Notes under the pieces: generated by a model
What the model was told of the DNA's origin: nothing
What the model saw: the letters and a program-made list of their open reading frames with translations, nothing else
The model's database searches: none
Shown: positions 1-64,000 of the stretch, piece after piece
Position numbering within the stretch: the stretch's first letter is position 1
Layout of the letters: every line of letters starts with the position of its first letter
Virus record (IMG/VR): IMGVR_UViG_3300020202_000001
Coordinates: 124,001 to 188,000 of that record
Length of the DNA: 64,000 nucleotides
Direction: 5' to 3' (one strand)
Position numbers and translations under genes: made by a program

Positions 1-17
1 GCTGAAGTGAGGGCCGC

Positions 18-776
18 ATGCCCCTGCCCGCACTGGACGCCGTCGACCGCGAGTTCCGCCGCCCACTACACTCGTTCTTCGCGAGGCGGGTGGGCGGCGG
101 CAACGCGGACGACGCGGTGCAAGACACGCTCCTGCAGCTCCACCGGATCGCAGACCGGTACGACCCCGCGGTCCCGCTGAGCAAGTGGGTCTTCGGGGTC
201 GCCAAGAACATCGCGAAGCGGGTCAACCGCTCGCGCGGAAGGCACTACATGGCCAGCATCAACGGAAACGGAAACCCCAACAGCGACAGGACCGGCGTCA
301 TCGACCCGGTCGACGAGAAGGTGCGGTCGCCGCACGACAACACGATCGCCGAGGAGCTGAAGGCGAAGATCCGCGCCGTCATCCACCAGCTGCCCGACGA
401 CATGCAGAACGTGGTGAACCTCCACCTGCTGCAGGGGTTCTCGCAGAAGGAGACGGCGAAGCGGCTGAAGTGGGGCGACACGAAGGTCTACAACACGATG
501 AAGAAGGCCCGGCCGCTGCTCGCCGAGCGGTTCCAGGTCGAGCTGCCCGAGACGTGGCAGGCCCGGGTCCGGGCGGGGGCCAAGGCGCGGCGAGGTCGGG
601 CGGCGGCGACGCCCCCGCCGAGGTCGCACAAGAAGGGCGGCCGCGTCGCGGCCCTGCTCGCGAGCGTGCCGCCACCGCCGCTCCCCGCCGCCGGCCCGCT
701 CCCGGTGCCGACGATGGTGAGCACCCTGAAGGAGATCGCCCACCACGCCGCGGCGCTGGCGAGGCTGTTGGAGTAG
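18..776 (+). CDS. ECF-type sigma70 RNA polymerase sigma factor with basic/Pro-rich C-terminal tail
   Basis: Region 2 motif (LHSFFARRV..ADDAVQDTLLQL..YDP..LSKWVFGVAKN) and region 4 HTH (IHQLPDDMQNVVNLHLLQGFSQKETAKRL..KVYNTMKKAR); RBS GAGGG upstream. Confidence 0.85.
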   Translation: MPLPALDAVDREFRRPLHSFFARRVGGGNADDAVQDTLLQLHRIADRYDPAVPLSKWVFGVAKNIAKRVNRSRGRHYMASINGNGNPNSDRTGVIDPVDEKVRSPHDNTIAEELKAKIRAVIHQLPDDMQNVVNLHLLQGFSQKETAKRLKWGDTKVYNTMKKARPLLAERFQVELPETWQARVRAGAKARRGRAAATPPPRSHKKGGRVAALLASVPPPPLPAAGPLPVPTMVSTLKEIAHHAAALARLLE

Positions 777-780
777 CCGC

Positions 781-1320
781 ATGCCCGACCTCCCCGCCAT
801 CGACAGCTGGGTGCGCGTCCAGACGCCCTACCGGGGCATCTGGGAGGGTCGCGTCACGCGGCACGCACGCGCGCCCGGCTGTTTCTTCTTCATGCCGAAG
901 CGGATCAACAACCAAGACCTACCGGCGGGGCACTACGAGAGCCTGAACGAAGCCAGGGCCTTCGCCGTCGACATCGTCGAGGAGAAGGACCTCCCGTGGC
1001 TCCAGCCGGCCCCGCCGCCGGAGGAGGACGAGCCGGTCCCGCCGATCGAGGTGCCGGAGCCGGCGAGGCTGTGGAACGCCCAGAGCCACACGAAGAGCAC
1101 GCCCAGCCCGAAGCGGAAGGTCGTGCCCCGGCACCCGGTCGTCGTGGACGCCGGCGAGGACCCGCCCAAGCCAGTCGAGGCGGTGATCCCGCCGGAACTC
1201 AAGGCTGAAGAGCCGCCGCCGGCACCGCAGAAGCGGGCGAGGCGTCGGATCGACGACCTGCACGAAGGCCCAACCGATGGCCAAGACGAAACAGGGCCAC
1301 AAGGCCCGTCCAATCCGTAA
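781..1320 (+). CDS. hypothetical protein (beta-rich N-terminus, Pro/Glu-rich tail)
   Basis: Genome-typical codon frame, GGAG RBS, follows sigma gene. Confidence 0.7.
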   Translation: MPDLPAIDSWVRVQTPYRGIWEGRVTRHARAPGCFFFMPKRINNQDLPAGHYESLNEARAFAVDIVEEKDLPWLQPAPPPEEDEPVPPIEVPEPARLWNAQSHTKSTPSPKRKVVPRHPVVVDAGEDPPKPVEAVIPPELKAEEPPPAPQKRARRRIDDLHEGPTDGQDETGPQGPSNP

Positions 1321-3079
1321 ACCCAGCAAGCCCCTCCCGATCCCCAAGGTCAACGCGCTGCGTCAGGCCCTGGCGACGCCGGCGTGGGGCAAGTACCGCA
1401 ACGTGACGTTCCGCGACGTGGTCAAGGTCGACCTGGCGTGGATTCACTGGCTGTACCGCCAGAAGCGGACGCTCGGCGAGATCCGCGACCCGAGCTTCCT
1501 GACGCTCGCGCTGATCTGCAAGCACTACCCGCTCGGCGTCGACGACGAGGCGGAGCGGGAGCTGGCCAAGGGCAAGCTGCTGGCCGAGGAGCCGGGCGAC
1601 GAGTCCCGCGACGAGGACGACGTCGACGAGGGCAGCCTGCCCGGCGAGAACGGCGACGACGACGAGGAGGATGACGACGACTTCGACGAGTCCGAGGACG
1701 ACGACGAAGACGACGACGACGAGGACGACGTGCCGATCACGACGGCCGCCTCGCCGGGCCGCCGCCCGCCCCCGCCGCACGACCCGGTCGCCGAAGCGAT
1801 GCAGGCGAAGATCGCCCTGGTGCAGGGCTGCTTCATGTACGGCGTCGACTCCGACCTCCGCGACGAGCTGGACGTGCTGCGGGAGTTCACCAAGCTCCGG
1901 CTCGTGTTCCTCCGGCCCGGCAACGACCCGCCCGGCGTGGTGCGGGGGACGAAGACGCGGGTGGCCGTGCTCGACATGCCCGGGTACCTGTGCTTCCTGC
2001 CCGACGACATCCGCAGCTTCCTCAAGAGCAAGAAGCGCGGGCTGATGCTCCCGTACCCGTACCCGGTGCAGGCGCTGCGGCGGTATTCCGAGACGGTCAA
2101 GCCGCTGCCCGTCGACGCCCACGTCGTGAAGTGGCCGAGCGTCGAGGACCTGGCGATCGCCGCCCGGGCCTCCGACGAGTCGCTCGACATCCTGGAGACG
2201 CAGCGCGGGGCGTGGCAGGACGGGTACACGGACAGCGACGTGACCGCCATGCTCCGCATCCTGTCCAAGCACTACCCCGACCTCCCGCTCGGGATGGTGT
2301 GGGGCGAGCGGCGGAACGGGATGTGCATGGGCGAGAGCGAGTTGTTCTGCATCGAACCGGACGGCACGCTGAGCCACGCGCCCGACTCGATCTTCGAGTT
2401 CCTCCACCACGCCCCGCAGACCAACGACGCCGTGCTGCCCACCCGGGAGGAGGTCAAGAACTTCTTGGCCGCCCGCCGCGTGACGCAGCACGGCCGGGCG
2501 AAGCCGATCTACGTCGGCGACTACAACTACGTCTGGGTCGACAACGACGCCAGGCAGGAAGAGATCGACCATGGCCAAGGTCCACGCGTGCCCGAAGTGT
2601 GGGTTCCCGTCGCAGCCCTCGCTGGACGTGAGGATGCCGGAGAACCAGGGCAAGACGTACTGCAAACACTGCCTGCAGGTCCCGCCGCCGTCGAAGGCGA
2701 CGCCGATCGACCTGAGCCAGTACACCCTGCAGCCGACGACGTCGAAGTGCGGCCACTGCAGGAGCCCGGTGTTCCTGCTGTGTGCCCGCGAGACGGCACC
2801 GCTGTCGGCGGGGGAGATGCCGATGTTCTACCTGTGCCCGACGTGCGGGAAGATCGTGCGGTCGGGGCAGGTGGAGCCGGTGAGCCCGCCGGAGGTGAAC
2901 CGGTCGCCGGTGGCGGCGGCAGCGGCGACGGTGGAGGACCTGGTGCCGACGACGTCCTCGACTACGACGAGGCGAGGGACGGCGAGAAGTGGGAAGGGTT
3001 CCGCCGGTTCGAGGGCGGCCACGTCCTCGACTCCCGTGGCTACGACCAAGACGGAACCCGCAAGCAATACTGGGACTGA
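1277..3079 (+). CDS. hypothetical protein with N-terminal WGKY..WIHWL (DUF3820/exonuclease X C-terminal-like) motif and acidic tract
   Basis: PAWGKYRNVTFRDVVKVDLAWIHWL resembles the FGKY-G..Y..WL motif; Asp/Glu tract; last 509 nt overlap the next gene. Confidence 0.65.
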   Translation: MAKTKQGHKARPIRKPSKPLPIPKVNALRQALATPAWGKYRNVTFRDVVKVDLAWIHWLYRQKRTLGEIRDPSFLTLALICKHYPLGVDDEAERELAKGKLLAEEPGDESRDEDDVDEGSLPGENGDDDEEDDDDFDESEDDDEDDDDEDDVPITTAASPGRRPPPPHDPVAEAMQAKIALVQGCFMYGVDSDLRDELDVLREFTKLRLVFLRPGNDPPGVVRGTKTRVAVLDMPGYLCFLPDDIRSFLKSKKRGLMLPYPYPVQALRRYSETVKPLPVDAHVVKWPSVEDLAIAARASDESLDILETQRGAWQDGYTDSDVTAMLRILSKHYPDLPLGMVWGERRNGMCMGESELFCIEPDGTLSHAPDSIFEFLHHAPQTNDAVLPTREEVKNFLAARRVTQHGRAKPIYVGDYNYVWVDNDARQEEIDHGQGPRVPEVWVPVAALAGREDAGEPGQDVLQTLPAGPAAVEGDADRPEPVHPAADDVEVRPLQEPGVPAVCPRDGTAVGGGDADVLPVPDVREDRAVGAGGAGEPAGGEPVAGGGGSGDGGGPGADDVLDYDEARDGEKWEGFRRFEGGHVLDSRGYDQDGTRKQYWD

Positions 3080-3281
3080 CCAGTGGTACCAGGTCTCGAT
3101 GACTGCCACCGCGTACGTGCAGGGCAAGGTGGTCGTCGCCGCCAAGGACTCGGCCCAGGCCGAGGAGAAGGCGAAGGCCGAGCCGGGCAACGTCGAGTGG
3201 AAGTACGACGGCCTGCACGACGACGCCGCCCCCAGCGTCGACGACGTCCGCCTCGTCTCCGAGGTCCTGAGTCGACAGTAG
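2571..3281 (+). CDS. zinc-ribbon protein (four CxxC pairs)
   Basis: CPKC, CKHC, CGHC, CPTC; RBS AGGA/GAG before ATG 2571. Confidence 0.7.
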   Translation: MAKVHACPKCGFPSQPSLDVRMPENQGKTYCKHCLQVPPPSKATPIDLSQYTLQPTTSKCGHCRSPVFLLCARETAPLSAGEMPMFYLCPTCGKIVRSGQVEPVSPPEVNRSPVAAAAATVEDLVPTTSSTTTRRGTARSGKGSAGSRAATSSTPVATTKTEPASNTGTDQWYQVSMTATAYVQGKVVVAAKDSAQAEEKAKAEPGNVEWKYDGLHDDAAPSVDDVRLVSEVLSRQ

Positions 3282-3383
3282 AATCGTCCCCCGAACGTGT
3301 GTAAGCTCCCCTTGAATCGTTTCCCTGACCACGGGCGTCGGTGAGTGTCACACCACGCCCCAGTCCGACCAGAAGGAGGCCAC

Positions 3384-5039
3384 ATGGCCCGCAAGTCCGC
3401 TTCGAGCGTCGCTGTCTCCGCCACCACCACGACCGCCCTGCCGCGCGGCACCAAGCCCGCCCTCGCCAGCCGCACCGAGGCCGACGAGCAGTACGACGTG
3501 TTCGAGAACAAGGTCCGCATGGCGGTCGGCAAGCTGACCGGCCCGCTGTTCACCACGGACATCGACCCCGACGTCCTGTGGAACCTGTACCTCGACAACC
3601 TGCCCTCGAACCGCCAGCACTACGTCTGCAACGGGTGCCGCCGGTTCATCCAGCGGTACACCGGGCTCGTCTCGATCGACGAGGCCGGCAACCCGACGCC
3701 CGCCATCTGGGGCCAGATCTCCGCGCCGAAGTTCTTCGCCGAGGCCGTCGACGCGATGTACTGCGCGGTCGGCAAGGCGAAGGTCAACGGCGTGTTCCTC
3801 CCGACCGAGGCCGTCTGGGGCCAGCCGAAGGACGGGCAGTGGACCCACCTGTCCGGCCGCTACACCGGCGAGCTGGCCGTGCAGAAGGGGCTGACGACCC
3901 CGGACCAGCAGATGGCCCAGCTGAAGGAGGACTTCGGCATGATCCAGCGGGCGCTGGCGAACTACTCGGCCGACATCGCCGGCCAGGCGCTGCGGTTCCT
4001 GAAGTCCGACACGCTCGCCCGGTCCGAGAAGGCCCTCGGCGTCGCCCAGTGGTTCGTCGACCTCCACGCCAACGTGGCCGGGGCGACGAAGCGGAACCGC
4101 GACAACGTGATCTGGCTGGCGGCCGCCACGGCCCCGGTCGGGTTCGCCCACGTCAACGCCGGGCTGATCTCCACGCTGCTCGACGATCTGCTGGCGGGCC
4201 TCCCGCACGCGGACATCAAGCGGAAGTGGGCCGAGAAGGTCGACGGGATCAACTACATGCGGCCGAAGGCGGCCCCGAAGGCCGGCACGATCGCCCGGGC
4301 CGAGGCGCTGGTCGAGGAGATGGGCCTCAAGCGGTCGCTCGACCGCCGGTTCGCCACGCTCGACGACGTCCTGAAGAAGGACTGGGAGCCGCGGACGATC
4401 AAGCCCCGCAAGCCGGCCCCGACCGGCGGCGTGTTCGGTCACCTGCAGCCGCCCTCGGCCTCGAAGGCGGTGCACAACCGCGACATCAGCGGCGGGACGA
4501 TGACCTGGGCGAAGTTCGAGCGGACGGTGCTGCCCGAGGCGCTGTCGATCGAGATCTCGTGCCCGGCGAGCGGCAACTACTTCGGCACGACGACCGCCAC
4601 CTACCGCACGGCCCCGCCCCTGCTGCAGTGGGACGGGCTGGACGGCCAGGAGCGGAACCCGGTGTCGATGTACGTCTACCACGGCGGCTCGACGGCCCGG
4701 CAGTGGGGCCTGTCGCCGGGGTGGAACAAGGTGACGGCGATCTTCCGCGGCCCGCAGGCGTGGCAGCGGCCGGACCTGTTCAAGAACCAGGGCACCGGCA
4801 TCCACTTCTCGATCGAGGGCTGCCGCGACTCCCGGAACGCCGGGCTCGCGATCTTCCCCGAGACGCTGCGGTCGGAGCTGCACGAGGTGCGGGCCGTGAT
4901 CGAGGCCCACAGCAAGAGCGGCACGCTCAAGCACCCGGAGAAGGGGACCGCGAACGGCCTGGCGTTCTCGGCCAACACCCAGCTGCGAGTCACCACGGCT
5001 GACGGCCGGGCGACGTACGTGATCGACCGCATGGACTAG
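3384..5039 (+). CDS. conserved phage protein of unknown function
   Basis: Strong RBS AAGGAGG before ATG 3384; LYLDNLP..RQHYVCNGCRRFI..GLVSID motif recognisable from many phage hypothetical proteins. Confidence 0.8.
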   Translation: MARKSASSVAVSATTTTALPRGTKPALASRTEADEQYDVFENKVRMAVGKLTGPLFTTDIDPDVLWNLYLDNLPSNRQHYVCNGCRRFIQRYTGLVSIDEAGNPTPAIWGQISAPKFFAEAVDAMYCAVGKAKVNGVFLPTEAVWGQPKDGQWTHLSGRYTGELAVQKGLTTPDQQMAQLKEDFGMIQRALANYSADIAGQALRFLKSDTLARSEKALGVAQWFVDLHANVAGATKRNRDNVIWLAAATAPVGFAHVNAGLISTLLDDLLAGLPHADIKRKWAEKVDGINYMRPKAAPKAGTIARAEALVEEMGLKRSLDRRFATLDDVLKKDWEPRTIKPRKPAPTGGVFGHLQPPSASKAVHNRDISGGTMTWAKFERTVLPEALSIEISCPASGNYFGTTTATYRTAPPLLQWDGLDGQERNPVSMYVYHGGSTARQWGLSPGWNKVTAIFRGPQAWQRPDLFKNQGTGIHFSIEGCRDSRNAGLAIFPETLRSELHEVRAVIEAHSKSGTLKHPEKGTANGLAFSANTQLRVTTADGRATYVIDRMD

Positions 5040-5060
5040 GCGGCGATCGGAAGGTTCTGA

Positions 5061-5099
5061 CACGAGAGGCCCCGGGGCGACCCGGGGCCTCTCTTCGTG
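5061..5099 (+). terminator. GC-rich hairpin, probable intrinsic terminator
   Basis: GAGAGGCCCCGGG-GCGA-CCCGGGGCCTCTC 13-bp stem with GNRA loop. Confidence 0.7.
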
Positions 5100-5112
5100 A
5101 AGGGTCCGACAC

Positions 5113-6102
5113 ATGATTACACCCGTTCAAGCGCACGCGGCGATCCGGGAGGCGGCCGGGCCGGCGTGCAAGCAGATCAACGCCATGGCGCGCCGGGACA
5201 TGCTGACCCGGGGCGGCCGGCTCGGCAGCGGTCTCGCGACGACGCTGGAGTACCTGTGGGGGACGCACGTCAGCCGGCACCTCCGCGCCCGGTTCGAGGG
5301 CGACGACGCCTGCGAGCTGGGCTGGATCGCCGGCGACCAGTACAACGACTACGCCCTCGTCTCCTCGGACGGCTACTGGGACCAGGCGACGCGGGGCGGC
5401 GAGCTGCTGCGGGTCGAGGTGAAGTCCATGCGGGCGTCCGCCGAGGAGCCCAAGGCACACTTCGACCAGCTGGTACGCGAGCTGACGGAGCACGACCTAC
5501 TGCTCGTGCTCGTCTGGGACTGGACCCCGGCCGCCTGCGGTCGGGCGTACCCGGAGATCCGCGACCACTTCCTCGGGGCCGCGGTGCCCGTCGCGCGGCT
5601 GCGGGACGCCCTGCACGAGGCGAGGGGCGGGACGTTCGTGGACGCGGCCCGGTGCCCCGACTGCCGCGACCCGGCGGTCTGCCGCCACCACGGCGAGCCG
5701 CTGAACGCGGCGGGCCGGCGGGAGCGGTCCACCGGGCCGGACGCGTGCCGGTCGAACCTGTCGACCAGCGCGGCCAACTTCGGCGGCATGCTGCGGATGC
5801 TCAGGACCGAAACGGAGCCGGCCCGGGCGGTGTTCCGCCACTTCGAGGTCACCGAGCCGGTCGCGGCGGCGTACATCGAGTTCGTGCACCGCAACTTCTC
5901 GGCCGAGGAGTTCAACCAGTACACGCTGGACGAGTGGCGGGAGCTGTGGCGGCGGATGGGCCAGCCCGAGATCGAGCGGAGCCTGAGCAAGCACCAGATC
6001 GCCGCCCAGCTCCGCGACGTGTACCCCGACCTCTACCGGAAGGAGCTTCGGCGGCTCCTCGCCGGCGAGGCGGGCGTCGCCCGCGGGCGGAGCTGGGACT
6101 GA
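5113..6102 (+). CDS. putative PD-(D/E)xK (restriction-like) endonuclease
   Basis: YNDYALV...LLRVEVKS catalytic-like motif, AHFD and LLLVLVW strands, Cys cluster CPDC..C..H. Confidence 0.55.
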   Translation: MITPVQAHAAIREAAGPACKQINAMARRDMLTRGGRLGSGLATTLEYLWGTHVSRHLRARFEGDDACELGWIAGDQYNDYALVSSDGYWDQATRGGELLRVEVKSMRASAEEPKAHFDQLVRELTEHDLLLVLVWDWTPAACGRAYPEIRDHFLGAAVPVARLRDALHEARGGTFVDAARCPDCRDPAVCRHHGEPLNAAGRRERSTGPDACRSNLSTSAANFGGMLRMLRTETEPARAVFRHFEVTEPVAAAYIEFVHRNFSAEEFNQYTLDEWRELWRRMGQPEIERSLSKHQIAAQLRDVYPDLYRKELRRLLAGEAGVARGRSWD

Positions 6103-6110
6103 GCCGGAAC

Positions 6111-6150
6111 GAAAGAGGCCCCGGCGTCGGTGCCGGGGCCTCTCGCTTTC
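6111..6150. terminator. hairpin between convergent genes (probable bidirectional terminator)
   Basis: AGAGGCCCCGGC-GTCGGT-GCCGGGGCCTCT. Confidence 0.7.
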
Positions 6151-6167
6151 AAAAACCGGTTTTGAGA
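6148..6167 (+). repeat. dispersed 20-bp quasi-palindrome, copy 1 (TTCAAAAACCGGTTTTGAGA)
   Basis: Read directly; lies between convergent stop codons. Confidence 0.95.
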
Positions 6168-7340
6168 TCAGTAGCCCATCGCGATCGGTTCGAGGGCGGC
6201 CGCGCCGCGGAGCCCGTACCGGTCGCCGGCGGTCTTGTTGTGGATCGGCGGCACGCCGGCCTCGGTCAGCAGCTGCTCGAACAGGGCGGCGTCGTCGCGG
6301 GGCATCGTCTCGGCCAGCTCGGCCAGCTTCTCGACGTCGACCTCCAGCCCGGCCTGGACCTCCTTGGCGAAGTCGGCACCCATCAGGGCGGCGATGTCGT
6401 CGAGGGCGATCTTCTTGAACGCCTGGCGGTCGTACACCTTGCCGGTGCTCAGGGCACAGGCGGAGCCGATGCCCGCCGTGGCCTCCTTGTACGTGACCCG
6501 GAAGATCACGTCCTCGGGCCGCTGGATCGTGTCCGTGTACCGGCCGACGAGGTTCAGCGTGCGGTCGACGTCGTCCATCACCTCGGCCAGCTTCACGAGC
6601 TGGGCGGGCTGCAGCGCGAACCGGGGCGACTGCTGGATCGTGTTAGCGAGGGAGATGATCTGGTCCCGCTGGGCGGCGGCCTTCGTGAGGTGGGCTCGCT
6701 GGCGGATCATCGCCACGACCTCCTTCGGCTCGCAGACGCCCTGCCCGGCCTGCCGCTCGACGAACAGCTCCAGGTCGGTGCCGAGCCCGACGCCGAAGTG
6801 GGCCGCCTTCTCCAGGATCTTCCCGGCGATGACGTTCCGGTCGGCGTACGGCATCGTGTCCCGGTACTCCAGCAGCCACTCGGCGGCGGCCTTGGTCTCG
6901 GCGGCGGACTTCATGCGGCAGAACCGCTGCTTGGTTCCGTCCTCGCCGACCCAGACGTAGCCGAAGTCGGAGTCCGGCAGGCGGTCCTCCGCGTTCTTGT
7001 ACAGCTCGTCGTACCGGGCGTCGATCGCGTCGACCGCGGCCTTCAGGCCCCAGTAGTTCACCAGCCCGTCGAGCCGCTGCTTGACCTTGGCGGCGATCTT
7101 CGGGTGGTACTCCGCCGACTTCTCCTTGAAGTAAAGGGCGGAGAACCAGGTGGACGCGGCGTTGTGACACGGGTACAACTTGTTCACCGGGTCGGCGTAC
7201 GCGCTCGGCGCAACCCCTTCCGGGAAAAGGTCATCGGCCGAAGCCTGCTTGGCGAAGTCAGGGAAGGCGTAAAGCAGCGACAGGCGGTTGAGTTCCGCCC
7301 CGTTGGTGTCGCTGGCGAGATCAAGGATGGTCTCCGACAT
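6168..7340 (-). CDS. probable virion/head-associated protein with two A.P..K.YP-type repeats
   Basis: RBS AGGAG before ATG 7340; motifs AYADPVNKLYPCHNAASTWFSALYF and DSDFGYV..RFCRMKSAAETKAAAEWL; many K-x-A motifs; same strand as terminase. Confidence 0.55.
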   Translation of the reverse strand: MSETILDLASDTNGAELNRLSLLYAFPDFAKQASADDLFPEGVAPSAYADPVNKLYPCHNAASTWFSALYFKEKSAEYHPKIAAKVKQRLDGLVNYWGLKAAVDAIDARYDELYKNAEDRLPDSDFGYVWVGEDGTKQRFCRMKSAAETKAAAEWLLEYRDTMPYADRNVIAGKILEKAAHFGVGLGTDLELFVERQAGQGVCEPKEVVAMIRQRAHLTKAAAQRDQIISLANTIQQSPRFALQPAQLVKLAEVMDDVDRTLNLVGRYTDTIQRPEDVIFRVTYKEATAGIGSACALSTGKVYDRQAFKKIALDDIAALMGADFAKEVQAGLEVDVEKLAELAETMPRDDAALFEQLLTEAGVPPIHNKTAGDRYGLRGAAALEPIAMGY

Positions 7341-9021
7341 GAGTGCTCCTCGTACCAGTTTGAACGTCCGTGTCCCTTGGGACGGGGTCTGTGCGGCGCT
7401 GGGGGTTCCGTTCCCCGGCATGGCCCTACCGCTCCGAACGACGTGCCCGCTCTGCGGCCGGCACGCCCTCGACCTGTTCAATGATAACATCTCGGGGGGT
7501 CAGTGGCACCACTGCGCCGAGTGCCGGTCCGCCGGGGACATGATCGAGCTGGCGTCGGCGAGCTGGGGGTGCGAGCCGGGGACCGCCCTGGCGAGGCTCT
7601 CCGAGGCCGGCGTGCAGCTCCCGCCCGAGTGCGGCGACCCGGCCGAGGTGTCCGCGTACGTCGACCGCTACCCCGCCTACCGCCGCCGGATGGCCGACCT
7701 CTGGGCCGCCGCCAAGGCGAACCTCCCGCAGAGCCGCTCCTCCGACGTCGGCAAGATCCGAACCCGCCACAACCTGAAGCTCGACGTGAGCCTGCAGCGG
7801 TGGCGGGCCGGGCCGGGCCACCTCGTCGGGTCGATCGGGTGGCGGGACGTCGAGGTCGCGTTCAACCCGTCCTCGGCCACGTCCAGCAGCGGGATGAGCA
7901 GCTACCGCGTGTTCAAGGGCAAGCACTGGGGCGAGGTGCTGACCGTCCCGTTCTACGACCTACCCGACCGCATCCGGGCGTTCATGTTCCTCGGCCGCGA
8001 GGGCCGCCCGCACCTCGACCAGGTGTTCCGCCGGCTGACGCTCGGGCAAGGGCGGGCCGACTGGTCCGAGGCGGGGCTCGCCGGGATCGAGTCCGTGGCC
8101 CTCGCCGGCGACCCGGCCAGCGTGATCGCCACCGACGACTACCTCCTCAACCTCCAGGTCCAGTTCCGCAACTTCCGCAGCTCGATGCGGTCGATCCCGA
8201 TGGTCGTGTGGCGGGACGACGGGGAGTGCCGCACCCGCACCGCCTGGTCGATCCTTGGCGGCAAGCGGGTCGTGTTCTGGGCGAGGGAAATAGACCACCG
8301 CGTCGTCATGCAGGCCGTCGAGACGGACGGCCGCATCTCGACGGCCGGGCCGGCGACGCCGACCCGGGAGGCCATGCTCCACTACCTGCGGCTCCGGCCC
8401 GGCAACGACCTCGAACGCGTCGTCCTCAAGCACGCCAAGCCGTGGGCCGAGGCCCTGCGGGCGTGGATGGCCGAAGCGCCCGAGGGCAAGGTGCAGGACC
8501 TGACGCTGCGGCTGGAGCAGGCCGGGGCGGACGTGTCGTACATCTTCCGCCAGCTCGGCGGGGACTACCACACGACCCGCGTCTCCCCAATGCGGGGCGT
8601 GCAGCTGAACGACCAACAGGTCGTCGAGCAGCACGACCGCTGGTACCTCGAAGGCAGCCGCCGGCACGGCAAGGGCCGCCGGCAGGTGTCCAACGCGACG
8701 CTGCGGCTGACGCACGCGATCAAGGACCGGGAGACCGGGACGATGCACTACCGTGGGGTCATCCGGTACAAGGGTACCGAGATCCCGTTCATCGAGAAGC
8801 TGGACACGGTCCGGCGGAAGACGGCGGAGTGGATGGCGGCGAAGATGCTCGATGCCGAGGCGGGCGTGCTCGCCGTCGGCGCGATGCGTACGAACCTCCA
8901 CCAGATCGCCGTCCTGTTTCACGAGCCCGTCTTCGTCGTCGACGACCTCTACAAGTGGGTCGAGCGGCTGAAGGCCGGCGAACAAGACCCCGCTCCGGCG
9001 GGGCAGGAAGGTCAGAGATGA
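7339..9021 (+). CDS. primase-related protein with N-terminal zinc finger
   Basis: CPLC..QWHHCAEC..GDMIELA resembles the DnaG zinc-binding domain; TOPRIM acidic motifs appear degenerate. Confidence 0.6.
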   Translation: MSAPRTSLNVRVPWDGVCAALGVPFPGMALPLRTTCPLCGRHALDLFNDNISGGQWHHCAECRSAGDMIELASASWGCEPGTALARLSEAGVQLPPECGDPAEVSAYVDRYPAYRRRMADLWAAAKANLPQSRSSDVGKIRTRHNLKLDVSLQRWRAGPGHLVGSIGWRDVEVAFNPSSATSSSGMSSYRVFKGKHWGEVLTVPFYDLPDRIRAFMFLGREGRPHLDQVFRRLTLGQGRADWSEAGLAGIESVALAGDPASVIATDDYLLNLQVQFRNFRSSMRSIPMVVWRDDGECRTRTAWSILGGKRVVFWAREIDHRVVMQAVETDGRISTAGPATPTREAMLHYLRLRPGNDLERVVLKHAKPWAEALRAWMAEAPEGKVQDLTLRLEQAGADVSYIFRQLGGDYHTTRVSPMRGVQLNDQQVVEQHDRWYLEGSRRHGKGRRQVSNATLRLTHAIKDRETGTMHYRGVIRYKGTEIPFIEKLDTVRRKTAEWMAAKMLDAEAGVLAVGAMRTNLHQIAVLFHEPVFVVDDLYKWVERLKAGEQDPAPAGQEGQR

Positions 9022-9215
9022 AGGCGACCGAGATCCTGGACAAGATCCAGGCGGAAGTGGACGCGGCCCGCGAGGACGCAACGAAGTTCGACGGCGGCAC
9101 CAACGCCGCCGGGACGCGAGTGCGGAAGCGGCTGCAGAGCATCGCGGGTTGGGGCAAGGACGGCCGCAAGCGCATCAGCGAGACCGTCGCCGAGCGGAAG
9201 GAAGCGAAGAAGTAG
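9018..9215 (+). CDS. histone H1-like nucleoid protein (Hc1 family)
   Basis: DATKFDGGTNAAGTRVRKRLQ..KDGRK matches the Hc1 signature (KF..GN.AAGTR.RK); ATGA coupling. Confidence 0.75.
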   Translation: MKATEILDKIQAEVDAAREDATKFDGGTNAAGTRVRKRLQSIAGWGKDGRKRISETVAERKEAKK

Positions 9216-9251
9216 TTCGCGGCCGCGACGACATGGACATCCGCCAGGTAA

Positions 9252-9288
9252 GGACGCCCCGGGTTCGCAGCCCGGGGCGTCCGTGTTT
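9252..9288 (+). terminator. intrinsic terminator
   Basis: GGACGCCCCGGG-TTCGCAG-CCCGGGGCGTCC followed by GTGTTT. Confidence 0.7.
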
Positions 9289-9302
9289 CACGGAGGCGAG
9301 CG

Positions 9303-10172
9303 ATGAAGGCCAAGCTCAAGCCCGACGCACTGACGCGACACACGAAGAAGCTGAACCAGGGCCGCAACCCGGCCGCCGGCTACTCGCACGAGGAGTGGCA
9401 GTTCAAGCACGCGCTCGAACACCTGGGCGACAAGCTCTGGCCGGTCACGACGCGGATCGTCCGCGGCGTGCAGGACCACGCCTACCTCGTCGTCGGCGAG
9501 ATCCCCAACCGGCACGGCGGCAAGCTCAAGTCGCAGCTGATGGCGGTGCCGAACGACTACCTCGACTTCGAGGACGACGGCGTCGAGCACCCCTCGCCGG
9601 TGTCGAAGGACCACATGCAGTACCGCCTGTTCATCAAGGACGGGATGCAGACCGTGCAGGTGCTGACGTCGTGGACGGACGGGTTCTGCGCGTTCGTCCC
9701 GACGACCATGCAGCCGCCCGAGGAGATCGCCGGCGTCAGGACGTACGCCCCCGGCAACGGGACGCTGTCGTTCAGCCAGCAGGACGCGAGCGGCCGCACC
9801 CACGGCGACGTCACGGTCGAGCAGGCGAAGATGTACATGCAGCTGACGACGGCCGGGCGGGAGCTGCTCGCCCAGCACTGGCAGCTGTACGACCACATGG
9901 GCCACGCGACGCTGGTCAACCGCGTCGAGCGGGTGGGCGACAAGCGGCTGAAATGCTGGCTGTACGGCGAGCACGAGTACACTTACACGGGCGACGCCCA
10001 CGCCGGCTACCTGTGCGAGTTCGAGTACGAGTACAAGGGCGCGAAGCACCGGGTCGTGAACCAGAGCCTGCAGCTGGTCCTCCGGTACTTCATCGCGTTC
10101 GAGCACCTGCTGAAGGAGATGAAACGTGTCCTACCGGAAGGAACAGGGGAGGGGCCACACGGCCCAGGCTAA
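9303..10172 (+). CDS. hypothetical protein
   Basis: GGAGG RBS, typical codon usage. Confidence 0.75.
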   Translation: MKAKLKPDALTRHTKKLNQGRNPAAGYSHEEWQFKHALEHLGDKLWPVTTRIVRGVQDHAYLVVGEIPNRHGGKLKSQLMAVPNDYLDFEDDGVEHPSPVSKDHMQYRLFIKDGMQTVQVLTSWTDGFCAFVPTTMQPPEEIAGVRTYAPGNGTLSFSQQDASGRTHGDVTVEQAKMYMQLTTAGRELLAQHWQLYDHMGHATLVNRVERVGDKRLKCWLYGEHEYTYTGDAHAGYLCEFEYEYKGAKHRVVNQSLQLVLRYFIAFEHLLKEMKRVLPEGTGEGPHGPG

Positions 10173-10812
10173 CAACGACACGATCGACGACGCGTGGGCG
10201 ATCTACCGCAAGGGCGAGCGGCCCGACCGCCCGTGCGACGAGGACTGCGCGAGGCGGAAGGCCGGCTCGGACGCCGTCGCCTGCGACTGCTCGCGGGCAC
10301 AGGAGGAGGCGGACGACCTGGTGGGCGTGGTCGACACCGAGACGCTCGCCGACCGGTTCATCGCCGCGCTGGAGGCCAACGAGCCGCTGCTCGTGCGGAA
10401 CGAGGAGCTGGTGCGGGAGCTGGGCAACCTCGTGGGCGAGGTGCGGTCGATGGGGTGGACGGACCGCGAGACCGACATCGCCACGCAGCTCCTGCCGCGG
10501 GTCCTCGACGTGCTGAAGACCTTCTCCGGCGAGATCCAGATTATCACCCGCAACGACAACAACGGCGACGAGCCCGAGTTCCTGACCTTCGACAAGGAGA
10601 AGGCCAAGGCGAAGTACCTGGAACTCATCAAGGCCGAGGGCAAGCAGATCCCCGAGGGCCACCAGATCAACGAGGTCGTGACGACGCCGGCCGGCACGGT
10701 CGAGGGCCGGTACGCGGACGACATGGTCGTGCAGGTCGACGGCGTCTGGTACGGCAACACCGACGCCTACGGCGACACGATGATCCGGTGGTTCGCGGAC
10801 CGGCTCAGCTAG
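10126..10812 (+). CDS. hypothetical protein
   Basis: AAGGAG upstream of GTG; typical codon usage. Confidence 0.7.
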   Translation: MSYRKEQGRGHTAQANNDTIDDAWAIYRKGERPDRPCDEDCARRKAGSDAVACDCSRAQEEADDLVGVVDTETLADRFIAALEANEPLLVRNEELVRELGNLVGEVRSMGWTDRETDIATQLLPRVLDVLKTFSGEIQIITRNDNNGDEPEFLTFDKEKAKAKYLELIKAEGKQIPEGHQINEVVTTPAGTVEGRYADDMVVQVDGVWYGNTDAYGDTMIRWFADRLS

Positions 10813-12743
10813 AGCAGCTCCCGCATCACGTCCTTGTCCTCGGGGTGCATCGCGTTGAGGAGGTCGTACGGGACCGCCATCTTCGCGATCGCCGCCACGT
10901 TGGGCCACTTGTCCGTCATGTTCCACAACGCGCACGCCCCAACGTTCGTCGCCTGGGCGAAGTCGTCTCGCAGGTTCGGGTCGCGGATGATCGTGTACAC
11001 GTCCTTGCCGAGGCGGCTGTCGACCTTCTCGTCCACCAGGGCGAGGAAGTCGCGGATCAGGCCCTCGTCGTCGGCGTGGTGGTAGTCGTCCTGGAAGAAC
11101 CTGATCCACCCGTTCTTGATCTGGTTGCAGGTCAGCAGGAGCGAGCGGGTCTTGTCGACCTGGTAGTGCGACCGCGGCGAGTTCTTCGACCCGGGCTTGA
11201 ACTGCATGATCCGGCTCGTGGCCCCGACGCGGACGTAGGCGACGGGGAGCACGCGTTCGAGCGGGTAGCCGGCCTGGATGATGAACGTCTCGCGGAGCGA
11301 GCCGGCACCGGTGTAGTCGTGGGCGATGGCGTGGCACTTGAACTTGTACGCCAGCCCCACGGCGAGCTTGGCCTCCCGCTCGTGCTCGTGCGGGGTCAGC
11401 GAGCGGTAGGCGAAGATCACGTCGATCTTGCCGTCCACCCGCATGCCCATCACGGAGTAGACGGTGTAGCTCATCCCGTCCTGCCCGCCGCCGCCCCAGT
11501 CGCACGCCAGCACGCGGGCGACGTAGGCGGACGGGTCGAACGCCTCGACGGCCCGTGTCAGGTCGCGGGGCCACGGCAGCACGCACGCCCGCTCCAGGTC
11601 GGAGAGCGTGATGATGCGGGAGCCCGTGTCGGACGACTCGCCGAGCACCTCGTTGTAGTAGACGTGCTCGGGCGTGTTGCCTTGGCCCTCGCGCTTGCCG
11701 AGGAGCATCGACCACTTCTCACGCGACGCGTAGTGCATCGGCATGAGGATCTGGGGGACGTGGTAGCCGGCGAAGTCCCACCGCTTCTCCGGCCGGGCGT
11801 GCACCCACCGGCCGAACTGCGGGAAGACGCTCTTCGGCTGGTGGCACTTGCCGCACACGATCCCCGGCCGCTCGTAGCTGATGTCCTCGGAGTACGGCCC
11901 GATCATGTCGTCGAGGTCGTGCGTCCGGGCGGGCACGTTCCAGTGCCCGCACTTGAAGCACTTCATCACCCACTCGGCCTGGGAGCTGTCCTTCCACAGC
12001 TTCTGGATCGTGTTCTCAAGGGACTTTGGGGTGCCGGCGTACTCCTCGATCACGCCGTAGGGCGAGCCGGACATCGTCTCGCGGATGATCGGGATGTGGT
12101 CCTTGTCGAGGTCCTGCACCTCGTCGTAGGACACCTTGTTCGCCGAGATGCCGCGCGTCCGGTCGCAGTCCGTGAACGCGAAGCTGAAGATCATCTTCGA
12201 GCGGTTGTTGAACGTCCGCTGCAGCACCGAGTTCACGGTGTCGCTGCCGATGAACAACGCCTTCACGGGGCTGGTCTCGATGAACGGCCGGACGTAGTTC
12301 TGCGAGAACCGCCGGATCATCTCGTACAGCGGCGTGACGTACAGCGTCGAGAAGTACGGGATCGCGTTCGAGTGGACGATGCCGCGGGCCGCGAGGTTGG
12401 TGCTCTTGGCGACCTGGCGGCCGGTCTTGTACATGACCTTCCGCGGCATCCGCATGCGGTAGAAGGTCTCGAACGGGAAGTAGCCGGGCGACCGCTTGGC
12501 GTGCTTGCCCGGGCGGCGGTCGAGCGTGTACGGCTCGCCGTTCAGCGAGAGGAGGAGGGGGAGCAGGGCCTTGAAGCTGGCACCCTTGCCCTTGGCGAGG
12601 ATGTGCTGCGCTTCGAGCAGCCGCTTCGTGTCGTTGTCTTCAAAGCCCGAGAGGCGGACGCCTTCGAGGAGGCTCTTGTCGAACTGGGCTGTAACTTCGT
12701 CGGGATCGACGGTCCCGGCAGGAATCACAATGGAGGATGCCAT
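10809..12743 (-). CDS. terL: terminase large subunit (GpA-like ATPase plus RNase H-fold nuclease)
   Basis: Walker A KTGRQVAKST, Walker B SYDEVQD, GTPK coupling motif, EWVMKCFKCGHWN..CGKC zinc knuckle, YYNEVLG, nuclease LACDWGGG and C-terminal DDFAQA; start uncertain (12743-12815). Confidence 0.85.
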   Translation of the reverse strand: MASSIVIPAGTVDPDEVTAQFDKSLLEGVRLSGFEDNDTKRLLEAQHILAKGKGASFKALLPLLLSLNGEPYTLDRRPGKHAKRSPGYFPFETFYRMRMPRKVMYKTGRQVAKSTNLAARGIVHSNAIPYFSTLYVTPLYEMIRRFSQNYVRPFIETSPVKALFIGSDTVNSVLQRTFNNRSKMIFSFAFTDCDRTRGISANKVSYDEVQDLDKDHIPIIRETMSGSPYGVIEEYAGTPKSLENTIQKLWKDSSQAEWVMKCFKCGHWNVPARTHDLDDMIGPYSEDISYERPGIVCGKCHQPKSVFPQFGRWVHARPEKRWDFAGYHVPQILMPMHYASREKWSMLLGKREGQGNTPEHVYYNEVLGESSDTGSRIITLSDLERACVLPWPRDLTRAVEAFDPSAYVARVLACDWGGGGQDGMSYTVYSVMGMRVDGKIDVIFAYRSLTPHEHEREAKLAVGLAYKFKCHAIAHDYTGAGSLRETFIIQAGYPLERVLPVAYVRVGATSRIMQFKPGSKNSPRSHYQVDKTRSLLLTCNQIKNGWIRFFQDDYHHADDEGLIRDFLALVDEKVDSRLGKDVYTIIRDPNLRDDFAQATNVGACALWNMTDKWPNVAAIAKMAVPYDLLNAMHPEDKDVMRELL

Positions 12744-12757
12744 CCTTGGCTCACAAA

Positions 12758-12982
12758 ATGAGTTCACGTCGTGGCCGCGGGCTCCGCCCGCGCGCCGACC
12801 CGGACCAGGCCACACTGGACGAGGCCGAGCGCATGCTCGACGTCCTGGTGGATCAGTTCAAGCTGTTCCTCGCCTTCCTTGGGCGCGGGCTGCTTGAGCT
12901 GGTATGCTTGCCTTTCAAGCGGCCAGAGCCGCCAGTCGAGCAACCGCCACGGCGTAAGCCGCGAAAAACGAGGTCATCCTAA
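12758..12982 (+). CDS. small hypothetical protein
   Basis: Short ORF with hydrophobic core and basic tail; start uncertain (12737 or 12758). Confidence 0.4.
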   Translation: MSSRRGRGLRPRADPDQATLDEAERMLDVLVDQFKLFLAFLGRGLLELVCLPFKRPEPPVEQPPRRKPRKTRSS

Positions 12983-12998
12983 CAGGCGAGGGATACGC

Positions 12999-13250
12999 AT
13001 GCCAACCACGTCGCGAAGCGCGATCGAGTTCCTCCGCAGGCACGGGCTCCGACAGACGCCGCAGACCCCGCGGCCGATGTTCGACGCCGGTGCCCTGCTG
13101 ATCCACACGATCCCGCTCGACACGGACCAGCTCAACCCGGCCCTGCTGCTGGACGGGCTGGGCAGTCCGCCGCCGGACCGCGGCGTGACCGGGGCGTGGC
13201 CCCCGCCTCAGGAGGTAATCGAAGATGGGACGACAAGCGAGTCGCAGTAG
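12999..13250 (+). CDS. hypothetical protein
   Basis: GAGGGA RBS before ATG 12999. Confidence 0.55.
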   Translation: MPTTSRSAIEFLRRHGLRQTPQTPRPMFDAGALLIHTIPLDTDQLNPALLLDGLGSPPPDRGVTGAWPPPQEVIEDGTTSESQ

Positions 13251-13407
13251 TTCGCTTCTCGCAGTCCTGGGCATCCTGTGGGCGTGCGGCGTGCTCATCA
13301 CGCTGATCGGCGGGGTCTACATCCACTGGATCGTGATCCTCGCAGCCACCGTCGTCAACGTGAGGACGGCGGCCGCGATCGGCAGGCCGCCGAGCCGCCG
13401 CAGGTAG
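13225..13407 (+). CDS. small two-TM membrane protein
   Basis: AGGAGG RBS; two hydrophobic segments; basic C-terminus. Confidence 0.55.
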   Translation: MGRQASRSSSLLAVLGILWACGVLITLIGGVYIHWIVILAATVVNVRTAAAIGRPPSRRR

Positions 13408-13449
13408 CCCGGGTGCCGCGTCGCACCCATTCGTCAACCGGAGTCGCGC

Positions 13450-13863
13450 GTGTTCAACCTGATCGTAGCAGCCTTGGCCGTGTGGCAGGCAATCAACATC
13501 TGGCACCACTCCTCCCTCTTCAGCTCGAAGCGGGCGTACGTGGAGTGCTGGGACGACTGGCGGAAGGACTTGCTCCGCTGCCCGTTCTGTCTCAGCCCGT
13601 GGGTGGCCGTCGCTATGGTCCTGTGGCTGGGCCTCGTCGACCACCTGATCGTCCCCAGGCTGCCGGTGCTCGGGCTCGTGCTCGACGCCCCGATCCACGC
13701 CCTGGCCGTCTCCCGCGTTGCGAACGTGCTCCACGACCTGATGAAGAAGCTCGACCAGACGCCCAAAGCGAATAAGCTAGGCGTCCCGGTCACGGGCGAC
13801 CATCAGGCCGAAGAGCCGTCCGGGGCGGAGCAAGCAGACGCAGGGCCGCAACAGGCAGAGTGA
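13450..13863 (+). CDS. DUF1360-like membrane protein
   Basis: LLRCPFCLSPWVA motif between hydrophobic helices; GGAG RBS. Confidence 0.65.
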   Translation: MFNLIVAALAVWQAINIWHHSSLFSSKRAYVECWDDWRKDLLRCPFCLSPWVAVAMVLWLGLVDHLIVPRLPVLGLVLDAPIHALAVSRVANVLHDLMKKLDQTPKANKLGVPVTGDHQAEEPSGAEQADAGPQQAE

Positions 13864-13864
13864 A

Positions 13865-13884
13865 TCTCAAAACCGGTTTTTGAA
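13865..13884 (-). repeat. dispersed 20-bp quasi-palindrome, copy 2 (TCTCAAAACCGGTTTTTGAA, reverse orientation)
   Basis: Exact reverse complement of copy 1; abuts ATG 13885. Confidence 0.95.
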
Positions 13885-14748
13885 ATGAGCAGTGACGCAA
13901 CGAGAGGACCCCAACAGCCCCCGCAGGCACCGCCGGAGGAGCAGGCCCGAAACCTGCCCTTCTACCAGGCGGCGCTGAACGAGTTCAGGGCGACGGCCGC
14001 CAACGTGTTCGCATCTCACCCCGAGGTGCGTTCGGCGGTCGTCGTCCTGGACTACCGGGGAGGACTGAACGACGCGAAGATCGACAAGGCCATCTGGCTC
14101 GGAGATAACGGACCGGTGAACGAGCCGGCCGCGATGTTCGGCGGGATCTACAACATGCTCGGCGTGCTTGAGGTGATGTTCACCCGGGCGGCGCAGAACG
14201 AGCAGGCCATGGTGCAGCGGGCGCAGGCCCTCGGTGCCGAGATCGTGAAGAGGGAGCAGCGCCTTGCCGAAGTCAACAAAGCCGTCGCGGCTGCCGAGGC
14301 GTCCGCCCCCGGACCTATCGGACCCACGGGTCCGACCGGAGGACCCCGAGGAGAGCCAGAGCCCGAGCGGCCCTGGCCCGACCGCATCTGGTACAACGGC
14401 GGCCGCCGCGAAGTCACCGACTCCAAAGAAGCCCACGGGTTCGGCGACGTCTACGGCCAAGACGTCGGGGAGCACCAGCTCGCCAGCCTCGGGTACGTCC
14501 GGGAAGGGAGCCCCGGGGAAATCGACGGCTGGTGGTACCGCCAGCCCCGGCTCCCCGCCAAGCCCCAGCAGCAAGAGCGGGAAGCGGACGGCCGGTTCAC
14601 CGGGGACTTCGACCCCGGAGCCCCACCCGCAAGGCACCGGCGACTCCTCGACCACGAAGTCCGGCCGCCCGCCGGCGGGGTCGACGACCTCCTCGCCGAC
14701 GTCGGCGGGGGAGACGCTCCAGGCCCTGCTGGCAAGGCTGGGGATTGA
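13885..14748 (+). CDS. hypothetical protein; 3' half dual-coded with the RNase H N-terminus
   Basis: Typical codon usage, coiled-coil middle. Confidence 0.7.
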   Translation: MSSDATRGPQQPPQAPPEEQARNLPFYQAALNEFRATAANVFASHPEVRSAVVVLDYRGGLNDAKIDKAIWLGDNGPVNEPAAMFGGIYNMLGVLEVMFTRAAQNEQAMVQRAQALGAEIVKREQRLAEVNKAVAAAEASAPGPIGPTGPTGGPRGEPEPERPWPDRIWYNGGRREVTDSKEAHGFGDVYGQDVGEHQLASLGYVREGSPGEIDGWWYRQPRLPAKPQQQEREADGRFTGDFDPGAPPARHRRLLDHEVRPPAGGVDDLLADVGGGDAPGPAGKAGD

Positions 14749-15253
14749 GAAGTGGGACGCCGTCATCGTCGGTGACGGGTCCGGCAGCAAGTGGGGCAAC
14801 CCGCTCGGGTGGGCCGCCGTGCTGCTGCAGAAGAACTCGATGGAGCGCAAGGTCTTCCACGGGGCCATGAACGACGGCACCGTGAGCATGGCCGAGATCC
14901 TCGCCTACCTGGCCCCGCTGACGTGGTACGCCATGACGGTCGGGGACCGGCCGAAGATCTACAACGTCCACATCATCACCGACAGCCAGTACGTGCAGAG
15001 CACGGGCGAGGGCGGCAAGCTGAACATGCGGAAGCACAAGGTCCTCTGGACCGCCTTCGGCATGTTCAACCGCCTGGGCCTGCGGCTGCACTGGCACTGG
15101 CTGCCGGCGGAGCACAACGACAAGGTGAAGTCGGCGGGGCTGAACAAGTACGTCGACGAGCTAAGCCGGGCCGCACGGCTCGGGTACACGGCGGCCGCCC
15201 CGGAGAAGGCGGCGAAGGTGCCCGACCGGCACCTCCTCAACCCATGGGAATGA
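14264..15253 (+). CDS. rnhA: ribonuclease HI with long Ser/Thr/Gly/Pro/Lys N-terminal extension
   Basis: IVGDGSGS..GWAAV, TVSMAEILA, IITDSQYV, HWHW, NKYVDELSR = RNase H D-E-D-D motifs; TTG start with AGGGAG RBS (start uncertain). Confidence 0.8.
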   Translation: MPKSTKPSRLPRRPPPDLSDPRVRPEDPEESQSPSGPGPTASGTTAAAAKSPTPKKPTGSATSTAKTSGSTSSPASGTSGKGAPGKSTAGGTASPGSPPSPSSKSGKRTAGSPGTSTPEPHPQGTGDSSTTKSGRPPAGSTTSSPTSAGETLQALLARLGIEKWDAVIVGDGSGSKWGNPLGWAAVLLQKNSMERKVFHGAMNDGTVSMAEILAYLAPLTWYAMTVGDRPKIYNVHIITDSQYVQSTGEGGKLNMRKHKVLWTAFGMFNRLGLRLHWHWLPAEHNDKVKSAGLNKYVDELSRAARLGYTAAAPEKAAKVPDRHLLNPWE

Positions 15254-15723
15254 AGAAACCCCAAGCGCCGGAGCCGCTCAAGGCGGGCGACCTGCAAGTC
15301 TGGTGGGTCCCCCAGCCGCCGCACCCCGGCTTCACGTTCCGCGTGCCGGACGTGGCCACGGGCGCGGCCGTGCTCGACCGGCTCGCCAGCTACGACCTCG
15401 TCTGCCACCCCGAGGAGCGGTTCACGACCGTCGCGGAGCGGTTGGCGTTCGTCAAGCACATCCCCGACCAGCTCGTGCGGGAAGCCGTCGAGGCCTACGA
15501 GAAGTACCTCCAGTCCCGCGACATCCTCCAGGTCTCCGACAACGCCGGCGGCCTGCAGGTGTTCGAGAAGCCGGAGGGCGAGGACGGCGAGTTCATCGAC
15601 TGGTACGACGACGACACGAACGAGGACGTCGACCACTTCCTCCGCGAGAAGGGCTCGGCCGAGCCGATGACCGTGGAGCAGGCGACGGCGGCCCTCGCGG
15701 AATGGCGGAAGGACTTCGCCTGA
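15250..15723 (+). CDS. P22 gp17-like (superinfection exclusion family) protein
   Basis: LQVWWVPQPP..F..V..LASYDL...NAGGLQVFE...IDWYD pattern typical of this family; ATGA coupling. Confidence 0.6.
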   Translation: MKKPQAPEPLKAGDLQVWWVPQPPHPGFTFRVPDVATGAAVLDRLASYDLVCHPEERFTTVAERLAFVKHIPDQLVREAVEAYEKYLQSRDILQVSDNAGGLQVFEKPEGEDGEFIDWYDDDTNEDVDHFLREKGSAEPMTVEQATAALAEWRKDFA

Positions 15724-16238
15724 TGCGACTGTTCTGCGGAACGTCGGACAGCAACAGCTACTGCGACTACGCCCTGGTGGAGGTCACGCCGGAGCAAGCA
15801 CGCAAGCTGATTGACACGTACAAGCCGCTCTACGAGCACGTCAACAACGTCGACTCCACGCTCTACCGCCTGGAGTTCTTCGACGGCACGCCCACCTGGG
15901 CGAACGCCACGAACGCCGCCGTCTACGGTGTCGACTTCGACAACACGGAGTGGTACGCCGCCGGCGAGGGCGTCACGGCGGGGCACAACGACGCCGACCG
16001 CGACCCCCGCACGGCCGCGTCCTGCATGTCCGTCACGAACGACGGCATCCTCTGGTCCGCCAGCCCCAAGAACTCGGACGGGCACTTCGAGACGCCCGAG
16101 CTGAGCTGGGAGGACCTGGAGAAGATCGCCGCCGGCGAGAACCCGTTCAAGACGATCGAGGTCGACCCGGAGCCGATGGAGGACGACGGCCCGATCGACC
16201 CCGACGACGACGACGAAGACGAAGACGACGGGGAGTAG
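15723..16238 (+). CDS. hypothetical protein with acidic tail
   Basis: TGATG coupling, typical codon usage. Confidence 0.7.
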   Translation: MRLFCGTSDSNSYCDYALVEVTPEQARKLIDTYKPLYEHVNNVDSTLYRLEFFDGTPTWANATNAAVYGVDFDNTEWYAAGEGVTAGHNDADRDPRTAASCMSVTNDGILWSASPKNSDGHFETPELSWEDLEKIAAGENPFKTIEVDPEPMEDDGPIDPDDDDEDEDDGE

Positions 16239-16263
16239 CCCGTCGCGTCAGCAGCAACCACAC

Positions 16264-16290
16264 AGCCCGGCCGCGTGGCCGGGCTCTCTC
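16264..16290 (+). terminator. hairpin, possible terminator
   Basis: AGCCCGGCC-GCGT-GGCCGGGCT followed by CTCTC. Confidence 0.5.
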
Positions 16291-16317
16291 ACGTCCGAAC
16301 GAAAGAAGGATCTCACT

Positions 16318-17127
16318 ATGGCTTCCAAGAAGAACAACACCGTCCGCAACGCCGCCGCCGCCACCGTCGCCGCCAGCACCGCCCTGGTCCAGGCCCACCC
16401 GGTCCAGCCGCTGCCGATGGTGAACATGCCCCAGCCGCAGATGATGCTCGACCTGACGATCAAGACCGACGACGTGGTCGACATCATGGTCAGCGAGCAG
16501 CGCGAGGCGCTCTCGATGCAGGCCGAGCAGATCGAGAAGGACCTGCAGGAGGCCTTCAAGGCCCACGGCAAGGCGGAGAAGCAGCTGACCGCGCTGGCGG
16601 AGCGGCTGATCGACGAGCAGAGCGCGGACACCGCCACGAAGGAGCTGGTCGCCCGGATGGACGACTTCTCGGGCACCAAGCACGGGATCAAGATCGTCCG
16701 CGTGGACGCCCCGGAGAGCCGCTACCACTACGACAAGAAGGAGGACGACACCCCCGAGGTCAACATCGCCAAGCTGAAGATCGTCGGGGAGATCCGCATC
16801 ACCACGAAGGACAAGGAGGTCGTCCTCAAGCGCCGGTTCGAGCTGCCGTTCTCGGACCAGATGAAGGAGGTCGTGGCCGACATCGAGCGGAAGGCCGCCG
16901 AGGCCGCCCGGATCGAGGAGACGCTCCGCGACGTGCGGAAGAAGATGGCCGACGCCATCAACCCGAACGGCCTGCGGATGCGCACGAAGAGCACGCTCGT
17001 GAAGGCGTACCTGCAGGGCGGCATCACCAACACCGGCGACATGCTCAACACCGTGATGAGCACGCCGGTGAAGGCCCTGCCGTCGAGCATCACCAACGCG
17101 AAGACCACCGTGGTCGGCGACGACTGA
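16318..17127 (+). CDS. hypothetical coiled-coil protein
   Basis: AAGGA RBS; strongly biased codons. Confidence 0.8.
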   Translation: MASKKNNTVRNAAAATVAASTALVQAHPVQPLPMVNMPQPQMMLDLTIKTDDVVDIMVSEQREALSMQAEQIEKDLQEAFKAHGKAEKQLTALAERLIDEQSADTATKELVARMDDFSGTKHGIKIVRVDAPESRYHYDKKEDDTPEVNIAKLKIVGEIRITTKDKEVVLKRRFELPFSDQMKEVVADIERKAAEAARIEETLRDVRKKMADAINPNGLRMRTKSTLVKAYLQGGITNTGDMLNTVMSTPVKALPSSITNAKTTVVGDD

Positions 17128-17171
17128 TCGGCGGCCGGCGTGAGGCGGCGTAGCAACCCGGTGCGTTCAAC

Positions 17172-18794
17172 ATGAAGATCGTGCACTCCGAACGCACCGC
17201 CATCGGCCGGCAGAGGAAGGAGGTCGCCTCTTCGTTGAAGACGAAGAAGGCGGCCTCCTCCTCGCCGGACCTGGCGGGTGCAATCCTGTTCCCGCGACTG
17301 TCCTCCGACGAGCGAGACGTGTACGCGCTCTGCTCGGTGGACCACATCGACCGGCTGCTGAAAGACCCCGAGAGCTGCGTCCTCGGCGACAGCGTCGAGG
17401 AGATCGAGGCCCAGATCGCCGCGAAGCACCCGTGCTCGCGGGCCGACGCGACGTTCATCATCCCCTGCGCAGACATCAGCGTCACGTACCGGCACGAGAT
17501 GACGGACGAGGAGCAGCAGGCGTACAAGAAGCTGCACGGCGTGGCGCGGGCCGGCGGGATCGACACCCGCAGCCAGAAGGTCACGAAGGGGTGGATCGTC
17601 ACCGACCGGGCCTACATGGCCAAGCCGCAGGACGCGAACCACCTGAAGGTCGCCACAATCGAGCTTGGCCCGGTCCTCGTCGACGACGAGCGGTTCAAGG
17701 AGATCTTCGGCGACCCGACCGACCGGTACGGCAACTACGACATCGACGCGGTCGGCGTGCGGTGTGCGAACGAGGCCGGGTTCTCGGTCGCGTACCGCCA
17801 GATCTACGGCGACGACTACGTCCAGGTGAACTACAACCCGAACGTGTCCCGCCAGCGCGAGTACCGCCGCAAGCGGAAGGAGGTGTCGGACCGGTTCGAG
17901 ACGGAGTTCAGCCCGAAGATGACGTACAGCGCGTACGCCATCCTCCACCCGGGGCACTGGCCCGGCCGCTCGATCGGCCACGCCCACCTGCGGGGCCGCG
18001 AGATGTACGAGTCCCGGGGCTGGGGCAACAAGCGACGCAACAGCTTCGACGAGCGGGAGGTCATGGACCTCCTCGCCCTCGGCCGGCGGATGAACCCGAC
18101 CGACCGGTACTGGTACCGCAGCGCCCGCGCCTACGACTCGTACTTCGACTGCATCAAGGACCTGTGCGAGGCGGCGTTCCCCCGCATCCACAGCGTCGAG
18201 AAGCGCATCCGCAAGCAGCGGGCGAAGATGGAGGAGGAGATCCGCGAGGAGTACCGTGAGCACCAGGAACGGTGCCAGCGGTACCTCGACCACACCCGCG
18301 AGTTCCACGCCCTGATCCGGCTCGAAGGCGAGGGCGGGATCGTGGTCGAGGACGAGCTGGTGATGAAGGGCGAGTACCAGTACGACTACGAGGAGAAGCG
18401 GAACCGCTACGTCGAGCGGCTGCGGCCCGAGTGGCGGTGGCCCGAGCACCTGGAGAAATACTACGACCGGATCTCCGAGCGCGACCACGAGCCCCCGGTG
18501 CGGTACGACCACACCGAGGACGAGCACGTCGCCAAGGAGTTCCCCACGCGGTGGGGCGAGAGCATGGCCGCACAGGAGGAGGCCTTCTGCCGCTGGCTGC
18601 GGCGGGAGGGCAAGGAGGCCGGGGTCAAGCTCCCGAAGCCGCCGGTCATGCCCAAGCCGCCGAAGAAGGTGGTCCGAAAGAAGAAGGTGAAGCGTGGCAG
18701 GAAAGGCCGCCGCCGCAAGCAACTCCGACACCTGTGTGGTGTTGGTGCGGATTTCGTACGACAGATCACGCGTCAAGCCCGCAAAGCTGGTTGA
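17172..18794 (+). CDS. hypothetical protein with basic C-terminus
   Basis: 540-aa ORF with typical codon usage. Confidence 0.75.
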   Translation: MKIVHSERTAIGRQRKEVASSLKTKKAASSSPDLAGAILFPRLSSDERDVYALCSVDHIDRLLKDPESCVLGDSVEEIEAQIAAKHPCSRADATFIIPCADISVTYRHEMTDEEQQAYKKLHGVARAGGIDTRSQKVTKGWIVTDRAYMAKPQDANHLKVATIELGPVLVDDERFKEIFGDPTDRYGNYDIDAVGVRCANEAGFSVAYRQIYGDDYVQVNYNPNVSRQREYRRKRKEVSDRFETEFSPKMTYSAYAILHPGHWPGRSIGHAHLRGREMYESRGWGNKRRNSFDEREVMDLLALGRRMNPTDRYWYRSARAYDSYFDCIKDLCEAAFPRIHSVEKRIRKQRAKMEEEIREEYREHQERCQRYLDHTREFHALIRLEGEGGIVVEDELVMKGEYQYDYEEKRNRYVERLRPEWRWPEHLEKYYDRISERDHEPPVRYDHTEDEHVAKEFPTRWGESMAAQEEAFCRWLRREGKEAGVKLPKPPVMPKPPKKVVRKKKVKRGRKGRRRKQLRHLCGVGADFVRQITRQARKAG

Positions 18795-18936
18795 GGACGT
18801 CCAGAGCACCCTGAAGGCCAGCATGGAGTCGGGGTTCTCGGACGTCCTCGGCGGCGCGGTCATCGACGTGGACGGCATCAAGGAGCTGAGGCTCCCGCCG
18901 GCACTCCGGCGAGGAGGTGGCCGTGACGCAGAGTAA
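18694..18936 (+). CDS. small hypothetical protein overlapping the previous gene by 101 nt
   Basis: AAGGTG upstream of GTG; typical codon usage in 3' half. Confidence 0.55.
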   Translation: MAGKAAAASNSDTCVVLVRISYDRSRVKPAKLVEDVQSTLKASMESGFSDVLGGAVIDVDGIKELRLPPALRRGGGRDAE

Positions 18937-19942
18937 CGAGACGAAGAAGCCCAGCCCGAAGCTGCGGAGCCGCAAGGCGATCGCGGCGTGGATCTTGGAC
19001 GCGCTGGAGGACGGGTACGACCGCCACGAGCAGGAGACCTTCATCTTCTGCCTCGACACCGAGGACAGCTCCGCCGACTTCAGCTTCGACCACCTGCTGG
19101 AGGTGTACCAGAAGGGCGAGGGCGGCGAGGCCGCCAAGGACCCGCTCTGGATCAAGCACGTCCGCCGGCACTTCGCCAAGGAGTATTGCAAGTGGGAGCC
19201 GGACGGGCTCGACCAGGAGGAGGACGACGTACCCGAGGAGGACCAGTTCCCCCCGGACGACTACGACCTCGACCCGACCGAGCACGGCTGCTACACGCTG
19301 TACGAGTGGGCGAACGACGACATGCAGCGGCTCTTCGGGACCAGCCTGAAGAGCGGCGTCCCCGACGACGACTGCTGGAACACGCTCCCTGACGGCACGG
19401 AGGTGGCGGTAAAGTTCGGCTGGGTCGACCGCGGGTACGGCGACAACACGCTCGTGCTGGCGGAGTTCGAGGGCTACAAGTGCACCGAGGACGACCTCGG
19501 GTACCGCCTGAAGATCGACGCCGAGGGCCTGAAGCCGACCTACTGGCACCAGATCAAGGGCGAGACGATCGAGCGCGACTACGACCCCGACGACACCGGC
19601 CCCCTCTCGTGGAAGGAGCTGAAGCTCCTGTACGAGTACGTCAAGATGATTAAGGACTGGTTCGACGCGGGGCACTACAAGCAGGAGATGGAGTACCAGG
19701 CGAGCTGGTCCTTCTTCGAGAACATCTGCGAGGGCGAGGACTTCCCCAACCCGACGCAGGACCGCATCGACGCCGAGTGGACGCAGAAGCGGAAGGACGC
19801 CGAGCGCGCCCGCCAGCTCGCGTTCCTCGACACGTTCCGAGGCACCGGCCGCCGCGCGGTCGCGACGATCACACCCGGCAAAAGACTCAAGCGGTCGCAC
19901 ACGTTGCGTCGCCGGGTCGAGTTCGTGGACGCAATGCTATGA
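18917..19942 (+). CDS. hypothetical acidic protein
   Basis: GAGGAGG RBS; typical codon usage. Confidence 0.75.
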   Translation: MAVTQSNETKKPSPKLRSRKAIAAWILDALEDGYDRHEQETFIFCLDTEDSSADFSFDHLLEVYQKGEGGEAAKDPLWIKHVRRHFAKEYCKWEPDGLDQEEDDVPEEDQFPPDDYDLDPTEHGCYTLYEWANDDMQRLFGTSLKSGVPDDDCWNTLPDGTEVAVKFGWVDRGYGDNTLVLAEFEGYKCTEDDLGYRLKIDAEGLKPTYWHQIKGETIERDYDPDDTGPLSWKELKLLYEYVKMIKDWFDAGHYKQEMEYQASWSFFENICEGEDFPNPTQDRIDAEWTQKRKDAERARQLAFLDTFRGTGRRAVATITPGKRLKRSHTLRRRVEFVDAML

Positions 19943-20643
19943 AGATCCAATACGAAGAGGGCGACAAGGTCGTCGTGAAGGAGACCGGCGTCTGGGCACG
20001 GGTCAAGCGGGTCGTGGTGAACAGCACCACGACGCAGACGCTCGTGCTCGACAACGGCGACACGCCGTTCGCCGACCAGGTCAGGCCGGCGATCGACGTC
20101 GGGCTGCTGATGGGTGAGGGGCAGACCAGCCGCGTGTTCCTCGGCATGCCCGGGACGCTGGCGGAGGAGCCCCACCGCGACGCGATGGAGCTGGCACAGC
20201 ACTACAACCAGGCCCTGGAGATGGAGGACAAGTCCAACTTCGAGGTGATCTGGGTCGAGACGGTCGACGAGCTGGAGGCCGCCATCCGGGAGGCCAACGG
20301 CGACGAGGTGCCCGAGACGGTCACCTGCAACGACGGCACCGTCGTCAAGGTGGGCGACCCCGTGTGGTGGGAGGACCCCGACGAGGGTAAGTGCTCGGGC
20401 AACCGCAAGATCGCCAAGATCAAGTCCGAGGACGAGGTCGTCCTGACGGACGAGACCGGCGACGACGAGACCGAGTGCGACCCCGGCGAGGAGCTGTCGG
20501 TCGCCCAGCTCGACTGCGACCAGTGCGGCAAGCCGATGTTCGTGCAGGAGGACGGCGTCGCCCACCACCTCGACGTGGACCGGGCCGAGGTCGACCACGA
20601 CGCGGACGCCGACCACGTCCCGCTGAACAAGCTGCTGGCGTAG
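19939..20643 (+). CDS. hypothetical protein (SH3-like segments, C-terminal CxxC)
   Basis: ATGA coupling; EGDKVVVK and VKVGDPVWW motifs. Confidence 0.7.
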   Translation: MKIQYEEGDKVVVKETGVWARVKRVVVNSTTTQTLVLDNGDTPFADQVRPAIDVGLLMGEGQTSRVFLGMPGTLAEEPHRDAMELAQHYNQALEMEDKSNFEVIWVETVDELEAAIREANGDEVPETVTCNDGTVVKVGDPVWWEDPDEGKCSGNRKIAKIKSEDEVVLTDETGDDETECDPGEELSVAQLDCDQCGKPMFVQEDGVAHHLDVDRAEVDHDADADHVPLNKLLA

Positions 20644-20692
20644 TCCCCCGACCGGGGGTGTGATAGGATGTGTCCCTTTCCGGGCACCGACA

Positions 20693-20712
20693 TTCAAAAA
20701 CCGGTTTTGAGA
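20693..20712 (+). repeat. dispersed 20-bp quasi-palindrome, copy 3 (TTCAAAAACCGGTTTTGAGA)
   Basis: Identical to copy 1; abuts the AAGGAG RBS of the next gene. Confidence 0.95.
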
Positions 20713-20727
20713 AGGAGATCAAACAGC

Positions 20728-21477
20728 ATGGCCGAAGACCAACCCCCAGCCGAAGCGCCGAAGGTCCGCAAGGACCTCAACGCGTCGGAGTACCTCGCCA
20801 AGTCCCTGAAGGTGGCCGAGGACTTCGTCGTGAACGCCAACGGCTACATCGACCTCGTGAACTCGACGCCCCGCCCGGACAAGATCGCCGTGGGCGACTT
20901 CTTCCTCACGCTCGACGGCAGCCTGGTGCAGGTGATCCGCGAGATCCGACCGAACCCGACCCAGTGCCCGAGCTGCGGCGGGCAGCAGGCCCCCGGCGGC
21001 ATCATGGGCCTCTTCATCGGCATGACGCAGCAAGGCATGTTCGCCCGGCCGGCGTCCGAGGAGGAGGCCGGTGCCGGCGACGAGGCGGGCGACGACGAAC
21101 AGGCGTGCGAGCATAAGCCCGACGACAAGGACAACCCGCTCAAGGGCTACGTCTGCTCGATCATCAAGGGCGGGCACGGGTACAAGGACCTGTACGGGGA
21201 GAAGCCGGGCGAGAAGTACGGCGTCGACCCGACCGGGCTGGCGATCATCCCGAACGCCGACCCCGAGGACCGCGGCGTCATCGTCAGCTACCAGATCCGC
21301 CTCGTCGGGCTCACGCTCAAGAAGCGGATGCGTGCCACGTTCGTCTCGGCCGAGGCGGCCACGACCGAGCACCCGGAGGTCCGGCAGCAGCACGTCATGC
21401 CGCCGGCCGAGCAGCGCCCGGTCGAGAGCGAGTCGCTGACGACCGCCAAGGACCGGAACCCCAACCCCAATGCGTGA
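20728..21477 (+). CDS. hypothetical protein
   Basis: AAGGAG RBS before ATG 20728. Confidence 0.75.
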   Translation: MAEDQPPAEAPKVRKDLNASEYLAKSLKVAEDFVVNANGYIDLVNSTPRPDKIAVGDFFLTLDGSLVQVIREIRPNPTQCPSCGGQQAPGGIMGLFIGMTQQGMFARPASEEEAGAGDEAGDDEQACEHKPDDKDNPLKGYVCSIIKGGHGYKDLYGEKPGEKYGVDPTGLAIIPNADPEDRGVIVSYQIRLVGLTLKKRMRATFVSAEAATTEHPEVRQQHVMPPAEQRPVESESLTTAKDRNPNPNA

Positions 21478-21751
21478 GCGAGTAGCCCGACTCCTGCGGC
21501 GGATCACGGAGGGCTGCAAGGCCCTCCGTGGTCGGCTGCGGGAGTTCTACAACGTGCACCTCGGCCCCGGCCACGTCGTCATCATGGAGCGGGGCAAGGT
21601 GATCTACGACGGGCCGAGGGCGAACATGCCCCCGCACGTCAAGCGACGGTCGGACGCGCTGGAGGCCGAGGGCCTCCGCATGGCGGCCGACGCCGAGAAG
21701 ATGTTCAAGGACTTCGCCGAGAAGCTCCGCGAGCACCGCAAGAGGAGCTGA
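21470..21751 (+). CDS. hypothetical protein
   Basis: Coupled between neighbouring genes, typical codons. Confidence 0.6.
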   Translation: MRERVARLLRRITEGCKALRGRLREFYNVHLGPGHVVIMERGKVIYDGPRANMPPHVKRRSDALEAEGLRMAADAEKMFKDFAEKLREHRKRS

Positions 21752-21753
21752 CC

Positions 21754-22509
21754 ATGTTCCGTGGACCCAAGGGCATGCTGTCCGGGATCGAGATCGCCGA
21801 CGCCGTGCGGCGCGAGCGTGAGTACCGAAGCCTGATCGCGCAGACGCTGGTCGGCCCGCACGGCGACAGCCTGGACGGCGACGGCCACCTGTCGTGGGCG
21901 CAGCGGGCCAGGCTCTGGTGGCTGCAGCGGCAGCCGCGCATCCACATCGACGACTTCGACCCGACCCCGAGCGACCAGGGCGGCCGGCTGAACCCGAACA
22001 GCTACAACCTGCGGCTCCACCCGGACATGCTGGTGTACGACCTGATCGACGGCGTGCAGCTCAAGAGCAACGGCGCGGTGCCGTACCTCGACATGCGGAA
22101 GCCGAACCCGACGAAGAAGGTCGTCATCCCGGCCGAGGGCTACCTGCTCAAGCCGGGCGTCGGGTACCTGGCCCGCACGGTCGAGAACACCAACGCGTTC
22201 AACTGCGTGCCGTGCCTGAACGGACGCAGCTCGATCGGCCGGCTGTTCATCAACGTCCACGTCACGGCCGGGTTCGGCGACGTGGGCTTCTGCGGCACCT
22301 GGACGCTGGAGATCTTCGTGCTCCACCCGGTCATGGTGTACCCCAACGTCGAGATCTGTCAGATCGCCTACGACTCGATCTCACGACGCCACCGCCCCTA
22401 CCAGTCCCGCAAGTACGCGGGGCAGCAGGATGCGACGGCGTCCCGGCTCTACATGGACTTCCAACATGCCGGTCCTGACCGTCAACACCCAGCCACCGTA
22501 CCCGCCTAA
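21754..22509 (+). CDS. dcd: dCTP deaminase
   Basis: LNPNSYNLRL, LNGRSSIGRLFINVHVTAGFGDVGFCGTWTLEI, ICQI, KYAGQ motifs. Confidence 0.92.
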   Translation: MFRGPKGMLSGIEIADAVRREREYRSLIAQTLVGPHGDSLDGDGHLSWAQRARLWWLQRQPRIHIDDFDPTPSDQGGRLNPNSYNLRLHPDMLVYDLIDGVQLKSNGAVPYLDMRKPNPTKKVVIPAEGYLLKPGVGYLARTVENTNAFNCVPCLNGRSSIGRLFINVHVTAGFGDVGFCGTWTLEIFVLHPVMVYPNVEICQIAYDSISRRHRPYQSRKYAGQQDATASRLYMDFQHAGPDRQHPATVPA

Positions 22510-22999
22510 GCACGTCACGCTCGCCCGGATGCACATCGGCTTCGGGAAGGTGATGAAGCTCATCACGATCCTGATCCACAACCCGGCCAAGCCCGACGAG
22601 GAGGGCAACCCCTCCGTCGAGGGCGAGGCCGTGATCGACGAGGACGCGTTCAAGTCGCTCCTCGCCGGCACGTTCCCGCACAAGGAGCTGGACGGGCTCA
22701 AGGCCCCGACCGAGTCGAGCAGCGACCCGTCCCTGCCGGACGCGCTGCCGGCCCACGCGATCCGCTCGAACTTCGAGCACATGGCGAAGACGACCCTCCT
22801 GCCGGCCTTCAAGGGCAAGCGGGTGACCGTCAAGCCGGGCGTGCTGTTCAACCACAACAAGACGACCCCGACGACCGGGACGATCCACGACATCGTCTTC
22901 GCCGACACCGGCAACCCGCTGCTGCAGCTGGTCGTCGACGAGGTGCCGTACACGACGACCGGCGAGAAGCCGACCGTCCAGTTCAACGAGATCGAGTAA
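22466..22999 (+). CDS. hypothetical protein
   Basis: ATG 22466 after GGA; typical codons. Confidence 0.65.
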   Translation: MPVLTVNTQPPYPPKHVTLARMHIGFGKVMKLITILIHNPAKPDEEGNPSVEGEAVIDEDAFKSLLAGTFPHKELDGLKAPTESSSDPSLPDALPAHAIRSNFEHMAKTTLLPAFKGKRVTVKPGVLFNHNKTTPTTGTIHDIVFADTGNPLLQLVVDEVPYTTTGEKPTVQFNEIE

Positions 23000-23003
23000 C
23001 GCC

Positions 23004-23360
23004 ATGGCCGACAAGCAGAAGCCCAAGGGCAAGGCGGGGCAGTGGGAGATCGAGCACAACATCGTGCTCAGCACCGGGCACATCACCCTCAAGGACCGCG
23101 ACCTGTTGCACGAGGACGCCGGGCCGTGGGAGTCGAGGCCGAAGCCCGGCCTGATCGTGTACGAGTACGAGGAGGGGTTCTTCCTCCACTGCTCGCCCGA
23201 CCAGGGGTTCTTCGAGGACGAGCTGCGGGTCGCCCAGCACCGCGGGTACAGCGCCGACCTCATCGCCCTGATGCGGCTGGCCAAGGCCCAGAACTGCAAG
23301 TTCGTCCACCTCGACGCGGACGGCCCGGTCCACCCCAACCTCCCCCAGCACGATTGGTAG
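23004..23360 (+). CDS. DUF5983-like protein
   Basis: LSTGHIT..D..LL, YEEGFF, A..QNC.FVHLDADGP..LP.HDW signature. Confidence 0.65.
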   Translation: MADKQKPKGKAGQWEIEHNIVLSTGHITLKDRDLLHEDAGPWESRPKPGLIVYEYEEGFFLHCSPDQGFFEDELRVAQHRGYSADLIALMRLAKAQNCKFVHLDADGPVHPNLPQHDW

Positions 23361-23380
23361 GCTCGAAGGGGACCGGGACA

Positions 23381-23522
23381 GGGCTCGGGGAGCGGAGCGT
23401 AGCGAAGCGACCCCGAGCCCGACTCGAAGAGAAGCCAGGCGGTTAAGAACAACACCGTGGAAATGAGCCGCCCTAGCGGCCGGCGAAGCCGGCCACGGGG
23501 GTTGTTTTGATCTCTTCGGGGT
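23381..23522. other. highly structured intergenic element (single-strand-origin-like DNA or ncRNA)
   Basis: 10-bp stem with an (AGCGN)4 loop, followed by a ~100-nt branched stem containing a GC-GAA-GC hairpin. Confidence 0.6.
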
Positions 23523-23532
23523 GACGTCTTGC

Positions 23533-23561
23533 TTGACTCCCCCGAATGGAGGAGGTATTTA
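23533..23561 (+). promoter_or_regulatory. sigma70-like promoter
   Basis: TTGACT-17 nt-TATTTA, followed by an AT-rich stretch. Confidence 0.55.
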
Positions 23562-23605
23562 TACCCTAAGGGTAGAATAACAAGACTTTTCCACTTTGGA
23601 GCCAA

Positions 23606-24553
23606 ATGGCCGCGTTCATCACCTATCCGTTCGAGCCCGAGGGCCTGTTCCAGGGTCACGGCTACTCGGCGGCGCGGCGGGCGGTCCTCTGGCCGGTCGT
23701 CCTGCCGGCGCTGAAGGCCGCCGCCCGGCAGGCGGGCACGAAGTTCGAGAAGCCGGGGCTGGCGGTCGCCCACCAGACCCTGCACGACGTGTGGCGGTCC
23801 CGCATCAAGAAGCTCGCCTCGGCCGGGTGGTCCCCGGTGCGGGCCGACGCCGACGCGGACCCCAAGGCGGACGGGACCCGGTCTGCCAACTACCGGTTCG
23901 TGTGCGTCGCCAACTGCCCGCCGTTCGCCGCCCGTACGCGGCGGGGGCAGAAGGGCCACGAGTGCCACCGGTCCCGCGTCTGCCCGATGTGCTACGCCCG
24001 CCGCGTCGTCATCGAGCTGTACAAGGCGACCGCGTACGCGTTCTTCCCCGACGACGAGGGCCGGCGGCACCAGCGGGTCGGGATCGCCGCCTGCCGGCGG
24101 ACGTTCGACGTGGGGCTGAGCGAGCGCGGGGCGGACGGGTGGCTGCTGGAGGCCAACCGCCTCCGGTTCGCCGACGCCGACCGCGTGCCCACCGCCCGCG
24201 GGTCCGCCGTGCTCACCACGTTCGAGCCGCTGCAGGGCCAGCCCGGCCGCATCCGCATCGTCCGGTCCACGCTGCTGCTCGTCCCGCAGGCGATCGACCT
24301 CGACCCGCTCCGGGTCAAAGGCGACGTCATGGCGGTCGAGCCGGCCGAGGTGACGAAGAAGTCGATCGGGCAGGTGGTGTCGTGGGCGGCGAAGTACCCG
24401 CTCGGCATGATGTACGGGGACGCCCCGATCGCCGTGGCCCTGTACGAGGCGGCGGCCGCCAAGCGGGCGAAGATGTTCACGACCGCCGGCCTGTTACGCA
24501 ACAACCAAGCCCGCACCCCCGCCCGTGCGGCGGACGCGAGCCAGCTCGATTGA
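23606..24553 (+). CDS. degenerate rolling-circle Rep (HUH, Rep_1-like) protein
   Basis: CHRSRVCPMCYARR zinc motif, GSAVLTTFEP, WAAKYP (motif III-like Tyr), LYEA..KRAKMFTTAGLLR; HUH histidines absent. Confidence 0.45.
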   Translation: MAAFITYPFEPEGLFQGHGYSAARRAVLWPVVLPALKAAARQAGTKFEKPGLAVAHQTLHDVWRSRIKKLASAGWSPVRADADADPKADGTRSANYRFVCVANCPPFAARTRRGQKGHECHRSRVCPMCYARRVVIELYKATAYAFFPDDEGRRHQRVGIAACRRTFDVGLSERGADGWLLEANRLRFADADRVPTARGSAVLTTFEPLQGQPGRIRIVRSTLLLVPQAIDLDPLRVKGDVMAVEPAEVTKKSIGQVVSWAAKYPLGMMYGDAPIAVALYEAAAAKRAKMFTTAGLLRNNQARTPARAADASQLD

Positions 24554-24562
24554 CCATCACGC

Positions 24563-24868
24563 ATGAAGCAACTCTACCGAATCATCGAGACGGATGTGGA
24601 CGGGTGCGGCTCCGACGCCGCTTCCGGCCTGTACACCGACCCGCAGGACCGCGACCCGAAGGAGGTCACCGACGCGATCATGCGGGAATCTGAGGCATTC
24701 CTCGACCGCAAGCGCGCTCTGCGAAACGAGACCGACGACAACGCGGCCGACCGCGACGAAGAGGACGACGACGGGACCTACGACAGCGACGAGCTGTTCG
24801 AGGCCGTCGTCGAGGCGATCGGCCTCGCCCCCGTCGAGGACGTCCTCCTCACGGAGGTCGAGGTTTGA
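24563..24868 (+). CDS. hypothetical acidic protein
   Basis: Typical codons. Confidence 0.65.
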   Translation: MKQLYRIIETDVDGCGSDAASGLYTDPQDRDPKEVTDAIMRESEAFLDRKRALRNETDDNAADRDEEDDDGTYDSDELFEAVVEAIGLAPVEDVLLTEVEV

Positions 24869-24883
24869 CCTTGGAGGGCCGGT

Positions 24884-24903
24884 TCTCAAAACCGGTTTTT
24901 GAA
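24884..24903 (-). repeat. dispersed 20-bp quasi-palindrome, copy 4 (TCTCAAAACCGGTTTTTGAA)
   Basis: Identical to copy 2; last A is the A of ATG 24903. Confidence 0.95.
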
Positions 24904-25286
24904 TGGCGAAGCGAATCCACCTGAGCAAGGCGGTAACCTCGCAGGAGTTCGCCGAGATGCTTACCGGCCTGCACGAGAACGTCACGGCGATGCTGTGCCG
25001 GCTCGTGACGGGGAAGGGCGAGTTCGTCGACGAAGCGCCCGTGCTCATCAAGCGGCTGGAACACACGCCGCTGCGGATCGGCGGCGATCTGCTGACCGCG
25101 GTCGAGCTGCACACGGAGAAGAACGAGCTGCACTTCTTCGTCGATTACGTCCACGACCCCGACGACCAAGCGATTCCGCAGGGCAACCCCGAGTATCGGG
25201 GCGAAGAGGACTGGTGGGACCTTCTGCAGCCCCTGCGGATGATCGAGATCCTGGAGTGGGCCGAGCAGGCCCCGGTGAAGGCATGA
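24903..25286 (+). CDS. hypothetical protein
   Basis: Typical codons; ATGA-coupled to the next gene. Confidence 0.7.
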   Translation: MAKRIHLSKAVTSQEFAEMLTGLHENVTAMLCRLVTGKGEFVDEAPVLIKRLEHTPLRIGGDLLTAVELHTEKNELHFFVDYVHDPDDQAIPQGNPEYRGEEDWWDLLQPLRMIEILEWAEQAPVKA

Positions 25287-25741
25287 CGCAGGAGACAGGC
25301 ACCACCGAGCAGACGCTCGAAGCCGTGTGCGACGCGATGCTCGTCGACATGGACGGGCTCGCGCGGCAGGCGGCACCGAACGACGCGAAGCGACAGGACG
25401 AGCTGAAGACCGGCGAGAACCTGGGCACGTTCATCAACGTGCTCTTCAACGCCGACAACAGCATCGCGGACGTGCTCCGGCTGATCCTCAAGGCGGCCGA
25501 GGAGCCGTACTGGAAGGTCAACGGGTACTTCCGCGAACCGGACGGCGGGAAGCGGAACCACCTCGGCGAGGTCGCGTTCCGCGCCCCCGACGTCCAGACG
25601 GCCGGCGACCAGGCCTGGGAGCGACTGTGGGAGGCACGACTGACCTCCGCCGGCTGCACCTGGGTCTTCGACGCCGACCAGGTCGACCACCACGAGGCGA
25701 ACAGCCTCGAAGACGACACCGGCACCGTCCGGCGATTGTGA
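25283..25741 (+). CDS. hypothetical protein
   Basis: ATGA coupling. Confidence 0.7.
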   Translation: MTQETGTTEQTLEAVCDAMLVDMDGLARQAAPNDAKRQDELKTGENLGTFINVLFNADNSIADVLRLILKAAEEPYWKVNGYFREPDGGKRNHLGEVAFRAPDVQTAGDQAWERLWEARLTSAGCTWVFDADQVDHHEANSLEDDTGTVRRL

Positions 25742-25748
25742 CAACACC

Positions 25749-27278
25749 ATGAAGCAACACGTCCGAATCACGCAGGCCACGCAAGAGGGGACGATCCAGA
25801 CCGCCGAGGGCGTCCTCGACTTCGCCTCGGGCCAGGTCGCCCTCGACTTCGAGATGGCGGTCAACGCGGGGATGACCTACCGCATCCACCTGAACGACGA
25901 GAAGCCCGCCAAGACCGGCAAGGAGGACCACCTCCGGGCCGCCGTCGAGAACGCCGCCGCGATCAGCGACTACTTCCACTGCCAGAAGGAGCGGTTCCAG
26001 CGGTTCTACGACGAGCACGCCGACGCGCTCTCCGGGTTCCCCGGGATCTGGAAGCTGTGCGGCGACGCCGGCATCGCGCTGGCGATCGCCGAGCGGAAGC
26101 TCAAGATCGAGTGGGGCGAGGACGCCGAGTGGATCGACACGGTCCAGGCGTTCTCGCACCGCGTCATGTACCCGCAGCACGTCGAGGGGCTGCCCGCCCA
26201 CGAGTACCAAGGCGGCAACCACGACGACAAGTTCCTCCTCGCCCTGGCGGTGCGGACGATCGAGGACGCGAAGGCCGGGAAGCTCGACGGGTACTGGGAC
26301 ACCGACGAGGCGAACAAGTCGGGCGACGTCGCCGCCGACCACCCCGAGGAGCTGGACTCGGCCGAGCGGGCCGACCAGCAGCGACAGGTCGAAAAGTTCA
26401 CCCCGGCCGTGAAGCCCGGCCCGGACGACCCGTGCCCGGGCTGCTCGTACTGCGAGGGCTTGGGCGGGGACAAGCACGCGACCGGGCAGGCGGCCGCCCG
26501 GTGCCCCCGCTGTGGCGGCAAGGCCACGCCGGTCGACGTCGGCGCGGCGGTCGTGTTCAACGCCCGCCGACTCGTCCTGCTGATCCTCCGGCGGGCCGAC
26601 GTGCCGAGCACGTACGCGGGGCAGTGGGTGCTGCCGGGCGGCAAGGCGGACACGCTCGAATCCGTCAGCGACGCCGCCGTACGCGAGCTGAAGGAGGAGA
26701 CGGGCGTCGTCGCGTACGCGACCGGGCGGCTGGAGCGTACGACGCTCACGCCGGACGGCCGCCACCGCCGGCACTGGATTACCTGCCACCTCGACCCCGA
26801 CAGCCCGCAGGCGGAGAACAAGGAGCCGGAGAAGCACGAGCGTGTGTACTGGTTCAACCCGACCGCCCTGCCGGAGAACATGTCGGAGGACGACCGGCAG
26901 GCGATCCTCTACCTGACCGGGCCGATTACCCCCGGCCACCCGTACGCCGTCATCAACGCCGAGCCGGTGACGGCCAAGGCGCTCGTCATCACCCTGTTGG
27001 CGACCGTCTCCCTCGACGCGACCGAGGAGGAGCTGGCGAAGCTCACCCCGGACGAGCGGTGGGAGGCGGCGAACTGGGCGATGGCGAGCAGCCTGAGCGC
27101 GAGCGACAACGACGACGTCGTGGTGCCGCCCAAGCCGGCGTGCCTCGACAAGATCAAGGAGTGCCCCCAGCCGTGGGATCAACCAACACCGAGCAGCTCC
27201 GCAGCGCCTCCCGCATCAACACCGGACGGGTCACCAAGCCCGCCACCGTCGACGTCCCCGGACCCGTCGAACAGCTGA
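25749..27278 (+). CDS. multidomain protein with zinc ribbon and Nudix hydrolase domain
   Basis: Nudix box GQWVLPGGKADTLESVSDAAVRELKEETG; NKEPEKH..VYWF; CPGC..CPRC. Confidence 0.85.
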   Translation: MKQHVRITQATQEGTIQTAEGVLDFASGQVALDFEMAVNAGMTYRIHLNDEKPAKTGKEDHLRAAVENAAAISDYFHCQKERFQRFYDEHADALSGFPGIWKLCGDAGIALAIAERKLKIEWGEDAEWIDTVQAFSHRVMYPQHVEGLPAHEYQGGNHDDKFLLALAVRTIEDAKAGKLDGYWDTDEANKSGDVAADHPEELDSAERADQQRQVEKFTPAVKPGPDDPCPGCSYCEGLGGDKHATGQAAARCPRCGGKATPVDVGAAVVFNARRLVLLILRRADVPSTYAGQWVLPGGKADTLESVSDAAVRELKEETGVVAYATGRLERTTLTPDGRHRRHWITCHLDPDSPQAENKEPEKHERVYWFNPTALPENMSEDDRQAILYLTGPITPGHPYAVINAEPVTAKALVITLLATVSLDATEEELAKLTPDERWEAANWAMASSLSASDNDDVVVPPKPACLDKIKECPQPWDQPTPSSSAAPPASTPDGSPSPPPSTSPDPSNS

Positions 27279-27544
27279 CGCAGGAGCAGATGATCGTGCT
27301 GATCTCGCCCGGCAGCCCCTCGCCGGGCGAGATCGACTCGGACGCGTCGTTCGACGCGTTCGAGCGGCTGGGCGGCCCGTTCGGCGGCCGCATCCGGTTC
27401 GTCCGGGACAAGGCCGGTGACATCTGGGCCTGCGAGGTCCCCACGCGGCCGAAGACGCAGATGGAGCTGGAGGCGGACGTCGCCCTGGCCACGATGACGA
27501 TCATGGCCGGGACGAGGAAGCCCCATGGCCGACGCAACCCGTAA
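27173..27544 (+). CDS. hypothetical protein overlapping the Nudix gene 3' end
   Basis: GTG 27173 after AAGGAG (alternative ATG 27290 after AGGAG). Confidence 0.55.
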   Translation: MGSTNTEQLRSASRINTGRVTKPATVDVPGPVEQLTQEQMIVLISPGSPSPGEIDSDASFDAFERLGGPFGGRIRFVRDKAGDIWACEVPTRPKTQMELEADVALATMTIMAGTRKPHGRRNP

Positions 27545-27688
27545 GCGGTGCCCGCACGACGGCGGCACCTGTCACCACAACTGCAAGCGGACGTGCTACC
27601 GGCAACGGGGTCAAATGCGGCTGACGCAGCCGCACCCCGGTTTCCGATCCACGGCCGCACATCCCCCGTAGGAAGGACCCTGAAGCCA

Positions 27689-28306
27689 ATGGCTAAGAAG
27701 ATCAAGATCGAGAAGACGAGCAACAAGAAGAGCACCGTGCACGGCGTGCAGGTCACGATCGGCGGCATCCTGTTCGTGCCCGCCGGCAAGAAGACCTGGC
27801 CCACCCGCACGCACCGCGACCGCGCCGTCGAGAAGGTCGTGCAGGCGGTCATCGGGGCCAAGCCGCTCGACCTCGTGACGAAGGACCTGAACCCGCCGGC
27901 CCCGCTCAAGCCGCTCGGCAAGAGCAAGCCGGCGGCGAAGAAGGCCGCCGCCCCGGCCCCGAAGGCGGTCGGCACGAAGAGCGGCCGCGTCTCGGCGGCG
28001 AAGCCGAACAAGGCCAACAAGCCGAAGCGGTTGACGAAGGCCCAGGTCGCCGCGAACCCGGACCAGCCCTCGATCGACGCGGCCAACTCCGTCGACATCG
28101 ACGCGCTCGACACGGACGACGAGGCGGTGCCCAGCCCGGCCACCGACGCGGCGGCCGACGCCGCCGACGCGGCTGCCGCCGACGACGACACGCCGGACGG
28201 TGCCGCGCAGGCGATCGCCGAGGAGCAGGGCGAGCCCGAGGGCGAGCCGCTCGACGACCTCTCCGGCCCGAACGACGACGCCTCGAAGATGCCCGACGAG
28301 GCGTAG
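27689..28306 (+). CDS. Lys/Ala-rich protein with acidic tail (possible nucleoid-associated protein)
   Basis: AAGGA RBS; KPAAKKAAAPAPK then Asp/Ala-rich C-terminus. Confidence 0.7.
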   Translation: MAKKIKIEKTSNKKSTVHGVQVTIGGILFVPAGKKTWPTRTHRDRAVEKVVQAVIGAKPLDLVTKDLNPPAPLKPLGKSKPAAKKAAAPAPKAVGTKSGRVSAAKPNKANKPKRLTKAQVAANPDQPSIDAANSVDIDALDTDDEAVPSPATDAAADAADAAAADDDTPDGAAQAIAEEQGEPEGEPLDDLSGPNDDASKMPDEA

Positions 28307-28310
28307 GCCG

Positions 28311-28340
28311 TTGACGCGGTCCCCCGTCCGGGGGTAGTCT
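28311..28340 (+). promoter_or_regulatory. sigma70-like promoter
   Basis: TTGACG-18 nt-TAGTCT. Confidence 0.5.
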
Positions 28341-28383
28341 TCCACAACTCATACACCGGCCGAGCCGGGAAAAGGACGATGCA

Positions 28384-28659
28384 GTGGCAACCAAGTTCAA
28401 GGTCGAGATGCACACGACGCGGGCGAAGCAACCCTTCAACGCGCGCGTGATGAAGGGCGGCAAGGAGATCTGGCGGACGAGCGAGGGCTACGAGAAGCGT
28501 GGCCCCCGCGACAAGGCCGCGAAGGAGCTGGTCGACGCGATCAACTCCGGCAGCCTGGCGACCGCCAAGCTCGTCGACCTCAACCCGCCGGAGCTGGGCA
28601 AGGCCCCGGCCGCCGGCAAGGCGACGACGAAGACGAAGGCCGCCGCCGCCTCGGCCTGA
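28384..28659 (+). CDS. YegP/DUF1508-like protein
   Basis: FNARVMKGGKEIWRTSEGYEKR..RDKA signature; AAAGGA RBS. Confidence 0.65.
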   Translation: MATKFKVEMHTTRAKQPFNARVMKGGKEIWRTSEGYEKRGPRDKAAKELVDAINSGSLATAKLVDLNPPELGKAPAAGKATTKTKAAAASA

Positions 28660-28705
28660 CCCAACGGCTGCCGCCGCTTTCCCCGGCCCAGCCCCGCGAC
28701 TCGAT

Positions 28706-28746
28706 ACGCCCGGCCGGGACCCGTACCCGGCCGGGCGTGTCATTTT
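28706..28746 (+). terminator. intrinsic terminator
   Basis: ACGCCCGGCCGGG-ACCCGTA-CCCGGCCGGGCGT followed by GTCATTTT. Confidence 0.65.
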
Positions 28747-28750
28747 CACC

Positions 28751-29119
28751 ATGGCAAAGAAACCCCCGCGAAGGGTCACGTTCTGGGGCCGCAAGAAGGA
28801 CCCCGACGAGGACTTCAACAAGCCGCCGCCGAGCAAGGCGGACGCGCTCAAGCAGTGTGCCCGGATCAAGAAGAAGATCCAGGACGCCCCCAAGAAGGTG
28901 TGGGACAAGGCGTTCAAGTTCTTCGAGGACATCGACCAGAAGGCCAGCGAGATCGCCGACTCGATCAAGTCGAACGGCAGCGTCAGCGAGGGGCAGAAGA
29001 AGGCCCTCGACGGCTGGGAACGCGGCGTCGACAAGTGGATCGCCAACAACAAGCCGGCCGAGCCCGCAGAGGGCGACGAGGACGGCGAGGACGACGACGA
29101 AGAAGGCGACGAAGAGTAA
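28751..29119 (+). CDS. hypothetical protein
   Basis: Typical codons; TAATG coupling to next gene. Confidence 0.7.
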   Translation: MAKKPPRRVTFWGRKKDPDEDFNKPPPSKADALKQCARIKKKIQDAPKKVWDKAFKFFEDIDQKASEIADSIKSNGSVSEGQKKALDGWERGVDKWIANNKPAEPAEGDEDGEDDDEEGDEE

Positions 29120-29682
29120 TGCCCGAGCAAGACGGAACAACCTCTCCCCCGTACCCCAGCCAGGTCACCACCAGCCCCGGGCTGTACCGGTACCTCGAAC
29201 TCCTCCGCGCGTGGGTGGTCGAGCAGCAGCAGGAGCTGGTGCCGCTCGTGCCCCGCAAGCACCGCCACAAGATCGACGACGAGCCGGGCTCCTTCCCGCC
29301 CCTGAGCGTGTGGGAGAACGTCAGCGTCGTCGACAAGTATTGGGTGCTGATGTACATCCGCAAGATCCGCGAGGGGTGGGACTACACCCTTCGGGAACAC
29401 GAGGACAGCTGGGACTCCAAGCTGGCCCTCCGCAAGCGGTTCAGCCTCCTGTTCTCCGCCATGCACATCCTCAAGGAGGCGTTCGTCGCCCCCGAGGTCC
29501 GTGAGATGCGGAACCAGCAGGCGGCCGACCAGCACAACGCGCAGATGCAGACCCTGGAGAAGCACCTCCGGGAGGTCCTGGTGCCGCCCGAGATGCGGCA
29601 GGACGCTGCGAAGGCCGAGGGCAGCGACGAGGGCGACCTCACCGACTGGTTCACGGCCGACGACACCGAAGACGAAAGTTGA
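29119..29682 (+). CDS. hypothetical protein
   Basis: TAATG coupling. Confidence 0.7.
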   Translation: MPEQDGTTSPPYPSQVTTSPGLYRYLELLRAWVVEQQQELVPLVPRKHRHKIDDEPGSFPPLSVWENVSVVDKYWVLMYIRKIREGWDYTLREHEDSWDSKLALRKRFSLLFSAMHILKEAFVAPEVREMRNQQAADQHNAQMQTLEKHLREVLVPPEMRQDAAKAEGSDEGDLTDWFTADDTEDES

Positions 29683-30920
29683 CCCCCATGCTCTTGATCG
29701 CAGTCACCATCGCGAAGCCCGTCGTCGACGACGCGGCCCTCCGCAACCAGTACGCGGCGAACCCGCAGATCCTCCAGCTCGCGCTGGCGAAGATGGCCCG
29801 CAAGGTCGTCGAGCACGTCCGCGAGAAGGACCAGTCGTGGATTCCGGGCGAGGTCGTCCTCGTCGCGGAGCCGGACTCGGACCGGCCGGTCGTCGTGCTC
29901 CAGCGGTCGCTGGACGTGGCGGGCAGCCTGCGGAGCCTCCCCAACACGATCATCGCGGCCACCAACCAGGTCGAGGCCCTCGGGGCGCTCCTGCACGCCT
30001 ACGAGACCGAGGAGGGGCTGCCGGTCGACCGGGCCGCCCTCCCGCTCGACGAGCGGCTCAACGCGCTGGTCGAGCACTACATCGAGCTGCTCCCCTCGGA
30101 CGTGCCGGCCGTCCAGCAGCACCGGCAGACCGAGCCCGAGCCCGAGGAGCCCCGCGACGACCTCGCGGCGGTCGACTCCGACATCCTCGCCCGGGAGCTG
30201 CGGCTGACGCGGCAGCACCTGGTCGACCTGTACGGCGTCGTCACCACGATCGTCGAGGAGGGCACCTACAACCTCTCGGACGACCAGAGCAAGGTGATCG
30301 AGATGTCGCAGGAGCACCTGATGGGCTCCGCGGCGAACGACCCGCTGTTCGTGCTCGCCGACCAGGCCGAGGCGGCGTGGAAGGCGGGCGAGGTCGAGGG
30401 GGCGATGAACGTCGGCTTCCCCGAGGCCCTGGAGAAGCTGCTCGCCGAGGTCCGCAAGGGCCGCCCCCGGCCGGAGGAGGGCCAGATCCTCATCCCGGTC
30501 TCGCGTCGGTCGTACGAGCGGCTGAAGTTCGCGGCCGGGGCCACCGGCATCGCGAAGAGCGTCGAGGCCCTACTCGACACGACGACCCAGCGGAAGACGG
30601 TCCCGACGTACCACGCGGACGGCCGCGGGCACGCCGAGCCGCTGGTGCCGGTCCAGGTATCGGTGGGGCAGGGTGTGACCGTCACGCTCGGCGAGAACGA
30701 CGACGTCGGCCCGCCGGACGTGTACGTCGAACGCCACCCCGAGATGTGGCAGGTGAACCTCACGCCGGACGGGTCCGACGTCCGGCTGGTCGCCAAGGTC
30801 CACGACAACGGCAAGCTCGTCGTCACCGACGCGCACGGCACCACACTCCTCGACGAGGACCCGGTGCCCGAGTCCCCGGAACCCGAACGCAATGAGCGAA
30901 GCGAATCCCCCGAAGCGTAA
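29679..30920 (+). CDS. hypothetical protein
   Basis: Typical codons; start 29679 or 29688. Confidence 0.7.
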   Translation: MTPMLLIAVTIAKPVVDDAALRNQYAANPQILQLALAKMARKVVEHVREKDQSWIPGEVVLVAEPDSDRPVVVLQRSLDVAGSLRSLPNTIIAATNQVEALGALLHAYETEEGLPVDRAALPLDERLNALVEHYIELLPSDVPAVQQHRQTEPEPEEPRDDLAAVDSDILARELRLTRQHLVDLYGVVTTIVEEGTYNLSDDQSKVIEMSQEHLMGSAANDPLFVLADQAEAAWKAGEVEGAMNVGFPEALEKLLAEVRKGRPRPEEGQILIPVSRRSYERLKFAAGATGIAKSVEALLDTTTQRKTVPTYHADGRGHAEPLVPVQVSVGQGVTVTLGENDDVGPPDVYVERHPEMWQVNLTPDGSDVRLVAKVHDNGKLVVTDAHGTTLLDEDPVPESPEPERNERSESPEA

Positions 30921-31401
30921 GCAACACGAGACCCCCTGCGCGGCCTGCCCGTTCTCCAAGACGTGCAAGCCGTACGCCGACGACCGGGCGGCGCTGGGCA
31001 ACAGCAGCCCGTTCGTCTACGTCGGCCAGGCCAACGGCAGCTTCACCCTGCCGTGCCACTCGACCCACGACTACACCCAGCTGGAGGAGCGGCTCGCGGC
31101 CGCCCAGCCGGGCAGCGGGTGCGAGTGCGCCGGCGCGGCGATCTTCCGGGCCAACATCGGCCTGCGGTACGCCGAGCGGCTGCTCCACCTGCCGGCCAAC
31201 CTCGGACCCGACTCGCCGGTGTTCGGCTCGTTCACCGAGTTCGTCGCCCACCACTACAAGATCCCGATCGACACGGCGAACATGATCGTCCACGATCTGC
31301 CGCCGGACCTGTTGACCGCGATCGAGGTGAGCAAGGTGCAGTTCAAGGCCCGGGTGCAGCCCGGGTCGGTCATCATCGCGGGTCAGCCGAAAGGCGGGTA
31401 G
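30892..31401 (+). CDS. Cys/His-rich protein (DUF6283-like)
   Basis: PCAACPF, LPCHS, ECAGA motifs. Confidence 0.6.
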   Translation: MSEANPPKRKQHETPCAACPFSKTCKPYADDRAALGNSSPFVYVGQANGSFTLPCHSTHDYTQLEERLAAAQPGSGCECAGAAIFRANIGLRYAERLLHLPANLGPDSPVFGSFTEFVAHHYKIPIDTANMIVHDLPPDLLTAIEVSKVQFKARVQPGSVIIAGQPKGG

Positions 31402-31409
31402 ACTGGAGA

Positions 31410-31429
31410 TGCAAAAACCAGTTTTGAGA
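31410..31429 (+). repeat. dispersed 20-bp quasi-palindrome, copy 5 (TGCAAAAACCAGTTTTGAGA)
   Basis: Two differences from copy 1. Confidence 0.9.
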
Positions 31430-31450
31430 TCTACCGGACAAGGAGGTCCA

Positions 31451-32434
31451 GTGGTCCCCGACCTGCATCGCTACGACTGGGTGATCGTGAACTCTAGCGC
31501 CGGAAAGGATTCTCAGGCGTCCCTCTCGAAAGTCATCAAGACGGCCAAGGCCCAGAACTACCCGCTCGACCGCATCGTCGTCGCCCACGCGGACCTGGGC
31601 GAGATGGAGTGGCCGGGCACGCTGGACTTGGCCAAGGAGCACGCGGCCCACTACGGGCTGCGGTTCGAGGTCGAGCGTCGCCCGCAGGGGGATCTGCTGC
31701 AGCAGGTTGAGGAGCGGGGCATGTGGCCCGACTCCAAGAACCGGTTCTGCACCTCCGACCACAAGCGGGGGCAGATCGCCCGCTTGTTCACCAAACTGAC
31801 CAAGGAGACCCGTGACGCGCTGGCAACTGCTGGCTCTGGGGTTCGGGATCAACCTCGCCCTGTTCGTGATCGCGTACGTGCTGATCGGCACCCACGCCAC
31901 GTCGGATTCGACGAGGCGGACGTGGATTGGGGCGGTCATCGCGGTCGAGGCGGCCGTGTACTTCGCGTTCGTCCGGCACGTCCTGCGAAGCGGTCGCTGA
32001 AGAAGGTACGCTTCCTGAGCGTGTTCGGCTTCCGCTCCGAGGAGAGCCCGGCCCGGAAGAAGATGGTCGAGTTCGAGATCGACGAGCGGCTGACGAACAC
32101 GCTCAGGCACGTCGACCGGTGGCTGCCCGTGCACCACTGGTCGACCCGGGACGTGTGGCACGAGATCCACCAGTCGGGCATGCGGTCGCACTGGGCCTAC
32201 CAGCGCGGCATGAGCCGGCTGTCCTGCCGGTTCTGCATCTTCGCCCCCAAGTCGCAGCTGATGATCTCCGCGCAGCAGCCGGAGAATCGAGAGGTGTTCG
32301 AGAGGTACGTGCAGCTTGAGATCAAAATCGGTCACCGCTTCAAGGCCAAGGAGTCCCTCCAAGACATCAAGGCGGCGGTCGAAGCCGGCGAGCAAGTCGC
32401 CCCCGGCTCCGACGACGGCTGCTGGAACATGTAA
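31451..32434 (+). CDS. PAPS reductase/CysH-like (PP-loop) protein with a ~63-aa internal insertion
   Basis: NSSAGKDS PP-loop, HADLG.MEW, RFCTSDHKR, GFRSEESPAR, WLPVHHWS, AY..GMSRLSCRFC; AGGAGG RBS before GTG 31451. Confidence 0.88.
   Translation: MVPDLHRYDWVIVNSSAGKDSQASLSKVIKTAKAQNYPLDRIVVAHADLGEMEWPGTLDLAKEHAAHYGLRFEVERRPQGDLLQQVEERGMWPDSKNRFCTSDHKRGQIARLFTKLTKETRDALATAGSGVRDQPRPVRDRVRADRHPRHVGFDEADVDWGGHRGRGGRVLRVRPARPAKRSLKKVRFLSVFGFRSEESPARKKMVEFEIDERLTNTLRHVDRWLPVHHWSTRDVWHEIHQSGMRSHWAYQRGMSRLSCRFCIFAPKSQLMISAQQPENREVFERYVQLEIKIGHRFKAKESLQDIKAAVEAGEQVAPGSDDGCWNM
31812..32000 (+). CDS. small two-TM membrane protein fully nested (+1 frame) in the PAPS-reductase gene
   Basis: AAGGAG RBS 4 nt before GTG; genome-typical codons in this frame; two TM helices and basic tail; host frame is Arg/Gly-rich over exactly this span. 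Confidence 0.7.
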   Translation: MTRWQLLALGFGINLALFVIAYVLIGTHATSDSTRRTWIGAVIAVEAAVYFAFVRHVLRSGR

Positions 32435-33296
32435 CAACCCGTTCCTCGACGCCTTCATCGAGCAGGAGGTCGAGCGGTTCGGCCCGAAGCCGATCCCGAA
32501 GGTCGTCAAGGACAAGGAGAAGATCGTCTACAAGAAGGGAGGCGTCGAGGTCGGGTGGCGGTTCCTGCAGGGCCACAACGACGACTACCTCTCGGTCAAC
32601 TGGCGGGCCGAGGGCAAGGACCCGAGCTGTCCGAACATGGCGGCGCTGTGGGTGCCGTTCCTGCGGATCGACGGCCGGCTCTGGATGAGCTACGCCCCGG
32701 CCGAGATCCAGAGCCAGTGGGTCCCGATCCAGATGGCCCGCGGGCACGTCGCCGTGGGCGGCCTGGGGATGGGCTACGTCGCGATGGCGATGGCGGCCCG
32801 GCCCGAGGTCGAGAAGGTCGTCGTGTTCGAGCGGGACGACCGGGTCCTGCGCATGTTCAACGACCTGAACCCGGACCCGTTCCCCGGGTCGACGAAGATC
32901 AAGGTCGTCATGGGCGACCTGTACGAGGAGCTGCCCAAGTACGAGCCGCCCGGCGGCGAGTGGGACCTCGTGTACATGGACCCGTACCTGAAGCGGGCGA
33001 GCGTCGAGGCGGTCCGGGACACGATCACGCTCTGGCTCGGCCGGAAGGTCAAGACCAAGGCGTACCGGTTCTGGGCGCAGGAGGAGATCACCCGCTACCT
33101 CGTGCGGTCCATGGGCGTACGCCCGCCGCGCGAGATGTTCTCCGTCCACGACGCCCGCTTCTTCCGCCTCTTCGACAGCACGGTCCAGCTCCGGGAGCAC
33201 AACAACTTCCAGAACGATCTGCTGGCCAAGGTGGCGGCGATGGCCTTCGCCCGAGACGCGAAGGCCCGCCGCGCGATCGACAAGGTCACCGAGTGA
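32316..33296 (+). CDS. class I SAM-dependent methyltransferase / spermidine-synthase-like protein
   Basis: ARGHVAVGGLGMGY, VEKVVVFERD, IKVVMGD, WDLVYMD motifs; start uncertain. Confidence 0.75.
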   Translation: MRSKSVTASRPRSPSKTSRRRSKPASKSPPAPTTAAGTCNNPFLDAFIEQEVERFGPKPIPKVVKDKEKIVYKKGGVEVGWRFLQGHNDDYLSVNWRAEGKDPSCPNMAALWVPFLRIDGRLWMSYAPAEIQSQWVPIQMARGHVAVGGLGMGYVAMAMAARPEVEKVVVFERDDRVLRMFNDLNPDPFPGSTKIKVVMGDLYEELPKYEPPGGEWDLVYMDPYLKRASVEAVRDTITLWLGRKVKTKAYRFWAQEEITRYLVRSMGVRPPREMFSVHDARFFRLFDSTVQLREHNNFQNDLLAKVAAMAFARDAKARRAIDKVTE

Positions 33297-33297
33297 C

Positions 33298-33744
33298 ATG
33301 GCCAAGCGACGCAAGCGAAAGCAGAGGAACCGCGTCGTCGGTGCCCGCCCCGCCGGCCCGGACCACCAGGTGGTCACGATCACGGGCCAAGGCGAGGCGG
33401 GGTATTGCACCCGGCCGTGCCCGCAGTGCCCGTGGCGGAAGGACCAGGCCGGGAGCTTCCCGGCCGAGGCCTTCCGCCACTCGGCGAACACGGCGTACGA
33501 CATGGACCAGCACACGTTCGCCTGTCACATGGCGGGCGTCGAGAACCCGAAGATCTGTGCCGGCTTCCTCCTCAACGGCGCTGCACACAACATGACGATC
33601 CGCCTGGCCGTGATCCGGGACGAGATCGACTTGGACAAGGTCACGGACGGCGGGCACGAGCTGCACGAGAGCTACCGCGCCATGGCCGAGGCGAACGGGG
33701 TGCCGCCGGACGACCCGGCGCTCGCCCCCTGCAGGGAACCATGA
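33298..33744 (+). CDS. DUF6283-like Cys/His protein
   Basis: PCPQCPWRKD..G.FPAEAF, FACH, ICAGFL, LHESYRAMA.ANGV. Confidence 0.7.
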   Translation: MAKRRKRKQRNRVVGARPAGPDHQVVTITGQGEAGYCTRPCPQCPWRKDQAGSFPAEAFRHSANTAYDMDQHTFACHMAGVENPKICAGFLLNGAAHNMTIRLAVIRDEIDLDKVTDGGHELHESYRAMAEANGVPPDDPALAPCREP

Positions 33745-34244
33745 AGAAGGTCCTGTTCATCCTCCAGAACGCCTGGAGCCCGATGTACGCCGGCGGCACC
33801 TGGCCCCGGGACTCGTGGCTGCGGGCGTTGCACCGGTCGAGGAGCGGCCAACGTCTGCGGACGATCACCAAAGCCGTCGACGCCACCGGTGCGTTCGAGT
33901 TCGACTACGACAACACGACCCCGCAGGTGACGGCCAAGCCGTGCGGGGTCTCGCCGATCGACTACGTGCACGTCGAGGGCGTGCTGGCCCGGCTGGTCGG
34001 GTACGACGTGGAGCGGTCCGTCGTCGTCCTCTGCGGCGACCAGGCGGCCAAGGTCCTCGACCGGTTCCTGATCCCCCAGCCGACGCTCCTGATCCCGCAC
34101 CCGGCCTACCGGGTCGTGACCAACCTGCTGCTCGAACAGGCCGCCGATCTCATCCGTAATGGGTTCCAGGGGCAGGTGAGGCTGAAGCAGGATCGCGGGC
34201 GCGTAGTCCAATCCTGTTGCAAGTCAAGCCCCGAGCGGGCATGA
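33741..34244 (+). CDS. uracil-DNA glycosylase-like fold protein
   Basis: VLFILQN, SRSGQRL, VVVLCGDQA, IPHPAYR follow the UDG superfamily motif order. Confidence 0.55.
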   Translation: MKKVLFILQNAWSPMYAGGTWPRDSWLRALHRSRSGQRLRTITKAVDATGAFEFDYDNTTPQVTAKPCGVSPIDYVHVEGVLARLVGYDVERSVVVLCGDQAAKVLDRFLIPQPTLLIPHPAYRVVTNLLLEQAADLIRNGFQGQVRLKQDRGRVVQSCCKSSPERA

Positions 34245-34341
34245 TCCGCGGGTCAGGCCCGGGCAGCCTTTTGCGTCAGCACCTTCTCGCCCGGCCAGTT
34301 GTAACGGTGCGGCCAAGGATAGGCCCGCCGCGGGAGCTGCC

Positions 34342-34896
34342 ATGGACGGCTTGCGAGTGCCCCCTTCAAAGAGCGGAACGGTCACCTGCCTGAAGTGCCG
34401 AAAGGCCTTCGGCTCCCCCGACCGCGTCTGCATCCGCATCTGTCCAAAGTGTAAACGCGACAAGGAAAGGCTCGGCCTGATCGCCGAGCGGGTATCGTCC
34501 GTGCACGGCGTGGACGTGTACGACGTGGACGGAGGTGACTGTGCTCCAACGCGTGAAGAGGTGGGCGAGGTCCGTCCTGCAAAAGTGGGTGCTAAGCCTG
34601 ATCGCGGACCGGCTGTTGTTGATGACGCGGTCGTACAACGAGACGGTCGCCAAGGTAAAGGGGCAGGCGGCCGAGGCGGCGGTCGCGGGGGCAAAGGGCG
34701 AGGTCGCGGCACTGCGTCGCCAGCTGGCGGCGCTGCAGGCGATCGACCTGGACTTCCGCCACGGCGGCAAGATCATCGTCGTGGCAAAGGTCAACGGAAA
34801 GGACATCGTCAAGATCGTCGAAATCGCGCCGCGAATGAACATGGAACAGTGGCGGTTCCTCTCGCGCGAGATCGAGGATCGGTATGGGATTTCTGA
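34342..34896 (+). CDS. zinc-finger protein with long C-terminal tail overprinted on the next gene
   Basis: CLKCRKAF.S..IRICPKC; GGGAG RBS. Confidence 0.55.
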   Translation: MDGLRVPPSKSGTVTCLKCRKAFGSPDRVCIRICPKCKRDKERLGLIAERVSSVHGVDVYDVDGGDCAPTREEVGEVRPAKVGAKPDRGPAVVDDAVVQRDGRQGKGAGGRGGGRGGKGRGRGTASPAGGAAGDRPGLPPRRQDHRRGKGQRKGHRQDRRNRAANEHGTVAVPLARDRGSVWDF

Positions 34897-34945
34897 GCGG
34901 CGCATCGACGGGCCGCCGGGGATCTCCGGTAACCACTTCCTCTGA
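34535..34945 (+). CDS. hypothetical coiled-coil protein
   Basis: GGAGG RBS (start 34535 or 34541); typical codons. Confidence 0.65.
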   Translation: MTVLQRVKRWARSVLQKWVLSLIADRLLLMTRSYNETVAKVKGQAAEAAVAGAKGEVAALRRQLAALQAIDLDFRHGGKIIVVAKVNGKDIVKIVEIAPRMNMEQWRFLSREIEDRYGISERRIDGPPGISGNHFL

Positions 34946-34948
34946 ACA

Positions 34949-35146
34949 ATGGTGAGCCAACAACTCAGAGACCTGATTCAACAGCACGTACGGGAGGGCG
35001 GGGCCAAGGACGTGATCGAGGCCCTGGCCGCGTCCTGCACGGAAGAGGGTAGGGACATTGAGACCGGCAAGTCCGACGAGGACCGCCGGGACCTCCGCGA
35101 GCTGGCGGTCGAGCTGAACGGCCTGGCCGACCGGACGTACGTCTGA
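34949..35146 (+). CDS. small hypothetical protein
   Basis: Typical codons. Confidence 0.6.
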   Translation: MVSQQLRDLIQQHVREGGAKDVIEALAASCTEEGRDIETGKSDEDRRDLRELAVELNGLADRTYV

Positions 35147-35148
35147 GA

Positions 35149-35168
35149 CCTCAAAACCGGTTTTGAGA
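35149..35168. repeat. dispersed 20-bp site, copy 6 (contains perfect 18-bp palindrome CTCAAAACCGGTTTTGAG)
   Basis: Read directly. Confidence 0.95.
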
Positions 35169-35309
35169 ACGGCAGCGGACCGCACCGGCGGTGCCGATCG
35201 CGACGGCGGCCGAGCCAGAGGTTGCGGAGGGCCGGTACACATGCCGCCCCGCTCGCTATGGCCACGGTTTAGAGTACCCGTCAAGCCCCGCTGCCCTTGT
35301 GAAGGAGCC

Positions 35310-36434
35310 ATGCCCAAACCCATCCTGTCCATGTCGGCTGACTGGCACCTGCAGAACCGGGCGTGGACGCTCGCTGCGGGTCGTGACATCAGCGGCGACA
35401 GCTACTACTCCCTGAAGCAGATCGTCGACCACGCCATCGAGCACGAGGTGCAGGCGGTGGTCGGCGCTGGCGACCTGATCGACAAGACGATCAACAACTC
35501 CGACCCGATCGTGTTCCTCAACCAGCAGCTCGACCGGCTCCAGAAGAAGGAGATCCGGTGCCTGTACGTGCAGGGCCAGCACGAGATGCAGGACCGCCCC
35601 TGGCTCAGCGGCCACGCCTGGCCCGAGCACATGAGCGGCCTGCAGGTGACGATCGACACCGTCTGCATGTTCGGTCTCGACTTCCACCACAGCCCCCAGC
35701 TCCAGATCGCCCTGAACGCGATCCCGGAGGGCACGCACCTGCTCGTGGCCCACCAGGTGTGGGGCGAGTTCATGGGGTCGGTCGCGGCCCCGCAGGGCGG
35801 GATGTCGGACGTGCCGATGGTGGGCACCGTGTTCACCGGCGACTACCACGTCCGCAAGGAGATCGAGACGCGGGGCAAGGACGGCCAGAAGCTCCGCGTG
35901 ATCTCGCCCGGGTCGACGTGCATGCAGAGCATCGACGAGCCGTGGAAGAAGTTCTTCTACGTCGTCTACGACGACTACACCTGGAAGAAGGTGCGGCTCA
36001 AGACCCGCCACCGCGTCGACTGGCACGTCAGCGCGGCGGCCGACGTCGACAACCTGCTGCAGACGGTCGACACCGAGCTGACGCGGATCGCCGACGAGAC
36101 GGCCGGGTACGACGAGCGGGTCCGCAAGCCGATCTACTGGGTCGAGTACCCGCACAAGCTGGGCGAGCACCGGGGCCGGATCGTGAAAGCGATCGGCGAC
36201 CGGGCGTTCATCTTCTGGAAGGAAGTGCCGCCGGAGCCCCCGCCGGAGGTCGTGGCCCGCCGCAAGGAGGCCCAGGCCAAGGGCGAGCGGCGGGCGGCCA
36301 CGCTGCTGACCGAACTGCCCGGCTACCTGCAACAGGCGGAGCTGGGCCACCTGCAAGGCGACTGCACGCGGCTCCTGCAAGCCGGCAGCGTCGAGGACGA
36401 GCTTCGTCGCATGCGAGAGGAAGCGCTGAAATAG
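35310..36434 (+). CDS. sbcD: SbcD/Mre11-like metallophosphoesterase nuclease
   Basis: ADWHL, GAGDLID, QGQHE, VAHQ, TGDYH, SPGS motifs; AAGGAG RBS. Confidence 0.88.
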   Translation: MPKPILSMSADWHLQNRAWTLAAGRDISGDSYYSLKQIVDHAIEHEVQAVVGAGDLIDKTINNSDPIVFLNQQLDRLQKKEIRCLYVQGQHEMQDRPWLSGHAWPEHMSGLQVTIDTVCMFGLDFHHSPQLQIALNAIPEGTHLLVAHQVWGEFMGSVAAPQGGMSDVPMVGTVFTGDYHVRKEIETRGKDGQKLRVISPGSTCMQSIDEPWKKFFYVVYDDYTWKKVRLKTRHRVDWHVSAAADVDNLLQTVDTELTRIADETAGYDERVRKPIYWVEYPHKLGEHRGRIVKAIGDRAFIFWKEVPPEPPPEVVARRKEAQAKGERRAATLLTELPGYLQQAELGHLQGDCTRLLQAGSVEDELRRMREEALK

Positions 36435-36733
36435 TGGCTAGACCTGACCCCGAGGCGATCGAACAAGACCCGCGGTTCGCAAAAATCCTGGACGCCGGCC
36501 ACGGCATACCGAGCAGCGACTCGGAGCTGGGGAGCCGGGCGATCGCGGACATGATCGACTGGTGGCGGCGCTGTTACGCCGGCGGCGAGCAACTCGGAAA
36601 CATGCTCGACGACGTCGACCAGCTCGTTTGCATACTCAACAAGTTCAAAGCCGCCGTCGCCAAGGACCACTCCCTGGTGATCGACGACTCGCCGTTGCGG
36701 CGGCACGCCGCACTGGGACCGAACGACGGATGA
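36434..36733 (+). CDS. hypothetical protein
   Basis: TAGTG coupling. Confidence 0.55.
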   Translation: MARPDPEAIEQDPRFAKILDAGHGIPSSDSELGSRAIADMIDWWRRCYAGGEQLGNMLDDVDQLVCILNKFKAAVAKDHSLVIDDSPLRRHAALGPNDG

Positions 36734-37068
36734 AGCTACGCATCGAGATCGACCTTGACAACGACGCCTTCGCCGGCCGCAAGCTCGCCCGCGAGGTCGA
36801 GAAGATCCTCGACCTCCTCCCGTCCGACCTGGACGGGGTGGGGCGGCGGCAGCTGGCGACGTTCTCCAAGACGCTGATGGACAGCAACGGCAACTCGGTC
36901 GGAAAGGCCGTGGTCGTCGACGACGAGGTCACGCCCCGTTGTGCCAAGTGCACGACGAAGCTGACGGAGTCGACCCCGACGATGACGGTCTGCTCGAACG
37001 ACACCGCCCGCAGCCTGCGCGTCGAGATCGGCGACGTGGTCTGCAAGGCGTGCTACGACCGGGCCTGA
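36730..37068 (+). CDS. hypothetical protein (IDLDNDAF..DSNGNSVG family) with C-terminal CxxC pairs
   Basis: ATGA coupling; common small phage protein motif. Confidence 0.65.
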   Translation: MKLRIEIDLDNDAFAGRKLAREVEKILDLLPSDLDGVGRRQLATFSKTLMDSNGNSVGKAVVVDDEVTPRCAKCTTKLTESTPTMTVCSNDTARSLRVEIGDVVCKACYDRA

Positions 37069-37075
37069 GGTAACT

Positions 37076-39247
37076 ATGTGGATCAAGCGAGCGCTCTTCA
37101 GGAACATCGGCCGCCACCGCGAGCTGGACATCTACTTCCAGCGCGGGCTGGTGGGGATCTTCGGCCCGAACGGGTGGGGCAAGTCCACGATCGTCGACGG
37201 GATCTACGCCTGCCTGACGAACGACTGGAGCCGGTTCGCCGGCGTGAAACTCGACAACATCCGCGACACGGCCGACCCCGATGAGGAGTCGAGCATCACG
37301 GTCTGGGGCGAGCACGGGGACGTGCCGTTCGAGGTGTTCCGCCGCCTCCGCCGGGCCGAGAGCGAGAAGCGGAAGAAGGGCCTCCGCAAGGACAACGAGC
37401 TGATCGTCGACGGTAAGACGTTCGACAAGGACGAGGACATCAGGCGTGAGCTGACGGTACGCCTCGGCGTCAACCACAAGCTGATCGGCACGCACGTCTT
37501 CGTGGCCCAGCGGGAGATGTTCCGGTTCGTCTCCGACACCCCGGGCGACCGGGCGGCGACGTTCCAGATGCTCTGCGGGACCGAGAAGGCCAAGCAGATC
37601 GTCGACGCGATCGAGGCCCTGCTGGAGCAGGACAAGGAGCTGCTGGTCGTCGTCGACGACAACAGCGACGAGATCAACGCCCGCATCGGCGGCCGGGCGG
37701 TCGAGCTGCAGGCGGCCAAGGAGGAGCTGGCGGCCGCCACGGCGCTGCTGCTGCCCAAGAAGCGGCGGCTACTTTCAAAAACCGTTATTGAGAAGCGGCA
37801 GGCCTGGCGGCGGGCGGTCAAGGCGATCACGGCCCTGAAGCCGACGATCGTCGCGAGGAAGAAGGAGGTGTCGTCGGCGGAGCTGAAGTACACGGTGACG
37901 TCCACGGAGCTGAACGCCCTCGCCGCCGCCTTCAAGCGGGACAAGCCGCTGGCAGAGGAGGCTCGGGCCACGCTGAAGCGGATCACCGAGTACAACGAGC
38001 GACAGGAGGTGCAGGGCAACATCGAGCGGCGGCTGGCCGACGCCCGGACGAAGGTGAAGGAGCTGGGCGACCGCCCGCCCCTCCACGCGTCGGACGACAA
38101 CCGCGAGCGCCTCGTCGAGGAGCGGGGCACGCTGCGGGTGGAGTACCGGGAGAACAAGACGCTCCTGACCACGTTCGCGATCGAGGGCGTGGTGAAGTGC
38201 CCGACGTGCGGCACGAGCGTCCGGGACCTCGACGAGCACCTGCGGCTCGTGAAGGTCAAGCAGCCCAGGCTCAAGGCGCGGGGGCTGAAGCTCGCCAACT
38301 TGATCGAGGCGATCGACGCGGCCCGCGCGGCCCGGGAGGCGTACGACAAGGAGCGGCGGAAGGCGGACGCGAAGGTCTCGGAGTACGAGGCCCTGCTGAA
38401 GCACGCCAAGGTGAGCGATCCGCCGAAGGGCGACGCCAAGGCTCTGCAGCGGGTGGTCGACGACTTCGATGCGTTGGAGAAGAAGTACGACAAGGCCCGG
38501 CAGGTGAACGGCGATGCCGTCACCGCCGTGTCCACGGCCAAGGCCCGGCACGACGCCGTGGTCCAGCAGCGGGCGGACCTCCGGGTCGAGCGCGACGGCA
38601 ACGTCGTGACCGACGAGGAGCTGGAGCGTGCCAAGAAGCGGATGGCCCGCCACGAGGCGGCCAAGGTCAACGTCGCCGCCCTCAAGCAGAAGGTCGAGGG
38701 GATCGAGGCGGCCCAGGCCCAGGACGTCGAGGAGCTGGAGCGGCTCAAGGCGAAGCTGGCCAAGAACAAGAAGGCCCACCAGTTCGCGGCGAAGCTCAAG
38801 AAGATCGCCGAGGTCATGCACCGGCAGGCCCTGCCGCAGATGGTGGCCCAGTCGAACCTCCAGGACATGGAGGGCGACATCAACAAGATCCTCGACATGT
38901 TCGGCAGCCCGTTCTGGGTCGAGACGGCGGAGGACCTGACCTTCACCGTCCACTTCCCGGGCGAGCCGCCGCGCAACGCCCAGCGGCTCAGCGTCGGGCA
39001 GAAGGGCGTGCTCGCGATGGCGTTCCGCCCCGCGATCTCCGCCCTGTTCGACGCCGAGATCGGCATGATGACGCTGGACGAGCCGACCGCCGACATGGAC
39101 GAGCGGAACCGCGGGTTCATGGCCGCGGCGCTGGCCCAGTACGCGGCCCAGGTCCGGGGCCGCCGGCAGGTGATCGTCATCACCCACGCGAACGAGCTGC
39201 GGCAGTCGTTCGACCAGGTTGTGGAGCTAGGTGCACATGGCAACTGA
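37076..39247 (+). CDS. sbcC: SbcC/Rad50-like SMC ATPase
   Basis: Walker A GPNGWGKST, Q-loop FVAQ, zinc hook CPTC between coiled coils, signature LSVGQK, Walker B TLDEPT, H-loop VITH. Confidence 0.92.
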   Translation: MWIKRALFRNIGRHRELDIYFQRGLVGIFGPNGWGKSTIVDGIYACLTNDWSRFAGVKLDNIRDTADPDEESSITVWGEHGDVPFEVFRRLRRAESEKRKKGLRKDNELIVDGKTFDKDEDIRRELTVRLGVNHKLIGTHVFVAQREMFRFVSDTPGDRAATFQMLCGTEKAKQIVDAIEALLEQDKELLVVVDDNSDEINARIGGRAVELQAAKEELAAATALLLPKKRRLLSKTVIEKRQAWRRAVKAITALKPTIVARKKEVSSAELKYTVTSTELNALAAAFKRDKPLAEEARATLKRITEYNERQEVQGNIERRLADARTKVKELGDRPPLHASDDNRERLVEERGTLRVEYRENKTLLTTFAIEGVVKCPTCGTSVRDLDEHLRLVKVKQPRLKARGLKLANLIEAIDAARAAREAYDKERRKADAKVSEYEALLKHAKVSDPPKGDAKALQRVVDDFDALEKKYDKARQVNGDAVTAVSTAKARHDAVVQQRADLRVERDGNVVTDEELERAKKRMARHEAAKVNVAALKQKVEGIEAAQAQDVEELERLKAKLAKNKKAHQFAAKLKKIAEVMHRQALPQMVAQSNLQDMEGDINKILDMFGSPFWVETAEDLTFTVHFPGEPPRNAQRLSVGQKGVLAMAFRPAISALFDAEIGMMTLDEPTADMDERNRGFMAAALAQYAAQVRGRRQVIVITHANELRQSFDQVVELGAHGN
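37774..37793 (+). repeat. dispersed 20-bp site, copy 7, intragenic (TTCAAAAACCGTTATTGAGA)
   Basis: 18/20 match to copy 1 inside the sbcC coiled coil; run of rare A/T-ending codons. Confidence 0.8.
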
Positions 39248-40196
39248 GTGTCTCCGATTGCAAGTCTCGCCCGAGGGACAGGTGTGGTTCGGCGACGACC
39301 GCGAGGTCGCCGTCAACTCACGCCTGTCCCCCGAGGCGTTCGTCGCCGGCGAGCGGTTCCACGACGCGAAGCTGGTGCGGTTCCTCGGCCGGGCGGACAA
39401 CGCCGTCCTGGTCGAGGCCGTGCACCAGCACAAGGCCCGGCTGGACCCGACGCAGCGGCTGTCGCTGCCGAAGGTCCAGATCGGGAGCCCGCAGATGGCG
39501 CTGGGCAAGCGGCCCGGCGACGTGCTGCCGGGCCTGTGGCACGCCTGTGTCAGCTCCGACGTGTTCGCCAGCTGGTACGAGCTGGCGGACGCGGACTACG
39601 TCGTCTACTCGCTGGTCGCGGCCGTGCGGGCCAACGGCGGGCGGCCGGACGACAAGGCGCGGCGGATCATGTACTACCACCCGGCGTGGCCGGCGATGAG
39701 CTTCACGCCCGCCTACGACATCGACGCGTGCTGCGTGACGCTCGCGACGATCGTGGACGTGCGGTGGTTCACGCACCCGGCCAAGCCACACCGCCCGAGC
39801 AAGCTGTGGACGTACCTCGGGCTGACGCCGGAGAACGCCCGGGCGGTCTGCGGGGGCAAGCAGTACGGCGGCCACCACTACGACCGGGCGCGGACGGCGA
39901 TGCGGGCGTGGCTCGGCTTCGACCCGCTCGTCTCGCACATGCTCGAAGGGAGCCTGGCCGAGAGCGGCCCGGCGTTCCTGCGACGCATCTGCGCGACGAC
40001 GGAGGAGCGGAGCAAGGGCCTCCTGCTGGCGACGCGGAAGTACGTCCAGTTCTTCCGCGACGTGTGGGCGGCGGAGCGGTCGCAGGGCCGCCAGGCGTTC
40101 GAGCCCGAGATGTTTTTCAACACGACCGACGAGGTCACGGCGTACCGCTTACACCGGCAAACGCTGCACACGCCCGCCGAGGGCGGGCCGATTTGA
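39237..40196 (+). CDS. degenerate IS110-transposase/Nop-domain-like protein
   Basis: HPAWPAMSFTP..ACCVTLATIVDVRWF..PSKLWTYLGLTP matches the IS110 C-terminal motif (L.sipG....aa.llaeigdi.rF....kl.syaGL.P); N-terminus follows RuvC-like spacing (KVQIGSP) without the DEDD acids; overlaps sbcC stop. Confidence 0.6.
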   Translation: MATECLRLQVSPEGQVWFGDDREVAVNSRLSPEAFVAGERFHDAKLVRFLGRADNAVLVEAVHQHKARLDPTQRLSLPKVQIGSPQMALGKRPGDVLPGLWHACVSSDVFASWYELADADYVVYSLVAAVRANGGRPDDKARRIMYYHPAWPAMSFTPAYDIDACCVTLATIVDVRWFTHPAKPHRPSKLWTYLGLTPENARAVCGGKQYGGHHYDRARTAMRAWLGFDPLVSHMLEGSLAESGPAFLRRICATTEERSKGLLLATRKYVQFFRDVWAAERSQGRQAFEPEMFFNTTDEVTAYRLHRQTLHTPAEGGPI

Positions 40197-40221
40197 CGCC
40201 CCTCTAACACGGCTGTAACAT
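40193..40221 (+). promoter_or_regulatory. sigma70-like promoter of the RAMP-like gene
   Basis: TTGACG-17 nt-TAACAT. Confidence 0.65.
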
Positions 40222-40284
40222 GCTGTCGCGAATGGCATCGCGCACGGAACGCGCGGTTCGGCGGCACAGCCAAGGACGGCTGGA

Positions 40285-40815
40285 GTGCGAGAACTAACTG
40301 TCAGGATCAGGTTCACGAAGCACTGCCTCGGCAGGGTGCTTGACCGGTCGGCGGCGGACGGGCGAATGGTCTTCGCCCGCACCCCGGACGCCCACGTCAT
40401 GTTCCCCGCGAGCTGGCATGCCTCGAACATGGTCCTCGCGGCGAAGTTGCTCGGGCGGCATCAGGGCTCGGTACGCAAGATCCTCTGGGACCCCGAAGTG
40501 GACTGCGTGACCCGGCCCGACCGGTGGTTCAAGCGGTACTACACCGGCAGGGACAACAAGCGACGCTTCGCGGTACACGAGGCGTTCTTCCCCGGCCAGG
40601 TGGTGGGCCTGAACTGTGCGGTCCCGTCCGAGGTGTCCGACGACGACCTCGTGCAGCTGATGAACATCGCCGGCCGGTACAAGGGCCTGAGCCCGTGGGA
40701 CCCCGGCGAGTACGGACAGTTCCAGGTGGAGTCGATCGCGTTGCGACGAGGGCCGGCAATCCCTCCCGCCGCGACACAGAAGGAGAGCGAACAACAGTCA
40801 AACGTCAGCGCATAA
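40285..40815 (+). CDS. stand-alone RAMP (Cas7/Csm3-like RRM) protein
   Basis: Beta1 LTVRIRFTKHCLG, F.R....VMFPAS..LAA, HEAFFPGQVVGLNC, and terminal Gly-rich loop LMNIAGRYKGLSPWDPGEYGQFQV. Confidence 0.65.
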   Translation: MRELTVRIRFTKHCLGRVLDRSAADGRMVFARTPDAHVMFPASWHASNMVLAAKLLGRHQGSVRKILWDPEVDCVTRPDRWFKRYYTGRDNKRRFAVHEAFFPGQVVGLNCAVPSEVSDDDLVQLMNIAGRYKGLSPWDPGEYGQFQVESIALRRGPAIPPAATQKESEQQSNVSA

Positions 40816-40819
40816 AGAA

Positions 40820-40853
40820 GGCCTTCGACCGGCATCGAAGGCCCTCTCGTTCT
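40820..40853 (+). terminator. hairpin after the RAMP gene
   Basis: GGCCTTCGA-CCGGCA-TCGAAGGCC followed by CTCTCGTTCT. Confidence 0.55.
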
Positions 40854-40923
40854 AGGAGGTAGCTACCCCTGCGGGCGTCCACCGAAGGTTTCCAACGCCC
40901 ACATCATAGCGCCCTCCTGAACG
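40848..40923 (+). ncRNA. candidate structured RNA (long stem with internal loops)
   Basis: Nested pairings CGTTC/GAACG, AGGAGG/CCTCCT, GCTA/TAGC, GGGCGT/ACGCCC, ACC-GAA-GGT. Confidence 0.35.
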
Positions 40924-41003
40924 CAATGCAATACGAGTCAAGCCCCCGCGTGCGCGAAAAACGCCGTGCCGGGTCTCCGCGTCCAGGTTGAGGGCACTAC
41001 GCA

Positions 41004-42548
41004 ATGGCAGAAAAACCGCAGATAACGCTGCTCAAGAGCGGCAACCGGCTGGTCGTCGCCCCTACCCCGACGCAGGTCAGGGAGGTGCTCGAAACGAAGC
41101 TGAGCTTCACCGCGAAGCACATGCTCTACGGTGCCGAGCGGTTCGAGGAAGGCAACAAGGGCAAGCGGTTAGAGCTGATCGACTACCAGTGCTACTTCCT
41201 CGATCACAAGAACCGCATCGCGACCAGCCTCGGCTTTTACCACCGCATCACCAAGGCCCTGAAGGCCCGCGGCTACCCGGTCAGGATTAAGGACCTGACG
41301 CCCCCGGCAAAGCCTGAGATCTTCGTCCCCCGCTGGAACCGCGTTCTCGGCCCCGACTCCGGCATCAAGCTGCGGCACGGGCAGAAGGAGTTCCTGGAGT
41401 GGTTCGTCGCCCAGGTGCAGGCCGGGCTCCCCGGCCGCGCCGACGCCCCGCCCGGCTACGGCAAGAGCTTCCTGATCGGCCTCGCGGCCATGCTCTTCCC
41501 GAAGGCCAAGATCCACTACACGTCCAAGCGGGCCAGCGTCATGCGGGACCGCATCTTCCCCGAGCTGTGCGGGATGCTCCCCGACGTCGGCCTGGTCGGC
41601 GGCGGGGTGCGGAAGGCCGGCTGTCGCGTGCAGGGGTACACGTTCGACTCGCTCCACCACAGCGACGGCAAGTGCGACATCCTCTTCACCGACGAGTGCC
41701 ACGAGGCGGCGGCGGACGACGCGGCCGAGCAGCTGGCGAAGTACGACGAGAGCCTGAACTACGGGTTCAGCGCCACGCAGGACATGCGGATCGACAACAA
41801 GGACCTCCGCGTCGAGGCCATGTTCGGGCCGGTCGGCTACAAGATGACGTACCAGACCGCCGTGAAGCACGGGCTCGTCGTGCCGCTCGAAGTGCGGTGG
41901 CGGAACGTGCGGATGGACATGGACCCGTGCGAGGGGATCGAGGACTCGGTCGAGCGTAAGCGGTGGGGCATCTGGCGGAACCGCCACCGCAACCAGCTGA
42001 TCGCCAAGGACGCGCGGAGCCACCCGGACCAGCAGGTGCTCGTCACCTGCGAGACGATCGAGCACGCGCTGGCCCTGAAGCGCGAGATGCCCGAGTTCAC
42101 GCTCGTGTACGCCGCGCGGGACATCTCGTTCGAGAAGCGACGCTACTTCCGCAAGCTGGGCCTGTGGCCGAAGAAGGGCCTCAAGCAGATGACGGAGGAG
42201 CGCAAGCAGAAGCTCACCCGCCTGTTCGAGCGGGGCAAGCTGCGGAAGGTGATCGTCACGACCGTCTGGAACGTCGGCGTGTCGATGAACCACCTCGAAG
42301 TCCTGGTGCGGGCCGACGCCGGCGGCAGCCCGATCATGGACACGCAGATCCCCGGCCGCGTCAGCCGCACGAACAAGGCGATCGGCAAGAAGCAGGGCGT
42401 CATCTACGACTACAAGGACCAGTTCAACTCCGGCTTCAAACGGAAGAGCGGCAGCCGCCGCTCCAGCTACGTCGGCAACGGCTGGACCCAGGTCGACCCA
42501 GGCACGAAACCCGGCGAGAAACTGCAGCACCGGCTGTGGGAGGATTGA
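41004..42548 (+). CDS. superfamily 2 DExH helicase (UvsW/XPB-like)
   Basis: APPGYGKS, FTDECH, FSAT, TTVWNVGVS, QIPGRVSR, IYDYKD. Confidence 0.9.
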   Translation: MAEKPQITLLKSGNRLVVAPTPTQVREVLETKLSFTAKHMLYGAERFEEGNKGKRLELIDYQCYFLDHKNRIATSLGFYHRITKALKARGYPVRIKDLTPPAKPEIFVPRWNRVLGPDSGIKLRHGQKEFLEWFVAQVQAGLPGRADAPPGYGKSFLIGLAAMLFPKAKIHYTSKRASVMRDRIFPELCGMLPDVGLVGGGVRKAGCRVQGYTFDSLHHSDGKCDILFTDECHEAAADDAAEQLAKYDESLNYGFSATQDMRIDNKDLRVEAMFGPVGYKMTYQTAVKHGLVVPLEVRWRNVRMDMDPCEGIEDSVERKRWGIWRNRHRNQLIAKDARSHPDQQVLVTCETIEHALALKREMPEFTLVYAARDISFEKRRYFRKLGLWPKKGLKQMTEERKQKLTRLFERGKLRKVIVTTVWNVGVSMNHLEVLVRADAGGSPIMDTQIPGRVSRTNKAIGKKQGVIYDYKDQFNSGFKRKSGSRRSSYVGNGWTQVDPGTKPGEKLQHRLWED

Positions 42549-42551
42549 CCC

Positions 42552-43370
42552 GTGGAGGCAACCTTGAAACGACGCAGGCGGGCCGGCGGCGCTGACCGCG
42601 GCCTGGAACAACTGGCGACGCTGCTGCTGCGCACCTGGCAGGTGGAGCTGCAGCGTTACCTGAGCATGGGCCGCGAGCCCGACGACGTCGCCGACCCCGA
42701 CGACGTCGTCCGCCACCTGACCGACACGTCGGGGGCGAGGCGGCAGCGGCGGATCGACAACCTGACGGAGAACATCGAGCTGGCCCCGGCCCGCGCCCGG
42801 GTCGACCGGTCGACGAGCCTGTGGATGGACGTCGCCCGGATCGTGGTGCGGAACCGGTTCGACCCGGAGCGGTTCGTGCGGCGGCAGTTCGCCGTGCTGT
42901 CGCCCCGGATGCCGACCGAGAAGCGCAGCCGGCTCCCGCAGCCGGAAATGCTCAAGAGCGAGCGGGCGATCAAGAACTACAAGGCCGGGCACGGCGTCTC
43001 GATCACTGAGATCCAGGCCGCCTTCAAGTCGCAGCTCTCCCGGTTCAAGGTGCAGGTCGCGGTCCTCGGGCAGTCGCGGTTCTACAACCTCGACAGCGAG
43101 GGGACGTGGATCGCGGTGCTGACCAACGAGGAGGAGCCGCTGTCGGCGCTGTTCCGGTACTGCACCGCCCGCCGCATCCTCAAGCAGGCGGGGCTCAAGC
43201 AGCGGGCGAAGTTCAAGGAGATCGCGGCCACCTACCGGACGGCGGCGGCGATCCAGTACGTCTTCGAGGCGGACGAGTACGACGAGATCTGGAAGGACCA
43301 CCTGCCCGAGGGCTGGTCCGAGAAGGCCCAACGTATCTACCGCAGCTTTTACGGCTTCAACGACGAGTGA
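42552..43370 (+). CDS. hypothetical protein in replication block
   Basis: GGAGG RBS; typical codons. Confidence 0.7.
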   Translation: MEATLKRRRRAGGADRGLEQLATLLLRTWQVELQRYLSMGREPDDVADPDDVVRHLTDTSGARRQRRIDNLTENIELAPARARVDRSTSLWMDVARIVVRNRFDPERFVRRQFAVLSPRMPTEKRSRLPQPEMLKSERAIKNYKAGHGVSITEIQAAFKSQLSRFKVQVAVLGQSRFYNLDSEGTWIAVLTNEEEPLSALFRYCTARRILKQAGLKQRAKFKEIAATYRTAAAIQYVFEADEYDEIWKDHLPEGWSEKAQRIYRSFYGFNDE

Positions 43371-43384
43371 AGGAGCACGCGACC

Positions 43385-45061
43385 ATGCCCAAGCAGAGCG
43401 ACAAGAAGAAGCGGAAAGAGGGTCAGTTCGAGGACATGAAGCGGCGGCCGGCGCTCGACCAGCGGAAGAAGGAGCTGATGATGGCCGTCCTCCTCCGCAA
43501 CGAGGACGCCTTCAAGGCCACCCGGGAGATCCTCAAGCCCGAGCACTTCGGGGAGTTCGACCGCGGGTACAAGGTCGCGTGGGCGTTGGCCAACGAGTTC
43601 TACGACGAGCACGAGGCCCTGCCCGGCTTCGAGTTCCTGATGGCGGAGATCGAGGGGGCCAGCGAGGCCAACCCGAACCTGTTCAACGACGCCGAGTACG
43701 ACAAGCTCTCGTCGTTCATCGAGTACGCGTTCGACAAGGACAGCTTCGAGGCGGACATCACCCAGGACCGCGCCAGCGCGGACTGGGGCATCAAGACGGC
43801 GAAGAAGTTTCTCGACGAGCGGCTCGCCGCCAAGATGAAGGAGGTCATCCAGTCCAAGGACATGCTCCCGGCGAACCTGCCGGAGTTCATGAACCAGATG
43901 GCCGCCGAGGCGGAGCAGATCGCGTCCGTCTCTACCGAGGTCGACTTCGACCCGTTCCCCGACGACTGGCACAAGACCGCCAGCATCAAGGTCTTCTCCA
44001 CCGGCATCCCGTTCTTCGACGAGTTCCTCGGCGGCGGCCACGCGCCGGGCGAGGTGTACGGGCTGATGGGGCCGTACGGGTCGTGCAAGACGACGATCGC
44101 GTCGATGCTGATCGTCGAGGCGGCCAAGGCGTTCTACCAGGAGCACCTGCTCGACCCGAGCCAGCCGCCCAAGCTGGCCGTGATCGCCTGCTACGAGGCC
44201 CGCAAGCCGGAAATGCGGAACCGGACGCTCGGGTACGCCGCGATGATCCGCCGGGCGACGATGGAGGCGATGGCCCCGGACAAGCCGCTGGAGCTGGCCG
44301 GGTTCTCGACCTCCGACAAGCTGAAGAAGTACGAGAAGCGGATCTGGCGGGCGAAGATCAACAACGGCGAGAAGGTGGCCGGGGAGCTGGAACGCGTCAT
44401 GGACGCGCTGACCTACCTCCGCCGGCACATGGTCGTGCTGGACATGACCGGCCACGAGACGAAGGGCGTGGGCAACGGCGGGATCAAGGAGGTCTCGCAG
44501 ATGATCTCCAACGTCTGCCGCCAGCGGAAGGCCAAGTGCGGCCTGTTCGTGATGGACTACGTCGGCGCGATGGTGAAGCGGTACATGGGCGGCAACGACG
44601 TCGAGACGAGCGAGCTGCGGCACCTGATCGGCGGGGCTCCCCTGACGATCAAGAGCCAGATCGGCGACGTGTTCGACTGCCCCTCGTACGCCCTCCACCA
44701 GCTCGCCGGCGAGGCCAACAGCTTCGGGTCGGCCGTCCTGGCCGACCACACGAACGCGGCGGAGTCGAAGAGCTTCGCGGAGAACCTCGACTTCAGCTTC
44801 TCGATCAGCAAGCCGCAGGACCCCGACGCGGTCGCGCTGTTCGGCTGCACGAAGCACCGCCGCCAGCCGGGGCGGATGAACACGATCATCAAGATCGACG
44901 GCGGGCTCAATCGCGTGTTGTCGGCCGACGACAAGTACATGATTAACACCCACGCCCGGAAGATCATGCTGATCGCCGACGTCAACAAGCTGCCCGAGAA
45001 CTCGGCGATCAAGAAGAACAGCGCCGCGGCCGGCGGCGGGTCGGCGTCCAGCCTGGACTAG
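43385..45061 (+). CDS. dnaB: DnaB-like (SF4) replicative helicase
   Basis: ILKPEHF N-terminal motif, STGIPFFDEFLGGG..PGEVYGLMGPYGSCKT, FVMDY, LHQL, AESKSF, TKHR; AAGGAG RBS. Confidence 0.85.
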   Translation: MPKQSDKKKRKEGQFEDMKRRPALDQRKKELMMAVLLRNEDAFKATREILKPEHFGEFDRGYKVAWALANEFYDEHEALPGFEFLMAEIEGASEANPNLFNDAEYDKLSSFIEYAFDKDSFEADITQDRASADWGIKTAKKFLDERLAAKMKEVIQSKDMLPANLPEFMNQMAAEAEQIASVSTEVDFDPFPDDWHKTASIKVFSTGIPFFDEFLGGGHAPGEVYGLMGPYGSCKTTIASMLIVEAAKAFYQEHLLDPSQPPKLAVIACYEARKPEMRNRTLGYAAMIRRATMEAMAPDKPLELAGFSTSDKLKKYEKRIWRAKINNGEKVAGELERVMDALTYLRRHMVVLDMTGHETKGVGNGGIKEVSQMISNVCRQRKAKCGLFVMDYVGAMVKRYMGGNDVETSELRHLIGGAPLTIKSQIGDVFDCPSYALHQLAGEANSFGSAVLADHTNAAESKSFAENLDFSFSISKPQDPDAVALFGCTKHRRQPGRMNTIIKIDGGLNRVLSADDKYMINTHARKIMLIADVNKLPENSAIKKNSAAAGGGSASSLD

Positions 45062-45066
45062 GAACT

Positions 45067-46134
45067 ATGTCGGAACCCCTGAACCCAGCGCTCTACCGCA
45101 ACCTGAAGAGGGTCTTCGGCAAGGTGGTGATCTCGAACGAGGGCGTCGCCTTCGTCGGTCGCTACGTGCCGAAGATCGTCGAGGAGGGCGAGGAACTCTA
45201 CATCGAGAACTCGGGCGAGTATTACCGGGTGAACTGCAACAAGTGCAGCGACACCCGGCACCGCCTGTACATCAACCACCGGTGGGCGAAGCGGGACGAG
45301 AAGGGCCGGCGGAACCTGTGGATGGCCGTCTGCTACAACGACCCCACCTGCTACTCCGACCAGGAATCCCGCGAGGAGCTGTACAACCGGCTGAGCGAGA
45401 TCCGGGGCGTGCTGGAGGAGGCGAAGATCAAGCAGGGCGTCGTCCGCAAGGAGGCGTCGATCGTCGACCCGCCCGGCCCGATCATCACGCTCGACAAGCT
45501 GCCGCCGAACCACCCCGCCAACGTCTACCTCGCCGACCGGTACTTCGACCCCGAGCTGCTCGGGCGGACGTACGGCGTCGGGCTGGTGACGAACTCGATG
45601 TACTACCTCGCCCGCGACCGCATCTACTTCCCGATCGTCCAGGACGGGAAGCTGCGGGGCTGGCAGTGCCGGTACGCCGGGGAGCTGGACTGGAAGGACA
45701 AGTCCAACCCGCCGAAGAGCTTCAACTGCCCGGACATGATGCGGGGCCACCTGCTGTACGGCCTCGACCAGGCGAAGCGCTACCAGACCGGGGTCCTCGT
45801 CGAGGGGCCGACGTCGCGGCTCAACTTCGGGCCGATGGCGATGGCCTCGCTCGGGTTCCCGATCACGAACAACCAGTCCCGCTTGGTCGTGCCGCACTTC
45901 AAGGACCACTCGATGGTCATGCTGTTCGACCCCGACGTGCTGGAGAGCCCGTCGATGAAGCGGAAGTACGACCAGGTGTACGACGAGCTGAAGGACCAGT
46001 TTCGACACGGGCTCGCGGCGGTCGCGCTGCCCAAGCCTTACGACCCGGCCGACCTCGATCGGTACTGGGTCCGGGAGTACGTCCGCCGCGAGGCCAAGGC
46101 CCAAGGGGTCAAGGTGCGGTGGGAGAAACGGTGA
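45067..46134 (+). CDS. dnaG: DnaG-like DNA primase
   Basis: CNKC..H..C zinc finger, YLADR, RIYFPI..G.LRGWQCR, LYGLD, TOPRIM LVEGP, FDPD, DPAD. Confidence 0.85.
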   Translation: MSEPLNPALYRNLKRVFGKVVISNEGVAFVGRYVPKIVEEGEELYIENSGEYYRVNCNKCSDTRHRLYINHRWAKRDEKGRRNLWMAVCYNDPTCYSDQESREELYNRLSEIRGVLEEAKIKQGVVRKEASIVDPPGPIITLDKLPPNHPANVYLADRYFDPELLGRTYGVGLVTNSMYYLARDRIYFPIVQDGKLRGWQCRYAGELDWKDKSNPPKSFNCPDMMRGHLLYGLDQAKRYQTGVLVEGPTSRLNFGPMAMASLGFPITNNQSRLVVPHFKDHSMVMLFDPDVLESPSMKRKYDQVYDELKDQFRHGLAAVALPKPYDPADLDRYWVREYVRREAKAQGVKVRWEKR

Positions 46135-46141
46135 GGTCGGC

Positions 46142-46510
46142 ATGGAAGCTGAGCACGTCAAGGCAGCCGCGTTTCGCGACCCGGAGACGGGCCACGTAAC
46201 CGAGGGCGACTACCACGTCGACGCAGAACTCAACAGCCCCAGAGCCGACCGGCTGCGGTCGGAGGGGTACGAGGACGGCGGGGCCGTCATCGAGAAGATG
46301 ATGTTCCAGCTCGGGGAGGCGTTCCACGACGCGGAGGGGTTCGTGACCAGCACGGGCCGCTTCGTGAGCCGGCACGAGGCGCTGACGGTGGCCAAGGCCG
46401 CCGAGCAGCGCATCGGCGGCAGGGTGGACCGAAAGACCTGGCTGAACTCGGAAGATCTCGAACATGACGACCGTTACATGCCACCCGCTGAGCAACTATG
46501 CAGCGCGTGA
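46142..46510 (+). CDS. conserved phage hypothetical protein
   Basis: GFVTSTGRFVSRHEAL.VA...L.SEDL motif. Confidence 0.7.
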   Translation: MEAEHVKAAAFRDPETGHVTEGDYHVDAELNSPRADRLRSEGYEDGGAVIEKMMFQLGEAFHDAEGFVTSTGRFVSRHEALTVAKAAEQRIGGRVDRKTWLNSEDLEHDDRYMPPAEQLCSA

Positions 46511-46673
46511 GGCCCGGCGACAGTGGATGCGGCACTTCCGCCGGGTCTACCTCGACCGGACGGGCCTGCACTACATCGGCCCGATCACCGAGCTGCAGAT
46601 GTTCCTCAACTGCAACTACCTGCCGGAGACGGCGGTCTACCAGCTGACCGGGGTCGGCGGGGCCTGGATCTAA
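46464..46673 (+). CDS. small hypothetical protein
   Basis: Typical codons in 3' part; TAA lies within repeat copy 8. Confidence 0.5.
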   Translation: MTTVTCHPLSNYAAREARRQWMRHFRRVYLDRTGLHYIGPITELQMFLNCNYLPETAVYQLTGVGGAWI

Positions 46674-46688
46674 AAACCGGTTTTGAGA
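46669..46688 (+). repeat. dispersed 20-bp site, copy 8 (TCTAAAAACCGGTTTTGAGA)
   Basis: 12 nt upstream of the polymerase ATG. Confidence 0.95.
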
Positions 46689-46700
46689 TCGGTGAGTCAC

Positions 46701-49700
46701 ATGCAGACAGTGAAGAAACGACGCAAGATCATCACCGACCTCGACGCCGACGCGAAGAAGGCGGAAGCGAGGGCGGCACACAAGGAGATCGGTGGCAGCG
46801 GGCTGTACCCGCTCGACGCCCCGGGCATGCCCCTGCCCGGCCCCGACTTCATGGAACACGCCCGCAACCTGGGCGACCTCTCGGACTTCAAGAAGGTGAA
46901 GGTCGAGGGGCAGGGCAAGAAGAAGACCGACACGGTGCTCGACTCGATCGGCGACAAGCTGGTCGAGCTGCACCGCAGGGCTCTCCGCGAGCCCGGGTTC
47001 ACGATGCCGATCCAGACGAAGCCGGGCATGCGCAAGAGCGTGCCGTTCGTGCCGGGTCACATCTGGGGCCAGTACATGAAGGAGTACGAGGCGGGCGACC
47101 GGATCGCGGTCGACGGCCCCCGCCCGGCCGACGTCATGGTCCTCGGCAAGATGCCGGGCAAGACGGAGGTGCAGGAAGGCCGGAACATGGTCGGCGAGTC
47201 CGGCAAGCTGCTGATCGACGTGATCCGCGAGCACCACATCAAGGGCTCGCCGAACTGGTACGTGACGAACGTGCTGAAGTTCCAGCCGCCGGACAGCAGC
47301 GGCACGATCAAGGCCCCGTGGCTCAAGGACTGCATGCCGCTGCTCCACCAGGAGCTGCGGATCGTGCGGCCGAAGTACATCCTCTGCCTCGGGGCCGACG
47401 CGTCCAAGGCCCTGCTCGGGCCGAAGTACGGCGTCGACTACATGGACGGCCGGGTGATGGAGCTGGAGTACCCGGTCCACATGGAGGCGACGGACGACCC
47501 GGACAAGGTGCTGATGCACAAGGCCCTGGTCATGACGGTCGTCCACCCGGCGGCCGTCGTCCGCGCCCCCGAGCAGCGCCGCCGGCTGGAGCGGGGCATG
47601 GCCCGCTTCGCGATGCTCCAGAACGGCATCCGGTTCGACAAGGAAGAGGTCGACATCGACCACCGGACGATCCGCACGCTGGAGCAGCTCCAGGCCCTGC
47701 TGCACGAGATCGACCACGACCCCTACAAGAAGGACGACTGGATCTCGTTCGACGCGGAGTGGAACGGCGAGCACCCGCAGAACAAGGGCAGCTACGTCCG
47801 CACGATGCAGCTGGCGTGGCGGCCGAAGCACGCGGCCGCGATCATCTGGTCCGACACGACCGGCAAGTTCGTCTTCTGCGACGAGGACGGCAAGCCGGCC
47901 AAGAAGCGGGCGATCAAGCTGCTGAACGAGTGGTTCGCGACCAAGCGGATCACGATGCACTTCGGGGTGGCCGACCTGGAGTGGATGCAGTTCATCGGCC
48001 TGACCGAGCTGGCGAAGCGGTACCGGGTCCCGCTGTACGACAAGTTCTTCGGCGAGTTCGAGAAGCCACAGCGGAAGAAGCTGCGGAAGATGGGCTTCGC
48101 CCCCGGCGACCTCGTGCCGGCCTGGGTCCGCACCCACTTCGAGGGCGGGCACGACACCGGCCTCGCCGGCCACGCGATCGAGGAGACCGCCCAGCTCGGC
48201 CTCGAAGTGCTGGCGATGCGGTACACGACGTGCCCCCGGTACGACATCCCGCTCCACAACTGGAAGGAGGCGTTCTGCAAGGAGAAGGGGTACAAGGCCA
48301 AGGACCTCGAAGGGTACGGCCCCTGCCCCGACGAGATCATCGTGCCGTACGGCTGCTACGACGCGGACGCGACCCTGCGGCTGATGTACGAGCAGCTCCC
48401 GCTGATCGACAACGACTACGAGGGCAACTGCTGCCGGGAGAGCTTCTGGGAGTCGATGCTCACCGTGGGGCCGATCCTGGAGATGCACTGCACGGGCATC
48501 CCGGTCGACCGCAAGCGGATCGACTTCCTGACGGCCGCGTTCATGAAGGCCCGGGCCGAGCAGGAGGAGAAGATCCGCAAGTGGGCGAGGTGGCCGGAGT
48601 TCAACATCCGGTCCGTCACCCAGGTGCGGGAGTTCCTGTTCGGCGAGAAGTACAACGGCAAGAAGACCCCGACCGGCGACATCGTCAGCGTCCGCCCCCG
48701 CAAGGGCGTGGACGGGGCGAAGCACACCGCCAAGAGCCTCTACCTCGAACCGATCCTCGACACGTCCAAGCCGCCCAAGGCGTGGTTCGACATCAAGGAC
48801 AAGGGGCTCGAACACGAGCACACGCCCGGGACCGGCAAGACGATCCTCGGCGTGCTCGCGCAGGAGAACCAGGAGCAGAGCGAGTACGTCCAGTGGATTC
48901 GCGACTACCGGTTCCTCGACCAGGTCCTCAAGAGCGTGCTCCGGCCGCCCGTGGTGGACAAGGACGGAGAGGTCGTGCGGGACGAGACGGCCGAGGCGGC
49001 CAGCAGCATCGACGCCTCGACCGGGCAGGAGGCCAGCCCGTACAGCTTCGGGCGGGACAACCTCGGCGGCGTGGTCTACGACGCCGGGCTCGCGGCCGTG
49101 ATCTGCGGCGACGGCCGGGTGCGGACGCACCTGTACCCGACCACCGAGACCAAGCGGTGGCGGTCGGCCCGGCCGAACCTGCAGAACATGTCGAAGCGGC
49201 GGGACCCCGACTACACCCGCCTGCTGGGCGGCACGAAGAACGAGAAGGGCAAGTGGGTCGGCGGCGACTACAAGTACAAGCTGCGGTCGCTGCTGCACGC
49301 CATCCCCGGGCACGTCCTGGTCGAGGCGGACTTCATCGGCGCGGAGCTGTACCTGATGGCGGTCATGTCGGGCGACCCGACGATGATCGAGCACGCCACG
49401 CGGAACCAGCTGCCCGAGGACGACCCGCTCTACTACGACATCCACTCCAACGTCGCCGTGCTCGCCTTCAACCTGAAGTGCGAGCCGACGAAGAAGGGGC
49501 TGGAGTCGATCGGGAAGGTGTCCCTCCGCATCGCGGCGAAGAACGTGATCTTCGGCGTCGCCTACGGGCGGCAGGCGAAGGCGATCGCGCTGCAGTGCAA
49601 GGAGGAGGGCAACCCGATCACGGTGCAGCAGGCGCAGATCATCATCGACATCGTGTTCCAGCTGTACCCGGGGCTCAAGCCGTTCTTCACCGAGGCCCAG

Positions 49701-50174
49701 CAGCGGTCGAAGGACCCCCGCTGGATCTGCTCGTGCTTCGGGGCGTTCCGCCGGTTCCCGCAGACCGACGACTTCTCGCTGCAGGGCGAGTTCGAGCGGC
49801 AGGCGATGAACTTCGGGATTCAGTCGGGCATCGCCTCGGCCATGGACCGGGCGCTGGCCTACATGGAGGACTATCGCAACAACACGATCGGGGACCCGGA
49901 CTTCTTCAAGTTCGCCCTCCAGATCCACGACGCCGTCCTGCTGCACGTCCCCTACGCCAACGTCGAGCGGGTCGTCGAGGACGTGCTGCCGTACAACCTG
50001 ACCAAGCGGGTCGAGATCTACCCGACCACGCTCGACGGGGTGCCCACCGGCGAGGGTCCGTACCACCTGGGCATCGACACCGAGATCTTCGACCACTGGG
50101 GCGAGCCGCTCACGCCGAACTTCTGCGAGGAGCACGGCATCCCCCTCAAGTACGCCAAAGGAAAGGCAGCGTGA
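46701..50174 (+). CDS. polA: family A DNA polymerase with N-terminal uracil-DNA glycosylase-like domain and 3'-5' exonuclease
   Basis: UDG4-like VMVLGKMPG..E..GRNMVGESGKLL, YVTNVLKF, ILCLGA.A, VHPAAVVR; exonuclease SFDAE and YGCYDAD; motif A EADFIGAEL, motif B RIAAKNVIFGVAYG, motif C QIHDAV. Confidence 0.93.
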   Translation: MQTVKKRRKIITDLDADAKKAEARAAHKEIGGSGLYPLDAPGMPLPGPDFMEHARNLGDLSDFKKVKVEGQGKKKTDTVLDSIGDKLVELHRRALREPGFTMPIQTKPGMRKSVPFVPGHIWGQYMKEYEAGDRIAVDGPRPADVMVLGKMPGKTEVQEGRNMVGESGKLLIDVIREHHIKGSPNWYVTNVLKFQPPDSSGTIKAPWLKDCMPLLHQELRIVRPKYILCLGADASKALLGPKYGVDYMDGRVMELEYPVHMEATDDPDKVLMHKALVMTVVHPAAVVRAPEQRRRLERGMARFAMLQNGIRFDKEEVDIDHRTIRTLEQLQALLHEIDHDPYKKDDWISFDAEWNGEHPQNKGSYVRTMQLAWRPKHAAAIIWSDTTGKFVFCDEDGKPAKKRAIKLLNEWFATKRITMHFGVADLEWMQFIGLTELAKRYRVPLYDKFFGEFEKPQRKKLRKMGFAPGDLVPAWVRTHFEGGHDTGLAGHAIEETAQLGLEVLAMRYTTCPRYDIPLHNWKEAFCKEKGYKAKDLEGYGPCPDEIIVPYGCYDADATLRLMYEQLPLIDNDYEGNCCRESFWESMLTVGPILEMHCTGIPVDRKRIDFLTAAFMKARAEQEEKIRKWARWPEFNIRSVTQVREFLFGEKYNGKKTPTGDIVSVRPRKGVDGAKHTAKSLYLEPILDTSKPPKAWFDIKDKGLEHEHTPGTGKTILGVLAQENQEQSEYVQWIRDYRFLDQVLKSVLRPPVVDKDGEVVRDETAEAASSIDASTGQEASPYSFGRDNLGGVVYDAGLAAVICGDGRVRTHLYPTTETKRWRSARPNLQNMSKRRDPDYTRLLGGTKNEKGKWVGGDYKYKLRSLLHAIPGHVLVEADFIGAELYLMAVMSGDPTMIEHATRNQLPEDDPLYYDIHSNVAVLAFNLKCEPTKKGLESIGKVSLRIAAKNVIFGVAYGRQAKAIALQCKEEGNPITVQQAQIIIDIVFQLYPGLKPFFTEAQQRSKDPRWICSCFGAFRRFPQTDDFSLQGEFERQAMNFGIQSGIASAMDRALAYMEDYRNNTIGDPDFFKFALQIHDAVLLHVPYANVERVVEDVLPYNLTKRVEIYPTTLDGVPTGEGPYHLGIDTEIFDHWGEPLTPNFCEEHGIPLKYAKGKAA

Positions 50175-50905
50175 TGAACCGAGAGACCATCTCATTCCCG
50201 CCCCTGTCGCCGCGACTGTTGGAACGGCTCAAAGGAGCCTTCATCGTCGTGGACGGCATGAACGGGTCCGGCAAGACGACCGTCTCGACCCTGCTCGTAG
50301 ACGTCATCCGCGACGCGCGGCGGCGGGCGGACCCGTCGTGCGACAACGTGACCTACCCGGACTGGGTCGCCCACTTCCGAGAGCCGGGCGGCACCGCGTA
50401 CGGCGAGAAGCTCCGCGAGCTGCTGATCGCCCCCGGCGTGGGGGACGTGTGCCCGGAGACCCAGGCCCTGATGTTCATGGCCGCCCGGGCGCAACTCGTG
50501 CGGGAGAAGACCCACCCGCTGCGTCGCGCCGGCTTCACCGTCGTGTGCGACCGCTGGGCCTCGACGACGTTCGCCTACCAGGGCGGGGGCGGCGGGATGG
50601 ACTACATCGTGATCGACGACATCTACGACGCGGCCGTGCCGGACGACCTACGGCCGGACCTCGTCCTGATCCTCGACGTCCCCGTCGAGTCGGCGGTGAA
50701 GCGGCTGCAGGCCGCCGACCCGACCAACAACCGGTGGCGGGAGATGTCCGAGTCGTTCTACCGCAACGTCCGCACGGGGTACGCCAAGTGGCAGGACATG
50801 TACCCGGCCGTGACCCGGGTCGTGGACGCCAACGCGAGGCTCCAGACGGTCCTCGACCGGGTCGTCGAGGCCGCCGAGGAGTTCTTCCAACCGAAGGAGC
50901 TGTGA
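50174..50905 (+). CDS. tmk: thymidylate kinase
   Basis: FIVVDGMNGSGKTT, REPGGT..GEKLRELL, LMFMAARAQ, VVCDRW..STFAYQG, PDLVLILDV. Confidence 0.92.
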   Translation: MNRETISFPPLSPRLLERLKGAFIVVDGMNGSGKTTVSTLLVDVIRDARRRADPSCDNVTYPDWVAHFREPGGTAYGEKLRELLIAPGVGDVCPETQALMFMAARAQLVREKTHPLRRAGFTVVCDRWASTTFAYQGGGGGMDYIVIDDIYDAAVPDDLRPDLVLILDVPVESAVKRLQAADPTNNRWREMSESFYRNVRTGYAKWQDMYPAVTRVVDANARLQTVLDRVVEAAEEFFQPKEL

Positions 50906-50937
50906 CCCCCCGTTAGGGTGGTATCCGGCTCGCCTTC

Positions 50938-50946
50938 TGCTACAAT
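50938..50946 (+). promoter_or_regulatory. extended -10 promoter element
   Basis: TGcTACAAT upstream of the 51018 gene. Confidence 0.45.
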
Positions 50947-51017
50947 GCGACCACTCAATCCGGGTCCCCGAAGGTTCCCCAGTGGTCGAGAGAAACCAGT
51001 TCTAGGAGACAGATCCC

Positions 51018-53171
51018 ATGGCTCGAAACCGAGGCCTCAAGCCCCGCTCCAGCGGGCAGTACGACAACCGTTCCCACGGCCGGCGCGAGGGCGGCGGCCC
51101 GCCGGACGACCGGACGATCAACACCCAGGTGGCCCGCGTGAACCTGGTGCGTGCGCGGTGGAAGGAGGGGCCGCTGATCGCCCGCCCGTGGCCGGCGCTG
51201 GGGTACGAGGACCCGACGCAGCTCGTGCCGGGCCGCAAGCACATCGACAGCCACGGCCAGAACCACTGGATCGTGCGTGCCCCGGTGGCGAAGTACATCG
51301 GCATCCACGAGCACTTCACCTTCATCCTCTACAAGCCGTGGGAGGTGGAGACGAACCCGGAGGTCAAGAAGAACAACCCGTACCTCGTGCTCTACCGCGC
51401 GGCGAAGGCGGCCCTCAAGGCCGGCAACTTCGGCCCCGGGCGGAAGTGGGACGCGGACTGGAACAAGCTGATGCCGACGATCGGCGGCGACGACACGGGC
51501 GGTGCCCCGATGTCCAACCCGAACGCGGTCGGCTTCTTCCAGGGCGAGATCTACGCCAACGGCGACAAGGACTACATCGGCAACGACCGCACCCTGCCGC
51601 TCGGCGCGGCGGACGGCGACGACCTGCAGGTGGTCCAGATCGCCGGGGCCGCGTTCGACCGGCTGCTCGATCTGCTCGACACGCCCAAGCCGGACGCGGA
51701 GGGTGACGAGGAGAAGGAGCCCTGGAAGTTCTTCAAGTTCGGCGACCCGACCGGCGTCCCGCAGGAGGACGGCAGCGTCGAGGGCGGCAAGTTCATCTAC
51801 GTCTTCAACCCCAAGCGGGCGAAGGTGAAGGACGGCGACAAGGGCAAGATCGTCACCGTGGGCGGGCAGAGCTTCATGCTCAGCCGGTCCAGCTGGGAGG
51901 GCAAGATCAGCCAGACCCAGGGGTACGAGACGGCCCTGGCCAGCGTGTTCAAGAGCGAGGACGGGACGAAGTTCACGCCCGACCTCGACAACGACCGGGC
52001 CGAGCGCGTCCGCGACACGTTCCAGTTCTGGTGGGACGACGAGGAGAGCGGGCAGAAGGGCCTGCTCAAGGTCCCCTCGATCGAGGAGCAGTGCGTGCTG
52101 ATCGCCCGCGCGTTCCAGGACGTCCCCAAGCTGCTGACGTATGCCTGGGGCGACCACGACGAGTTCCTGTCCGGCGAGGTGCAGGACATCCTCAAGCAGA
52201 AGCGCACGGCGGCCATGCCGGGCGACGACGACGAGCGTGACGCCGCCCGCGGCGACGACGACGACGATGACGTGGAGGGCGACGACGACGACGACGCGCC
52301 GAAGGCGGGCAAGAAGGTCCGCACCGACCCCACGCAGAAGACCGGCAAGAAGAAGCCGGCCGACGACGAGGACGACGACACGGACGGCGACGACGATGAC
52401 GACGCCGACGAGAAGCCGGCCGCCGGCAAGAAGGGCGACAAGAAGAAGCCCGCCAAGAAGGACGATGACGAGGACGACGACGCCGACGACGACACGGACG
52501 CGGAGAACGCGGACGATGACGACGCCGGCGACGACGACGATGACGCCGACGACACGGACGACACCGGCGACGACGAGGACGAGGCCGAGGGCGAAGCCGA
52601 GGCGGGCGACGACGACGATGACGCCGACGACTCGGACGACGACGAGGCCGGTGACGATGACGACGACACCGACGAGGACGCTGGCGACGACGACGACGCT
52701 GACGACACCGACGACGATGACGCCGGTGACGACGACGACGACGACGCGGACGCGCCCAAGCCCGGCAAGAAGGGCGACAAGAAGCCGGCGGGCAAGGCCG
52801 ACAAGAAGCCGGCCGGCAAGAAGGACGACGACGACGAGAACGCCGGCTACTTCGCCGAGGGCGACGACGACAAGAAGCCCGCGGGCAAGAAGGGCGACAA
52901 GAAGCCGGCCGCGAAGAAGGACGACGACGACGACGCGGACGATGACGACGCCGGCGACGACGCCGACGACGACAAGACCGCGTCGATGAAGAAGTCCACG
53001 GACGCCGCCCGCGACCGCGCGGGCAAGCGTGCCAACCTGCCGCCCGACAAGAAGGGCGACGGGAAGAAGCCCGCCGCCGACAAGAAGCCGGCCGACAAGC
53101 CGGCGGACAAGAAGGCGGACAAGAAGCCGGCGGATAAGCCCGCCGCCGGCAAGACCGGCAAGAAGAAGTAG
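51018..53171 (+). CDS. probable ssDNA-binding/recombination accessory protein with very long Asp-rich and Lys-rich tail
   Basis: AGGAG RBS; aromatic/beta-rich N-terminal ~390 aa; located between tmk and recA; function inferred from position and acidic tail only. Confidence 0.5.
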   Translation: MARNRGLKPRSSGQYDNRSHGRREGGGPPDDRTINTQVARVNLVRARWKEGPLIARPWPALGYEDPTQLVPGRKHIDSHGQNHWIVRAPVAKYIGIHEHFTFILYKPWEVETNPEVKKNNPYLVLYRAAKAALKAGNFGPGRKWDADWNKLMPTIGGDDTGGAPMSNPNAVGFFQGEIYANGDKDYIGNDRTLPLGAADGDDLQVVQIAGAAFDRLLDLLDTPKPDAEGDEEKEPWKFFKFGDPTGVPQEDGSVEGGKFIYVFNPKRAKVKDGDKGKIVTVGGQSFMLSRSSWEGKISQTQGYETALASVFKSEDGTKFTPDLDNDRAERVRDTFQFWWDDEESGQKGLLKVPSIEEQCVLIARAFQDVPKLLTYAWGDHDEFLSGEVQDILKQKRTAAMPGDDDERDAARGDDDDDDVEGDDDDDAPKAGKKVRTDPTQKTGKKKPADDEDDDTDGDDDDDADEKPAAGKKGDKKKPAKKDDDEDDDADDDTDAENADDDDAGDDDDDADDTDDTGDDEDEAEGEAEAGDDDDDADDSDDDEAGDDDDDTDEDAGDDDDADDTDDDDAGDDDDDDADAPKPGKKGDKKPAGKADKKPAGKKDDDDENAGYFAEGDDDKKPAGKKGDKKPAAKKDDDDDADDDDAGDDADDDKTASMKKSTDAARDRAGKRANLPPDKKGDGKKPAADKKPADKPADKKADKKPADKPAAGKTGKKK
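52220..53165 (+). repeat. low-complexity coding repeats (GAC)n / GDDDDDADD and KKPAGKKGDKK units
   Basis: Read directly. Confidence 0.85.
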
Positions 53172-53204
53172 CCCGCCGGCGCTACACCTGATCCGACGCC
53201 CGGA

Positions 53205-53236
53205 ACGGGGGCGGGTGCCACTAGGACCCGCCCCCG
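53205..53236 (+). terminator. hairpin, possible terminator
   Basis: CGGGGGCGGGT-GCCACTAGG-ACCCGCCCCCG. Confidence 0.55.
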
Positions 53237-53266
53237 CTCCTGCGTACACCCCTGAGGAACCTCGAC

Positions 53267-54802
53267 ATGCCGAAACAGGAACGCAAGGCACGGAAGCCGG
53301 TCCCCGTCGCGAAGCGACAGCCCCGCGACGAGGACGACGGCGAGGAGACGAAGGCCGCGAAGCCGGCCGCCAAGCCGGCAGCCTCGGAGAAGGCCACCGG
53401 GTCCGCCCCCGGCACGCTCAAGCGCCGCTTGAAGCCCCGGGAGGACCCCACCGGCGCGAGCACCGGTCCGAACGACCGTGTTCACGCCCCGCGGCCCGTC
53501 CACAGCCTCGACAACCGGGACCTCTCCAAGATCCCCAAGAAGGGCAAGCAGCGCCTCGCCGAGTGGCGGGGCCAGAACCACGGCAAGAAGCTCGACAAGT
53601 ACATGCAGGGCATGATGAGTGCCTCGCGTCGAAAGTTCGGCCACAACGCCGTGTTCGCGGGGCACACCGACGAGAACATGATCGTCGGCATCCCGTGCCC
53701 GCTCGCCTTCGAGTACCTGCTCTGCCAGGACGTCTTCCCCCTCGGCCTCATCTACCAGATCGTCGGTCTGGCGGGCTCGCTCAAGAGTTCGCTGATCTAC
53801 GAGATCATGCGCTGGTTCCGCAACGCCGGCGGCGGCTCGCACCTTGAGGAGGTGGAGACGAAGTTCTCCCCAGAACTCATGCGGTCGATCGTCGGGTACG
53901 CGGAGGACGAGACGAACGTCATCGTCGACCGGTGCGACTCGGTCGAGGACTGGCAGCGGAAACTGCTCTACAACATCGACCAGCAGAAGGAGCTGCTGAC
54001 CTGGGAGGACAAGGCCAACAAGATCCCGGGTCCGGGTCGAACGGTGCCCATCTGCTTCGCGGTCGACAGCGTCAGCGGCAAGCTGAGCATGGAGACGCAG
54101 GAGAAGGTCAACGACCAGGGCTTCCACGGCCGGTCGTTCCCGATCGAGGCGATGAGCATCACCGGGTTCATGAAGACCGTGCCCCAGATGATCGACGGGT
54201 GGCCGTTCGCGCTGGTGCTGAACAACCACCTGAAGATGGGCAAGGACGACCAGGGCCACGACGTCCGGCGGATCACCGGCGGCGCGGGCCTGAACTTCCA
54301 GGAGTCGTTCGAGCTGGAGACGAAGGTCCGCAAGTCGAAGATCGAGTGCTCCGAGTGGGAGGGCATCCAGATCGGCATCCGCTGCACGAAGAACTCGTTC
54401 GGCCCCACGCACCGCCGCATCGACGCACGCATGCTGTGGTGGGAGGAGATGAACGAGGAGACGGGCGACTACGACCAGATCACCCGCTGGGACTGGCACT
54501 GGTCCACCGTGCAGCTGCTGACCGGCGAGAACATGCTGAGCGCCATGATCCGGGCTCGGCTGAAGGAAGCCGGCGTCCACGTCGACGCGCCGAAGAAGGC
54601 CGACGTGGAGAACCTCGCGTGGAGCAAGAACCTCGGCATGAAGAAGGAAGACGCCGTGCCGTGGAGCGAACTCGGCGCGATGATCGCCAAGGACACCGTT
54701 CTGTTGAACACCATCAGGCAGTGCCTCGGCATCAAGCGCCGCCCGCTCCTGCAGGGCGACTACCTCCAGCAACTGGAAGGGCTGCGAGAGCAGCTCCCGT
54801 GA
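53267..54802 (+). CDS. recA: RecA/UvsX-like recombinase with basic N-terminal extension
   Basis: FPLGLIYQIVGLAGSLKSS (Walker A), EVETK, AVDSVS (Walker B), VLNNHLK, TGGAGLNF, CTKNSFGP. Confidence 0.85.
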   Translation: MPKQERKARKPVPVAKRQPRDEDDGEETKAAKPAAKPAASEKATGSAPGTLKRRLKPREDPTGASTGPNDRVHAPRPVHSLDNRDLSKIPKKGKQRLAEWRGQNHGKKLDKYMQGMMSASRRKFGHNAVFAGHTDENMIVGIPCPLAFEYLLCQDVFPLGLIYQIVGLAGSLKSSLIYEIMRWFRNAGGGSHLEEVETKFSPELMRSIVGYAEDETNVIVDRCDSVEDWQRKLLYNIDQQKELLTWEDKANKIPGPGRTVPICFAVDSVSGKLSMETQEKVNDQGFHGRSFPIEAMSITGFMKTVPQMIDGWPFALVLNNHLKMGKDDQGHDVRRITGGAGLNFQESFELETKVRKSKIECSEWEGIQIGIRCTKNSFGPTHRRIDARMLWWEEMNEETGDYDQITRWDWHWSTVQLLTGENMLSAMIRARLKEAGVHVDAPKKADVENLAWSKNLGMKKEDAVPWSELGAMIAKDTVLLNTIRQCLGIKRRPLLQGDYLQQLEGLREQLP

Positions 54803-54806
54803 CACG

Positions 54807-55220
54807 ATGACCCTTCCCGCAAAGCCCGCCTCGGCGGGCACCAGGACATCCACACTCCCCGAGCTGCCGGTCGTGCCGGCGGTTCGGGGAGAGGTGTTCC
54901 CGGACGGCTTCAAACCCCTCGACGACGTCATCACGCTCGAACGGACGATCACTGTCTCGAAACGGATCAAGGTCGTCGGTAAGCTGACCACGAAGGGCGG
55001 CAACGCGGCGATCAAGGTCGAGCCCTGGTCGACCGACCGGCACCGCCGGATCGCCGACGACGCCGTGCCGTTCGACGACCTCGACGCCACCGTGGTCGCG
55101 ATGAACTTCCTCAAGTCCTGGCTGAAGACGGAGGGCGAGCGGCTGGTGATCGCCGAGGCCCCCGCCGTGAAGGAACCGCCCGAGCGGCGGCCCGATGACG
55201 ACGATGACGACGGCGAATAA
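54807..55220 (+). CDS. hypothetical protein
   Basis: Typical codons. Confidence 0.65.
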   Translation: MTLPAKPASAGTRTSTLPELPVVPAVRGEVFPDGFKPLDDVITLERTITVSKRIKVVGKLTTKGGNAAIKVEPWSTDRHRRIADDAVPFDDLDATVVAMNFLKSWLKTEGERLVIAEAPAVKEPPERRPDDDDDDGE

Positions 55221-55247
55221 CCCACGCGTTCGGACACCCGACACATC

Positions 55248-55895
55248 ATGAGCGACGACGCACCACGCAAGAACTGGTTCAGCGAGCGGATGAAGGGGCA
55301 GAACGCCCAAGGCCGCCTGGACCACGAGCTGTTGCAGTTCGAGGCCGAGCGGCTGAAGTGGCTGCTCCAGCGATTCGGGCTGAAGAAACGGATGCACCAG
55401 GTGATCCGCCGCTACCACGCGGACACCGGCCGTTCGGAGCTTCGGTTCGAGGCGTTCAACGAAGTGTTCCCCACCTTCCCCTTCCTGATCGGGTGCACGA
55501 AGCTCCAGGGCGTACCGATGCCCGGCCGCGTGTCCAAGAGCGGGCAGCAGAAGGTGACGCCGGTCGACTACCACATCTACCTCGACCCGGCCTCGACCGA
55601 GCCGGCGCGGTTCAAGAACTTCACGAAGGTCCCGTTCGTCGGGGCCTACAAGGACTTCTACGCCGCGTCGGCCGGTCGGGCCAACGGTCGGAAGGTGGCA
55701 CTGATCTTCCCGCGCAAGGGGTTCCTGCACGGGATGGTCATGCACAACGACTCCTCCGAGCAGTTCTGGACGGAGGGACTGTCGTGGGTGTACAAGGTGC
55801 CCGGGACGGAGAACCGCCTGTACGTCCAGCCCCTGTCGGCCCTCGTGGAGGCGATCTACGAGGGAGGCAGGGGGTGGCGTCCGCCCGGGGAGTAG
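55248..55895 (+). CDS. hypothetical protein
   Basis: Typical codons. Confidence 0.7.
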   Translation: MSDDAPRKNWFSERMKGQNAQGRLDHELLQFEAERLKWLLQRFGLKKRMHQVIRRYHADTGRSELRFEAFNEVFPTFPFLIGCTKLQGVPMPGRVSKSGQQKVTPVDYHIYLDPASTEPARFKNFTKVPFVGAYKDFYAASAGRANGRKVALIFPRKGFLHGMVMHNDSSEQFWTEGLSWVYKVPGTENRLYVQPLSALVEAIYEGGRGWRPPGE

Positions 55896-55896
55896 A

Positions 55897-55916
55897 TCTC
55901 AAAACCGGTTTTTAGA
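55897..55916 (-). repeat. dispersed 20-bp site, copy 9 (TCTCAAAACCGGTTTTTAGA)
   Basis: Exact reverse complement of copy 8; 5 nt upstream of a -35 box. Confidence 0.95.
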
Positions 55917-55921
55917 TCCCC

Positions 55922-55950
55922 TAGACATTCCCCCTGACGGGGGATAGACT
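55922..55950 (+). promoter_or_regulatory. sigma70-like promoter
   Basis: TAGACA-17 nt-TAGACT. Confidence 0.6.
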
Positions 55951-56008
55951 CCGGCCACGTCGCCGGAACGACTGAACACCACTCACAGAAGAAGGAGACC
56001 CCAAGACC

Positions 56009-56902
56009 ATGAGCAAGAACGAATCCACGCTTCTCCCCGAAGAGCAGAAGCGCGCGGCGATCTACGAAGAGATGTCCCCGGCCCTCAAGAAGGTCGCGGA
56101 CGACTTCCGCAAGAAGGAGGCCGTCGCCTCCAAGGGCAACCTCACCCTCCGCTACGACATGGGCGTGAAGGTGAAGCAGGTGATCGAGGAGGAGGCCGAG
56201 TACGGCGCGAACGCCGTCAAGCAGCTCGCCGCCTTCCTCGGCCGCTCGGAGACGGACCTGTACGACCTGCGGAACGTCGTGACCACCTACGACAAGGACG
56301 AGATCATCGCCCTGTCGGAGCGCGAGATGGCCAACGGCGGGCACATCACGATGGGCCACGTCATGGCCATCGTCCGCGTGAAGAAGCAGGCCGACCGGAA
56401 GAAGCTGTGGGACCGCGTGTTCGCCGAGTCCCTCACCGTGGGCCAGCTCGCCGGCGAGGTGTCGGCCGGGTACGAGAAGGCCAACAAGCGCTCGGGCGGC
56501 CGCAAGCCGTCCAAGCCGACGAGCCCCGTGGCGGGCATCGCCCAGATCGCGGAGCGGACGCAGGAGCTGAACAACCGCTTCGAGGGCTGGGACGAGACCG
56601 TGTTCACGGCCATCGCCGACCTCCCCCCGGACAAGATCGACAAGATCGTCCTGGAGAAGGCCGAGAAGGCCAGCGCGGAGCTGCACAAGCTGGAGGAGAA
56701 CCTCACCCAGTACGTCGGCAAGTACGACAAGGGCGTCGAGCACATCCGCAAGGTCGTGGCGGCGAAGGCGAAGGAAGAGGCCGACGCCAAGGCCGAGCAC
56801 AAGAAGGAAGAGAAGCAGCTCGAAGGCAAGGGCGCGAAGAAGGCAGTCGGCAAGAAGGCCGACGCGAAGGCCGGCAAGAGCCGCCGGCCCGCTGCCGCCT
56901 AA
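56009..56902 (+). CDS. ParB/DUF1016-N-like helix-turn-helix DNA-binding protein with coiled coil and Lys-rich tail
   Basis: RYDMG..V..EAEYGANAVKQLAAFLGRSETDLYDLR (HTH) then HITMGHVMAIV..RKKL..VFAESLTVGQL (ParB GH..L..LSVR.L-like); AAGGAG RBS. Confidence 0.6.
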   Translation: MSKNESTLLPEEQKRAAIYEEMSPALKKVADDFRKKEAVASKGNLTLRYDMGVKVKQVIEEEAEYGANAVKQLAAFLGRSETDLYDLRNVVTTYDKDEIIALSEREMANGGHITMGHVMAIVRVKKQADRKKLWDRVFAESLTVGQLAGEVSAGYEKANKRSGGRKPSKPTSPVAGIAQIAERTQELNNRFEGWDETVFTAIADLPPDKIDKIVLEKAEKASAELHKLEENLTQYVGKYDKGVEHIRKVVAAKAKEEADAKAEHKKEEKQLEGKGAKKAVGKKADAKAGKSRRPAAA

Positions 56903-56942
56903 GCGCTCCCGCCTGAGAGCGGCGACGGTTGTCTGACGACGT

Positions 56943-56995
56943 GACGCCCCGGGCGGTTTGCGGAGAGTACCGCGGCCGCCCGGGGCGTTCTCTTT
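56943..56995 (+). terminator. intrinsic terminator
   Basis: GACGCCCCGGGCGG...CCGCCCGGGGCGTT followed by CTCTTT. Confidence 0.65.
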
Positions 56996-57006
56996 GGGCT
57001 TTAGCT

Positions 57007-57924
57007 ATGAGTCACCCCACGGGCGACGAGATGAACGGCTTCACCGTCTTCGTGCTCCTCTACGGGGACCACCTGGAGCTGGCCAGGCGTTCACTCGGGT
57101 CGATCGCGTACAACTGTGACCCCGCCCTATGCCGGTCGATCAGGGTGGGCATGAACGCGGTCAGCGACCGCTCCCGGGCCGCGGCCCTGGAGCTGCTGAC
57201 CACGATCGTGCCCGCCGGCGTCGAGACGCTGGTCTACGACGCCGGACCCCACAACCGGCTCAAGTACCCCATGATGCGGAAGATGTTCAACGACCCGAAG
57301 CACCGGGTCGTGACGCCGCACACCATGTGGTTCGACGACGACTCGTGCATCGACCCCGACACCGACTACACCTGGTGGCGGCGGGTCTACGACCGGATGC
57401 AGCAGGCCGACATGATCGGCAAGCTGTACACGTTCCCCGTCGCCCCCCGGCAGCGACAGGCGATCGAGGCCCAGCCCTGGTACACGGGCAAGCTGGTGCC
57501 GGGCAAGTTCACGTTCGCCACCGGCGGGTGGTGGGCGTGCCGGACGAAACACCTGCAGCGGTGGGACTACCCGTTCCGCCAGCTGACGCACAACGGGGGC
57601 GACACGGTCCTCGGGGAGCTGATGCGGCAGCAGGGGCTGTCGCTCAGAAACTTCTCGGAGGGCGTGTGGATCAACGCGGACGAACACGGCAACGCGAGCA
57701 AGGCCCCCCGAAGGGGTGAAAGTCGCAAGCCGCTCTGGTACAACTACCCGGCCGACGAGGACACCGCCGCCTACCACGCGTTCAAGATCGAGGCGGTAGA
57801 CCCGAACGCGGGCGAGTGGTGGGTGGGGCGGCCGAAGTCGGAGGTCATCGGACAGGTGCAGCGGACCGTCGACCAGCTCGGCAGGCAGTACCGCAGGCGA
57901 CCCCCACAGGTACCAGGACTATGA
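57007..57924 (+). CDS. GT-A fold glycosyltransferase-like protein
   Basis: TVFVLLYG..ARRSLGSI, MWFDDDS (DxD), FATGGWW, HNGGD motifs. Confidence 0.65.
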   Translation: MSHPTGDEMNGFTVFVLLYGDHLELARRSLGSIAYNCDPALCRSIRVGMNAVSDRSRAAALELLTTIVPAGVETLVYDAGPHNRLKYPMMRKMFNDPKHRVVTPHTMWFDDDSCIDPDTDYTWWRRVYDRMQQADMIGKLYTFPVAPRQRQAIEAQPWYTGKLVPGKFTFATGGWWACRTKHLQRWDYPFRQLTHNGGDTVLGELMRQQGLSLRNFSEGVWINADEHGNASKAPRRGESRKPLWYNYPADEDTAAYHAFKIEAVDPNAGEWWVGRPKSEVIGQVQRTVDQLGRQYRRRPPQVPGL

Positions 57925-58355
57925 ACTTCAACCTCCACTGGATCGACGTCAGCGAGGCACTCCAAAAGCAGGTGCAGCCCCGGGCCATCCTCGAACGCCC
58001 GCAGGTGGGCGGGAAGAACCGGGCGGCCAACGCCGGGATCTTCGGGACGGCCCGGGTCGGCCGGCAGGGCGAGTTCTGGGTGCCGAGCAACGCGATCACC
58101 GAGCCGGCGATCAAGTGGGAGGTCACGAACCAGGGCGACCACGTCTCGATCCCGCTCAACGCGTACCGCACCCCGGAGCAGGCCAAGGGCTGGCTGGTGG
58201 CGGCGGCGATGGAGCACGGGCTCCGGGCCGGGTTCGACCTGGGCCGACGATGTCACAAGCAACCGGTCGAGATCACCCTCGTGCTCGGGCACAAGGTCGA
58301 CGCGGTCGAGGAAGGTTATCGCTTCTACCTGGGCCTCTCGGTCCAGGTCGAATGA
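57921..58355 (+). CDS. hypothetical protein
   Basis: ATGA coupling. Confidence 0.7.
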   Translation: MNFNLHWIDVSEALQKQVQPRAILERPQVGGKNRAANAGIFGTARVGRQGEFWVPSNAITEPAIKWEVTNQGDHVSIPLNAYRTPEQAKGWLVAAAMEHGLRAGFDLGRRCHKQPVEITLVLGHKVDAVEEGYRFYLGLSVQVE

Positions 58356-58368
58356 AGGAGTTCACGCA

Positions 58369-58956
58369 ATGGCCAAGGCAGCACAGATCGCGCAGTCCCG
58401 CAGGGCGGCCCCGGCGGCCCCCGCAGCGGCCCCGCAGAGGGCCGCCAGGCCCCCGAAGGCACCCGCACCGCCCCCGAGCCCCACGCAGCTGCTCGCGGAC
58501 GCGTACGACGCCCTGCGGCTCTGCGAGGACGGCATGGCGGCGTACTCGACGCTGCAGAACATGATGGCCGGCGACAAGCCGGGGGCGCAAACGGGCGTCC
58601 CGGCCCCCCGGTTCGCTTGGGAGGCCGCCCCTCCGGGCGGGACGCCCCGGCAGATCGTGTCCAACCTCGCCAAGCTGCCGCCGGAGGACCGCCCGGCCGT
58701 GCTCGGGCCGCTCGTCAACCTCCACTTCGACCAGATGCTGGCCGGAGCGGAGAAGGCGAAGGCCATGGTCGACCGGCTGGTGGCGATCCTGACCGCCAGC
58801 GCTCAGGCGGCGGCCCCGGCCGACGAGGAGGCGGGCGACGACCAGCCCGAGGACGACCAGCCCGTCGAGGACGGCGACGACATGGAGGCCGCCGACGAGG
58901 ACCAGGACGACCAGGACGACGACGAAGAGACCGACGACGACCAGCAAGGCGGATGA
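58369..58956 (+). CDS. hypothetical protein with acidic tail
   Basis: AAGGAG RBS. Confidence 0.7.
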   Translation: MAKAAQIAQSRRAAPAAPAAAPQRAARPPKAPAPPPSPTQLLADAYDALRLCEDGMAAYSTLQNMMAGDKPGAQTGVPAPRFAWEAAPPGGTPRQIVSNLAKLPPEDRPAVLGPLVNLHFDQMLAGAEKAKAMVDRLVAILTASAQAAAPADEEAGDDQPEDDQPVEDGDDMEAADEDQDDQDDDEETDDDQQGG

Positions 58957-59609
58957 CCATGAGCTTCGTGCGAAAAGAGGACGTGGAGGCGATCGTCGCG
59001 GAGGCCGACCCGCACGACGGCTTCCGGGTGAAGGACGTGGTGGTAGGGGGCGAGCACTCCCTCCACCTCGTCTTTCGCCGGGGCGGCGTGCCGGTGGCCC
59101 CGCCGTGGCGGATCGGCGGCGGCATGAGCAAGCAGGTGTGGGCGCGAAAGGACCCCACGCCCGAGCAGATTGGCGAGAAGCGCCGGCTCATCATGCTGCT
59201 CGAAGCGGTCTGCCGCTTCATGAACACCTGCGGCGACTGGAACCAACTGGAGGACGTGCTGAGCGGGTTCAGCACGATGATCGGCGGCGACCTGCAGCTC
59301 GCGCTGTGCGGGTCGTTCCAGCTGATCGACTCGTGCGTGACCACCGAGGGCATGTACGAGCACGTCTTCTACTCGCCCGAGAGCCCGTGGGCGATCCGGT
59401 GGGCCGACGAGCAGTTCTTCGACGTCGTCTCGCTGAACGAGATCAACCGGGAGCTACAAGAACAGGAAGCGAGCGAACCAGATGTCCTCCCCGGAGGAAC
59501 CGATCAAGGGTTCGGAGAGGACCTACCCCGTCAACCAGATCATCGACAACTGGAAGCGGTGGAGGGCGACGCTGGCGAAGACGTACCTGGACCAGACCCC
59601 GAGGGGTGA
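58953..59609 (+). CDS. hypothetical protein
   Basis: ATGA coupling; 128-nt overlap with the next gene. Confidence 0.65.
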   Translation: MTMSFVRKEDVEAIVAEADPHDGFRVKDVVVGGEHSLHLVFRRGGVPVAPPWRIGGGMSKQVWARKDPTPEQIGEKRRLIMLLEAVCRFMNTCGDWNQLEDVLSGFSTMIGGDLQLALCGSFQLIDSCVTTEGMYEHVFYSPESPWAIRWADEQFFDVVSLNEINRELQEQEASEPDVLPGGTDQGFGEDLPRQPDHRQLEAVEGDAGEDVPGPDPEG

Positions 59610-60399
59610 CACGTTCGACATCTTCGTCAACGATCTCTACGAGCTACTGCCCAAGACGATCAACTACGACACCGTGTACGCCTCGGTCGAGGACCTGGCG
59701 GGCACCAAGCTGACCTCGGACGTGCTCCGGCAGGTGTGCTGGCGGCTGGCCGGCAACCTCGGGCGGATGGCCGAGCAGACGCCCGTGCCGACCTGGACCC
59801 GCCAGCCGTTCCCGGAGTGGGTGCCCGCGCAGATCGCGTCCGCCAAGCGGCGGCTGAGCGGCAAGGGCGACCTCGGGTACGTCTACACGATCCAGGTGCT
59901 GGCCGGGCTCTCCGCCGGCCTGAAGACGACGAAGTTCTGGACCGACAAACAGGTCCGCTACATGGCCGGCGACTTCGGGTTCGCACGCCGCCGGCCGAGC
60001 GAGCGGTCGACGCAGCTGCCCCGCAACCAGTTCCAGAGCCCGATGGAGCTGGTCACGTTACGCCTCACGCTCCTGATCGACCCCAAGCTGTGCACGCCGG
60101 CCGAGCCCGGGTTCGAGAAGACGAAGATCTCCTCGGCCAACCTGGACTGGAACCGGGAGCAGATGAAGTACCGCGACCGGTACGACCCGGGCTACCAGTG
60201 CCCGCAGGGCGTCACCCACCAGGTGCCGTGCTGCCGGTGCCCGTTCGGGATCAGCACCTGCCGGGCGGCCGTGCACCCGACCGACTACGAGTTCGACTAC
60301 TGCGAGCAATGTGGCCGCGACCGCGCCCCCTACGACACGTCCGTGTCGAAGGAGATGTGCGTCGAGTGCTACGAGCGAAAGATCCTCCAGAGGAGGTAG
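59482..60399 (+). CDS. hypothetical protein with Cys-rich zinc-binding C-terminus
   Basis: CP..CCRC..C..H..CEQC..CVEC. Confidence 0.75.
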   Translation: MSSPEEPIKGSERTYPVNQIIDNWKRWRATLAKTYLDQTPRGDTFDIFVNDLYELLPKTINYDTVYASVEDLAGTKLTSDVLRQVCWRLAGNLGRMAEQTPVPTWTRQPFPEWVPAQIASAKRRLSGKGDLGYVYTIQVLAGLSAGLKTTKFWTDKQVRYMAGDFGFARRRPSERSTQLPRNQFQSPMELVTLRLTLLIDPKLCTPAEPGFEKTKISSANLDWNREQMKYRDRYDPGYQCPQGVTHQVPCCRCPFGISTCRAAVHPTDYEFDYCEQCGRDRAPYDTSVSKEMCVECYERKILQRR

Positions 60400-60401
60400 C
60401 G

Positions 60402-60806
60402 TTGCCGGAAGACTTGAGCTGGATGAGCCGGCCGCTGGAAGAGGGCGAGTTCGAGACGGGTTGCCACACCCACCAGGGTAACGACCTGATCCTGTTCGCC
60501 CAGACGACGAGAGAGCTGCACGACCGCCGGTACACGATCTTCGGGACCGTGTACGGCAGGCACCGCACCGAGCCCGACTTCGACTGGGTGGAGGCGCTGC
60601 GAGCACCGATCAAGGAGCTGTTCCGTGAAACGACACGCAAGTACCGCCGCGAGGTCCGGGAAGACCCCGGCGGCGACGTCTACACCTACCCCGACTTCTT
60701 CAACTGCTGCATCCGCGACTACCTCCGGTGGATCGAGGACTACGGCCACGACGCCGGCCCAGCCCCAGCCGGACACGAGCATCCCCGACTCCGCCACGCC
60801 TGCTGA
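60402..60806 (+). CDS. hypothetical protein
   Basis: AGGAGG RBS before TTG 60402. Confidence 0.6.
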   Translation: MPEDLSWMSRPLEEGEFETGCHTHQGNDLILFAQTTRELHDRRYTIFGTVYGRHRTEPDFDWVEALRAPIKELFRETTRKYRREVREDPGGDVYTYPDFFNCCIRDYLRWIEDYGHDAGPAPAGHEHPRLRHAC

Positions 60807-61248
60807 GCGCCGGCGCTACCAGGCGTACCTCCGCGAGGCCCACCCGTTCCCCGGCGTGAGCTTCCGCAAGTTCATCGACGGCGAGCGGTCGCAGGAGCCG
60901 ACGCCGAAGGAGGACCCCAACGGCCCGCCGGCCCCGCTGCGGGACTGGACGAGCCTTACCGAGGACGTGAAGCTGCCGGGCGACCTGACGCCCGGGTTCA
61001 TGTCCGCCCGCCCCGAGCTGATCCGCGTCCGCGAGGGCCGCACGTTCAACGAGGAGGAGACGCAGGCGGTCGTGCACGCGCTGCGGGTCCTGGTCGAGAC
61101 GAACGTGCTGCTGCAGGGTCGCAGCCGGGAGATCGCCAAGCGGGTAAAGAACGTCCTCGGGGCCGTCGAGAACGTCCGGGTCACGCTCAGCAACCTCGAC
61201 GACGAGGCGAACTACCGCACGCCGCACCCGAGGACCGACGAGTCATGA
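60625..61248 (+). CDS. hypothetical protein with overprinted Ser/Thr-rich N-terminus
   Basis: AAGGAG RBS before GTG 60625; typical codons after 60806. Confidence 0.6.
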   Translation: MKRHASTAARSGKTPAATSTPTPTSSTAASATTSGGSRTTATTPAQPQPDTSIPDSATPAERRRYQAYLREAHPFPGVSFRKFIDGERSQEPTPKEDPNGPPAPLRDWTSLTEDVKLPGDLTPGFMSARPELIRVREGRTFNEEETQAVVHALRVLVETNVLLQGRSREIAKRVKNVLGAVENVRVTLSNLDDEANYRTPHPRTDES

Positions 61249-61427
61249 CCTGTCCGTTCTGCCACCGCGACGTGCCGAAGGAGCAGCTGAAGTCGGGGCG
61301 GTGTCCGCACTGCGGCACGTCCGTCCCGACCGTGCACCTCCAGCGGCGGTGGCAGCCCGTGCCGATGATCGACCACAGCCAACGACGCGGCCGCGAGGGC
61401 CGCCTCAAGCGACGAAGGGACGACTGA
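61245..61427 (+). CDS. small zinc-ribbon protein
   Basis: CPFC..CPHC; ATGA coupling. Confidence 0.6.
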   Translation: MTCPFCHRDVPKEQLKSGRCPHCGTSVPTVHLQRRWQPVPMIDHSQRRGREGRLKRRRDD

Positions 61428-61428
61428 C

Positions 61429-61620
61429 GTGACGGAGCACCCCCAGCAAGGCCAGGACCGACTGGACGACATCCTGAACCACCTGGCCGAGCTGGGGGTG
61501 CCGCACGCGGCCATCCGCGTCACCCGCGACCCCGCGGGCGACCGCGTCGCCGTCGCCCCGCCCTACGACACGTCCGAGGTGAGGGTGTACCTCGCCTCCG
61601 CCTCGCAGCGGCCCAACTGA
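61429..61620 (+). CDS. small hypothetical protein
   Basis: AAGGA RBS. Confidence 0.5.
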   Translation: MTEHPQQGQDRLDDILNHLAELGVPHAAIRVTRDPAGDRVAVAPPYDTSEVRVYLASASQRPN

Positions 61621-61627
61621 GGGCCGA

Positions 61628-61647
61628 TCCAAAAACCGGTTTTGAGA
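61628..61647 (+). repeat. dispersed 20-bp site, copy 10 (TCCAAAAACCGGTTTTGAGA)
   Basis: Abuts the AAGGAG RBS of thyX. Confidence 0.95.
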
Positions 61648-61657
61648 AGGAGCGTGC

Positions 61658-62731
61658 ATGAGTTTCGTACTCCCCAAGGTCTTCCGCGTCGGCTACACGA
61701 AGGTCGACTTCGAGCAGGTGTCCGAGTACCTGCGGTACACCAAGCAGGAGCTGTTCGCCGGCGAGCTGCAGGCCGCCAAGGAGGACGGCATCAGCCCGGC
61801 CGAGGCCCTGTGCTCGATGTTCGGCAAGATGTGCTACAAGAGCCTCGTGCTCGGGCAGAACGCGAACGTGAAGAAGGTGCGGGCCGTCCGCGAGAACCTG
61901 GCCGGCACGTTCGCCAGCGGGCACGGGTCCGTGTTCGAGCACGTCGGGTTCAACTTCATCGTCACCGACTGCAGCCGCGTGTTCACGCACGAGCTGGTGC
62001 GGCACCGCGTCGGCACGGCGTTCAGCCAGACGAGCGGCCGGTACGTCCGCCCGGTCCCGAACGAGCAGGGCGAGCTGGACATCGCGTTCGTCCACGACCC
62101 GATCCTCGACCCCGTCCGCGAGAACATCGAGAACGTCCTCTCCTACCTGGCGATGAACTACCAGGACATGGAGATCAAGCTGGGCATCGCCGACCCGGAG
62201 GTCGTGGCCAAGCGGCTCAAGCAGGTCCGCGAGGACATGGTCGGGGCGCAGGGCTCCCTCCTGGCCGAGCTGCAGGCCGAGGCGGACGAGCTGGCGGCGT
62301 ACAAGGTGACCGTCGACAACTTCGAGCTGAAGAAGAAGCTGACGTCGGCGCTGCGTCGCATCCTGCCGAACGGGCAGGCGAACGAGATCGCGTTCAGCGT
62401 GAACATCCGCACGCTCCGCCACTGCGTCCAGATCCGCACGCAGCGGTTCGCCGAGTGGGAGATCCGGGCGGTCTTCGCCCAGATCTACCAGCTCATCAAG
62501 GACAAGTTCCCCATGGTCTTCCACGGGGCCAAGGAGCGGATCGTCGACGGCCTGCCCGAGGTGTACGGCATGAAGCTCCAGCCGTACGACGTGACGGTCG
62601 AGGGCCTGCCCGACGTCGAGCTGCTGAACGAGGCCGCCTTCCGCAACTTCAAACGGCTTTCCCCCGCGACGGAGAAGCTGCTCAAGGACGGCGCGACCGC
62701 CGCCCTCAACGAGCTGCTGCCCGCCGCATAA
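61658..62731 (+). CDS. thyX: flavin-dependent thymidylate synthase
   Basis: GHGSVFEH, SRVFTHELVRHR..FSQTSGRY, RRILPN, NIRTLRH, AEWEIR. Confidence 0.93.
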   Translation: MSFVLPKVFRVGYTKVDFEQVSEYLRYTKQELFAGELQAAKEDGISPAEALCSMFGKMCYKSLVLGQNANVKKVRAVRENLAGTFASGHGSVFEHVGFNFIVTDCSRVFTHELVRHRVGTAFSQTSGRYVRPVPNEQGELDIAFVHDPILDPVRENIENVLSYLAMNYQDMEIKLGIADPEVVAKRLKQVREDMVGAQGSLLAELQAEADELAAYKVTVDNFELKKKLTSALRRILPNGQANEIAFSVNIRTLRHCVQIRTQRFAEWEIRAVFAQIYQLIKDKFPMVFHGAKERIVDGLPEVYGMKLQPYDVTVEGLPDVELLNEAAFRNFKRLSPATEKLLKDGATAALNELLPAA

Positions 62732-62801
62732 CACCTACGGCGACCGGGGCGGGCTAGGCGGCCCGCCCCGCGTCGCCCTCACATCTGCAGCGGAGGACAA
62801 C

Positions 62802-63461
62802 ATGAGTCGCGAGGCGTTCTTCTCGGAGGTGTACGCGAAGTGTCACTGGTCCGGCGGCGGGTCCGGGTCCGGCAGCTCGCCGGCGAACTCCGCCCGGTAC
62901 CGCGAGCTGCTCGACCGGCTGCTGCGGGCCGTCCCGTTCGGCCTGGTCGTCGACGTCGGGTGCGGCGACTGGCGGGTGGGCGGGCTGATGAACTACCACG
63001 AGCGACCGCTCCGGTACGTCGGCCTGGAGATCGTGCCCGCCGTGTGCGCCAAGCTGGTCGAGACGCACAAGCACCGGAACGTCGAGTTCCGCCGGGCCGA
63101 CGTGCTGGTCGACCCGCTGCCGCCGGTGAACCCGGTGGTCGCCTCGCTGCTCGTCGTCAAGGACGTCATGCAGCACTGGCTGCCCGAGGAGGTGCAGTCG
63201 TTCCTCCCCAAGATGGTCCCGTTCGACTACGCGCTGCTGACGAACGACGTGGCGACGCCGGGGGCGGAGAAGAGCTGGCACAGCAAGACGCGGGACCGCT
63301 ACCGGCCCTGCGACGTGCGGCTGCTCGGGCTCCAGGCGGTCGAGGTCCTGTCGCAGGACTCGCCCAAGCCGAACCACCCCCGCAAGGTCACACTGCTGCT
63401 CCGGCGGGGCGGGACGGAACCCGTGCCCGCGGAACTGGCGGCGAGGCTCGCCGTCCGCTAA
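62802..63461 (+). CDS. class I SAM-dependent methyltransferase
   Basis: W..GSGSGS, VVDVGCGDW, YVGLEIV, KDVMQHW, LLTND; GGAGG RBS. Confidence 0.8.
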   Translation: MSREAFFSEVYAKCHWSGGGSGSGSSPANSARYRELLDRLLRAVPFGLVVDVGCGDWRVGGLMNYHERPLRYVGLEIVPAVCAKLVETHKHRNVEFRRADVLVDPLPPVNPVVASLLVVKDVMQHWLPEEVQSFLPKMVPFDYALLTNDVATPGAEKSWHSKTRDRYRPCDVRLLGLQAVEVLSQDSPKPNHPRKVTLLLRRGGTEPVPAELAARLAVR

Positions 63462-63513
63462 GATCTCCCCCGTTCGGGTAAACCCCTGTCATCCAACCGA
63501 AGGAGCGACCGCG

Positions 63514-64000
63514 ATGAGCATGCAGCTTCGTAACCCCAACGGCGGCGACAACCGGGCCTACGCACCCTACCGGGACGTGGCCCACAACTTCCGCTTCGTC
63601 GTCACCGAGGTGGCGGAGCGGCTGACCGACCACCGTTGGAAGGAGCTGCACGCCGTCGTGCTCCCCGAGCCCACCCCGGAGCAGCTCGGCCAGGCCTCGC
63701 AGGCGTTCATCACGTTCGTCGTGTCCGCCACGCAGGACAAGAACGAGAAGATGTACGACGCCCTGAAGCGGTCGGGCTGGTTCGACTGCCACCCCAGCGC
63801 CCAGGCGATCTACATGGCCACCCTCGGGGCGGTCATGAGCGGCATCTACTTCAACGGAGCCCGCGAGGCCACCCTCGGCGGCGAAGGCCCGTGCAGCGAC
63901 GTCGCAGGCGTCGTCCGCGCGGGCCGTGAGTTCCACCAGCTGATCTCCGCCCCACGGTGGAAGCGCCCGTGGCTCAAGCTGAAGAACAAGCTGGCGAAAG
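63514..64000 (+). CDS. hypothetical protein, truncated by the window end
   Basis: AAGGAG RBS before ATG 63514; open frame (MSMQLRNPNGGDNRAY...) to the end of the window. Confidence 0.65.
   Translation, partial: MSMQLRNPNGGDNRAYAPYRDVAHNFRFVVTEVAERLTDHRWKELHAVVLPEPTPEQLGQASQAFITFVVSATQDKNEKMYDALKRSGWFDCHPSAQAIYMATLGAVMSGIYFNGAREATLGGEGPCSDVAGVVRAGREFHQLISAPRWKRPWLKLKNKLAK

What the first reader, a model, noticed from the sequence alone, without database searches (positions are those of the whole stretch)
31801..32003. A complete membrane-protein gene nested start-to-stop inside the PAPS-reductase gene
Seen: between RLFTKLTKET and KVRFLSVFGFRSEES the enzyme carries about 63 extra Arg/Gly-rich residues. 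Exactly this span (31812-32000, 189 nt, a multiple of 3) is a GTG-to-TGA ORF in the +1 frame with native codon bias, two TM helices and a basic tail. Its RBS (AAGGAG) is supplied by the host Lys-Glu codons. Deleting 31812-32000 restores an in-frame compact junction (ETQKVRFL). Established: this loop is normally short in CysH-like proteins. Inference: either a gene landed precisely in a tolerant loop and both proteins are made, or the insert is skipped by splicing or ribosomal bypass. The topology is holin-like or immunity-protein-like.
Basis: partly seen in the sequence, partly recalled or inferred. Interest (0 to 1): 0.8.

Follow-up and report, generated by a model that had tools for sequence, protein, structure and literature searches.

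The report
Small gene nested inside enzyme gene
A complete 62-codon gene for a two-helix membrane protein sits in a shifted reading frame inside a surface loop of a giant phage's PAPS-reductase-like enzyme gene, whose own frame stays open through it. Three related phages carry different small genes at the same spot, so this loop may act as a slot for extra genes.

Summary
The host gene (GTG 31451 to 32434, Pfam PAPS_reduct) carries 63 extra codons at 31811-32002 that compact homologues lack. The same bases form a GTG-to-TGA ORF in the +1 frame (31812-32000, 62 aa). An AAGGAG spelled by the enzyme's Lys-Glu codons lies 4 nt upstream.

Inside the insert the codon signature switches frame. GC3 is 0.50 in the enzyme frame and 0.89 in the +1 frame. 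The codon-usage score is -1.1 against +0.43 bits per codon.

AlphaFold folds the 62-aa product as a confident helical hairpin (pLDDT 94). The enzyme-frame reading of the same bases is a disordered loop (pLDDT about 40) between two well-folded halves.

Three relatives (L001, L002, L004) carry unrelated +1-frame ORFs at the same site, each with the enzyme frame open. L002 holds two tandem genes.

No RNA family, unusual fold, terminal repeats, intein residues or bypass signals were found, so splicing or hopping is unsupported. None of the nested proteins has a detectable homologue, and no expression data exist.

Best reading: small cargo genes sit in a permissive loop and the enzyme is read through them. 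This is a new variant of nested or out-of-frame-remodelled genes. The holin or immunity role is untested.

The parts
31440..31446 (+). Ribosome-binding site AAGGAGG of the enzyme gene, 4 nt before GTG 31451
   Evidence: Read directly from the sequence. The ATG at 31409 lies inside a repeated intergenic motif, so GTG 31451 is the more likely start.
31451..32434 (+). PAPS-reductase-like enzyme gene (PP-loop ATPase fold), 327 aa, frame open across the insert
   Evidence: PF01507, 54 bits against a cutoff of 22.5. 1894 homologues found. AlphaFold pLDDT 85. Foldseek matches APS/PAPS reductases 2goy, 6vpu and 1sur at E about 1e-6 to 1e-5.
31802..31807 (+). AAGGAG: Lys-Glu codons of the enzyme that also serve as the Shine-Dalgarno sequence of the nested ORF
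   Evidence: L001 and L004 also have AAGGAG as the enzyme's Lys-Glu codons ahead of their +1-frame start; L002 has AAGGAG 6 nt before its GTG, but in a different phase of the enzyme frame.
31812..32000 (+). Nested ORF in the +1 frame, GTG to TGA, 62 aa, two-helix membrane hairpin with a short basic tail
   Evidence: ORF listing. GC3 of 0.89 and codon score +0.43. Hydropathy profile. AlphaFold single-sequence pLDDT 94.1 with helices 3-28 and 32-59.
31811..32002 (+). The same DNA read in the enzyme frame: a loop of about 63 Arg/Gly/Asp/Pro-rich residues, absent from compact homologues
   Evidence: Alignment A1. GC3 of 0.50 and codon score -1.11. pLDDT 37-48, coil between helix 101-127 and strand 186-191.

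Best explanation
A small, complete protein-coding gene sits inside a permissive surface loop of a jumbo phage's PAPS-reductase-like enzyme gene.

Shown:
- The 189 bases carry the genome's coding signature in the +1 frame, not the enzyme frame.
- They form an exact start-to-stop ORF behind a Shine-Dalgarno sequence.
- They encode a helical membrane hairpin.
- The enzyme frame stays open.

Inferred:
- One mRNA yields two proteins. Ribosomes that start at GTG 31451 read straight through and make a full-length enzyme with a 63-residue disordered linker. Ribosomes that start internally at GTG 31812, using the Lys-Glu codons AAGGAG as their binding site, make the 62-aa membrane protein.
- The segment was a gene first and the enzyme reads through it second. 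This is overprinting in reverse, or out-of-frame remodelling.
- Only this relative phase puts the cargo's GC-rich third positions at the enzyme's first codon positions, where stop codons cannot easily form. Selection for an intact enzyme therefore keeps only insertions in this phase.
- In this clade of phages the loop behaves as a cargo slot. Four related enzymes hold four unrelated cargoes at the same junction. They arose either by repeated insertion or by cassette exchange through recombination between the conserved enzyme halves.
- The role of the membrane protein is unknown. It is probably an accessory, moron-like function at the host membrane, such as exclusion, immunity or lysis timing.
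For: - Frame switch of GC3 and codon score inside the insert.
- SD, start and stop sit exactly at the insert's edges.
- The +1 product folds confidently (pLDDT 94). The enzyme-frame product of the same bases is disordered.
- Compact homologues lack the segment.
- L001, L002 and L004 carry different +1-frame ORFs at the same junction, with the same GC3 switch. L002 holds two tandem ORFs joined by a canonical GGAGAGGAGTTAGATG junction.
- In-frame loop expansions in other homologues keep GC3 in frame 0, which serves as a control.
- The inserts share no DNA or protein similarity, while the flanks of window and L001 are 71-72% identical.
- Codon shuffles give the chance of an open enzyme frame as 0.72, 0.09, 1.0 and 0.10 for the four inserts. 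With the 1-in-3 phase requirement, that is about 1e-4 jointly if the events were independent and unselected.
- Both enzyme halves show dN/dS of about 0.2-0.45 among insert carriers.
- L002's insert has no frame-0 restart codon, so its C-half can be made only by read-through.
- The four carriers group in one clade with compact P0006.
Against: - There is no expression evidence. No RNA run was listed.
- None of the nested proteins has a homologue. The 62-aa protein was searched by words, by HMMER against 1.84 billion representatives, and by tblastn against phages. The L004 ORF was searched by words and by tblastn against phages.
- So no donor gene is known, and selection on the nested frames cannot be measured.
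- The only two SNPs inside an insert (the L002 family) are synonymous in the enzyme frame and non-synonymous in the nested frame. With n=2 the chance is 1 in 9.
- L001's nested ORF has a weak coding signal.
- In L001 and L004 the +1 ORF lacks a stop at the insert's end and runs about 30 codons into the enzyme's C-half.
- Protein searches could not return split enzymes because of the length filter. Only the tblastn-based locus searches could, and they found none in this clade.
- High AlphaFold confidence for a hydrophobic hairpin is not proof of a real protein.
Confidence: 0.6

Rival explanations
1. Silent passenger. A piece of foreign coding DNA was captured in the loop by illegitimate recombination. 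The enzyme reads it out of frame as a harmless linker, and the +1 ORF is a relic that is not, or no longer, translated.
For: No homologue exists for any nested ORF. Two of two SNPs in the L002 insert change the nested protein but not the enzyme. L001's +1 signal is weak, and the L001 and L004 ORFs lack their own stop at the insert's end. Out-of-frame remodelling with short disordered alternative-frame parts has been described in E. coli (PMC8788219).
Against: In the window, SD, start and stop lie exactly at the insert's edges. L002 has two ORFs with a canonical gene junction. GC3 and hydrophobic helices are intact. A random fragment would rarely be a whole gene.
Confidence: 0.2
2. De novo overprinting. 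The loop first expanded as part of the enzyme, and the +1 ORF arose later within it.
For: The loop is expansion-prone in the family. The nested proteins are orphans.
Against: In the insert, the enzyme frame has non-coding-like codon usage and the +1 frame has genome-typical usage. This is the opposite of what is expected for a young overprinted frame. Four unrelated sequences occupy the same site.
Confidence: 0.07
3. Programmed +1 frameshift near the AAGGAG fuses the enzyme's N-half to the membrane hairpin. This would give a membrane-anchored PP-loop fragment instead of, or besides, a separate small protein.
For: An SD-like element lies just upstream of a frame change, which recalls the prfB arrangement (own knowledge). 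The +1 frame is open from 31799.
Against: There is no slippery or hungry codon, and no stop at the site. The site sequence differs among the four lineages. A normal start codon is present in each.
Confidence: 0.04
4. The enzyme is dead or split. The insertion inactivated it, or its halves are made separately ('genes in pieces').
For: The insertion lies inside the fold between a helix and a strand. The window has one frame-0 GTG with GAGG upstream, at 31922.
Against: Frame 0 is open in all four lineages. The family's invariant motifs are all kept. Both halves show dN/dS well below 1. L002 has no restart codon, and L001 has none with an SD.
Confidence: 0.04
5. The insert is removed, by RNA splicing, ribosomal bypass or protein splicing, so the mature enzyme is compact.
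For: Its length is a multiple of three, and deleting it restores a compact junction.
Against: No Rfam family matched. Folding energy is ordinary, z +0.78. At 189 nt it is far longer than known hops and too short for group I or II introns (own knowledge). It has no matched take-off and landing codons and no intein end residues. The segment has codon periodicity, which introns lack.
Confidence: 0.02

Closest known systems
Embedded +1-frame genes of phages: lambda Rz1 inside Rz, and phiX174 lysis gene E inside D (own knowledge; spanin architectures reviewed in PMC6139136)
   Same: A small membrane-acting protein is encoded entirely within another gene, in the +1 frame. It is translated from an internal start on the same mRNA.
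   Different: Those genes overlap host sequence that is itself conserved and functional, and they arose by overprinting. Here the overlapped host segment is absent from most homologues, has non-coding-like codon usage and is disordered. The nested frame looks like the older one.
Out-of-frame remodelled genes ('ORgenes', Watson, Lopez and Bapteste 2021, PMC8788219)
   Same: Part of a protein is the alternative-frame reading of another ORF. The authors proposed in theory that a full-sized gene could integrate out of frame.
   Different: Here the alternative-frame part is internal (ORF-ALT-ORF). The donor ORF is still complete and sits in place with its own SD. The same site holds different donors in related genomes. 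No donor family was found elsewhere.
Homing-endonuclease insertions that split phage genes ('genes in pieces': mobE in nrdA of Aeh1, mobA in T4 gene 60, seg in gene 43; PMC2988022)
   Same: A free-standing gene lies inside an enzyme gene of a phage, and the enzyme keeps working.
   Different: Those cargoes are endonucleases, and they split the host gene into two polypeptides. Here the cargo is a small membrane or other orphan protein, and the host frame is not interrupted.
Rickettsia palindromic elements and similar selfish DNA inserted in frame in coding genes (own knowledge)
   Same: Extra DNA is tolerated in surface loops of proteins, with the reading frame kept.
   Different: Those elements are repeated, palindromic and non-coding in their own right. 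This insert is unique, has no terminal repeats and carries its own ORF.
Phage morons (own knowledge)
   Same: Small accessory genes, often membrane proteins, are added to a phage genome without homologues in relatives.
   Different: Morons lie between genes and have their own promoter and terminator. This one lies inside a gene and borrows the host gene's codons as its ribosome-binding site.

Membership tests
PAPS reductase-like PP-loop enzymes (Pfam PF01507), host gene | Pfam model above the gathering score | tested here: met
   54 bits against a cutoff of 22.5, E 2.6e-14.
PAPS reductase-like PP-loop enzymes (Pfam PF01507), host gene | PP-loop SxGxDS motif and alpha/beta ATP-pyrophosphatase fold | tested here: met
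   SSAGKDS lies in invariant columns of A1. Foldseek matches 2goy, 6vpu and 1sur at probability 1.00.
Assimilatory PAPS/APS reductase (CysH) proper | C-terminal catalytic ECGLH-type cysteine motif and a sulfate-assimilation role | tested here: not met
   The C-terminus is ...DDGCWNM, and identity to solved CysH structures is only 10-17%. The motif itself is recalled from own knowledge. The gene is a phage family of unknown substrate.
Class II holins, nested protein | Two transmembrane helices and a charged C-terminal tail | tested here: met
   Hydropathy and the AlphaFold hairpin agree. The tail is RHVLRSGR.
Class II holins, nested protein | Sequence membership in a holin family | tested here: not met
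   Best hit is phrog_5871 at E 0.061. No Pfam hit. BFVD fold matches are all E > 0.3 and to unnamed proteins.
Class II holins, nested protein | Location beside an endolysin gene | tested here: not met
   Neighbours from 27154 to 34241 give no lysis family. The rest of the window was not scanned.
Class II holins, nested protein | Hole formation or lysis timing | not testable with these tools
   Needs expression in a host.
Overprinted nested genes (Rz1 in Rz, E in D) | Complete embedding in an alternative frame of a host gene | tested here: met
   31812-32000 lies inside 31451-32434, in the +1 frame.
Overprinted nested genes (Rz1 in Rz, E in D) | The overlapped host segment is ancestral: conserved in homologues and with genome-typical codon usage | tested here: not met
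   The segment is absent from compact homologues. The enzyme frame scores -1.11 and the nested frame +0.43.
Genes-in-pieces by homing-endonuclease insertion | The cargo is a homing endonuclease and the host gene is split into two ORFs | tested here: not met
   No nuclease domain was found. The host frame is uninterrupted.
Self-splicing intron, intein, or translational bypass | Intron RNA structure; or intein end residues in frame; or matched take-off and landing codons with a stop and a hairpin | tested here: not met
   No Rfam match. Fold z-score +0.78. The junction codons ACC CGT ... CTG AAG show none of these features.
Out-of-frame remodelled genes (ORgenes) | An internal part of the protein equals the alternative frame of another ORF | tested here: met
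   The enzyme loop is the +2 frame of a complete ORF, counted from that ORF's start codon.
Out-of-frame remodelled genes (ORgenes) | A donor gene family is identifiable elsewhere | tested here: not met
   No homologue of the nested ORFs in any search.
Transposable or miniature mobile element | Terminal inverted repeats, target-site duplication, or multiple copies | tested here: not met
   No flanking repeats. No second copy in the window or in the loci fetched up to (L001-L164).

The most novel reading that the evidence does not exclude
The loop of this enzyme is a heritable intragenic cargo slot. A fixed Shine-Dalgarno sequence, written in the enzyme's own Lys-Glu codons, drives whichever small gene lies behind it. 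Cargo is swapped between phages by recombination in the two conserved enzyme halves. Selection keeps only cargoes in the one phase that leaves the enzyme readable. One mRNA stretch then yields both a working enzyme with a junk linker and an unrelated accessory protein.
Probability: 0.35. Interest if true: 0.8.

Novelty: new variant of a known kind. Interest (0 to 1): 0.7.

Why it matters
Phage genomes are thought to gain accessory genes at gene boundaries, because insertions inside genes are lethal. Overlapping genes are thought to arise when a new frame is born inside an old gene.

This locus suggests a third route. A whole gene lodges in a permissive loop, and the old gene reads through it in the one stop-poor phase.

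If both products are made, three things follow:
- Gene callers systematically miss such cargo. None of the four nested ORFs examined was a called gene or returned by a protein search here.
- Odd Arg/Gly-rich 'linkers' in high-GC proteins may mark hidden genes.
- Enzyme loops can act as exchange points for phage accessory functions.

The idea is directly testable with one cloned fragment and a single synonymous point mutation.

Tried and rejected
- Near-identical DNA in GenBank phages: none.
- Homologues of the 62-aa protein: none by word-indexed search, by HMMER against 1.84 billion representatives, or by tblastn against phages. The language-model atlas gave only unnamed clusters of similar-sized (about 60-65 aa) proteins at score 0.85, below the level that counts.
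- Homologues of the L004 nested ORF: none.
- L002 nested ORFs: no significant Pfam or PHROG family after the coordinate correction. No database-wide homologue search was repeated for them.
- Coordinate error of my own: (proteins 2 and 3) and 48 used L002 coordinates one base off, so they read the enzyme frame. They are void. The 'PAPS reductase' PHROG hit came from that error. The searches were redone with L002:4410-4616 and 4620-4841.
- Terminal repeats or a target duplication around the insert: none.
- RNA family or unusual RNA structure: none.
- RNA-seq runs: none listed. The DNA runs gave only contigs identical to the window.
- Similarity among the four inserts at DNA or protein level: none beyond the overlap with the conserved enzyme C-half.
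- More carriers: none in IMG/VR, JGI metagenomes or GTDB genomes beyond the four lineages.
- Compensated frameshift of an old in-frame insert: rejected, because the +1 frame ends in a stop at the junction.
- Antisense coding: rejected. The minus-strand frame that shares GC3 has the wrong position-1 and position-2 pattern and scores about 0.

Full report
**What is there**

The window comes from a 224,418-bp viral contig from a soil metagenome (IMGVR_UViG_3300020202_000001). At 31409-32434 (+) there is an open frame whose product matches Pfam PAPS_reduct (54 bits, cutoff 22.5).

The likely start is GTG 31451, 4 nt behind AAGGAGG. The ATG at 31409 lies inside a 27-nt motif that recurs elsewhere in the genome.

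Inside this gene, 31812-32000 is a GTG-to-TGA ORF of 62 codons in the +1 frame. The AAGGAG 4 nt upstream of it is the enzyme's own Lys-Glu codon pair. Removing exactly these 189 bases leaves ...KETQKVRFL... in frame.

**Is it more than chance?**

GC by codon position is .64/.40/.92 before the insert and .59/.40/.93 after it. Inside the insert it is .89/.61/.50 in the enzyme frame and .62/.49/.89 in the +1 frame.

I trained a codon-usage log-odds score on 38 long genes of the window. For 62-codon windows of true genes it averages +0.77 (sd 0.27). Their +1 frames average -1.53 (sd 0.39).

The nested ORF scores +0.43. The enzyme frame across the same bases scores -1.11. Only 0.8% of +1 windows reach 0.32, and only 0.2% of frame-0 windows fall to -1.0.

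The minus-strand frame that shares the GC-rich third position has the wrong first and second position pattern and scores about zero. So in these 189 bases the coding signature belongs to the nested frame on the plus strand, not to the enzyme.

**The two products**

The 62-aa sequence has two hydrophobic stretches. AlphaFold, without an alignment, folds it as a helical hairpin at pLDDT 94.1, with helices 3-28 and 32-59.

The enzyme, folded with 29 homologues, is confident on both sides (mean pLDDT 85). Through the insert (residues about 128-180) it is coil at pLDDT 37-48, between helix 101-127 and strand 186-191.

The fold matches APS/PAPS reductases and other PP-loop enzymes. Identity is only 10-17%, and the CysH C-terminal motif is not present. 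It is therefore a PAPS-reductase-like phage enzyme of unknown substrate.

**Comparison with homologues**

The search returned 1894 relatives. Compact ones of 260-285 aa lack the segment. In 127 fetched loci the stretch from the RYCTSxxKR motif to the GFRxEES motif is usually 28-48 residues, against 95 in the window. GenBank phage homologues align in two pieces around the insert.

The loop is nevertheless a hotspot. Of the best 120 proteins:
- 64 are compact.
- About 44 carry one or two tandem extra copies of the GDLL...RGMWP...RYCTSxxKR module.
- Eight share a conserved in-frame insert of about 30 residues.
- Four carry 'out-of-frame-looking' inserts: the window, P0002, P0004 and P0007.

In-frame expansions keep GC3 in the enzyme frame.

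**The three sibling inserts**

I fetched their DNA. In each, GC3 moves to the +1 frame inside the insert, and a +1-frame start codon follows an AAGGAG. In L001 and L004, as in the window, that AAGGAG is the enzyme's Lys-Glu codon pair; in L002 it lies in another phase of the enzyme frame.

- L002: a GTG ORF of 69 aa with two hydrophobic helices (4410-4616). It is followed at once by a second ORF behind GGAGAGGAG-TTAG-ATG (4620-4841). That ORF has a helix-turn-helix-like stretch and only sub-threshold HTH matches.
- L004: a 97-aa soluble-looking ORF.
- L001: a 69-aa ORF with a weaker signal.

The last two have no stop at the insert's end and run about 30 codons into the enzyme's C-half.

The four inserts share no DNA or protein similarity. 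The flanking enzyme DNA of window and L001 is 71-72% identical.

On a tree built without the loop, the four carriers fall in one clade together with the compact P0006 (SH-aLRT 89). A single origin is neither shown nor excluded.

**Is the enzyme still read through?**

Frame 0 is open across all four inserts. Codon shuffles of each cargo give the chance of this as 0.72, 0.09, 1.0 and 0.10. The other alternative frame is almost never open.

With the 1-in-3 requirement for phase and length, the joint chance without selection is about 1e-4 if the events were independent.

A caveat applies. The protein search could not return split enzymes because of its length filter. The tblastn-based locus searches could, and they found none in this clade.

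Further points:
- Both halves show dN/dS of about 0.2-0.45 among carriers.
- All family-invariant residues are kept.
- L002 has no frame-0 start codon anywhere in its 120-codon insert, and L001 has none with a Shine-Dalgarno sequence. The C-half cannot be made separately there.

The reason the phase is always the same is simple. When the cargo's GC-rich third positions fall on the enzyme's first codon positions, T-initial stop codons are rare.

**Alternatives**

- Splicing or bypass finds no support. There is no Rfam match, the folding energy is ordinary (z +0.78), and there are no matched take-off and landing codons or intein residues. The segment also has codon periodicity.
- No terminal repeats or extra copies point to a transposable element.
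- De novo overprinting is unlikely, because the nested frame, not the enzyme frame, has the genome-typical usage.
- The most serious rival is that the ORF is a silent passenger. None of the nested proteins has a homologue. No RNA data exist. The only two SNPs inside an insert (L002 family) are silent in the enzyme frame and change the nested protein, G40D and Q44R. That is two sites, with a chance of 1 in 9.
- Against the passenger reading stand the exact start-to-stop fit, the Shine-Dalgarno sequences, the tandem gene junction in L002 and the intact helices.

**Comparison with what is known**

The arrangement works like the embedded +1-frame genes of phages (Rz1 in Rz, E in D). It fails their defining feature, because the overlapped host segment is not ancestral.

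It resembles homing-endonuclease 'genes in pieces' (PMC2988022), but the cargo is not a nuclease and the host gene is not split.

It fits the concept of out-of-frame remodelling (PMC8788219), which raised out-of-frame integration of a whole gene as a theoretical case. Here the donor ORF is still complete in place, and different donors occupy one site in related phages.

I found no paper describing this for PAPS-reductase genes or phage enzymes.

**Verdict**

The best explanation is a small cargo gene in a permissive enzyme loop, with both frames translated (confidence 0.6). It is a new variant of a known kind, and its function is untested.

Noticed in passing
window 31408-31434 (+) and 55892-55918 (-): A 27-nt motif, GATGCAAAAACCAGTTTTGAGATCTAC, with inner palindrome AAAACCNGTTTT. 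It lies just upstream of the enzyme's ribosome-binding site and recurs in the window (3 mismatches, 0 expected by chance). Three more copies lie on the 137-kb contig of run X2. It is probably a phage promoter or operator-like element.
   Followed up: partly
window 1277-3079 (+) and 2571-3281 (+): ORF 1277-3079 carries the coding GC3 signal only to about 2540. From 2571 the signal belongs to the next gene, in the +1 frame, yet the first ORF stays open for another 500 nt. This is the same stop-poor relative phase as at the nested gene, here as a long terminal overlap or a missing stop.
   Followed up: partly
homologues P0013, P0016-P0019, P0023, P0028, P0033, P0036 and others; locus L117: Many relatives carry two or three tandem copies of the roughly 40-residue module GDLL...RGMWP...RYCTSxxKR at the same loop. 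P0003 carries a whole second N-terminal half there. The loop is thus a general expansion point of the family.
   Followed up: partly
L002 4620-4841 (+): The second nested ORF in the sibling locus has a helix-turn-helix-like stretch (SFVEIAGVTGKSVSQVRRL). Matches are only sub-threshold: HTH_23 and Sigma70_r4 at E 0.13, phrog_31496 at E 0.019. With the two-helix membrane ORF before it, the pair forms a two-gene cassette inside the enzyme.
   Followed up: partly
window 30892-31401 and 33298-33744 (+): Two Cys-rich proteins of one PHROG (phrog_5443, E 3e-11 and 3e-7) flank the enzyme. A methyltransferase-like ORF lies at 32430-33293. The L001 relative has a DUF6283 gene in the equivalent neighbourhood. 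This may be a conserved module with the PAPS-reductase-like enzyme.
   Followed up: no
L164 2417-2866 (Micromonospora echinofusca contig): Only the C-terminal half of a homologue is present in this bacterial genome, from about residue 113 of P0006. It is a truncated copy and unrelated to the nested-gene clade.
   Followed up: no

Follow-up and report, generated by a model that had tools for sequence, protein, structure and literature searches.

Divergent Vipr-like RAMP encoded in a recombination operon of a large uncultured phage with no guide array nearby

VIPR, the closest described system to the locus analysed here, consists of a stand-alone viral RAMP (Vipr), an accessory gene (vap1-6) and a guide RNA (vrRNA) (bioRxiv 10.64898/2026.04.26.720920 and 10.64898/2026.04.26.720927). 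Stand-alone viral RAMPs were first described in 2026, always with a pentanucleotide guide array (bioRxiv 10.64898/2026.04.26.720920). The same preprints report solo vrRNAs located away from vipr, variant repeat consensuses, and vap genes that encode a helicase or nuclease in VIPR types III-V (bioRxiv 10.64898/2026.04.26.720920 and 10.64898/2026.04.26.720927). The GGY part of the repeat is read by residues H17, R138, D177, W178 and R179 of the SUSP1 protein, and D177 is essential (bioRxiv 10.64898/2026.04.26.720927). An initial annotation of the present DNA had paired a dead IS110/Nop-like protein (here X) with a stand-alone Cas7-like RAMP (here Y) as an RNA-guided module unlike any described system, a statement that is out of date for its RAMP half, as VIPR already combines a stand-alone viral RAMP with an accessory gene (bioRxiv 10.64898/2026.04.26.720920). 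Our analysis bears out the RAMP half of that idea but not its IS110/Nop half: Y is a divergent Vipr-like RAMP that sits in a recombination operon with no guide array nearby.

The locus lies in IMG/VR record IMGVR_UViG_3300020202_000001 (224,418 bp), part of which, a stretch of 64 kb, forms the window whose positions are used below. A gpA-type terminase, a primase, a DnaB-like helicase, UDG-PolA, a UvsX-like recombinase and ThyX confirm that the source is a phage. The gene order sbcD, small ORFs, sbcC, X, Y and SF2 helicase was upheld together with its coordinates:

35310..36434, + strand: sbcD (Mre11-like nuclease subunit); Pfam Metallophos and NCBIfam Mre11/SbcD matches; GC3 0.92
36434..37068, + strand: sbcD-sbcC interval with two short reading frames; codon-position GC changes frame twice
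37076..39247, + strand: sbcC (Rad50-like ATPase subunit); SMC_N 2e-15, AAA_23, SbcC_Walker_B; phrog_77 1e-39
39237..40196, + strand: X, 319 aa, unmatched fold; GC3 0.95; AF2 model
40193..40221, + strand: sigma70-like promoter match TTGACG-17-TAACAT; 9/12, with 0.1 such matches expected from shuffles
40285..40815, + strand: Y, 176-aa stand-alone Cas7-type RAMP; AF2 model, Foldseek, hhalign
40816..41003, + strand: Y-helicase spacer, 188 nt, with hairpins and a promoter-like motif
40820..40843, + strand: terminator-like hairpin just past the Y stop codon
41004..42548, + strand: SF2 helicase (UvsW/XPB-like); Helicase_C, ResIII; phrog_16 1e-28

Codon-position GC (GC3 0.86-0.96 across the locus genes) supports the + strand gene calls. 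The ATG start of sbcD is preceded by GAAGGAG, and the gene was found in nearly all related loci; the metallophosphoesterase and SMC-like ATPase subunits of SbcCD are adjacent. The relatives carry one or two ORFs between sbcD and sbcC, where the ORF at 36562-37068 gave weak matches only. X starts inside the stop region of sbcC with an 11-nt overlap, and the SF2 helicase also matched XPB and EcoAI-R weakly. We conclude with high confidence that sbcD, sbcC, X and Y form one co-oriented gene string with a terminator-like hairpin after Y, and we infer that they are transcribed as a single unit. With equally high confidence, these genes belong to the replication-recombination block of large uncultured phages that form a deep clade. 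The surroundings hold a T4-like set comprising SbcCD, an SF2 helicase, a UvsX-like recombinase, a primase and a DnaB-like helicase. Among the ~38 of ~70 window ORFs scanned, none was recognised as an SSB, mediator or loader; since these ORFs lie in 64 of 224 kb, the missing SSB is weak evidence.

The identification of Y as a stand-alone Cas7-like RAMP was confirmed structurally. Its AF2 model (pLDDT 92.4) retrieved only Cas7 subunits among the top 50 PDB fold matches in Foldseek (Csm3, Cmr4 and type VII; E 1e-6 to 1e-4, probability 1.00, TM 0.5-0.6). The core of ~154 aa is basic (mean net charge +7.4), and the tail is disordered and mildly acidic. A Y profile compared by hhalign with 26 Vipr proteins from loci with true GGYNN arrays scored 96.4% (E 1e-9, 117 columns), and 93.5% probability over 155 columns when SUSP1 was included; these control loci came from collection-wide (GGYNN)x7 and x10 scans, among the matches listed. 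Every Y-profile match in array-bearing loci was also a Vipr match. The SUSP1 Vipr protein 36pp_D was a weak PDB sequence match of Y, and 15 of 38 Y-family members matched phrog_4652. Y thus has the protein component of VIPR, a minimal RAMP with an RRM core, G-loop and thumb that is homologous to the Vipr family, and we regard its status as a minimal Cas7-type RAMP homologous to viral Vipr proteins as highly secure. The family has invariant residues of its own (E3, H98-E99 and S136-P137).

The RNA component was sought in the same sequences. Canonical vrRNAs are tandem repeats of 9-16 units that flank vipr, and nothing of this kind was found within the scanned sequence. Tracts of YNNGG, NNNGG, YNNNG or NNNNG did not rise above a shuffled null in the 64-kb window or over contig positions 114018-197458 (83 kb), nor did pentanucleotide tracts in 28 Y-selected and 78 helicase-selected loci, although the period-5 scan recovered all four SUSP1 vrRNAs as a positive control. 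These scans covered 37% of the contig and ~11-12 kb per related contig (~6 kb on each side of Y or the helicase), so guide genes could lie at a distance; they also sense G-based codes, and a repeat code that is not G-based would escape them. In the alignment of Y with Vipr, H17 is replaced by N or R and is not conserved, R138 falls in a gap (ambiguous), D177 corresponds to the invariant P137, W178 is mostly kept as W138, and R179 corresponds to a variable residue; most of the GGY-reading residues are therefore replaced in Y. The Y family fails the defining RNA feature of VIPR.

The absence of a CRISPR array from the window was borne out by TRF over the 64 kb, and Rfam identified no family there. 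The reported lack of cas1 and cas2 stands for the ~38 of ~70 window ORFs scanned against protein family libraries, which included no Cas protein, and the PADLOC Cas models had no match. Because no RNA partner was found, the description of the locus as RNA-guided is a conjecture.

The structure proposed on either side of Y is weak. The sigma70 promoter is present as a sequence match in the X-Y gap but is not conserved in relatives, most of which have X and Y at most 20 nt apart or overlapping. The structured leader at 40222-40284 is weak (z = -1.7; 10 of 200 shuffles fold as well) and not conserved. The structured noncoding stretch of about 190 nt folded somewhat better than its shuffles (z = -2.2, with 5 of 200 as good) but is likewise not conserved, and most of the fold signal of this 188-nt spacer comes from the 9-bp hairpin at 40820-40843; at the equivalent hairpin of relatives, 10 of 12 pairs have changed in a compensatory way. 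The spacer contains no Rfam family and no pentanucleotide repeats, and it is at most 30 nt long in 17 of 45 loci with X and Y. We rejected the spacer as a conserved RNA gene, given its absence from those 17 loci and a covarying hairpin that fits a terminator. GT-rich tracts that follow Y in some relatives were not taken as degenerate vrRNAs, because period-5 scans of them were not above chance, close relatives showed no period-5 variation in them, and the spacer itself is missing in 17 of 45 loci.

X was modelled confidently (pLDDT 90.7, pTM 0.90), and Foldseek returned nothing significant for it in PDB or BFVD. Cas1 entries headed the PDB list (best E 0.095, TM 0.16) and were set aside as noise (E at least 0.095, TM 0.12-0.16). 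X has a helix-hairpin-helix-like motif at about residues 172-205, 'DPRW ... RLxxYLGLxP'. An exhaustive profile search defined a family of 1096 clusters at 50% identity, and the best 150 of these all belonged to the same full-length family without a link to any annotated one; a word-indexed homology search found X itself only. The proposal that X is a dead IS110/Nop protein was not supported: none of 27 members matched Transposase_20 or DEDD_Tnp_IS110, even at E = 1, and a profile search of PDB sequences did not find IS621. The N-terminal DEDD RuvC-like domain of IS110 (PF01548) is absent from X, the N-terminal part of which has no invariant acidic residue, and so is the C-terminal Tnp domain (PF02371; 0 of 27), with no conserved Ser after 'LGLxP'. 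Against the IS4321 transposase, hhalign picked the motif noted in the initial annotation at 0.1% probability and E 0.52, the IS110 proteins gathered from plasmids being only near-identical IS4321/IS5075 copies. Eight of the 27 members matched phrog_4285 'transposase' weakly, and IS4321 belongs to phrog_2199, not to phrog_4285. By Foldseek the fold of X is unlike that of IS621, and Rfam showed no bridge RNA in the 64 kb. The absence of IS ends was corroborated, as X overlaps the sbcC stop and there is no room around it. Tests for a Nop-domain RNP revealed no Nop5 or Tas protein in the PDB search, no Pfam Nop match, no TIGR-type arrays (TRF) and no Rfam box C/D family in the 64 kb. We conclude with high confidence that X is an unrelated protein tied to sbcC, with an unmatched fold and no evident catalytic motif, and not an IS110/Nop relative. 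Our overall confidence of about nine in ten is a joint figure for the gene string and its setting, for Y as a RAMP homologous to Vipr and for X as a non-IS110/Nop protein.

X, Y and the helicase had no match in 50,697 GenBank phages by nucleotide search or tblastn, and PolA is at most 30% identical to those of T5-like and other phages; by these sequence comparisons the clade has no cultured relative. The order sbcD-sbcC-X-Y-helicase-p272-DnaB-primase-PolA is kept in related loci across GC contents of 38-67%, which bears out the placement of the X-Y set in a conserved SbcCD-helicase block. Linkage of X to Y was found in most relatives, where the genes are adjacent and often translationally coupled, but 11 loci contain X without Y and one contains Y without X. 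In loci that lack Y, no other gene fills its place and X lies directly next to the helicase. The pairwise identities of Y and of the helicase are correlated (Spearman 0.77), and Y is conserved to the same degree as the helicase (median 37% vs 38%), which is unlike an arms-race gene. Judged from these sequences, Y is inherited with the module, evolving slowly and vertically at one fixed site. The helicase tree indicates that Y was lost at least 6-9 times; Y is therefore not an essential part of the replisome and is unlikely to be the phage's only SSB. Its patchy presence is also compatible with a conflict gene.

We infer, tentatively, that Y is a strand-holding accessory of recombination-dependent replication and X an adaptor to SbcC, a mechanism that as a whole appears quite possible. 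Y would have lost the GGY-repeat-reading head of Vipr, would have no dedicated guide array, and would keep the generic Cas7 single-strand grip along the RRM face, G-loop and thumb. As a dispensable factor, it may coat or hold ssRNA or ssDNA in R-loop, D-loop or resected-end intermediates, which the flanking SbcCD nuclease and UvsW-like helicase would make and remodel. X, coupled to SbcC, may serve as an adaptor that binds DNA with its helix-hairpin-helix-like motif. The fold and homology of Y, the lack of arrays in the scanned sequence, the replacement of most GGY-reading residues, the basic core, the synteny, the helicase-like conservation and the T4-like toolkit are consistent with this mechanism, as are the clean loss of Y, which leaves X abutting the helicase, and the start of X within the sbcC stop. 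Against it, to our knowledge all characterised relatives of Y (Vipr and Cas7) use a dedicated guide RNA; the repeated loss of Y and the hint of an activity in its invariant E3, H98 and E99 also count against it.

It is somewhat unlikely, but still a serious alternative, that Y belongs to a non-canonical VIPR, assembling on guide RNA to direct DNA binding or silencing, with guides encoded at a distance or written in repeats without a G anchor, and with the accessory (vap) role falling to X or to the adjacent helicase or nuclease. The Vipr homology spans most of Y, the G-loop Trp equivalent to W178 is retained, the two-gene layout with a candidate accessory protein resembles VIPR, and the VIPR papers record solo vrRNAs apart from vipr, other repeat consensuses and, in types III-V, vap genes for a helicase or nuclease; repeated loss would also suit an accessory weapon. 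However, none of ~100 loci showed a tract above chance within ~6 kb on either side of Y or the helicase, and neither did 83 kb of the contig; the essential D177 is an invariant Pro in Y and H17 is not conserved, the ORFs of 120 loci with true arrays include no match to X, and Y evolves slowly and vertically at one fixed site.

Many RAMPs are RNases, and the invariance of E3, H98 and E99, residues absent from Vipr, hints at some activity in Y. A ribonuclease like Cas6, Csm3 or Cmr4, with these family-specific residues (and R94) as candidates, could cut RNA in primers or R-loops during replication, and the scanned ORFs included no recognisable RNase H or FEN. We consider this improbable, as Y has no similarity to known RAMP active sites and Vipr itself is not a nuclease. 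Conflict over the parts of VIPR is documented, with solo vrRNAs diverting the Vipr of a rival, and Y has no arrays of its own in the scanned sequence. Both would suit a guideless Y that disarms competing phages or satellites by binding their vrRNAs or mis-assembling on them; such a decoy is very improbable, for the GGY-reading residues needed on a foreign vrRNA are mostly replaced, and Y evolves slowly and vertically in a replication block. A domesticated RNP of a dead IS110/Nop X and a Cas7-like Y, with RNAs from the leader and spacer, is barely credible even though Y is indeed a RAMP, X and Y are adjacent in most loci and X recalls the IS110 Tnp domain in its motif and in the weak phrog_4285 matches of 8 of 27 members, because Pfam, PDB profile, Foldseek and hhalign searches gave no IS110/Nop signal, phrog_4285 is not the family of IS4321 (phrog_2199), many relatives lack the leader and the spacer, and eleven loci have X only and one Y only.

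What is new here is a deep, slow-evolving clade of Vipr relatives that lack an array nearby, have a remodelled G-loop and occupy a fixed position between SbcCD and a UvsW-like helicase. There is some chance, which we rate as rather low, that Y, partnered by X, is either the first RAMP moved from RNA-guided conflict into viral replication and recombination or an eighth VIPR type, beside the seven described, with a non-GGY code. If true, either reading would widen the known roles of Cas7-like filaments and bear on the proposal of a viral origin for CRISPR RAMPs. The Y family offers a direct way to ask whether a Cas7-like protein can act with no guide dedicated to it, for instance on intermediates of replication or recombination, or whether there are RNA codes beyond those described. 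X deserves attention of its own: it is confidently folded, present in more than 1000 clusters and coupled to SbcC, with no structural relative in PDB or BFVD, and phage Mre11-Rad50-type nucleases may have in it a cofactor that has so far gone unrecognised.

Compared with known systems, X resembles IS110/IS621 only in its short helix-hairpin-helix-like motif, at the place of the IS110 Tnp 'GD..RF ... YaGLvP'; unlike these and the Nop proteins (TIGR-Tas, Nop5), it has no DEDD RuvC domain, no conserved Ser following the motif, no profile or fold match, no IS ends and no bridge or TIGR RNA. The Cas7 subunits of class 1 CRISPR systems (Csm3, Cmr4 and type VII Cas7) share their fold with Y and are its best structural matches, whereas Y is smaller and only 9-14% identical to them, and its neighbours are replication genes, with no CRISPR array (TRF) or PADLOC Cas match at the locus. 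VIPR shares more: a virus-encoded stand-alone RAMP of ~20 kDa located away from CRISPR, profile-profile homology over ~120-155 columns, and an alpha2 / G-loop / beta4 signature common to Y and Vipr; X is an adjacent gene and a candidate for the accessory. In contrast to VIPR, Y has no tandem pentanucleotide RNA beside the gene or within 83 kb and no ~40-residue insert after beta1, its G-loop reads 'GLSPW' vs 'GxGDW/YRP' in Vipr, E3, H98-E99 and S136-P137 are its own invariants, X has no match among the ORFs of 120 canonical loci, and the Y gene is fixed in a replication-recombination block, vertically inherited and slow-evolving. We know of no T4-like phage with a RAMP or an X-like gene at this place. 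In gene content, the surroundings of X and Y (SbcCD, SF2 helicase, DnaB-like helicase, primase, PolA and UvsX-like recombinase) resemble the T4 replication set of gp46/47 (SbcCD-like), UvsW, UvsX and gp41/61.

The IMG/VR contig 3300020202_000001, which contains the window, is 224 kb long. Because the G+C content of the window is 68%, raw ORF lists were crowded, and codon-position GC was used to single out one plus-strand gene string, which is listed below with other phage genes of the window.

Gene string (sbcD to the UDG-PolA fusion by codon-position GC) and other genes
10809-12815, minus strand, gpA-type large terminase, upstream of the string
25749-27278, NUDIX-domain protein
33298-33744, DUF6283 protein
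35310-36434, plus strand, sbcD
between sbcD and sbcC, plus strand, two short frames
37076-39247, plus strand, sbcC
39237-40196, plus strand, X (319-aa protein)
40285-40815, plus strand, Y (176-aa Cas7-type RAMP)
41004-42548, plus strand, SF2 helicase
after the SF2 helicase, plus strand, 272-aa ORF (p272)
after p272, plus strand, DnaB-like helicase
45067-46134, plus strand, primase (phrog_47, 2e-17)
after the primase, plus strand, UDG-PolA fusion, last of the string
53267-54802, UvsX-like recombinase, downstream of the string
61658-62731, ThyX, downstream of the string

The UvsX-like recombinase, primase, ThyX, DUF6283 protein, NUDIX-domain protein and gpA-type terminase jointly confirm that the contig is from a phage whose recombination-replication toolkit is T4-like; X, Y and the SF2 helicase had no match in any GenBank phage. 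The initial annotation had the gene anatomy right, down to the overlap between X and the sbcC stop, which measures 11 nt; the sigma70-like match that it had claimed was present at 40193-40221. For the DnaB-like helicase, the longest ORF (43106-45061) shared 264 nt with the 272-aa gene before it; the start is probably near 43400, since the relatives are approximately 545 aa long. Between PolA and the UvsX-like recombinase sat a 717-aa ORF (51018-53171) in which GAC- and AAG-rich repeats of low complexity (poly-Asp and KKPA-like) take up approximately 900 nt and the local AT skew is 0.49; Pfam and PHROG searches with it gave no match.

A search with Y gave approximately 100 homologues, all of them unannotated and many on contigs of 100-235 kb. 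The AlphaFold2 model built from the homologue alignment (pLDDT 92.4) had the topology beta1, beta hairpin, alpha1, four strands, alpha2, glycine-rich loop and beta4. Foldseek returned 101 PDB matches at E <= 1e-3, the best 50 of which were all Cas7 backbone subunits (Csm3, Cmr4 and type VII Cas7; E from 1e-6, probability 1.00, TM 0.5-0.6), so that the RAMP identity first proposed for Y holds. The core of Y is basic (mean +7.4), and the tail of 10-45 residues is disordered and mildly acidic.

Stand-alone viral RAMPs of approximately 20 kDa, termed Vipr, occur with an accessory gene, vap, in VIPR systems, whose guide RNAs (vrRNAs) comprise 9-16 YNNGG repeats and a structured tail; the VIPR report describes their use between phages to bind and silence DNA as directed by a guide, and seven types, some with a nuclease or helicase among their accessories (10.64898/2026.04.26.720920). 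The Y profile gave a single weak match among PDB sequences, the 'SUSP1 Vipr protein', and 15 of 38 Y-family members matched phrog_4652 over the same C-terminal stretch. The SUSP1 genes are located as follows.

KT454805 28474-29061, minus strand, SUSP1 vipr
KT454805 28031-28471, minus strand, SUSP1 vap1

Alignment of Y with type II Vipr by hhalign reached 89% probability, limited to the alpha2/G-loop/beta4 element. A broader Vipr sample was obtained by scanning IMG/VR for (GGYNN)x7, which yielded at least 120 loci with true arrays; in more than 40, a Vipr is encoded beside the array. The Y profile matched 26 divergent Viprs at 96.4% probability (E 1.3e-9, 117 columns) and Viprs including SUSP1 at 93.5% (155 columns), and the 13 ORFs that it matched in the array loci were all Viprs, which makes Y a distant homologue of Vipr. 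In pattern scans, perfect (GGYNN)x10 tracts were seen on more than 120 viral contigs (L049-L217), often several per locus and mostly adjoining an ORF for Vipr, so that IMG/VR is rich in canonical VIPR.

Guide arrays were sought with the period-5 patterns YNNGG, NNNGG, YNNNG and period-5 G, which recovered 4/4 SUSP1 vrRNAs with 6-8 of 8 units in phase. Nothing exceeded the shuffled null in the 64-kb window and contig positions 114018-197458, in 28 Y-selected loci (12-16.5 kb each, approximately 6-8 kb on each side of Y) or in 78 helicase-selected loci, and neither a CRISPR-like array nor an Rfam family was found in the window. According to the cryo-EM report, the GGY readers of SUSP1 Vipr are H17, R138, D177, W178 and R179, of which D177 and R138 are essential (10.64898/2026.04.26.720927). 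The alignment gave these counterparts.

SUSP1 Vipr residues and their counterparts in the Y family
H17: N or R
R138: gap (ambiguous alignment)
D177: invariant Pro137, preceded by invariant Ser136
W178: Trp138, mostly kept
R179: variable

The leader before Y (40222-40284) and the 188-nt spacer between Y and the helicase (40816-41003) had been described as structured; their stability was only marginally beyond that of shuffles (z = -1.7 and -2.2, respectively), and the main source of the spacer signal was a terminator-like hairpin directly 3' of Y. The spacer is not a conserved RNA gene, since 17 of 45 non-redundant loci have no more than 30 nt between Y and the helicase. Where it exists, 10 of the 12 pairs of the hairpin after the Y stop show compensatory changes and the loop is conserved (alignment A4 of L014, L019, L021-L026 and L028); a promoter-like motif is also carried. 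By eye, three elements lie 3' of this hairpin: a conserved GTGTAGCGG, another hairpin with apparently covarying stems, and a TTCTA/TTGTA motif of '-10-like' type. The whole may be a clade-specific terminator-promoter cassette. In one related locus, an HNH ORF (PF13392; L045:3916-4221), probably a homing endonuclease, lies as an insertion between Y and the helicase.

The genes at the position of X in all relatives share the N-terminal motif 'LRLHTDxDGxVW' and thus form one family, for which an exhaustive profile search gave 1096 clusters at 50% identity. The initial annotation had taken X for a dead IS110/Nop-like protein, but X is related to neither IS110 nor Nop proteins, with no Pfam, fold or profile support for such a link. 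The model (pLDDT 90.7, pTM 0.90) consisted of a small alpha/beta N-terminal and a helical C-terminal part, for which Foldseek gave nothing significant in the PDB (best match Cas1, E 0.095, TM 0.16; IS621 and Nop5 absent among the best 50 matches listed) and no match in BFVD. None of 27 family members matched Pfam Transposase_20 or DEDD_Tnp_IS110 at E <= 1. Eight of the 27 weakly matched the 'transposase' phrog_4285 (residues 143-220); the true IS110 transposase IS4321 falls in phrog_2199, not phrog_4285. With hhalign, X 165-203 aligned with IS4321 223-255 at 0.1% probability, and this segment is exactly the motif that had been spotted. X has a helix-hairpin-helix-like motif, 'DPRW ... RLxxYLGLxP', and its invariant residues are mostly aromatic, with no evident catalytic set. 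The X profile matched no ORF of the 120 canonical VIPR loci.

Across the Y-selected set (35 IMG/VR loci and several metagenome contigs), the order sbcD-sbcC-X-Y-helicase-p272-DnaB-primase-PolA was kept at G+C contents of 38-67%, and X and Y were often 2 nt apart or overlapped; X-selected loci had the identical order. The 78 helicase-selected loci were gathered against ascertainment bias, and 71 were informative. Both genes were present in 54 of the 71; X occurred alone, abutting the helicase, in 11 (X-only loci include L220, L238, L244, L248, L256, L259, L275 and L280), and Y occurred without X in the Y-selected locus L022. Neither gene was present in six (L237, for example); in one of these six, a 325-aa ORF occupies the place of X. 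All four occupancy states of the sbcC-[X]-[Y]-helicase slot were thus seen, and no other gene filled the empty places in the X-only, Y-only and neither loci named here. On the helicase tree, the presence of Y changed at least 9 times, and well-supported branches require at least 6 of these changes; the presence of X changed 3 times. Of the two, X accompanies sbcC more constantly. Pairwise identities of Y and the helicase were correlated (Spearman 0.77), and the two are equally well conserved, with medians of 37% and 38%; X evolves faster (28%). These tree changes and identities indicate that Y is old, vertically inherited, slowly evolving and dispensable, which resembles a housekeeping accessory, not a weapon.

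Cas7 proteins hold a single-strand backbone without sequence preference. The GGY-reading head would have been added in Vipr and mostly lost in Y, with the Cas7 core and basic surface kept. Placed between a presumed end-resecting nuclease and a helicase of branch- or R-loop-remodelling type, within a T4-like recombination-dependent replication set, Y would bind single strands of replication or recombination intermediates, guide-free or via generic RNA, and X would serve as a DNA-binding adaptor coupled to SbcC. We tentatively favor this guide-free role because of the kept core, the mostly lost head, the lack of a nearby array, the location and the mode of evolution. The main rival, a VIPR variant with remote guides or another repeat code, fits the Y-Vipr homology, the arrangement in two genes, the patchy distribution of Y and the reported solo vrRNAs, and the repeat scan covered part of the genome (114018-197458 of 224 kb); we consider this rival somewhat less likely than the guide-free role. 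E3, H98, E99, S136 and P137 are invariant and R94 near-invariant in the Y family, without counterpart in Vipr, and, judged from conservation, may constitute a new site for binding or catalysis; a role of Y as a RAMP ribonuclease that relies on E3, H98 and E99 is improbable. An anti-VIPR decoy is more improbable still, and an IS110/Nop-RAMP ribonucleoprotein, given the results for X, is scarcely credible.

The X-Y pair is not a new kind of system, since the idea of a viral RAMP that stands alone with an accessory entered the literature in April 2026 (10.64898/2026.04.26.720920); the available text of the VIPR papers does not describe an array-less Vipr relative or one in a replication-recombination block. 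Compared with Vipr, Y lacks the insert of approximately 40 residues after beta1, and its locus differs from VIPR systems in having no nearby array and a RAMP in which the GGY readers are mostly lost.

Follow-up and report, generated by a model that had tools for sequence, protein, structure and literature searches.

The RAMP gene and its genomic neighborhood

The window analyzed here, a stretch of 64,000 nucleotides (positions 124,001 to 188,000 of the IMG/VR record IMGVR_UViG_3300020202_000001), belongs to a jumbo phage with a complete 224-kb genome that is known from soil metagenomes only. Positions 35153..46684 of the window hold a replication-repair cassette on the plus strand that encodes Mre11/SbcD-like and Rad50/SbcC-like proteins (the latter at 37076-39247), a protein of about 319 aa referred to as gp3 (39231..40196), a Vipr-like, single-RRM RAMP (40285..40815), an SF2 DNA helicase (41004..42548; phrog_16; Helicase_C, ResIII), the 272-aa protein gp7 (42552-43370), and a DnaB-like protein (about 43391-45061). 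A palindromic motif of the phage, AAAACCGGTTTT, flanks this seven-gene cassette on both sides, at 35153 and 46673. Neither an SSB of the PF00436 family (another SSB is possible) nor a true RecA was found in the genome.

The RAMP gene, which is present in a single copy in the genome, starts with GTG, ends with TAA, and encodes 176 aa; an AAGGA Shine-Dalgarno-like site, read from the sequence, lies 8 nt 5' of the GTG (40272..40276, plus strand). The N-terminus of the product, MRELTVRIRF, is conserved across 49 homologs, so the GTG start is correct, and the database gene call P0001 (149 aa, starting from M28) is a truncated version of the same protein. Homologs number 99 in a 90%-identity database and form 271 clusters at 50% identity, and this ORF is a real gene, far beyond chance.

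The ORF and the accompanying features described by the sequence-only reading, namely, the RAMP motifs, a sigma-70-like TTGACG-17-TAACAT site (40193..40221, plus strand), and a 9-bp hairpin, are all present, and the motifs fall on invariant or nearly invariant columns. The claim that the gene has its own promoter and terminator, as an orphan and self-contained expression unit, was not supported. The promoter-like site is the sole one of its kind within 39000-42000 (9/12 matches, with 0.2 expected from shuffles), and the TGA that ends gp3 falls partly within the first of its two hexamers; the site is not conserved in the relatives, which have nearly no spacer there. The G+C-rich hairpin just 3' of the RAMP stop codon (40816..40847, with the 9-bp core at 40820-40843) has no T-run 3' of it, so it does not count as an intrinsic terminator, and the terminator scan made no call. 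A second hairpin, imperfect and 76 nt long (40848..40923, plus strand), lies within the 188-nt spacer between the RAMP and helicase genes, which folds with a z of -2.8 and is absent from the nearest relative; the fold of the 88-nt spacer upstream of the RAMP gene is unremarkable (z of -0.4).

Instead of standing alone, the RAMP gene is fixed in the Mre11-Rad50-gp3-RAMP-helicase-DnaB cassette. The order Rad50 > (gp3) > RAMP > SF2 helicase > DnaB is kept in 60/60 loci, and the remotest members of the family show it too. Upstream of the RAMP gene, most relatives have a gap of 1 to 11 nt or an overlap, and stop and start codons within the cassette often overlap; gp3 and RAMP are predicted to be translationally coupled as a rule. 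In the closest relative represented by a contig, the upstream gene and the RAMP gene share 13 nt, and the helicase gene follows 31 nt past the RAMP stop codon. Since the gene is fixed in this cassette and its relatives nearly lack spacers, we regard the hairpin and the promoter-like hexamers as local to this genome, with putative function only.

Fold and conserved residues

The AlphaFold (AF2) model of the RAMP (pLDDT of 92.9) is a single RRM with the order b1-a1-b2-thumb-b3-a2-Gly loop-b4, which contains the complete RRM/ferredoxin-like core b1-a1-b2-b3-a2-b4. In this model, b1 (residues 2-10) is followed by helix-1 (42-56), b2 (67-73), a thumb hairpin (81-87/93-101), b3 (106-113), helix-2 (119-132), the Gly loop (130-146), b4 (146-153), and a variable tail (156-176). 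The thumb, predicted to have an indel-rich tip at residues 88-92, carries R84, H98, and E99; H98 and E99 never vary among 49 sequences, and all three are nearly invariant in 97. The Gly loop has three invariant glycines, G130, G134, and G144, and a fourth, G141, that is common. The motif IRFTKHCLG corresponds to residues 8-16, HE...G to residues 98-104, and GRYKGLSPWDPGEYGQFQV to residues 130-148, with G16, H98, E99, G104, G130, G134, S136, P137, and G144 as the invariant or nearly invariant columns. Residues 11-41 form no helix, only coil and short strands (pLDDT of about 97), and no acidic residue in that segment is invariant or nearly so in either the 49 or the 97 sequences.

Searches of Pfam, NCBIfam, and PADLOC returned nothing useful for the RAMP, and a lysozyme retrieved by a single-sequence PDB search was dismissed as a chance match. 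The best 50 PDB matches of the model are all Csm3/Cas7 proteins (E values of about 1e-6; top Z score of 11.7, with 154/156 residues aligned). The whole domain has the same fold as the Csm3/Cmr4/Cas7 backbone subunits of type III, III-E, and VII CRISPR effectors (8do6_E, 6ifl_F, and 8yhd_O), with Z scores of 10 to 11.7, 145 to 156 residues aligned, and rmsd values of 3.2 to 3.8 A, although it is smaller and shares only 7 to 13% identity with them. As modeled, the gene product is thus a minimal one-domain RAMP; the sequence-only reading would have been refuted by a predicted structure lacking an RRM core with a terminal Gly loop, and as the model shows both, the call of a minimal RAMP stands.

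The conserved thumb residues raise the possibility, in our view quite improbable, that the RAMP is an endoribonuclease, either Cas6-like or Csm3-like in activity, that uses H98 and E99 with R84 to cut a phage or host transcript, for example in processing or regulating the mRNA of the replication operon. Some RAMPs, such as Cas6, are RNases that rely on His and need no metal, and the position of the gene within a long polycistronic cassette would fit this. However, the best structural matches are the backbone Cas7/Csm3 proteins and Vipr, not Cas6, no conserved hairpin substrate is found beside the RAMP gene in the relatives, and the b1-helix-1 loop, which carries the catalytic Asp in Csm3 and Cmr4, has no conserved acidic residue in this family.

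Relationship to the Vipr proteins

The phage RAMPs guided by GGY-NN arrays, which the sequence-only reading had mentioned as background, turned out to be the nearest kin of this protein. They belong to the VIPR systems, first described in 2026 and proposed as ancestors of the CRISPR RAMPs, and the five Vipr seeds given in the VIPR methods (X1U2U4, A0A1F4YLN4, A0A2D6XG06, A0A0F9A1L0, and A0A661D0E2) are the AFDB clusters that match the RAMP at ranks 1, 2, 3, 4, and 6, respectively (bioRxiv 10.64898/2026.04.26.720920,.720927). Comparison of the RAMP family with Vipr families by hhalign gave probabilities of 92.7% (E value of 4e-7 over 95 columns) and 93.6% (E value of 2e-7), and the sole PHROG match, a weak one, is the Vipr family phrog_4652. 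The relationship is distant: single-sequence and HMM searches found no connection between the RAMP family and Vipr, BLASTP of the RAMP against the Vipr of SUSP1 gave no significant match, and the Vipr profiles used in genome searches did not detect the RAMP at E values of ≤0.01. By the modeled fold and the sequence profile, viral Vipr proteins are the closest kin of the RAMP, which nevertheless represents a well-conserved family separate from canonical VIPR.

Like the RAMP, the Vipr proteins (from Escherichia phage SUSP1, PDB 36pp; gp41 of Gordonia phage Trine; and phrog_4652) are phage-encoded single-RRM RAMPs, 150 to 200 aa long, with a thumb and a Gly loop. Profile homology (93%) spans helix-1 to b4 and includes a common Gly-loop pattern, AG..xG..W.P..G.F.V, in which the invariant G170, G174, G183, and F185 of Vipr correspond to G130, G134, G144, and F146 of the RAMP, and the aromatic W178 corresponds to W138, a position that is aromatic in most members. 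The residues that read the GGY triplet in the SUSP1 protein (H17, R138, D177, W178, and R179; PDB 36pp) are otherwise poorly represented: D177 is replaced by the invariant P137, R179 falls on a variable column, and the column of H13, examined as the counterpart of H17, is not conserved, whereas R138 may have its counterpart in R84 or R94. Vipr also contains, between b1 and helix-1, an alpha-helical bundle (K33, R39) that keeps the non-target strand and the skipped base of the target in place; the RAMP lacks such a bundle and is 20 to 25 residues shorter before helix-1. The loci differ as well. A VIPR locus consists of two genes (vipr and vap) with long flanking intergenic regions and has a vrRNA array in cis, whereas the RAMP gene lies within the seven-gene cassette, with no long flanking intergenic regions and no array of any 5-nt motif in cis; unlike vipr, it occupies a fixed slot in a replication operon and evolves slowly and vertically.

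Search for a guide RNA array

The vrRNA of VIPR was sought as tandem 5-nt units (GGY/NN, NNNGG, YNNNG, NNNNG, or another fixed trinucleotide/NN), 9 to 16 of them, near the vipr gene. Runs of YNNGG, NNNGG, YNNNG, and NNNNG were no longer than those in shuffled sequences, both in 60 loci with 4 kb on either side and in the complete 224-kb genome. A motif-agnostic period-5 scan recovered the arrays of the positive controls SUSP1 and Trine, at 40% and 68% G+C, and returned zero arrays in the phage's own genome, in a second complete genome (G001), and in 126 related loci; the array scanners score 11 to 15 units in SUSP1, Trine, and the relative G009, which carries a canonical Vipr together with its array. 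In the genomes of five relatives (90 to 100% complete), seven-unit GGYNN runs gave 7 matches versus 11 for the reversed control. No Rfam family was found over the whole genome, and therefore no hammerhead-spaced arrays; neither did the genome contain any TIGR-like period, nor was any candidate intergenic RNA conserved with G001. Among the candidates considered and rejected, the best GGYNN-like stretch (107800-107844 of the genome, 6/8 units) and a run of 12 NNNNG units (window positions 13088-13147, minus strand) were within the shuffle range, and TRF and information-content scans for periods of 4-12, 17-20, and 34-40 yielded only codon-periodic coding repeats of acidic and collagen-like type.

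No cas genes lie beside the RAMP gene, its neighbors being those for Rad50, gp3, and the helicase, and the genome has no CRISPR array, the only CRISPR-like repeat triples being inside coding collagen-like and acidic repeats. The observation that the window holds neither a CRISPR nor a GGY-NN array therefore extends to the complete genome and to the relatives, and the suggested genome-wide scan for mini-arrays and 5-nt periodic tracts came back empty with positive controls. Since the complete genome and the relatives both lack repeat-RNA arrays, the family looks like a guide-array-free use of the RAMP fold.

These results bear on the idea, which we consider somewhat unlikely, that the RAMP is a functional effector of VIPR type with an unrecognized guide: a single or non-periodic RNA, one encoded at a distance, or one that comes from the host or from a co-resident element. 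Its filament would then bind DNA under the direction of that RNA and silence a competitor or regulate phage or host genes. All characterized relatives (Vipr and Cas7/Csm3) bind guide RNA, the Gly-loop scaffold and W138 match those of Vipr, some known VIPR types have a single vrRNA and some use units other than GGY, and this genome has the structured 188-nt spacer 3' of the RAMP gene. However, scans that recovered the positive controls found no fixed-column 5-nt array of any motif in 126 loci and two complete genomes, the RAMP gene of most relatives is flanked by coding sequence alone, no intergenic sequence is shared with G001, and the helical bundle, D177, and R179 have not been kept. The slow vertical evolution of the gene is also unlike that of genes involved in conflict.

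Distribution and evolution

The RAMP family is confined to an uncultivated phage lineage with genomes of roughly 200 to 235 kb. A tblastn search with the RAMP against 50,697 phage records found no relative, and the helicase had only remote matches there, to A511 and Lb338-1, so the lineage has no cultured relative. These phages span 36% to 69% G+C, and their hosts must therefore be very different. Pairwise identity is nearly the same for the RAMP (0.59) and the helicase (0.58), and the distances of the RAMP correlate with those of Rad50, gp3, and the helicase at 0.91 to 0.93, as compared with 0.94 for Rad50 versus the helicase; none of 500 permutations in a Mantel test (0/500) reached the observed value. 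As judged by these sequence comparisons, the RAMP is inherited vertically with the cassette, at the same slow rate of evolution as the helicase.

This pattern makes very improbable a role of the RAMP as an anti-CRISPR decoy, a Cas7 look-alike that joins or caps the filaments of host class 1 systems or soaks up crRNA. Such a role would fit the full-length match of its fold to Csm3 and type VII Cas7 and the location of this phage gene among replication, presumably early, genes. Anti-CRISPRs, however, are patchy and fast evolving, the opposite of what is seen here: the RAMP matches the helicase in conservation, is strictly co-inherited, and occupies the same slot in phages of 36% to 69% G+C. In addition, its closest kin is Vipr and not a host Cas7.

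A strictly core status of the gene can be rejected, as the 100% complete relative G006 has no RAMP. Together with the absence of a downstream RAMP gene from 8/60 gp3-seeded loci, this makes the RAMP dispensable, unlike a core replication factor, which counts against reading it as a replication factor. The same 8 loci, along with L145, where the RAMP occurs without gp3, mean that gp3 and the RAMP are not an obligate pair.

Possible role in phage DNA metabolism

The reading that we tentatively favor is that the RAMP is an array-free nucleic-acid binder in phage DNA metabolism and not a programmable weapon. The protein keeps the nucleic-acid-binding scaffold of helix-1, thumb, and Gly loop, and single-stranded nucleic acid would be bound along the surface that these elements form, with the thumb residues R84, H98, and E99 as the best candidates for ligand contacts. 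As in its relatives, the RAMP is probably a head-to-tail oligomer, although one that would lack a repeat-coded guide of its own; polymerization on a guide RNA, specifically, is something that we infer from those relatives. Such an oligomer may coat or hold an RNA, R-loop, or ssDNA intermediate for the neighboring nuclease and helicases. Phage synteny can last without a functional link, and no RAMP is known to have a role in replication or to work without a guide RNA.

A broader version of this reading, which must be considered unlikely as a whole, would make the entire family a guide-array-free replication/recombination factor that polymerizes on RNA, an R-loop, or ssDNA beside Mre11-Rad50 and two helicases, possibly with gp3. 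The family could then be a pre-guide survivor, ancestral to Vipr and then to the CRISPR RAMPs, or a Vipr exapted into phage DNA metabolism. Each VIPR member so far has been defined by a repeat-coded guide RNA, and the RAMP family would be a large, old, and slowly evolving sister group that has kept the scaffold, has neither the array nor the GGY readers, and resides in a replication/recombination operon. If true, it would show either the role of the fold before it became programmable or its recruitment into DNA metabolism, and either outcome bears directly on how RNA-guided immunity arose.

The upstream neighbor gp3

The gp3 protein has no match in Pfam, its strand 1 does not end in a conserved acidic residue, and neither a TIGR array nor a conserved spacer resembling a bridge RNA is found near its gene. 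In structure comparisons, the sole PDB representative with a Z score of at least 8 is TIGR-TasR (9mty_B; Z score of 9.8 over 227 residues), followed by TasH (Z score of 7.5) and the IS110 protein of ISCro4 (Z score of 6.7); an IS110 cluster of the ESM Atlas aligns with a TM score of 0.66 over 262 residues. The likeness to IS110 and TIGR-TasR consists in a RuvC-like N-terminal domain combined with a helical domain and belongs to gp3, not to the RAMP. With its IS110/TasR-like architecture, gp3 represents a second array-less case in the same operon.

A minimal RAMP protein related to Vipr

The gene under study occupies positions 40285 to 40815 on the plus strand and encodes a 176-aa protein, with a GTG start codon, an AAGGA site read from the sequence 8 nt upstream of it, and a TAA stop codon. 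This ORF, proposed in the sequence-only reading, is real: a search of 5.8 billion proteins identified 99 homologs, none with a Pfam domain or an informative name and many from contigs of 180 to 235 kb, and the N-terminal MRELTVRIRF is nearly invariant among 49 aligned homologs, which confirms the GTG at 40285 as the start. The public database gene call (P0001) is therefore truncated; its 149 aa begin at the internal Met28 and lose the conserved first strand (positions 40285 to 40365). The invariant columns of the 49-sequence alignment are E3, G16, A52, H98, E99, P114, L125, G130, G134, S136, P137, and G144. The family profile matched 271 of 1.84 billion cluster representatives, all of them clusters of small proteins, and searches of Pfam, NCBIfam, and PADLOC returned no match to the protein.

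An AlphaFold2 model with the homolog alignment supplied (pLDDT 92.9) contains, in order, strand b1 (residues 2 to 10), helix-1 (42 to 56), b2 (67 to 73), a hairpin (81 to 87 and 93 to 101), b3 (106 to 113), helix-2 (119 to 132), a Gly-rich loop, and b4 (146 to 153). The best 50 Foldseek matches of this model in the PDB are all Csm3/Cas7 subunits of type III, III-E, and VII effectors (E about 1e-6), and VIA-align aligned 154 of 156 residues with Csm3/Cas7 at Z 11.7. The element order agrees with the RAMP layout that had been read from the sequence, and both the RAMP core and the Gly loop are present, so the RAMP assignment stands.

Phage Vipr proteins polymerize on vrRNAs of 9 to 16 GGY/NN units and silence DNA targets, as reported in 2026 (VIPR papers, bioRxiv 10.64898/2026.04.26.720920 and.720927), and several comparisons connect the protein with them. 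Its AlphaFold DB clusters at ranks 1, 2, 3, 4, and 6 (X1U2U4, A0A1F4YLN4, A0A2D6XG06, A0A0F9A1L0, and A0A661D0E2) are exactly the five founding hits named in the VIPR discovery paper. A PDB profile search gave one weak match, "SUSP1 Vipr protein" (36pp_D), across helix-2, the Gly loop, and b4; the sole PHROG match, also weak, is phrog_4652 over the C-terminal 38 residues. Members of phrog_4652 include SUSP1 vipr (L070:2039-2626; E 1e-96) and its relative gp41 of Gordonia phage Trine (L071:1542-2117; E 5e-62). When the family profile (97 sequences) was compared with two Vipr profiles, it matched the first at 92.7% probability (E 4e-7; 95 columns, helix-1 to b4) and the second at 93.6% (E 2e-7). 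Given these profile matches and the identity of the fold clusters with the Vipr seeds, the relationship is real yet distant: an HMM search of the protein's own genome with the Vipr profile did not detect it at E <= 0.01. The protein is thus a Vipr-related minimal RAMP.

According to the VIPR cryo-EM paper, GGY is read in Vipr by H17, R138, D177, W178, and R179, and an alpha-helical bundle (K33, R39) handles the target and nontarget strands. The protein retains the Gly-loop scaffold (G130, G134, G144, and F146 versus Vipr G170, G174, G183, and F185) and has an aromatic residue, W138, at the position of W178. In contrast, D177 corresponds to the invariant proline P137, and R179, invariant in Vipr, aligns with a variable column. 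The model has no helix within residues 11 to 41 despite a pLDDT of about 97 there, from which the Vipr-type bundle is read as absent. Two GGY readers are thus replaced and the bundle is missing. In the thumb, R84, H98, and E99 are nearly invariant and peculiar to this family, a further difference from Vipr; that the protein is an RNase using H98 and E99 for cleavage seems improbable.

Absence of a guide array

The virus record (224,418 bp) is a complete genome that has direct terminal repeats of about 127 nt, and its positions 124001 to 188000 form the window. A 5-nt array scanner recovered all four vrRNAs of SUSP1 and, right after Trine gp41, an array of 13 GGC/NN units; the G+C content of Trine (68%) is close enough to that of the present genome (69%) to make it a fair control. 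The longest YNNGG, NNNGG, YNNNG, and NNNNG runs were at shuffle level both in the complete genome and in 60 related IMG/VR loci extended by 4 kb in both directions. Since a later preprint describes Vipr-like proteins with GAC/NN, CAC/NN, WGT/NN, or TGH/NN units, a motif-agnostic period-5 scan was made, in which a hit needed 3 or more of the 5 columns to be fixed across 8 or more of 9 units. The scan was positive in SUSP1 and Trine and found nothing in the genome under study, in G001 (another complete genome, of 235 kb), or in 126 family loci. Seven GGYNN repeats in a row matched 7 times in five relatives' genomes (90 to 100% complete), against 11 for the reversed control, and searches at other periods returned just codon-periodic coding repeats.

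No CRISPR array was found in the genome, and Rfam detected neither tRNAs nor any other family in it. The intergenic DNA shared with G001 comprises only a regulatory palindrome (see below) and one probable small gene. The protein therefore has no guide array in cis, and the earlier observation that the window holds neither a CRISPR nor an obvious GGY-NN array extends to the whole genome and the related loci. A canonical system is nevertheless present in the lineage and would have been noticed: one fragmentary relative (G009, IMGVR_UViG_3300028908_000005), which has no RAMP in this slot, encodes a canonical Vipr (a 211-aa ORF with a GLGDFRP Gly loop at L161:1495-2127, minus strand; E 7e-22 against the Vipr profile), with 11 YNNGG units beside it on the same strand (L161:805-862). 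A cryptic or trans-encoded guide for the protein under study is an unlikely, if conceivable, explanation. In the VIPR papers, the vrRNA is what defines a system, and an array-less clade embedded among replication genes does not appear in their main text.

In Trine itself, the annotated CDS gp40 (L071:2120-2400; NC_047991.1) opens with two GGC/NN vrRNA-like arrays, each flanked by a conserved element with GGTTCGACTCC, which resembles a tRNA T-arm. This annotated gene probably begins with noncoding RNA.

Genomic neighborhood and possible function

In all 60 loci, the gene order is Mre11/SbcD-like, Rad50/SbcC-like, gp3 (about 320 aa), RAMP, SF2 helicase, a protein of about 270 aa, and DnaB-like helicase; even the most distant RAMP members (25 to 30% identity) occupy the identical slot, and in L145, which has no gp3, the RAMP gene has Rad50 and the helicase as its immediate neighbors. 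In most loci, 1 to 11 nt separate gp3 from the RAMP gene; among relatives with a contig, the closest one (67% identity) has the two genes overlapping by 13 nt and the helicase beginning 31 nt past the RAMP stop codon. Among 42 nonredundant loci, mean pairwise identity is 0.59 for the RAMP, 0.58 for the helicase, 0.46 for gp3, and 0.44 for Rad50, and RAMP distances follow those of its neighbors (Spearman 0.91 to 0.93, compared with 0.94 for Rad50 versus the helicase; reached in 0 of 500 permutations). The operon position is thus fixed, and evolution has been slow and vertical. The RAMP is not indispensable, as it lies just downstream of gp3 in 52 of 60 loci found via gp3 but is absent there from the other 8, and a 100% complete relative (G006) lacks it altogether.

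The upstream gene gp3 (39231 to 40196, plus strand; about 319 aa) has no Pfam or PHROG match. Its model (pLDDT 91) combines a RuvC/RNase H-like N-terminal domain with a helical domain, an architecture predicted to resemble those of IS110 proteins and TIGR-TasR. The only match with Z >= 8 among 48,161 PDB representatives is TIGR-TasR (Z 9.8, 227 residues), followed by TasH (Z 7.5), an IS110-family bridge recombinase (Z 6.7), and Nop5 (Z 5.2); Foldseek and ESM Atlas also place gp3 with IS110 proteins (ESM Atlas cluster TM 0.66). Strand 1 does not end in a conserved acidic residue, and neither a TIGR array nor a spacer resembling a bridge RNA was found nearby. Judging from the model, gp3 is thus, next to the Vipr-like protein, the second product of this operon that resembles an RNA-guided effector but has no array.

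Tentatively, the RAMP protein may use the usual RAMP surface to bind single-stranded nucleic acid, with no repeat code involved, and would serve the phage replication/recombination module. Neither a PF00436 SSB nor a true RecA was found in the genome, which lends weak support to such a role. A function as an anti-CRISPR decoy of this Csm3/Cas7-like protein appears highly improbable.

The sequence-only reading gave the gene its own promoter and terminator. The sigma-70-like TTGACG-17-TAACAT (40193 to 40221, plus strand) exists and is the only such site in 3 kb (0.2 expected), and the hairpin at 40820 to 40843 is real but lacks a T-run. The spacer before the helicase folds with z = -2.8 and carries a 76-nt imperfect hairpin (40848 to 40923, plus strand); the nearest relative, with just 31 nt between the two genes, has nothing equivalent. 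Because relatives lack a spacer at the positions of the promoter-like site and the 40820 to 40843 hairpin, these two are not family features.

The genome derives from soil metagenomes, only soil-metagenome DNA runs contain its sequence, and the phage collection holds no cultured relative. Long acidic D/E-coding repeats lie at about 52.2 to 53.2 kb of the window and collagen-like repeats at 88.5 to 90.7 kb of the genome. A palindrome with the core AAAACCGGTTTT (consensus roughly GATCyAAAAACCGGTTTTGAGAtC), AT-rich in this G+C-rich genome, occurs in 35 copies, mostly 0 to 40 nt before gene starts; none of these adjoins the RAMP gene. Of the copies in the window (6152, 13869, 20697, 24888, 31414, 35153, 46673, 55901, and 61632), those at 35153 and 46673 frame the whole Mre11-to-DnaB cassette. 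The motif, present in G001 too, probably serves this phage as a promoter, operator, or cassette punctuation of its own.
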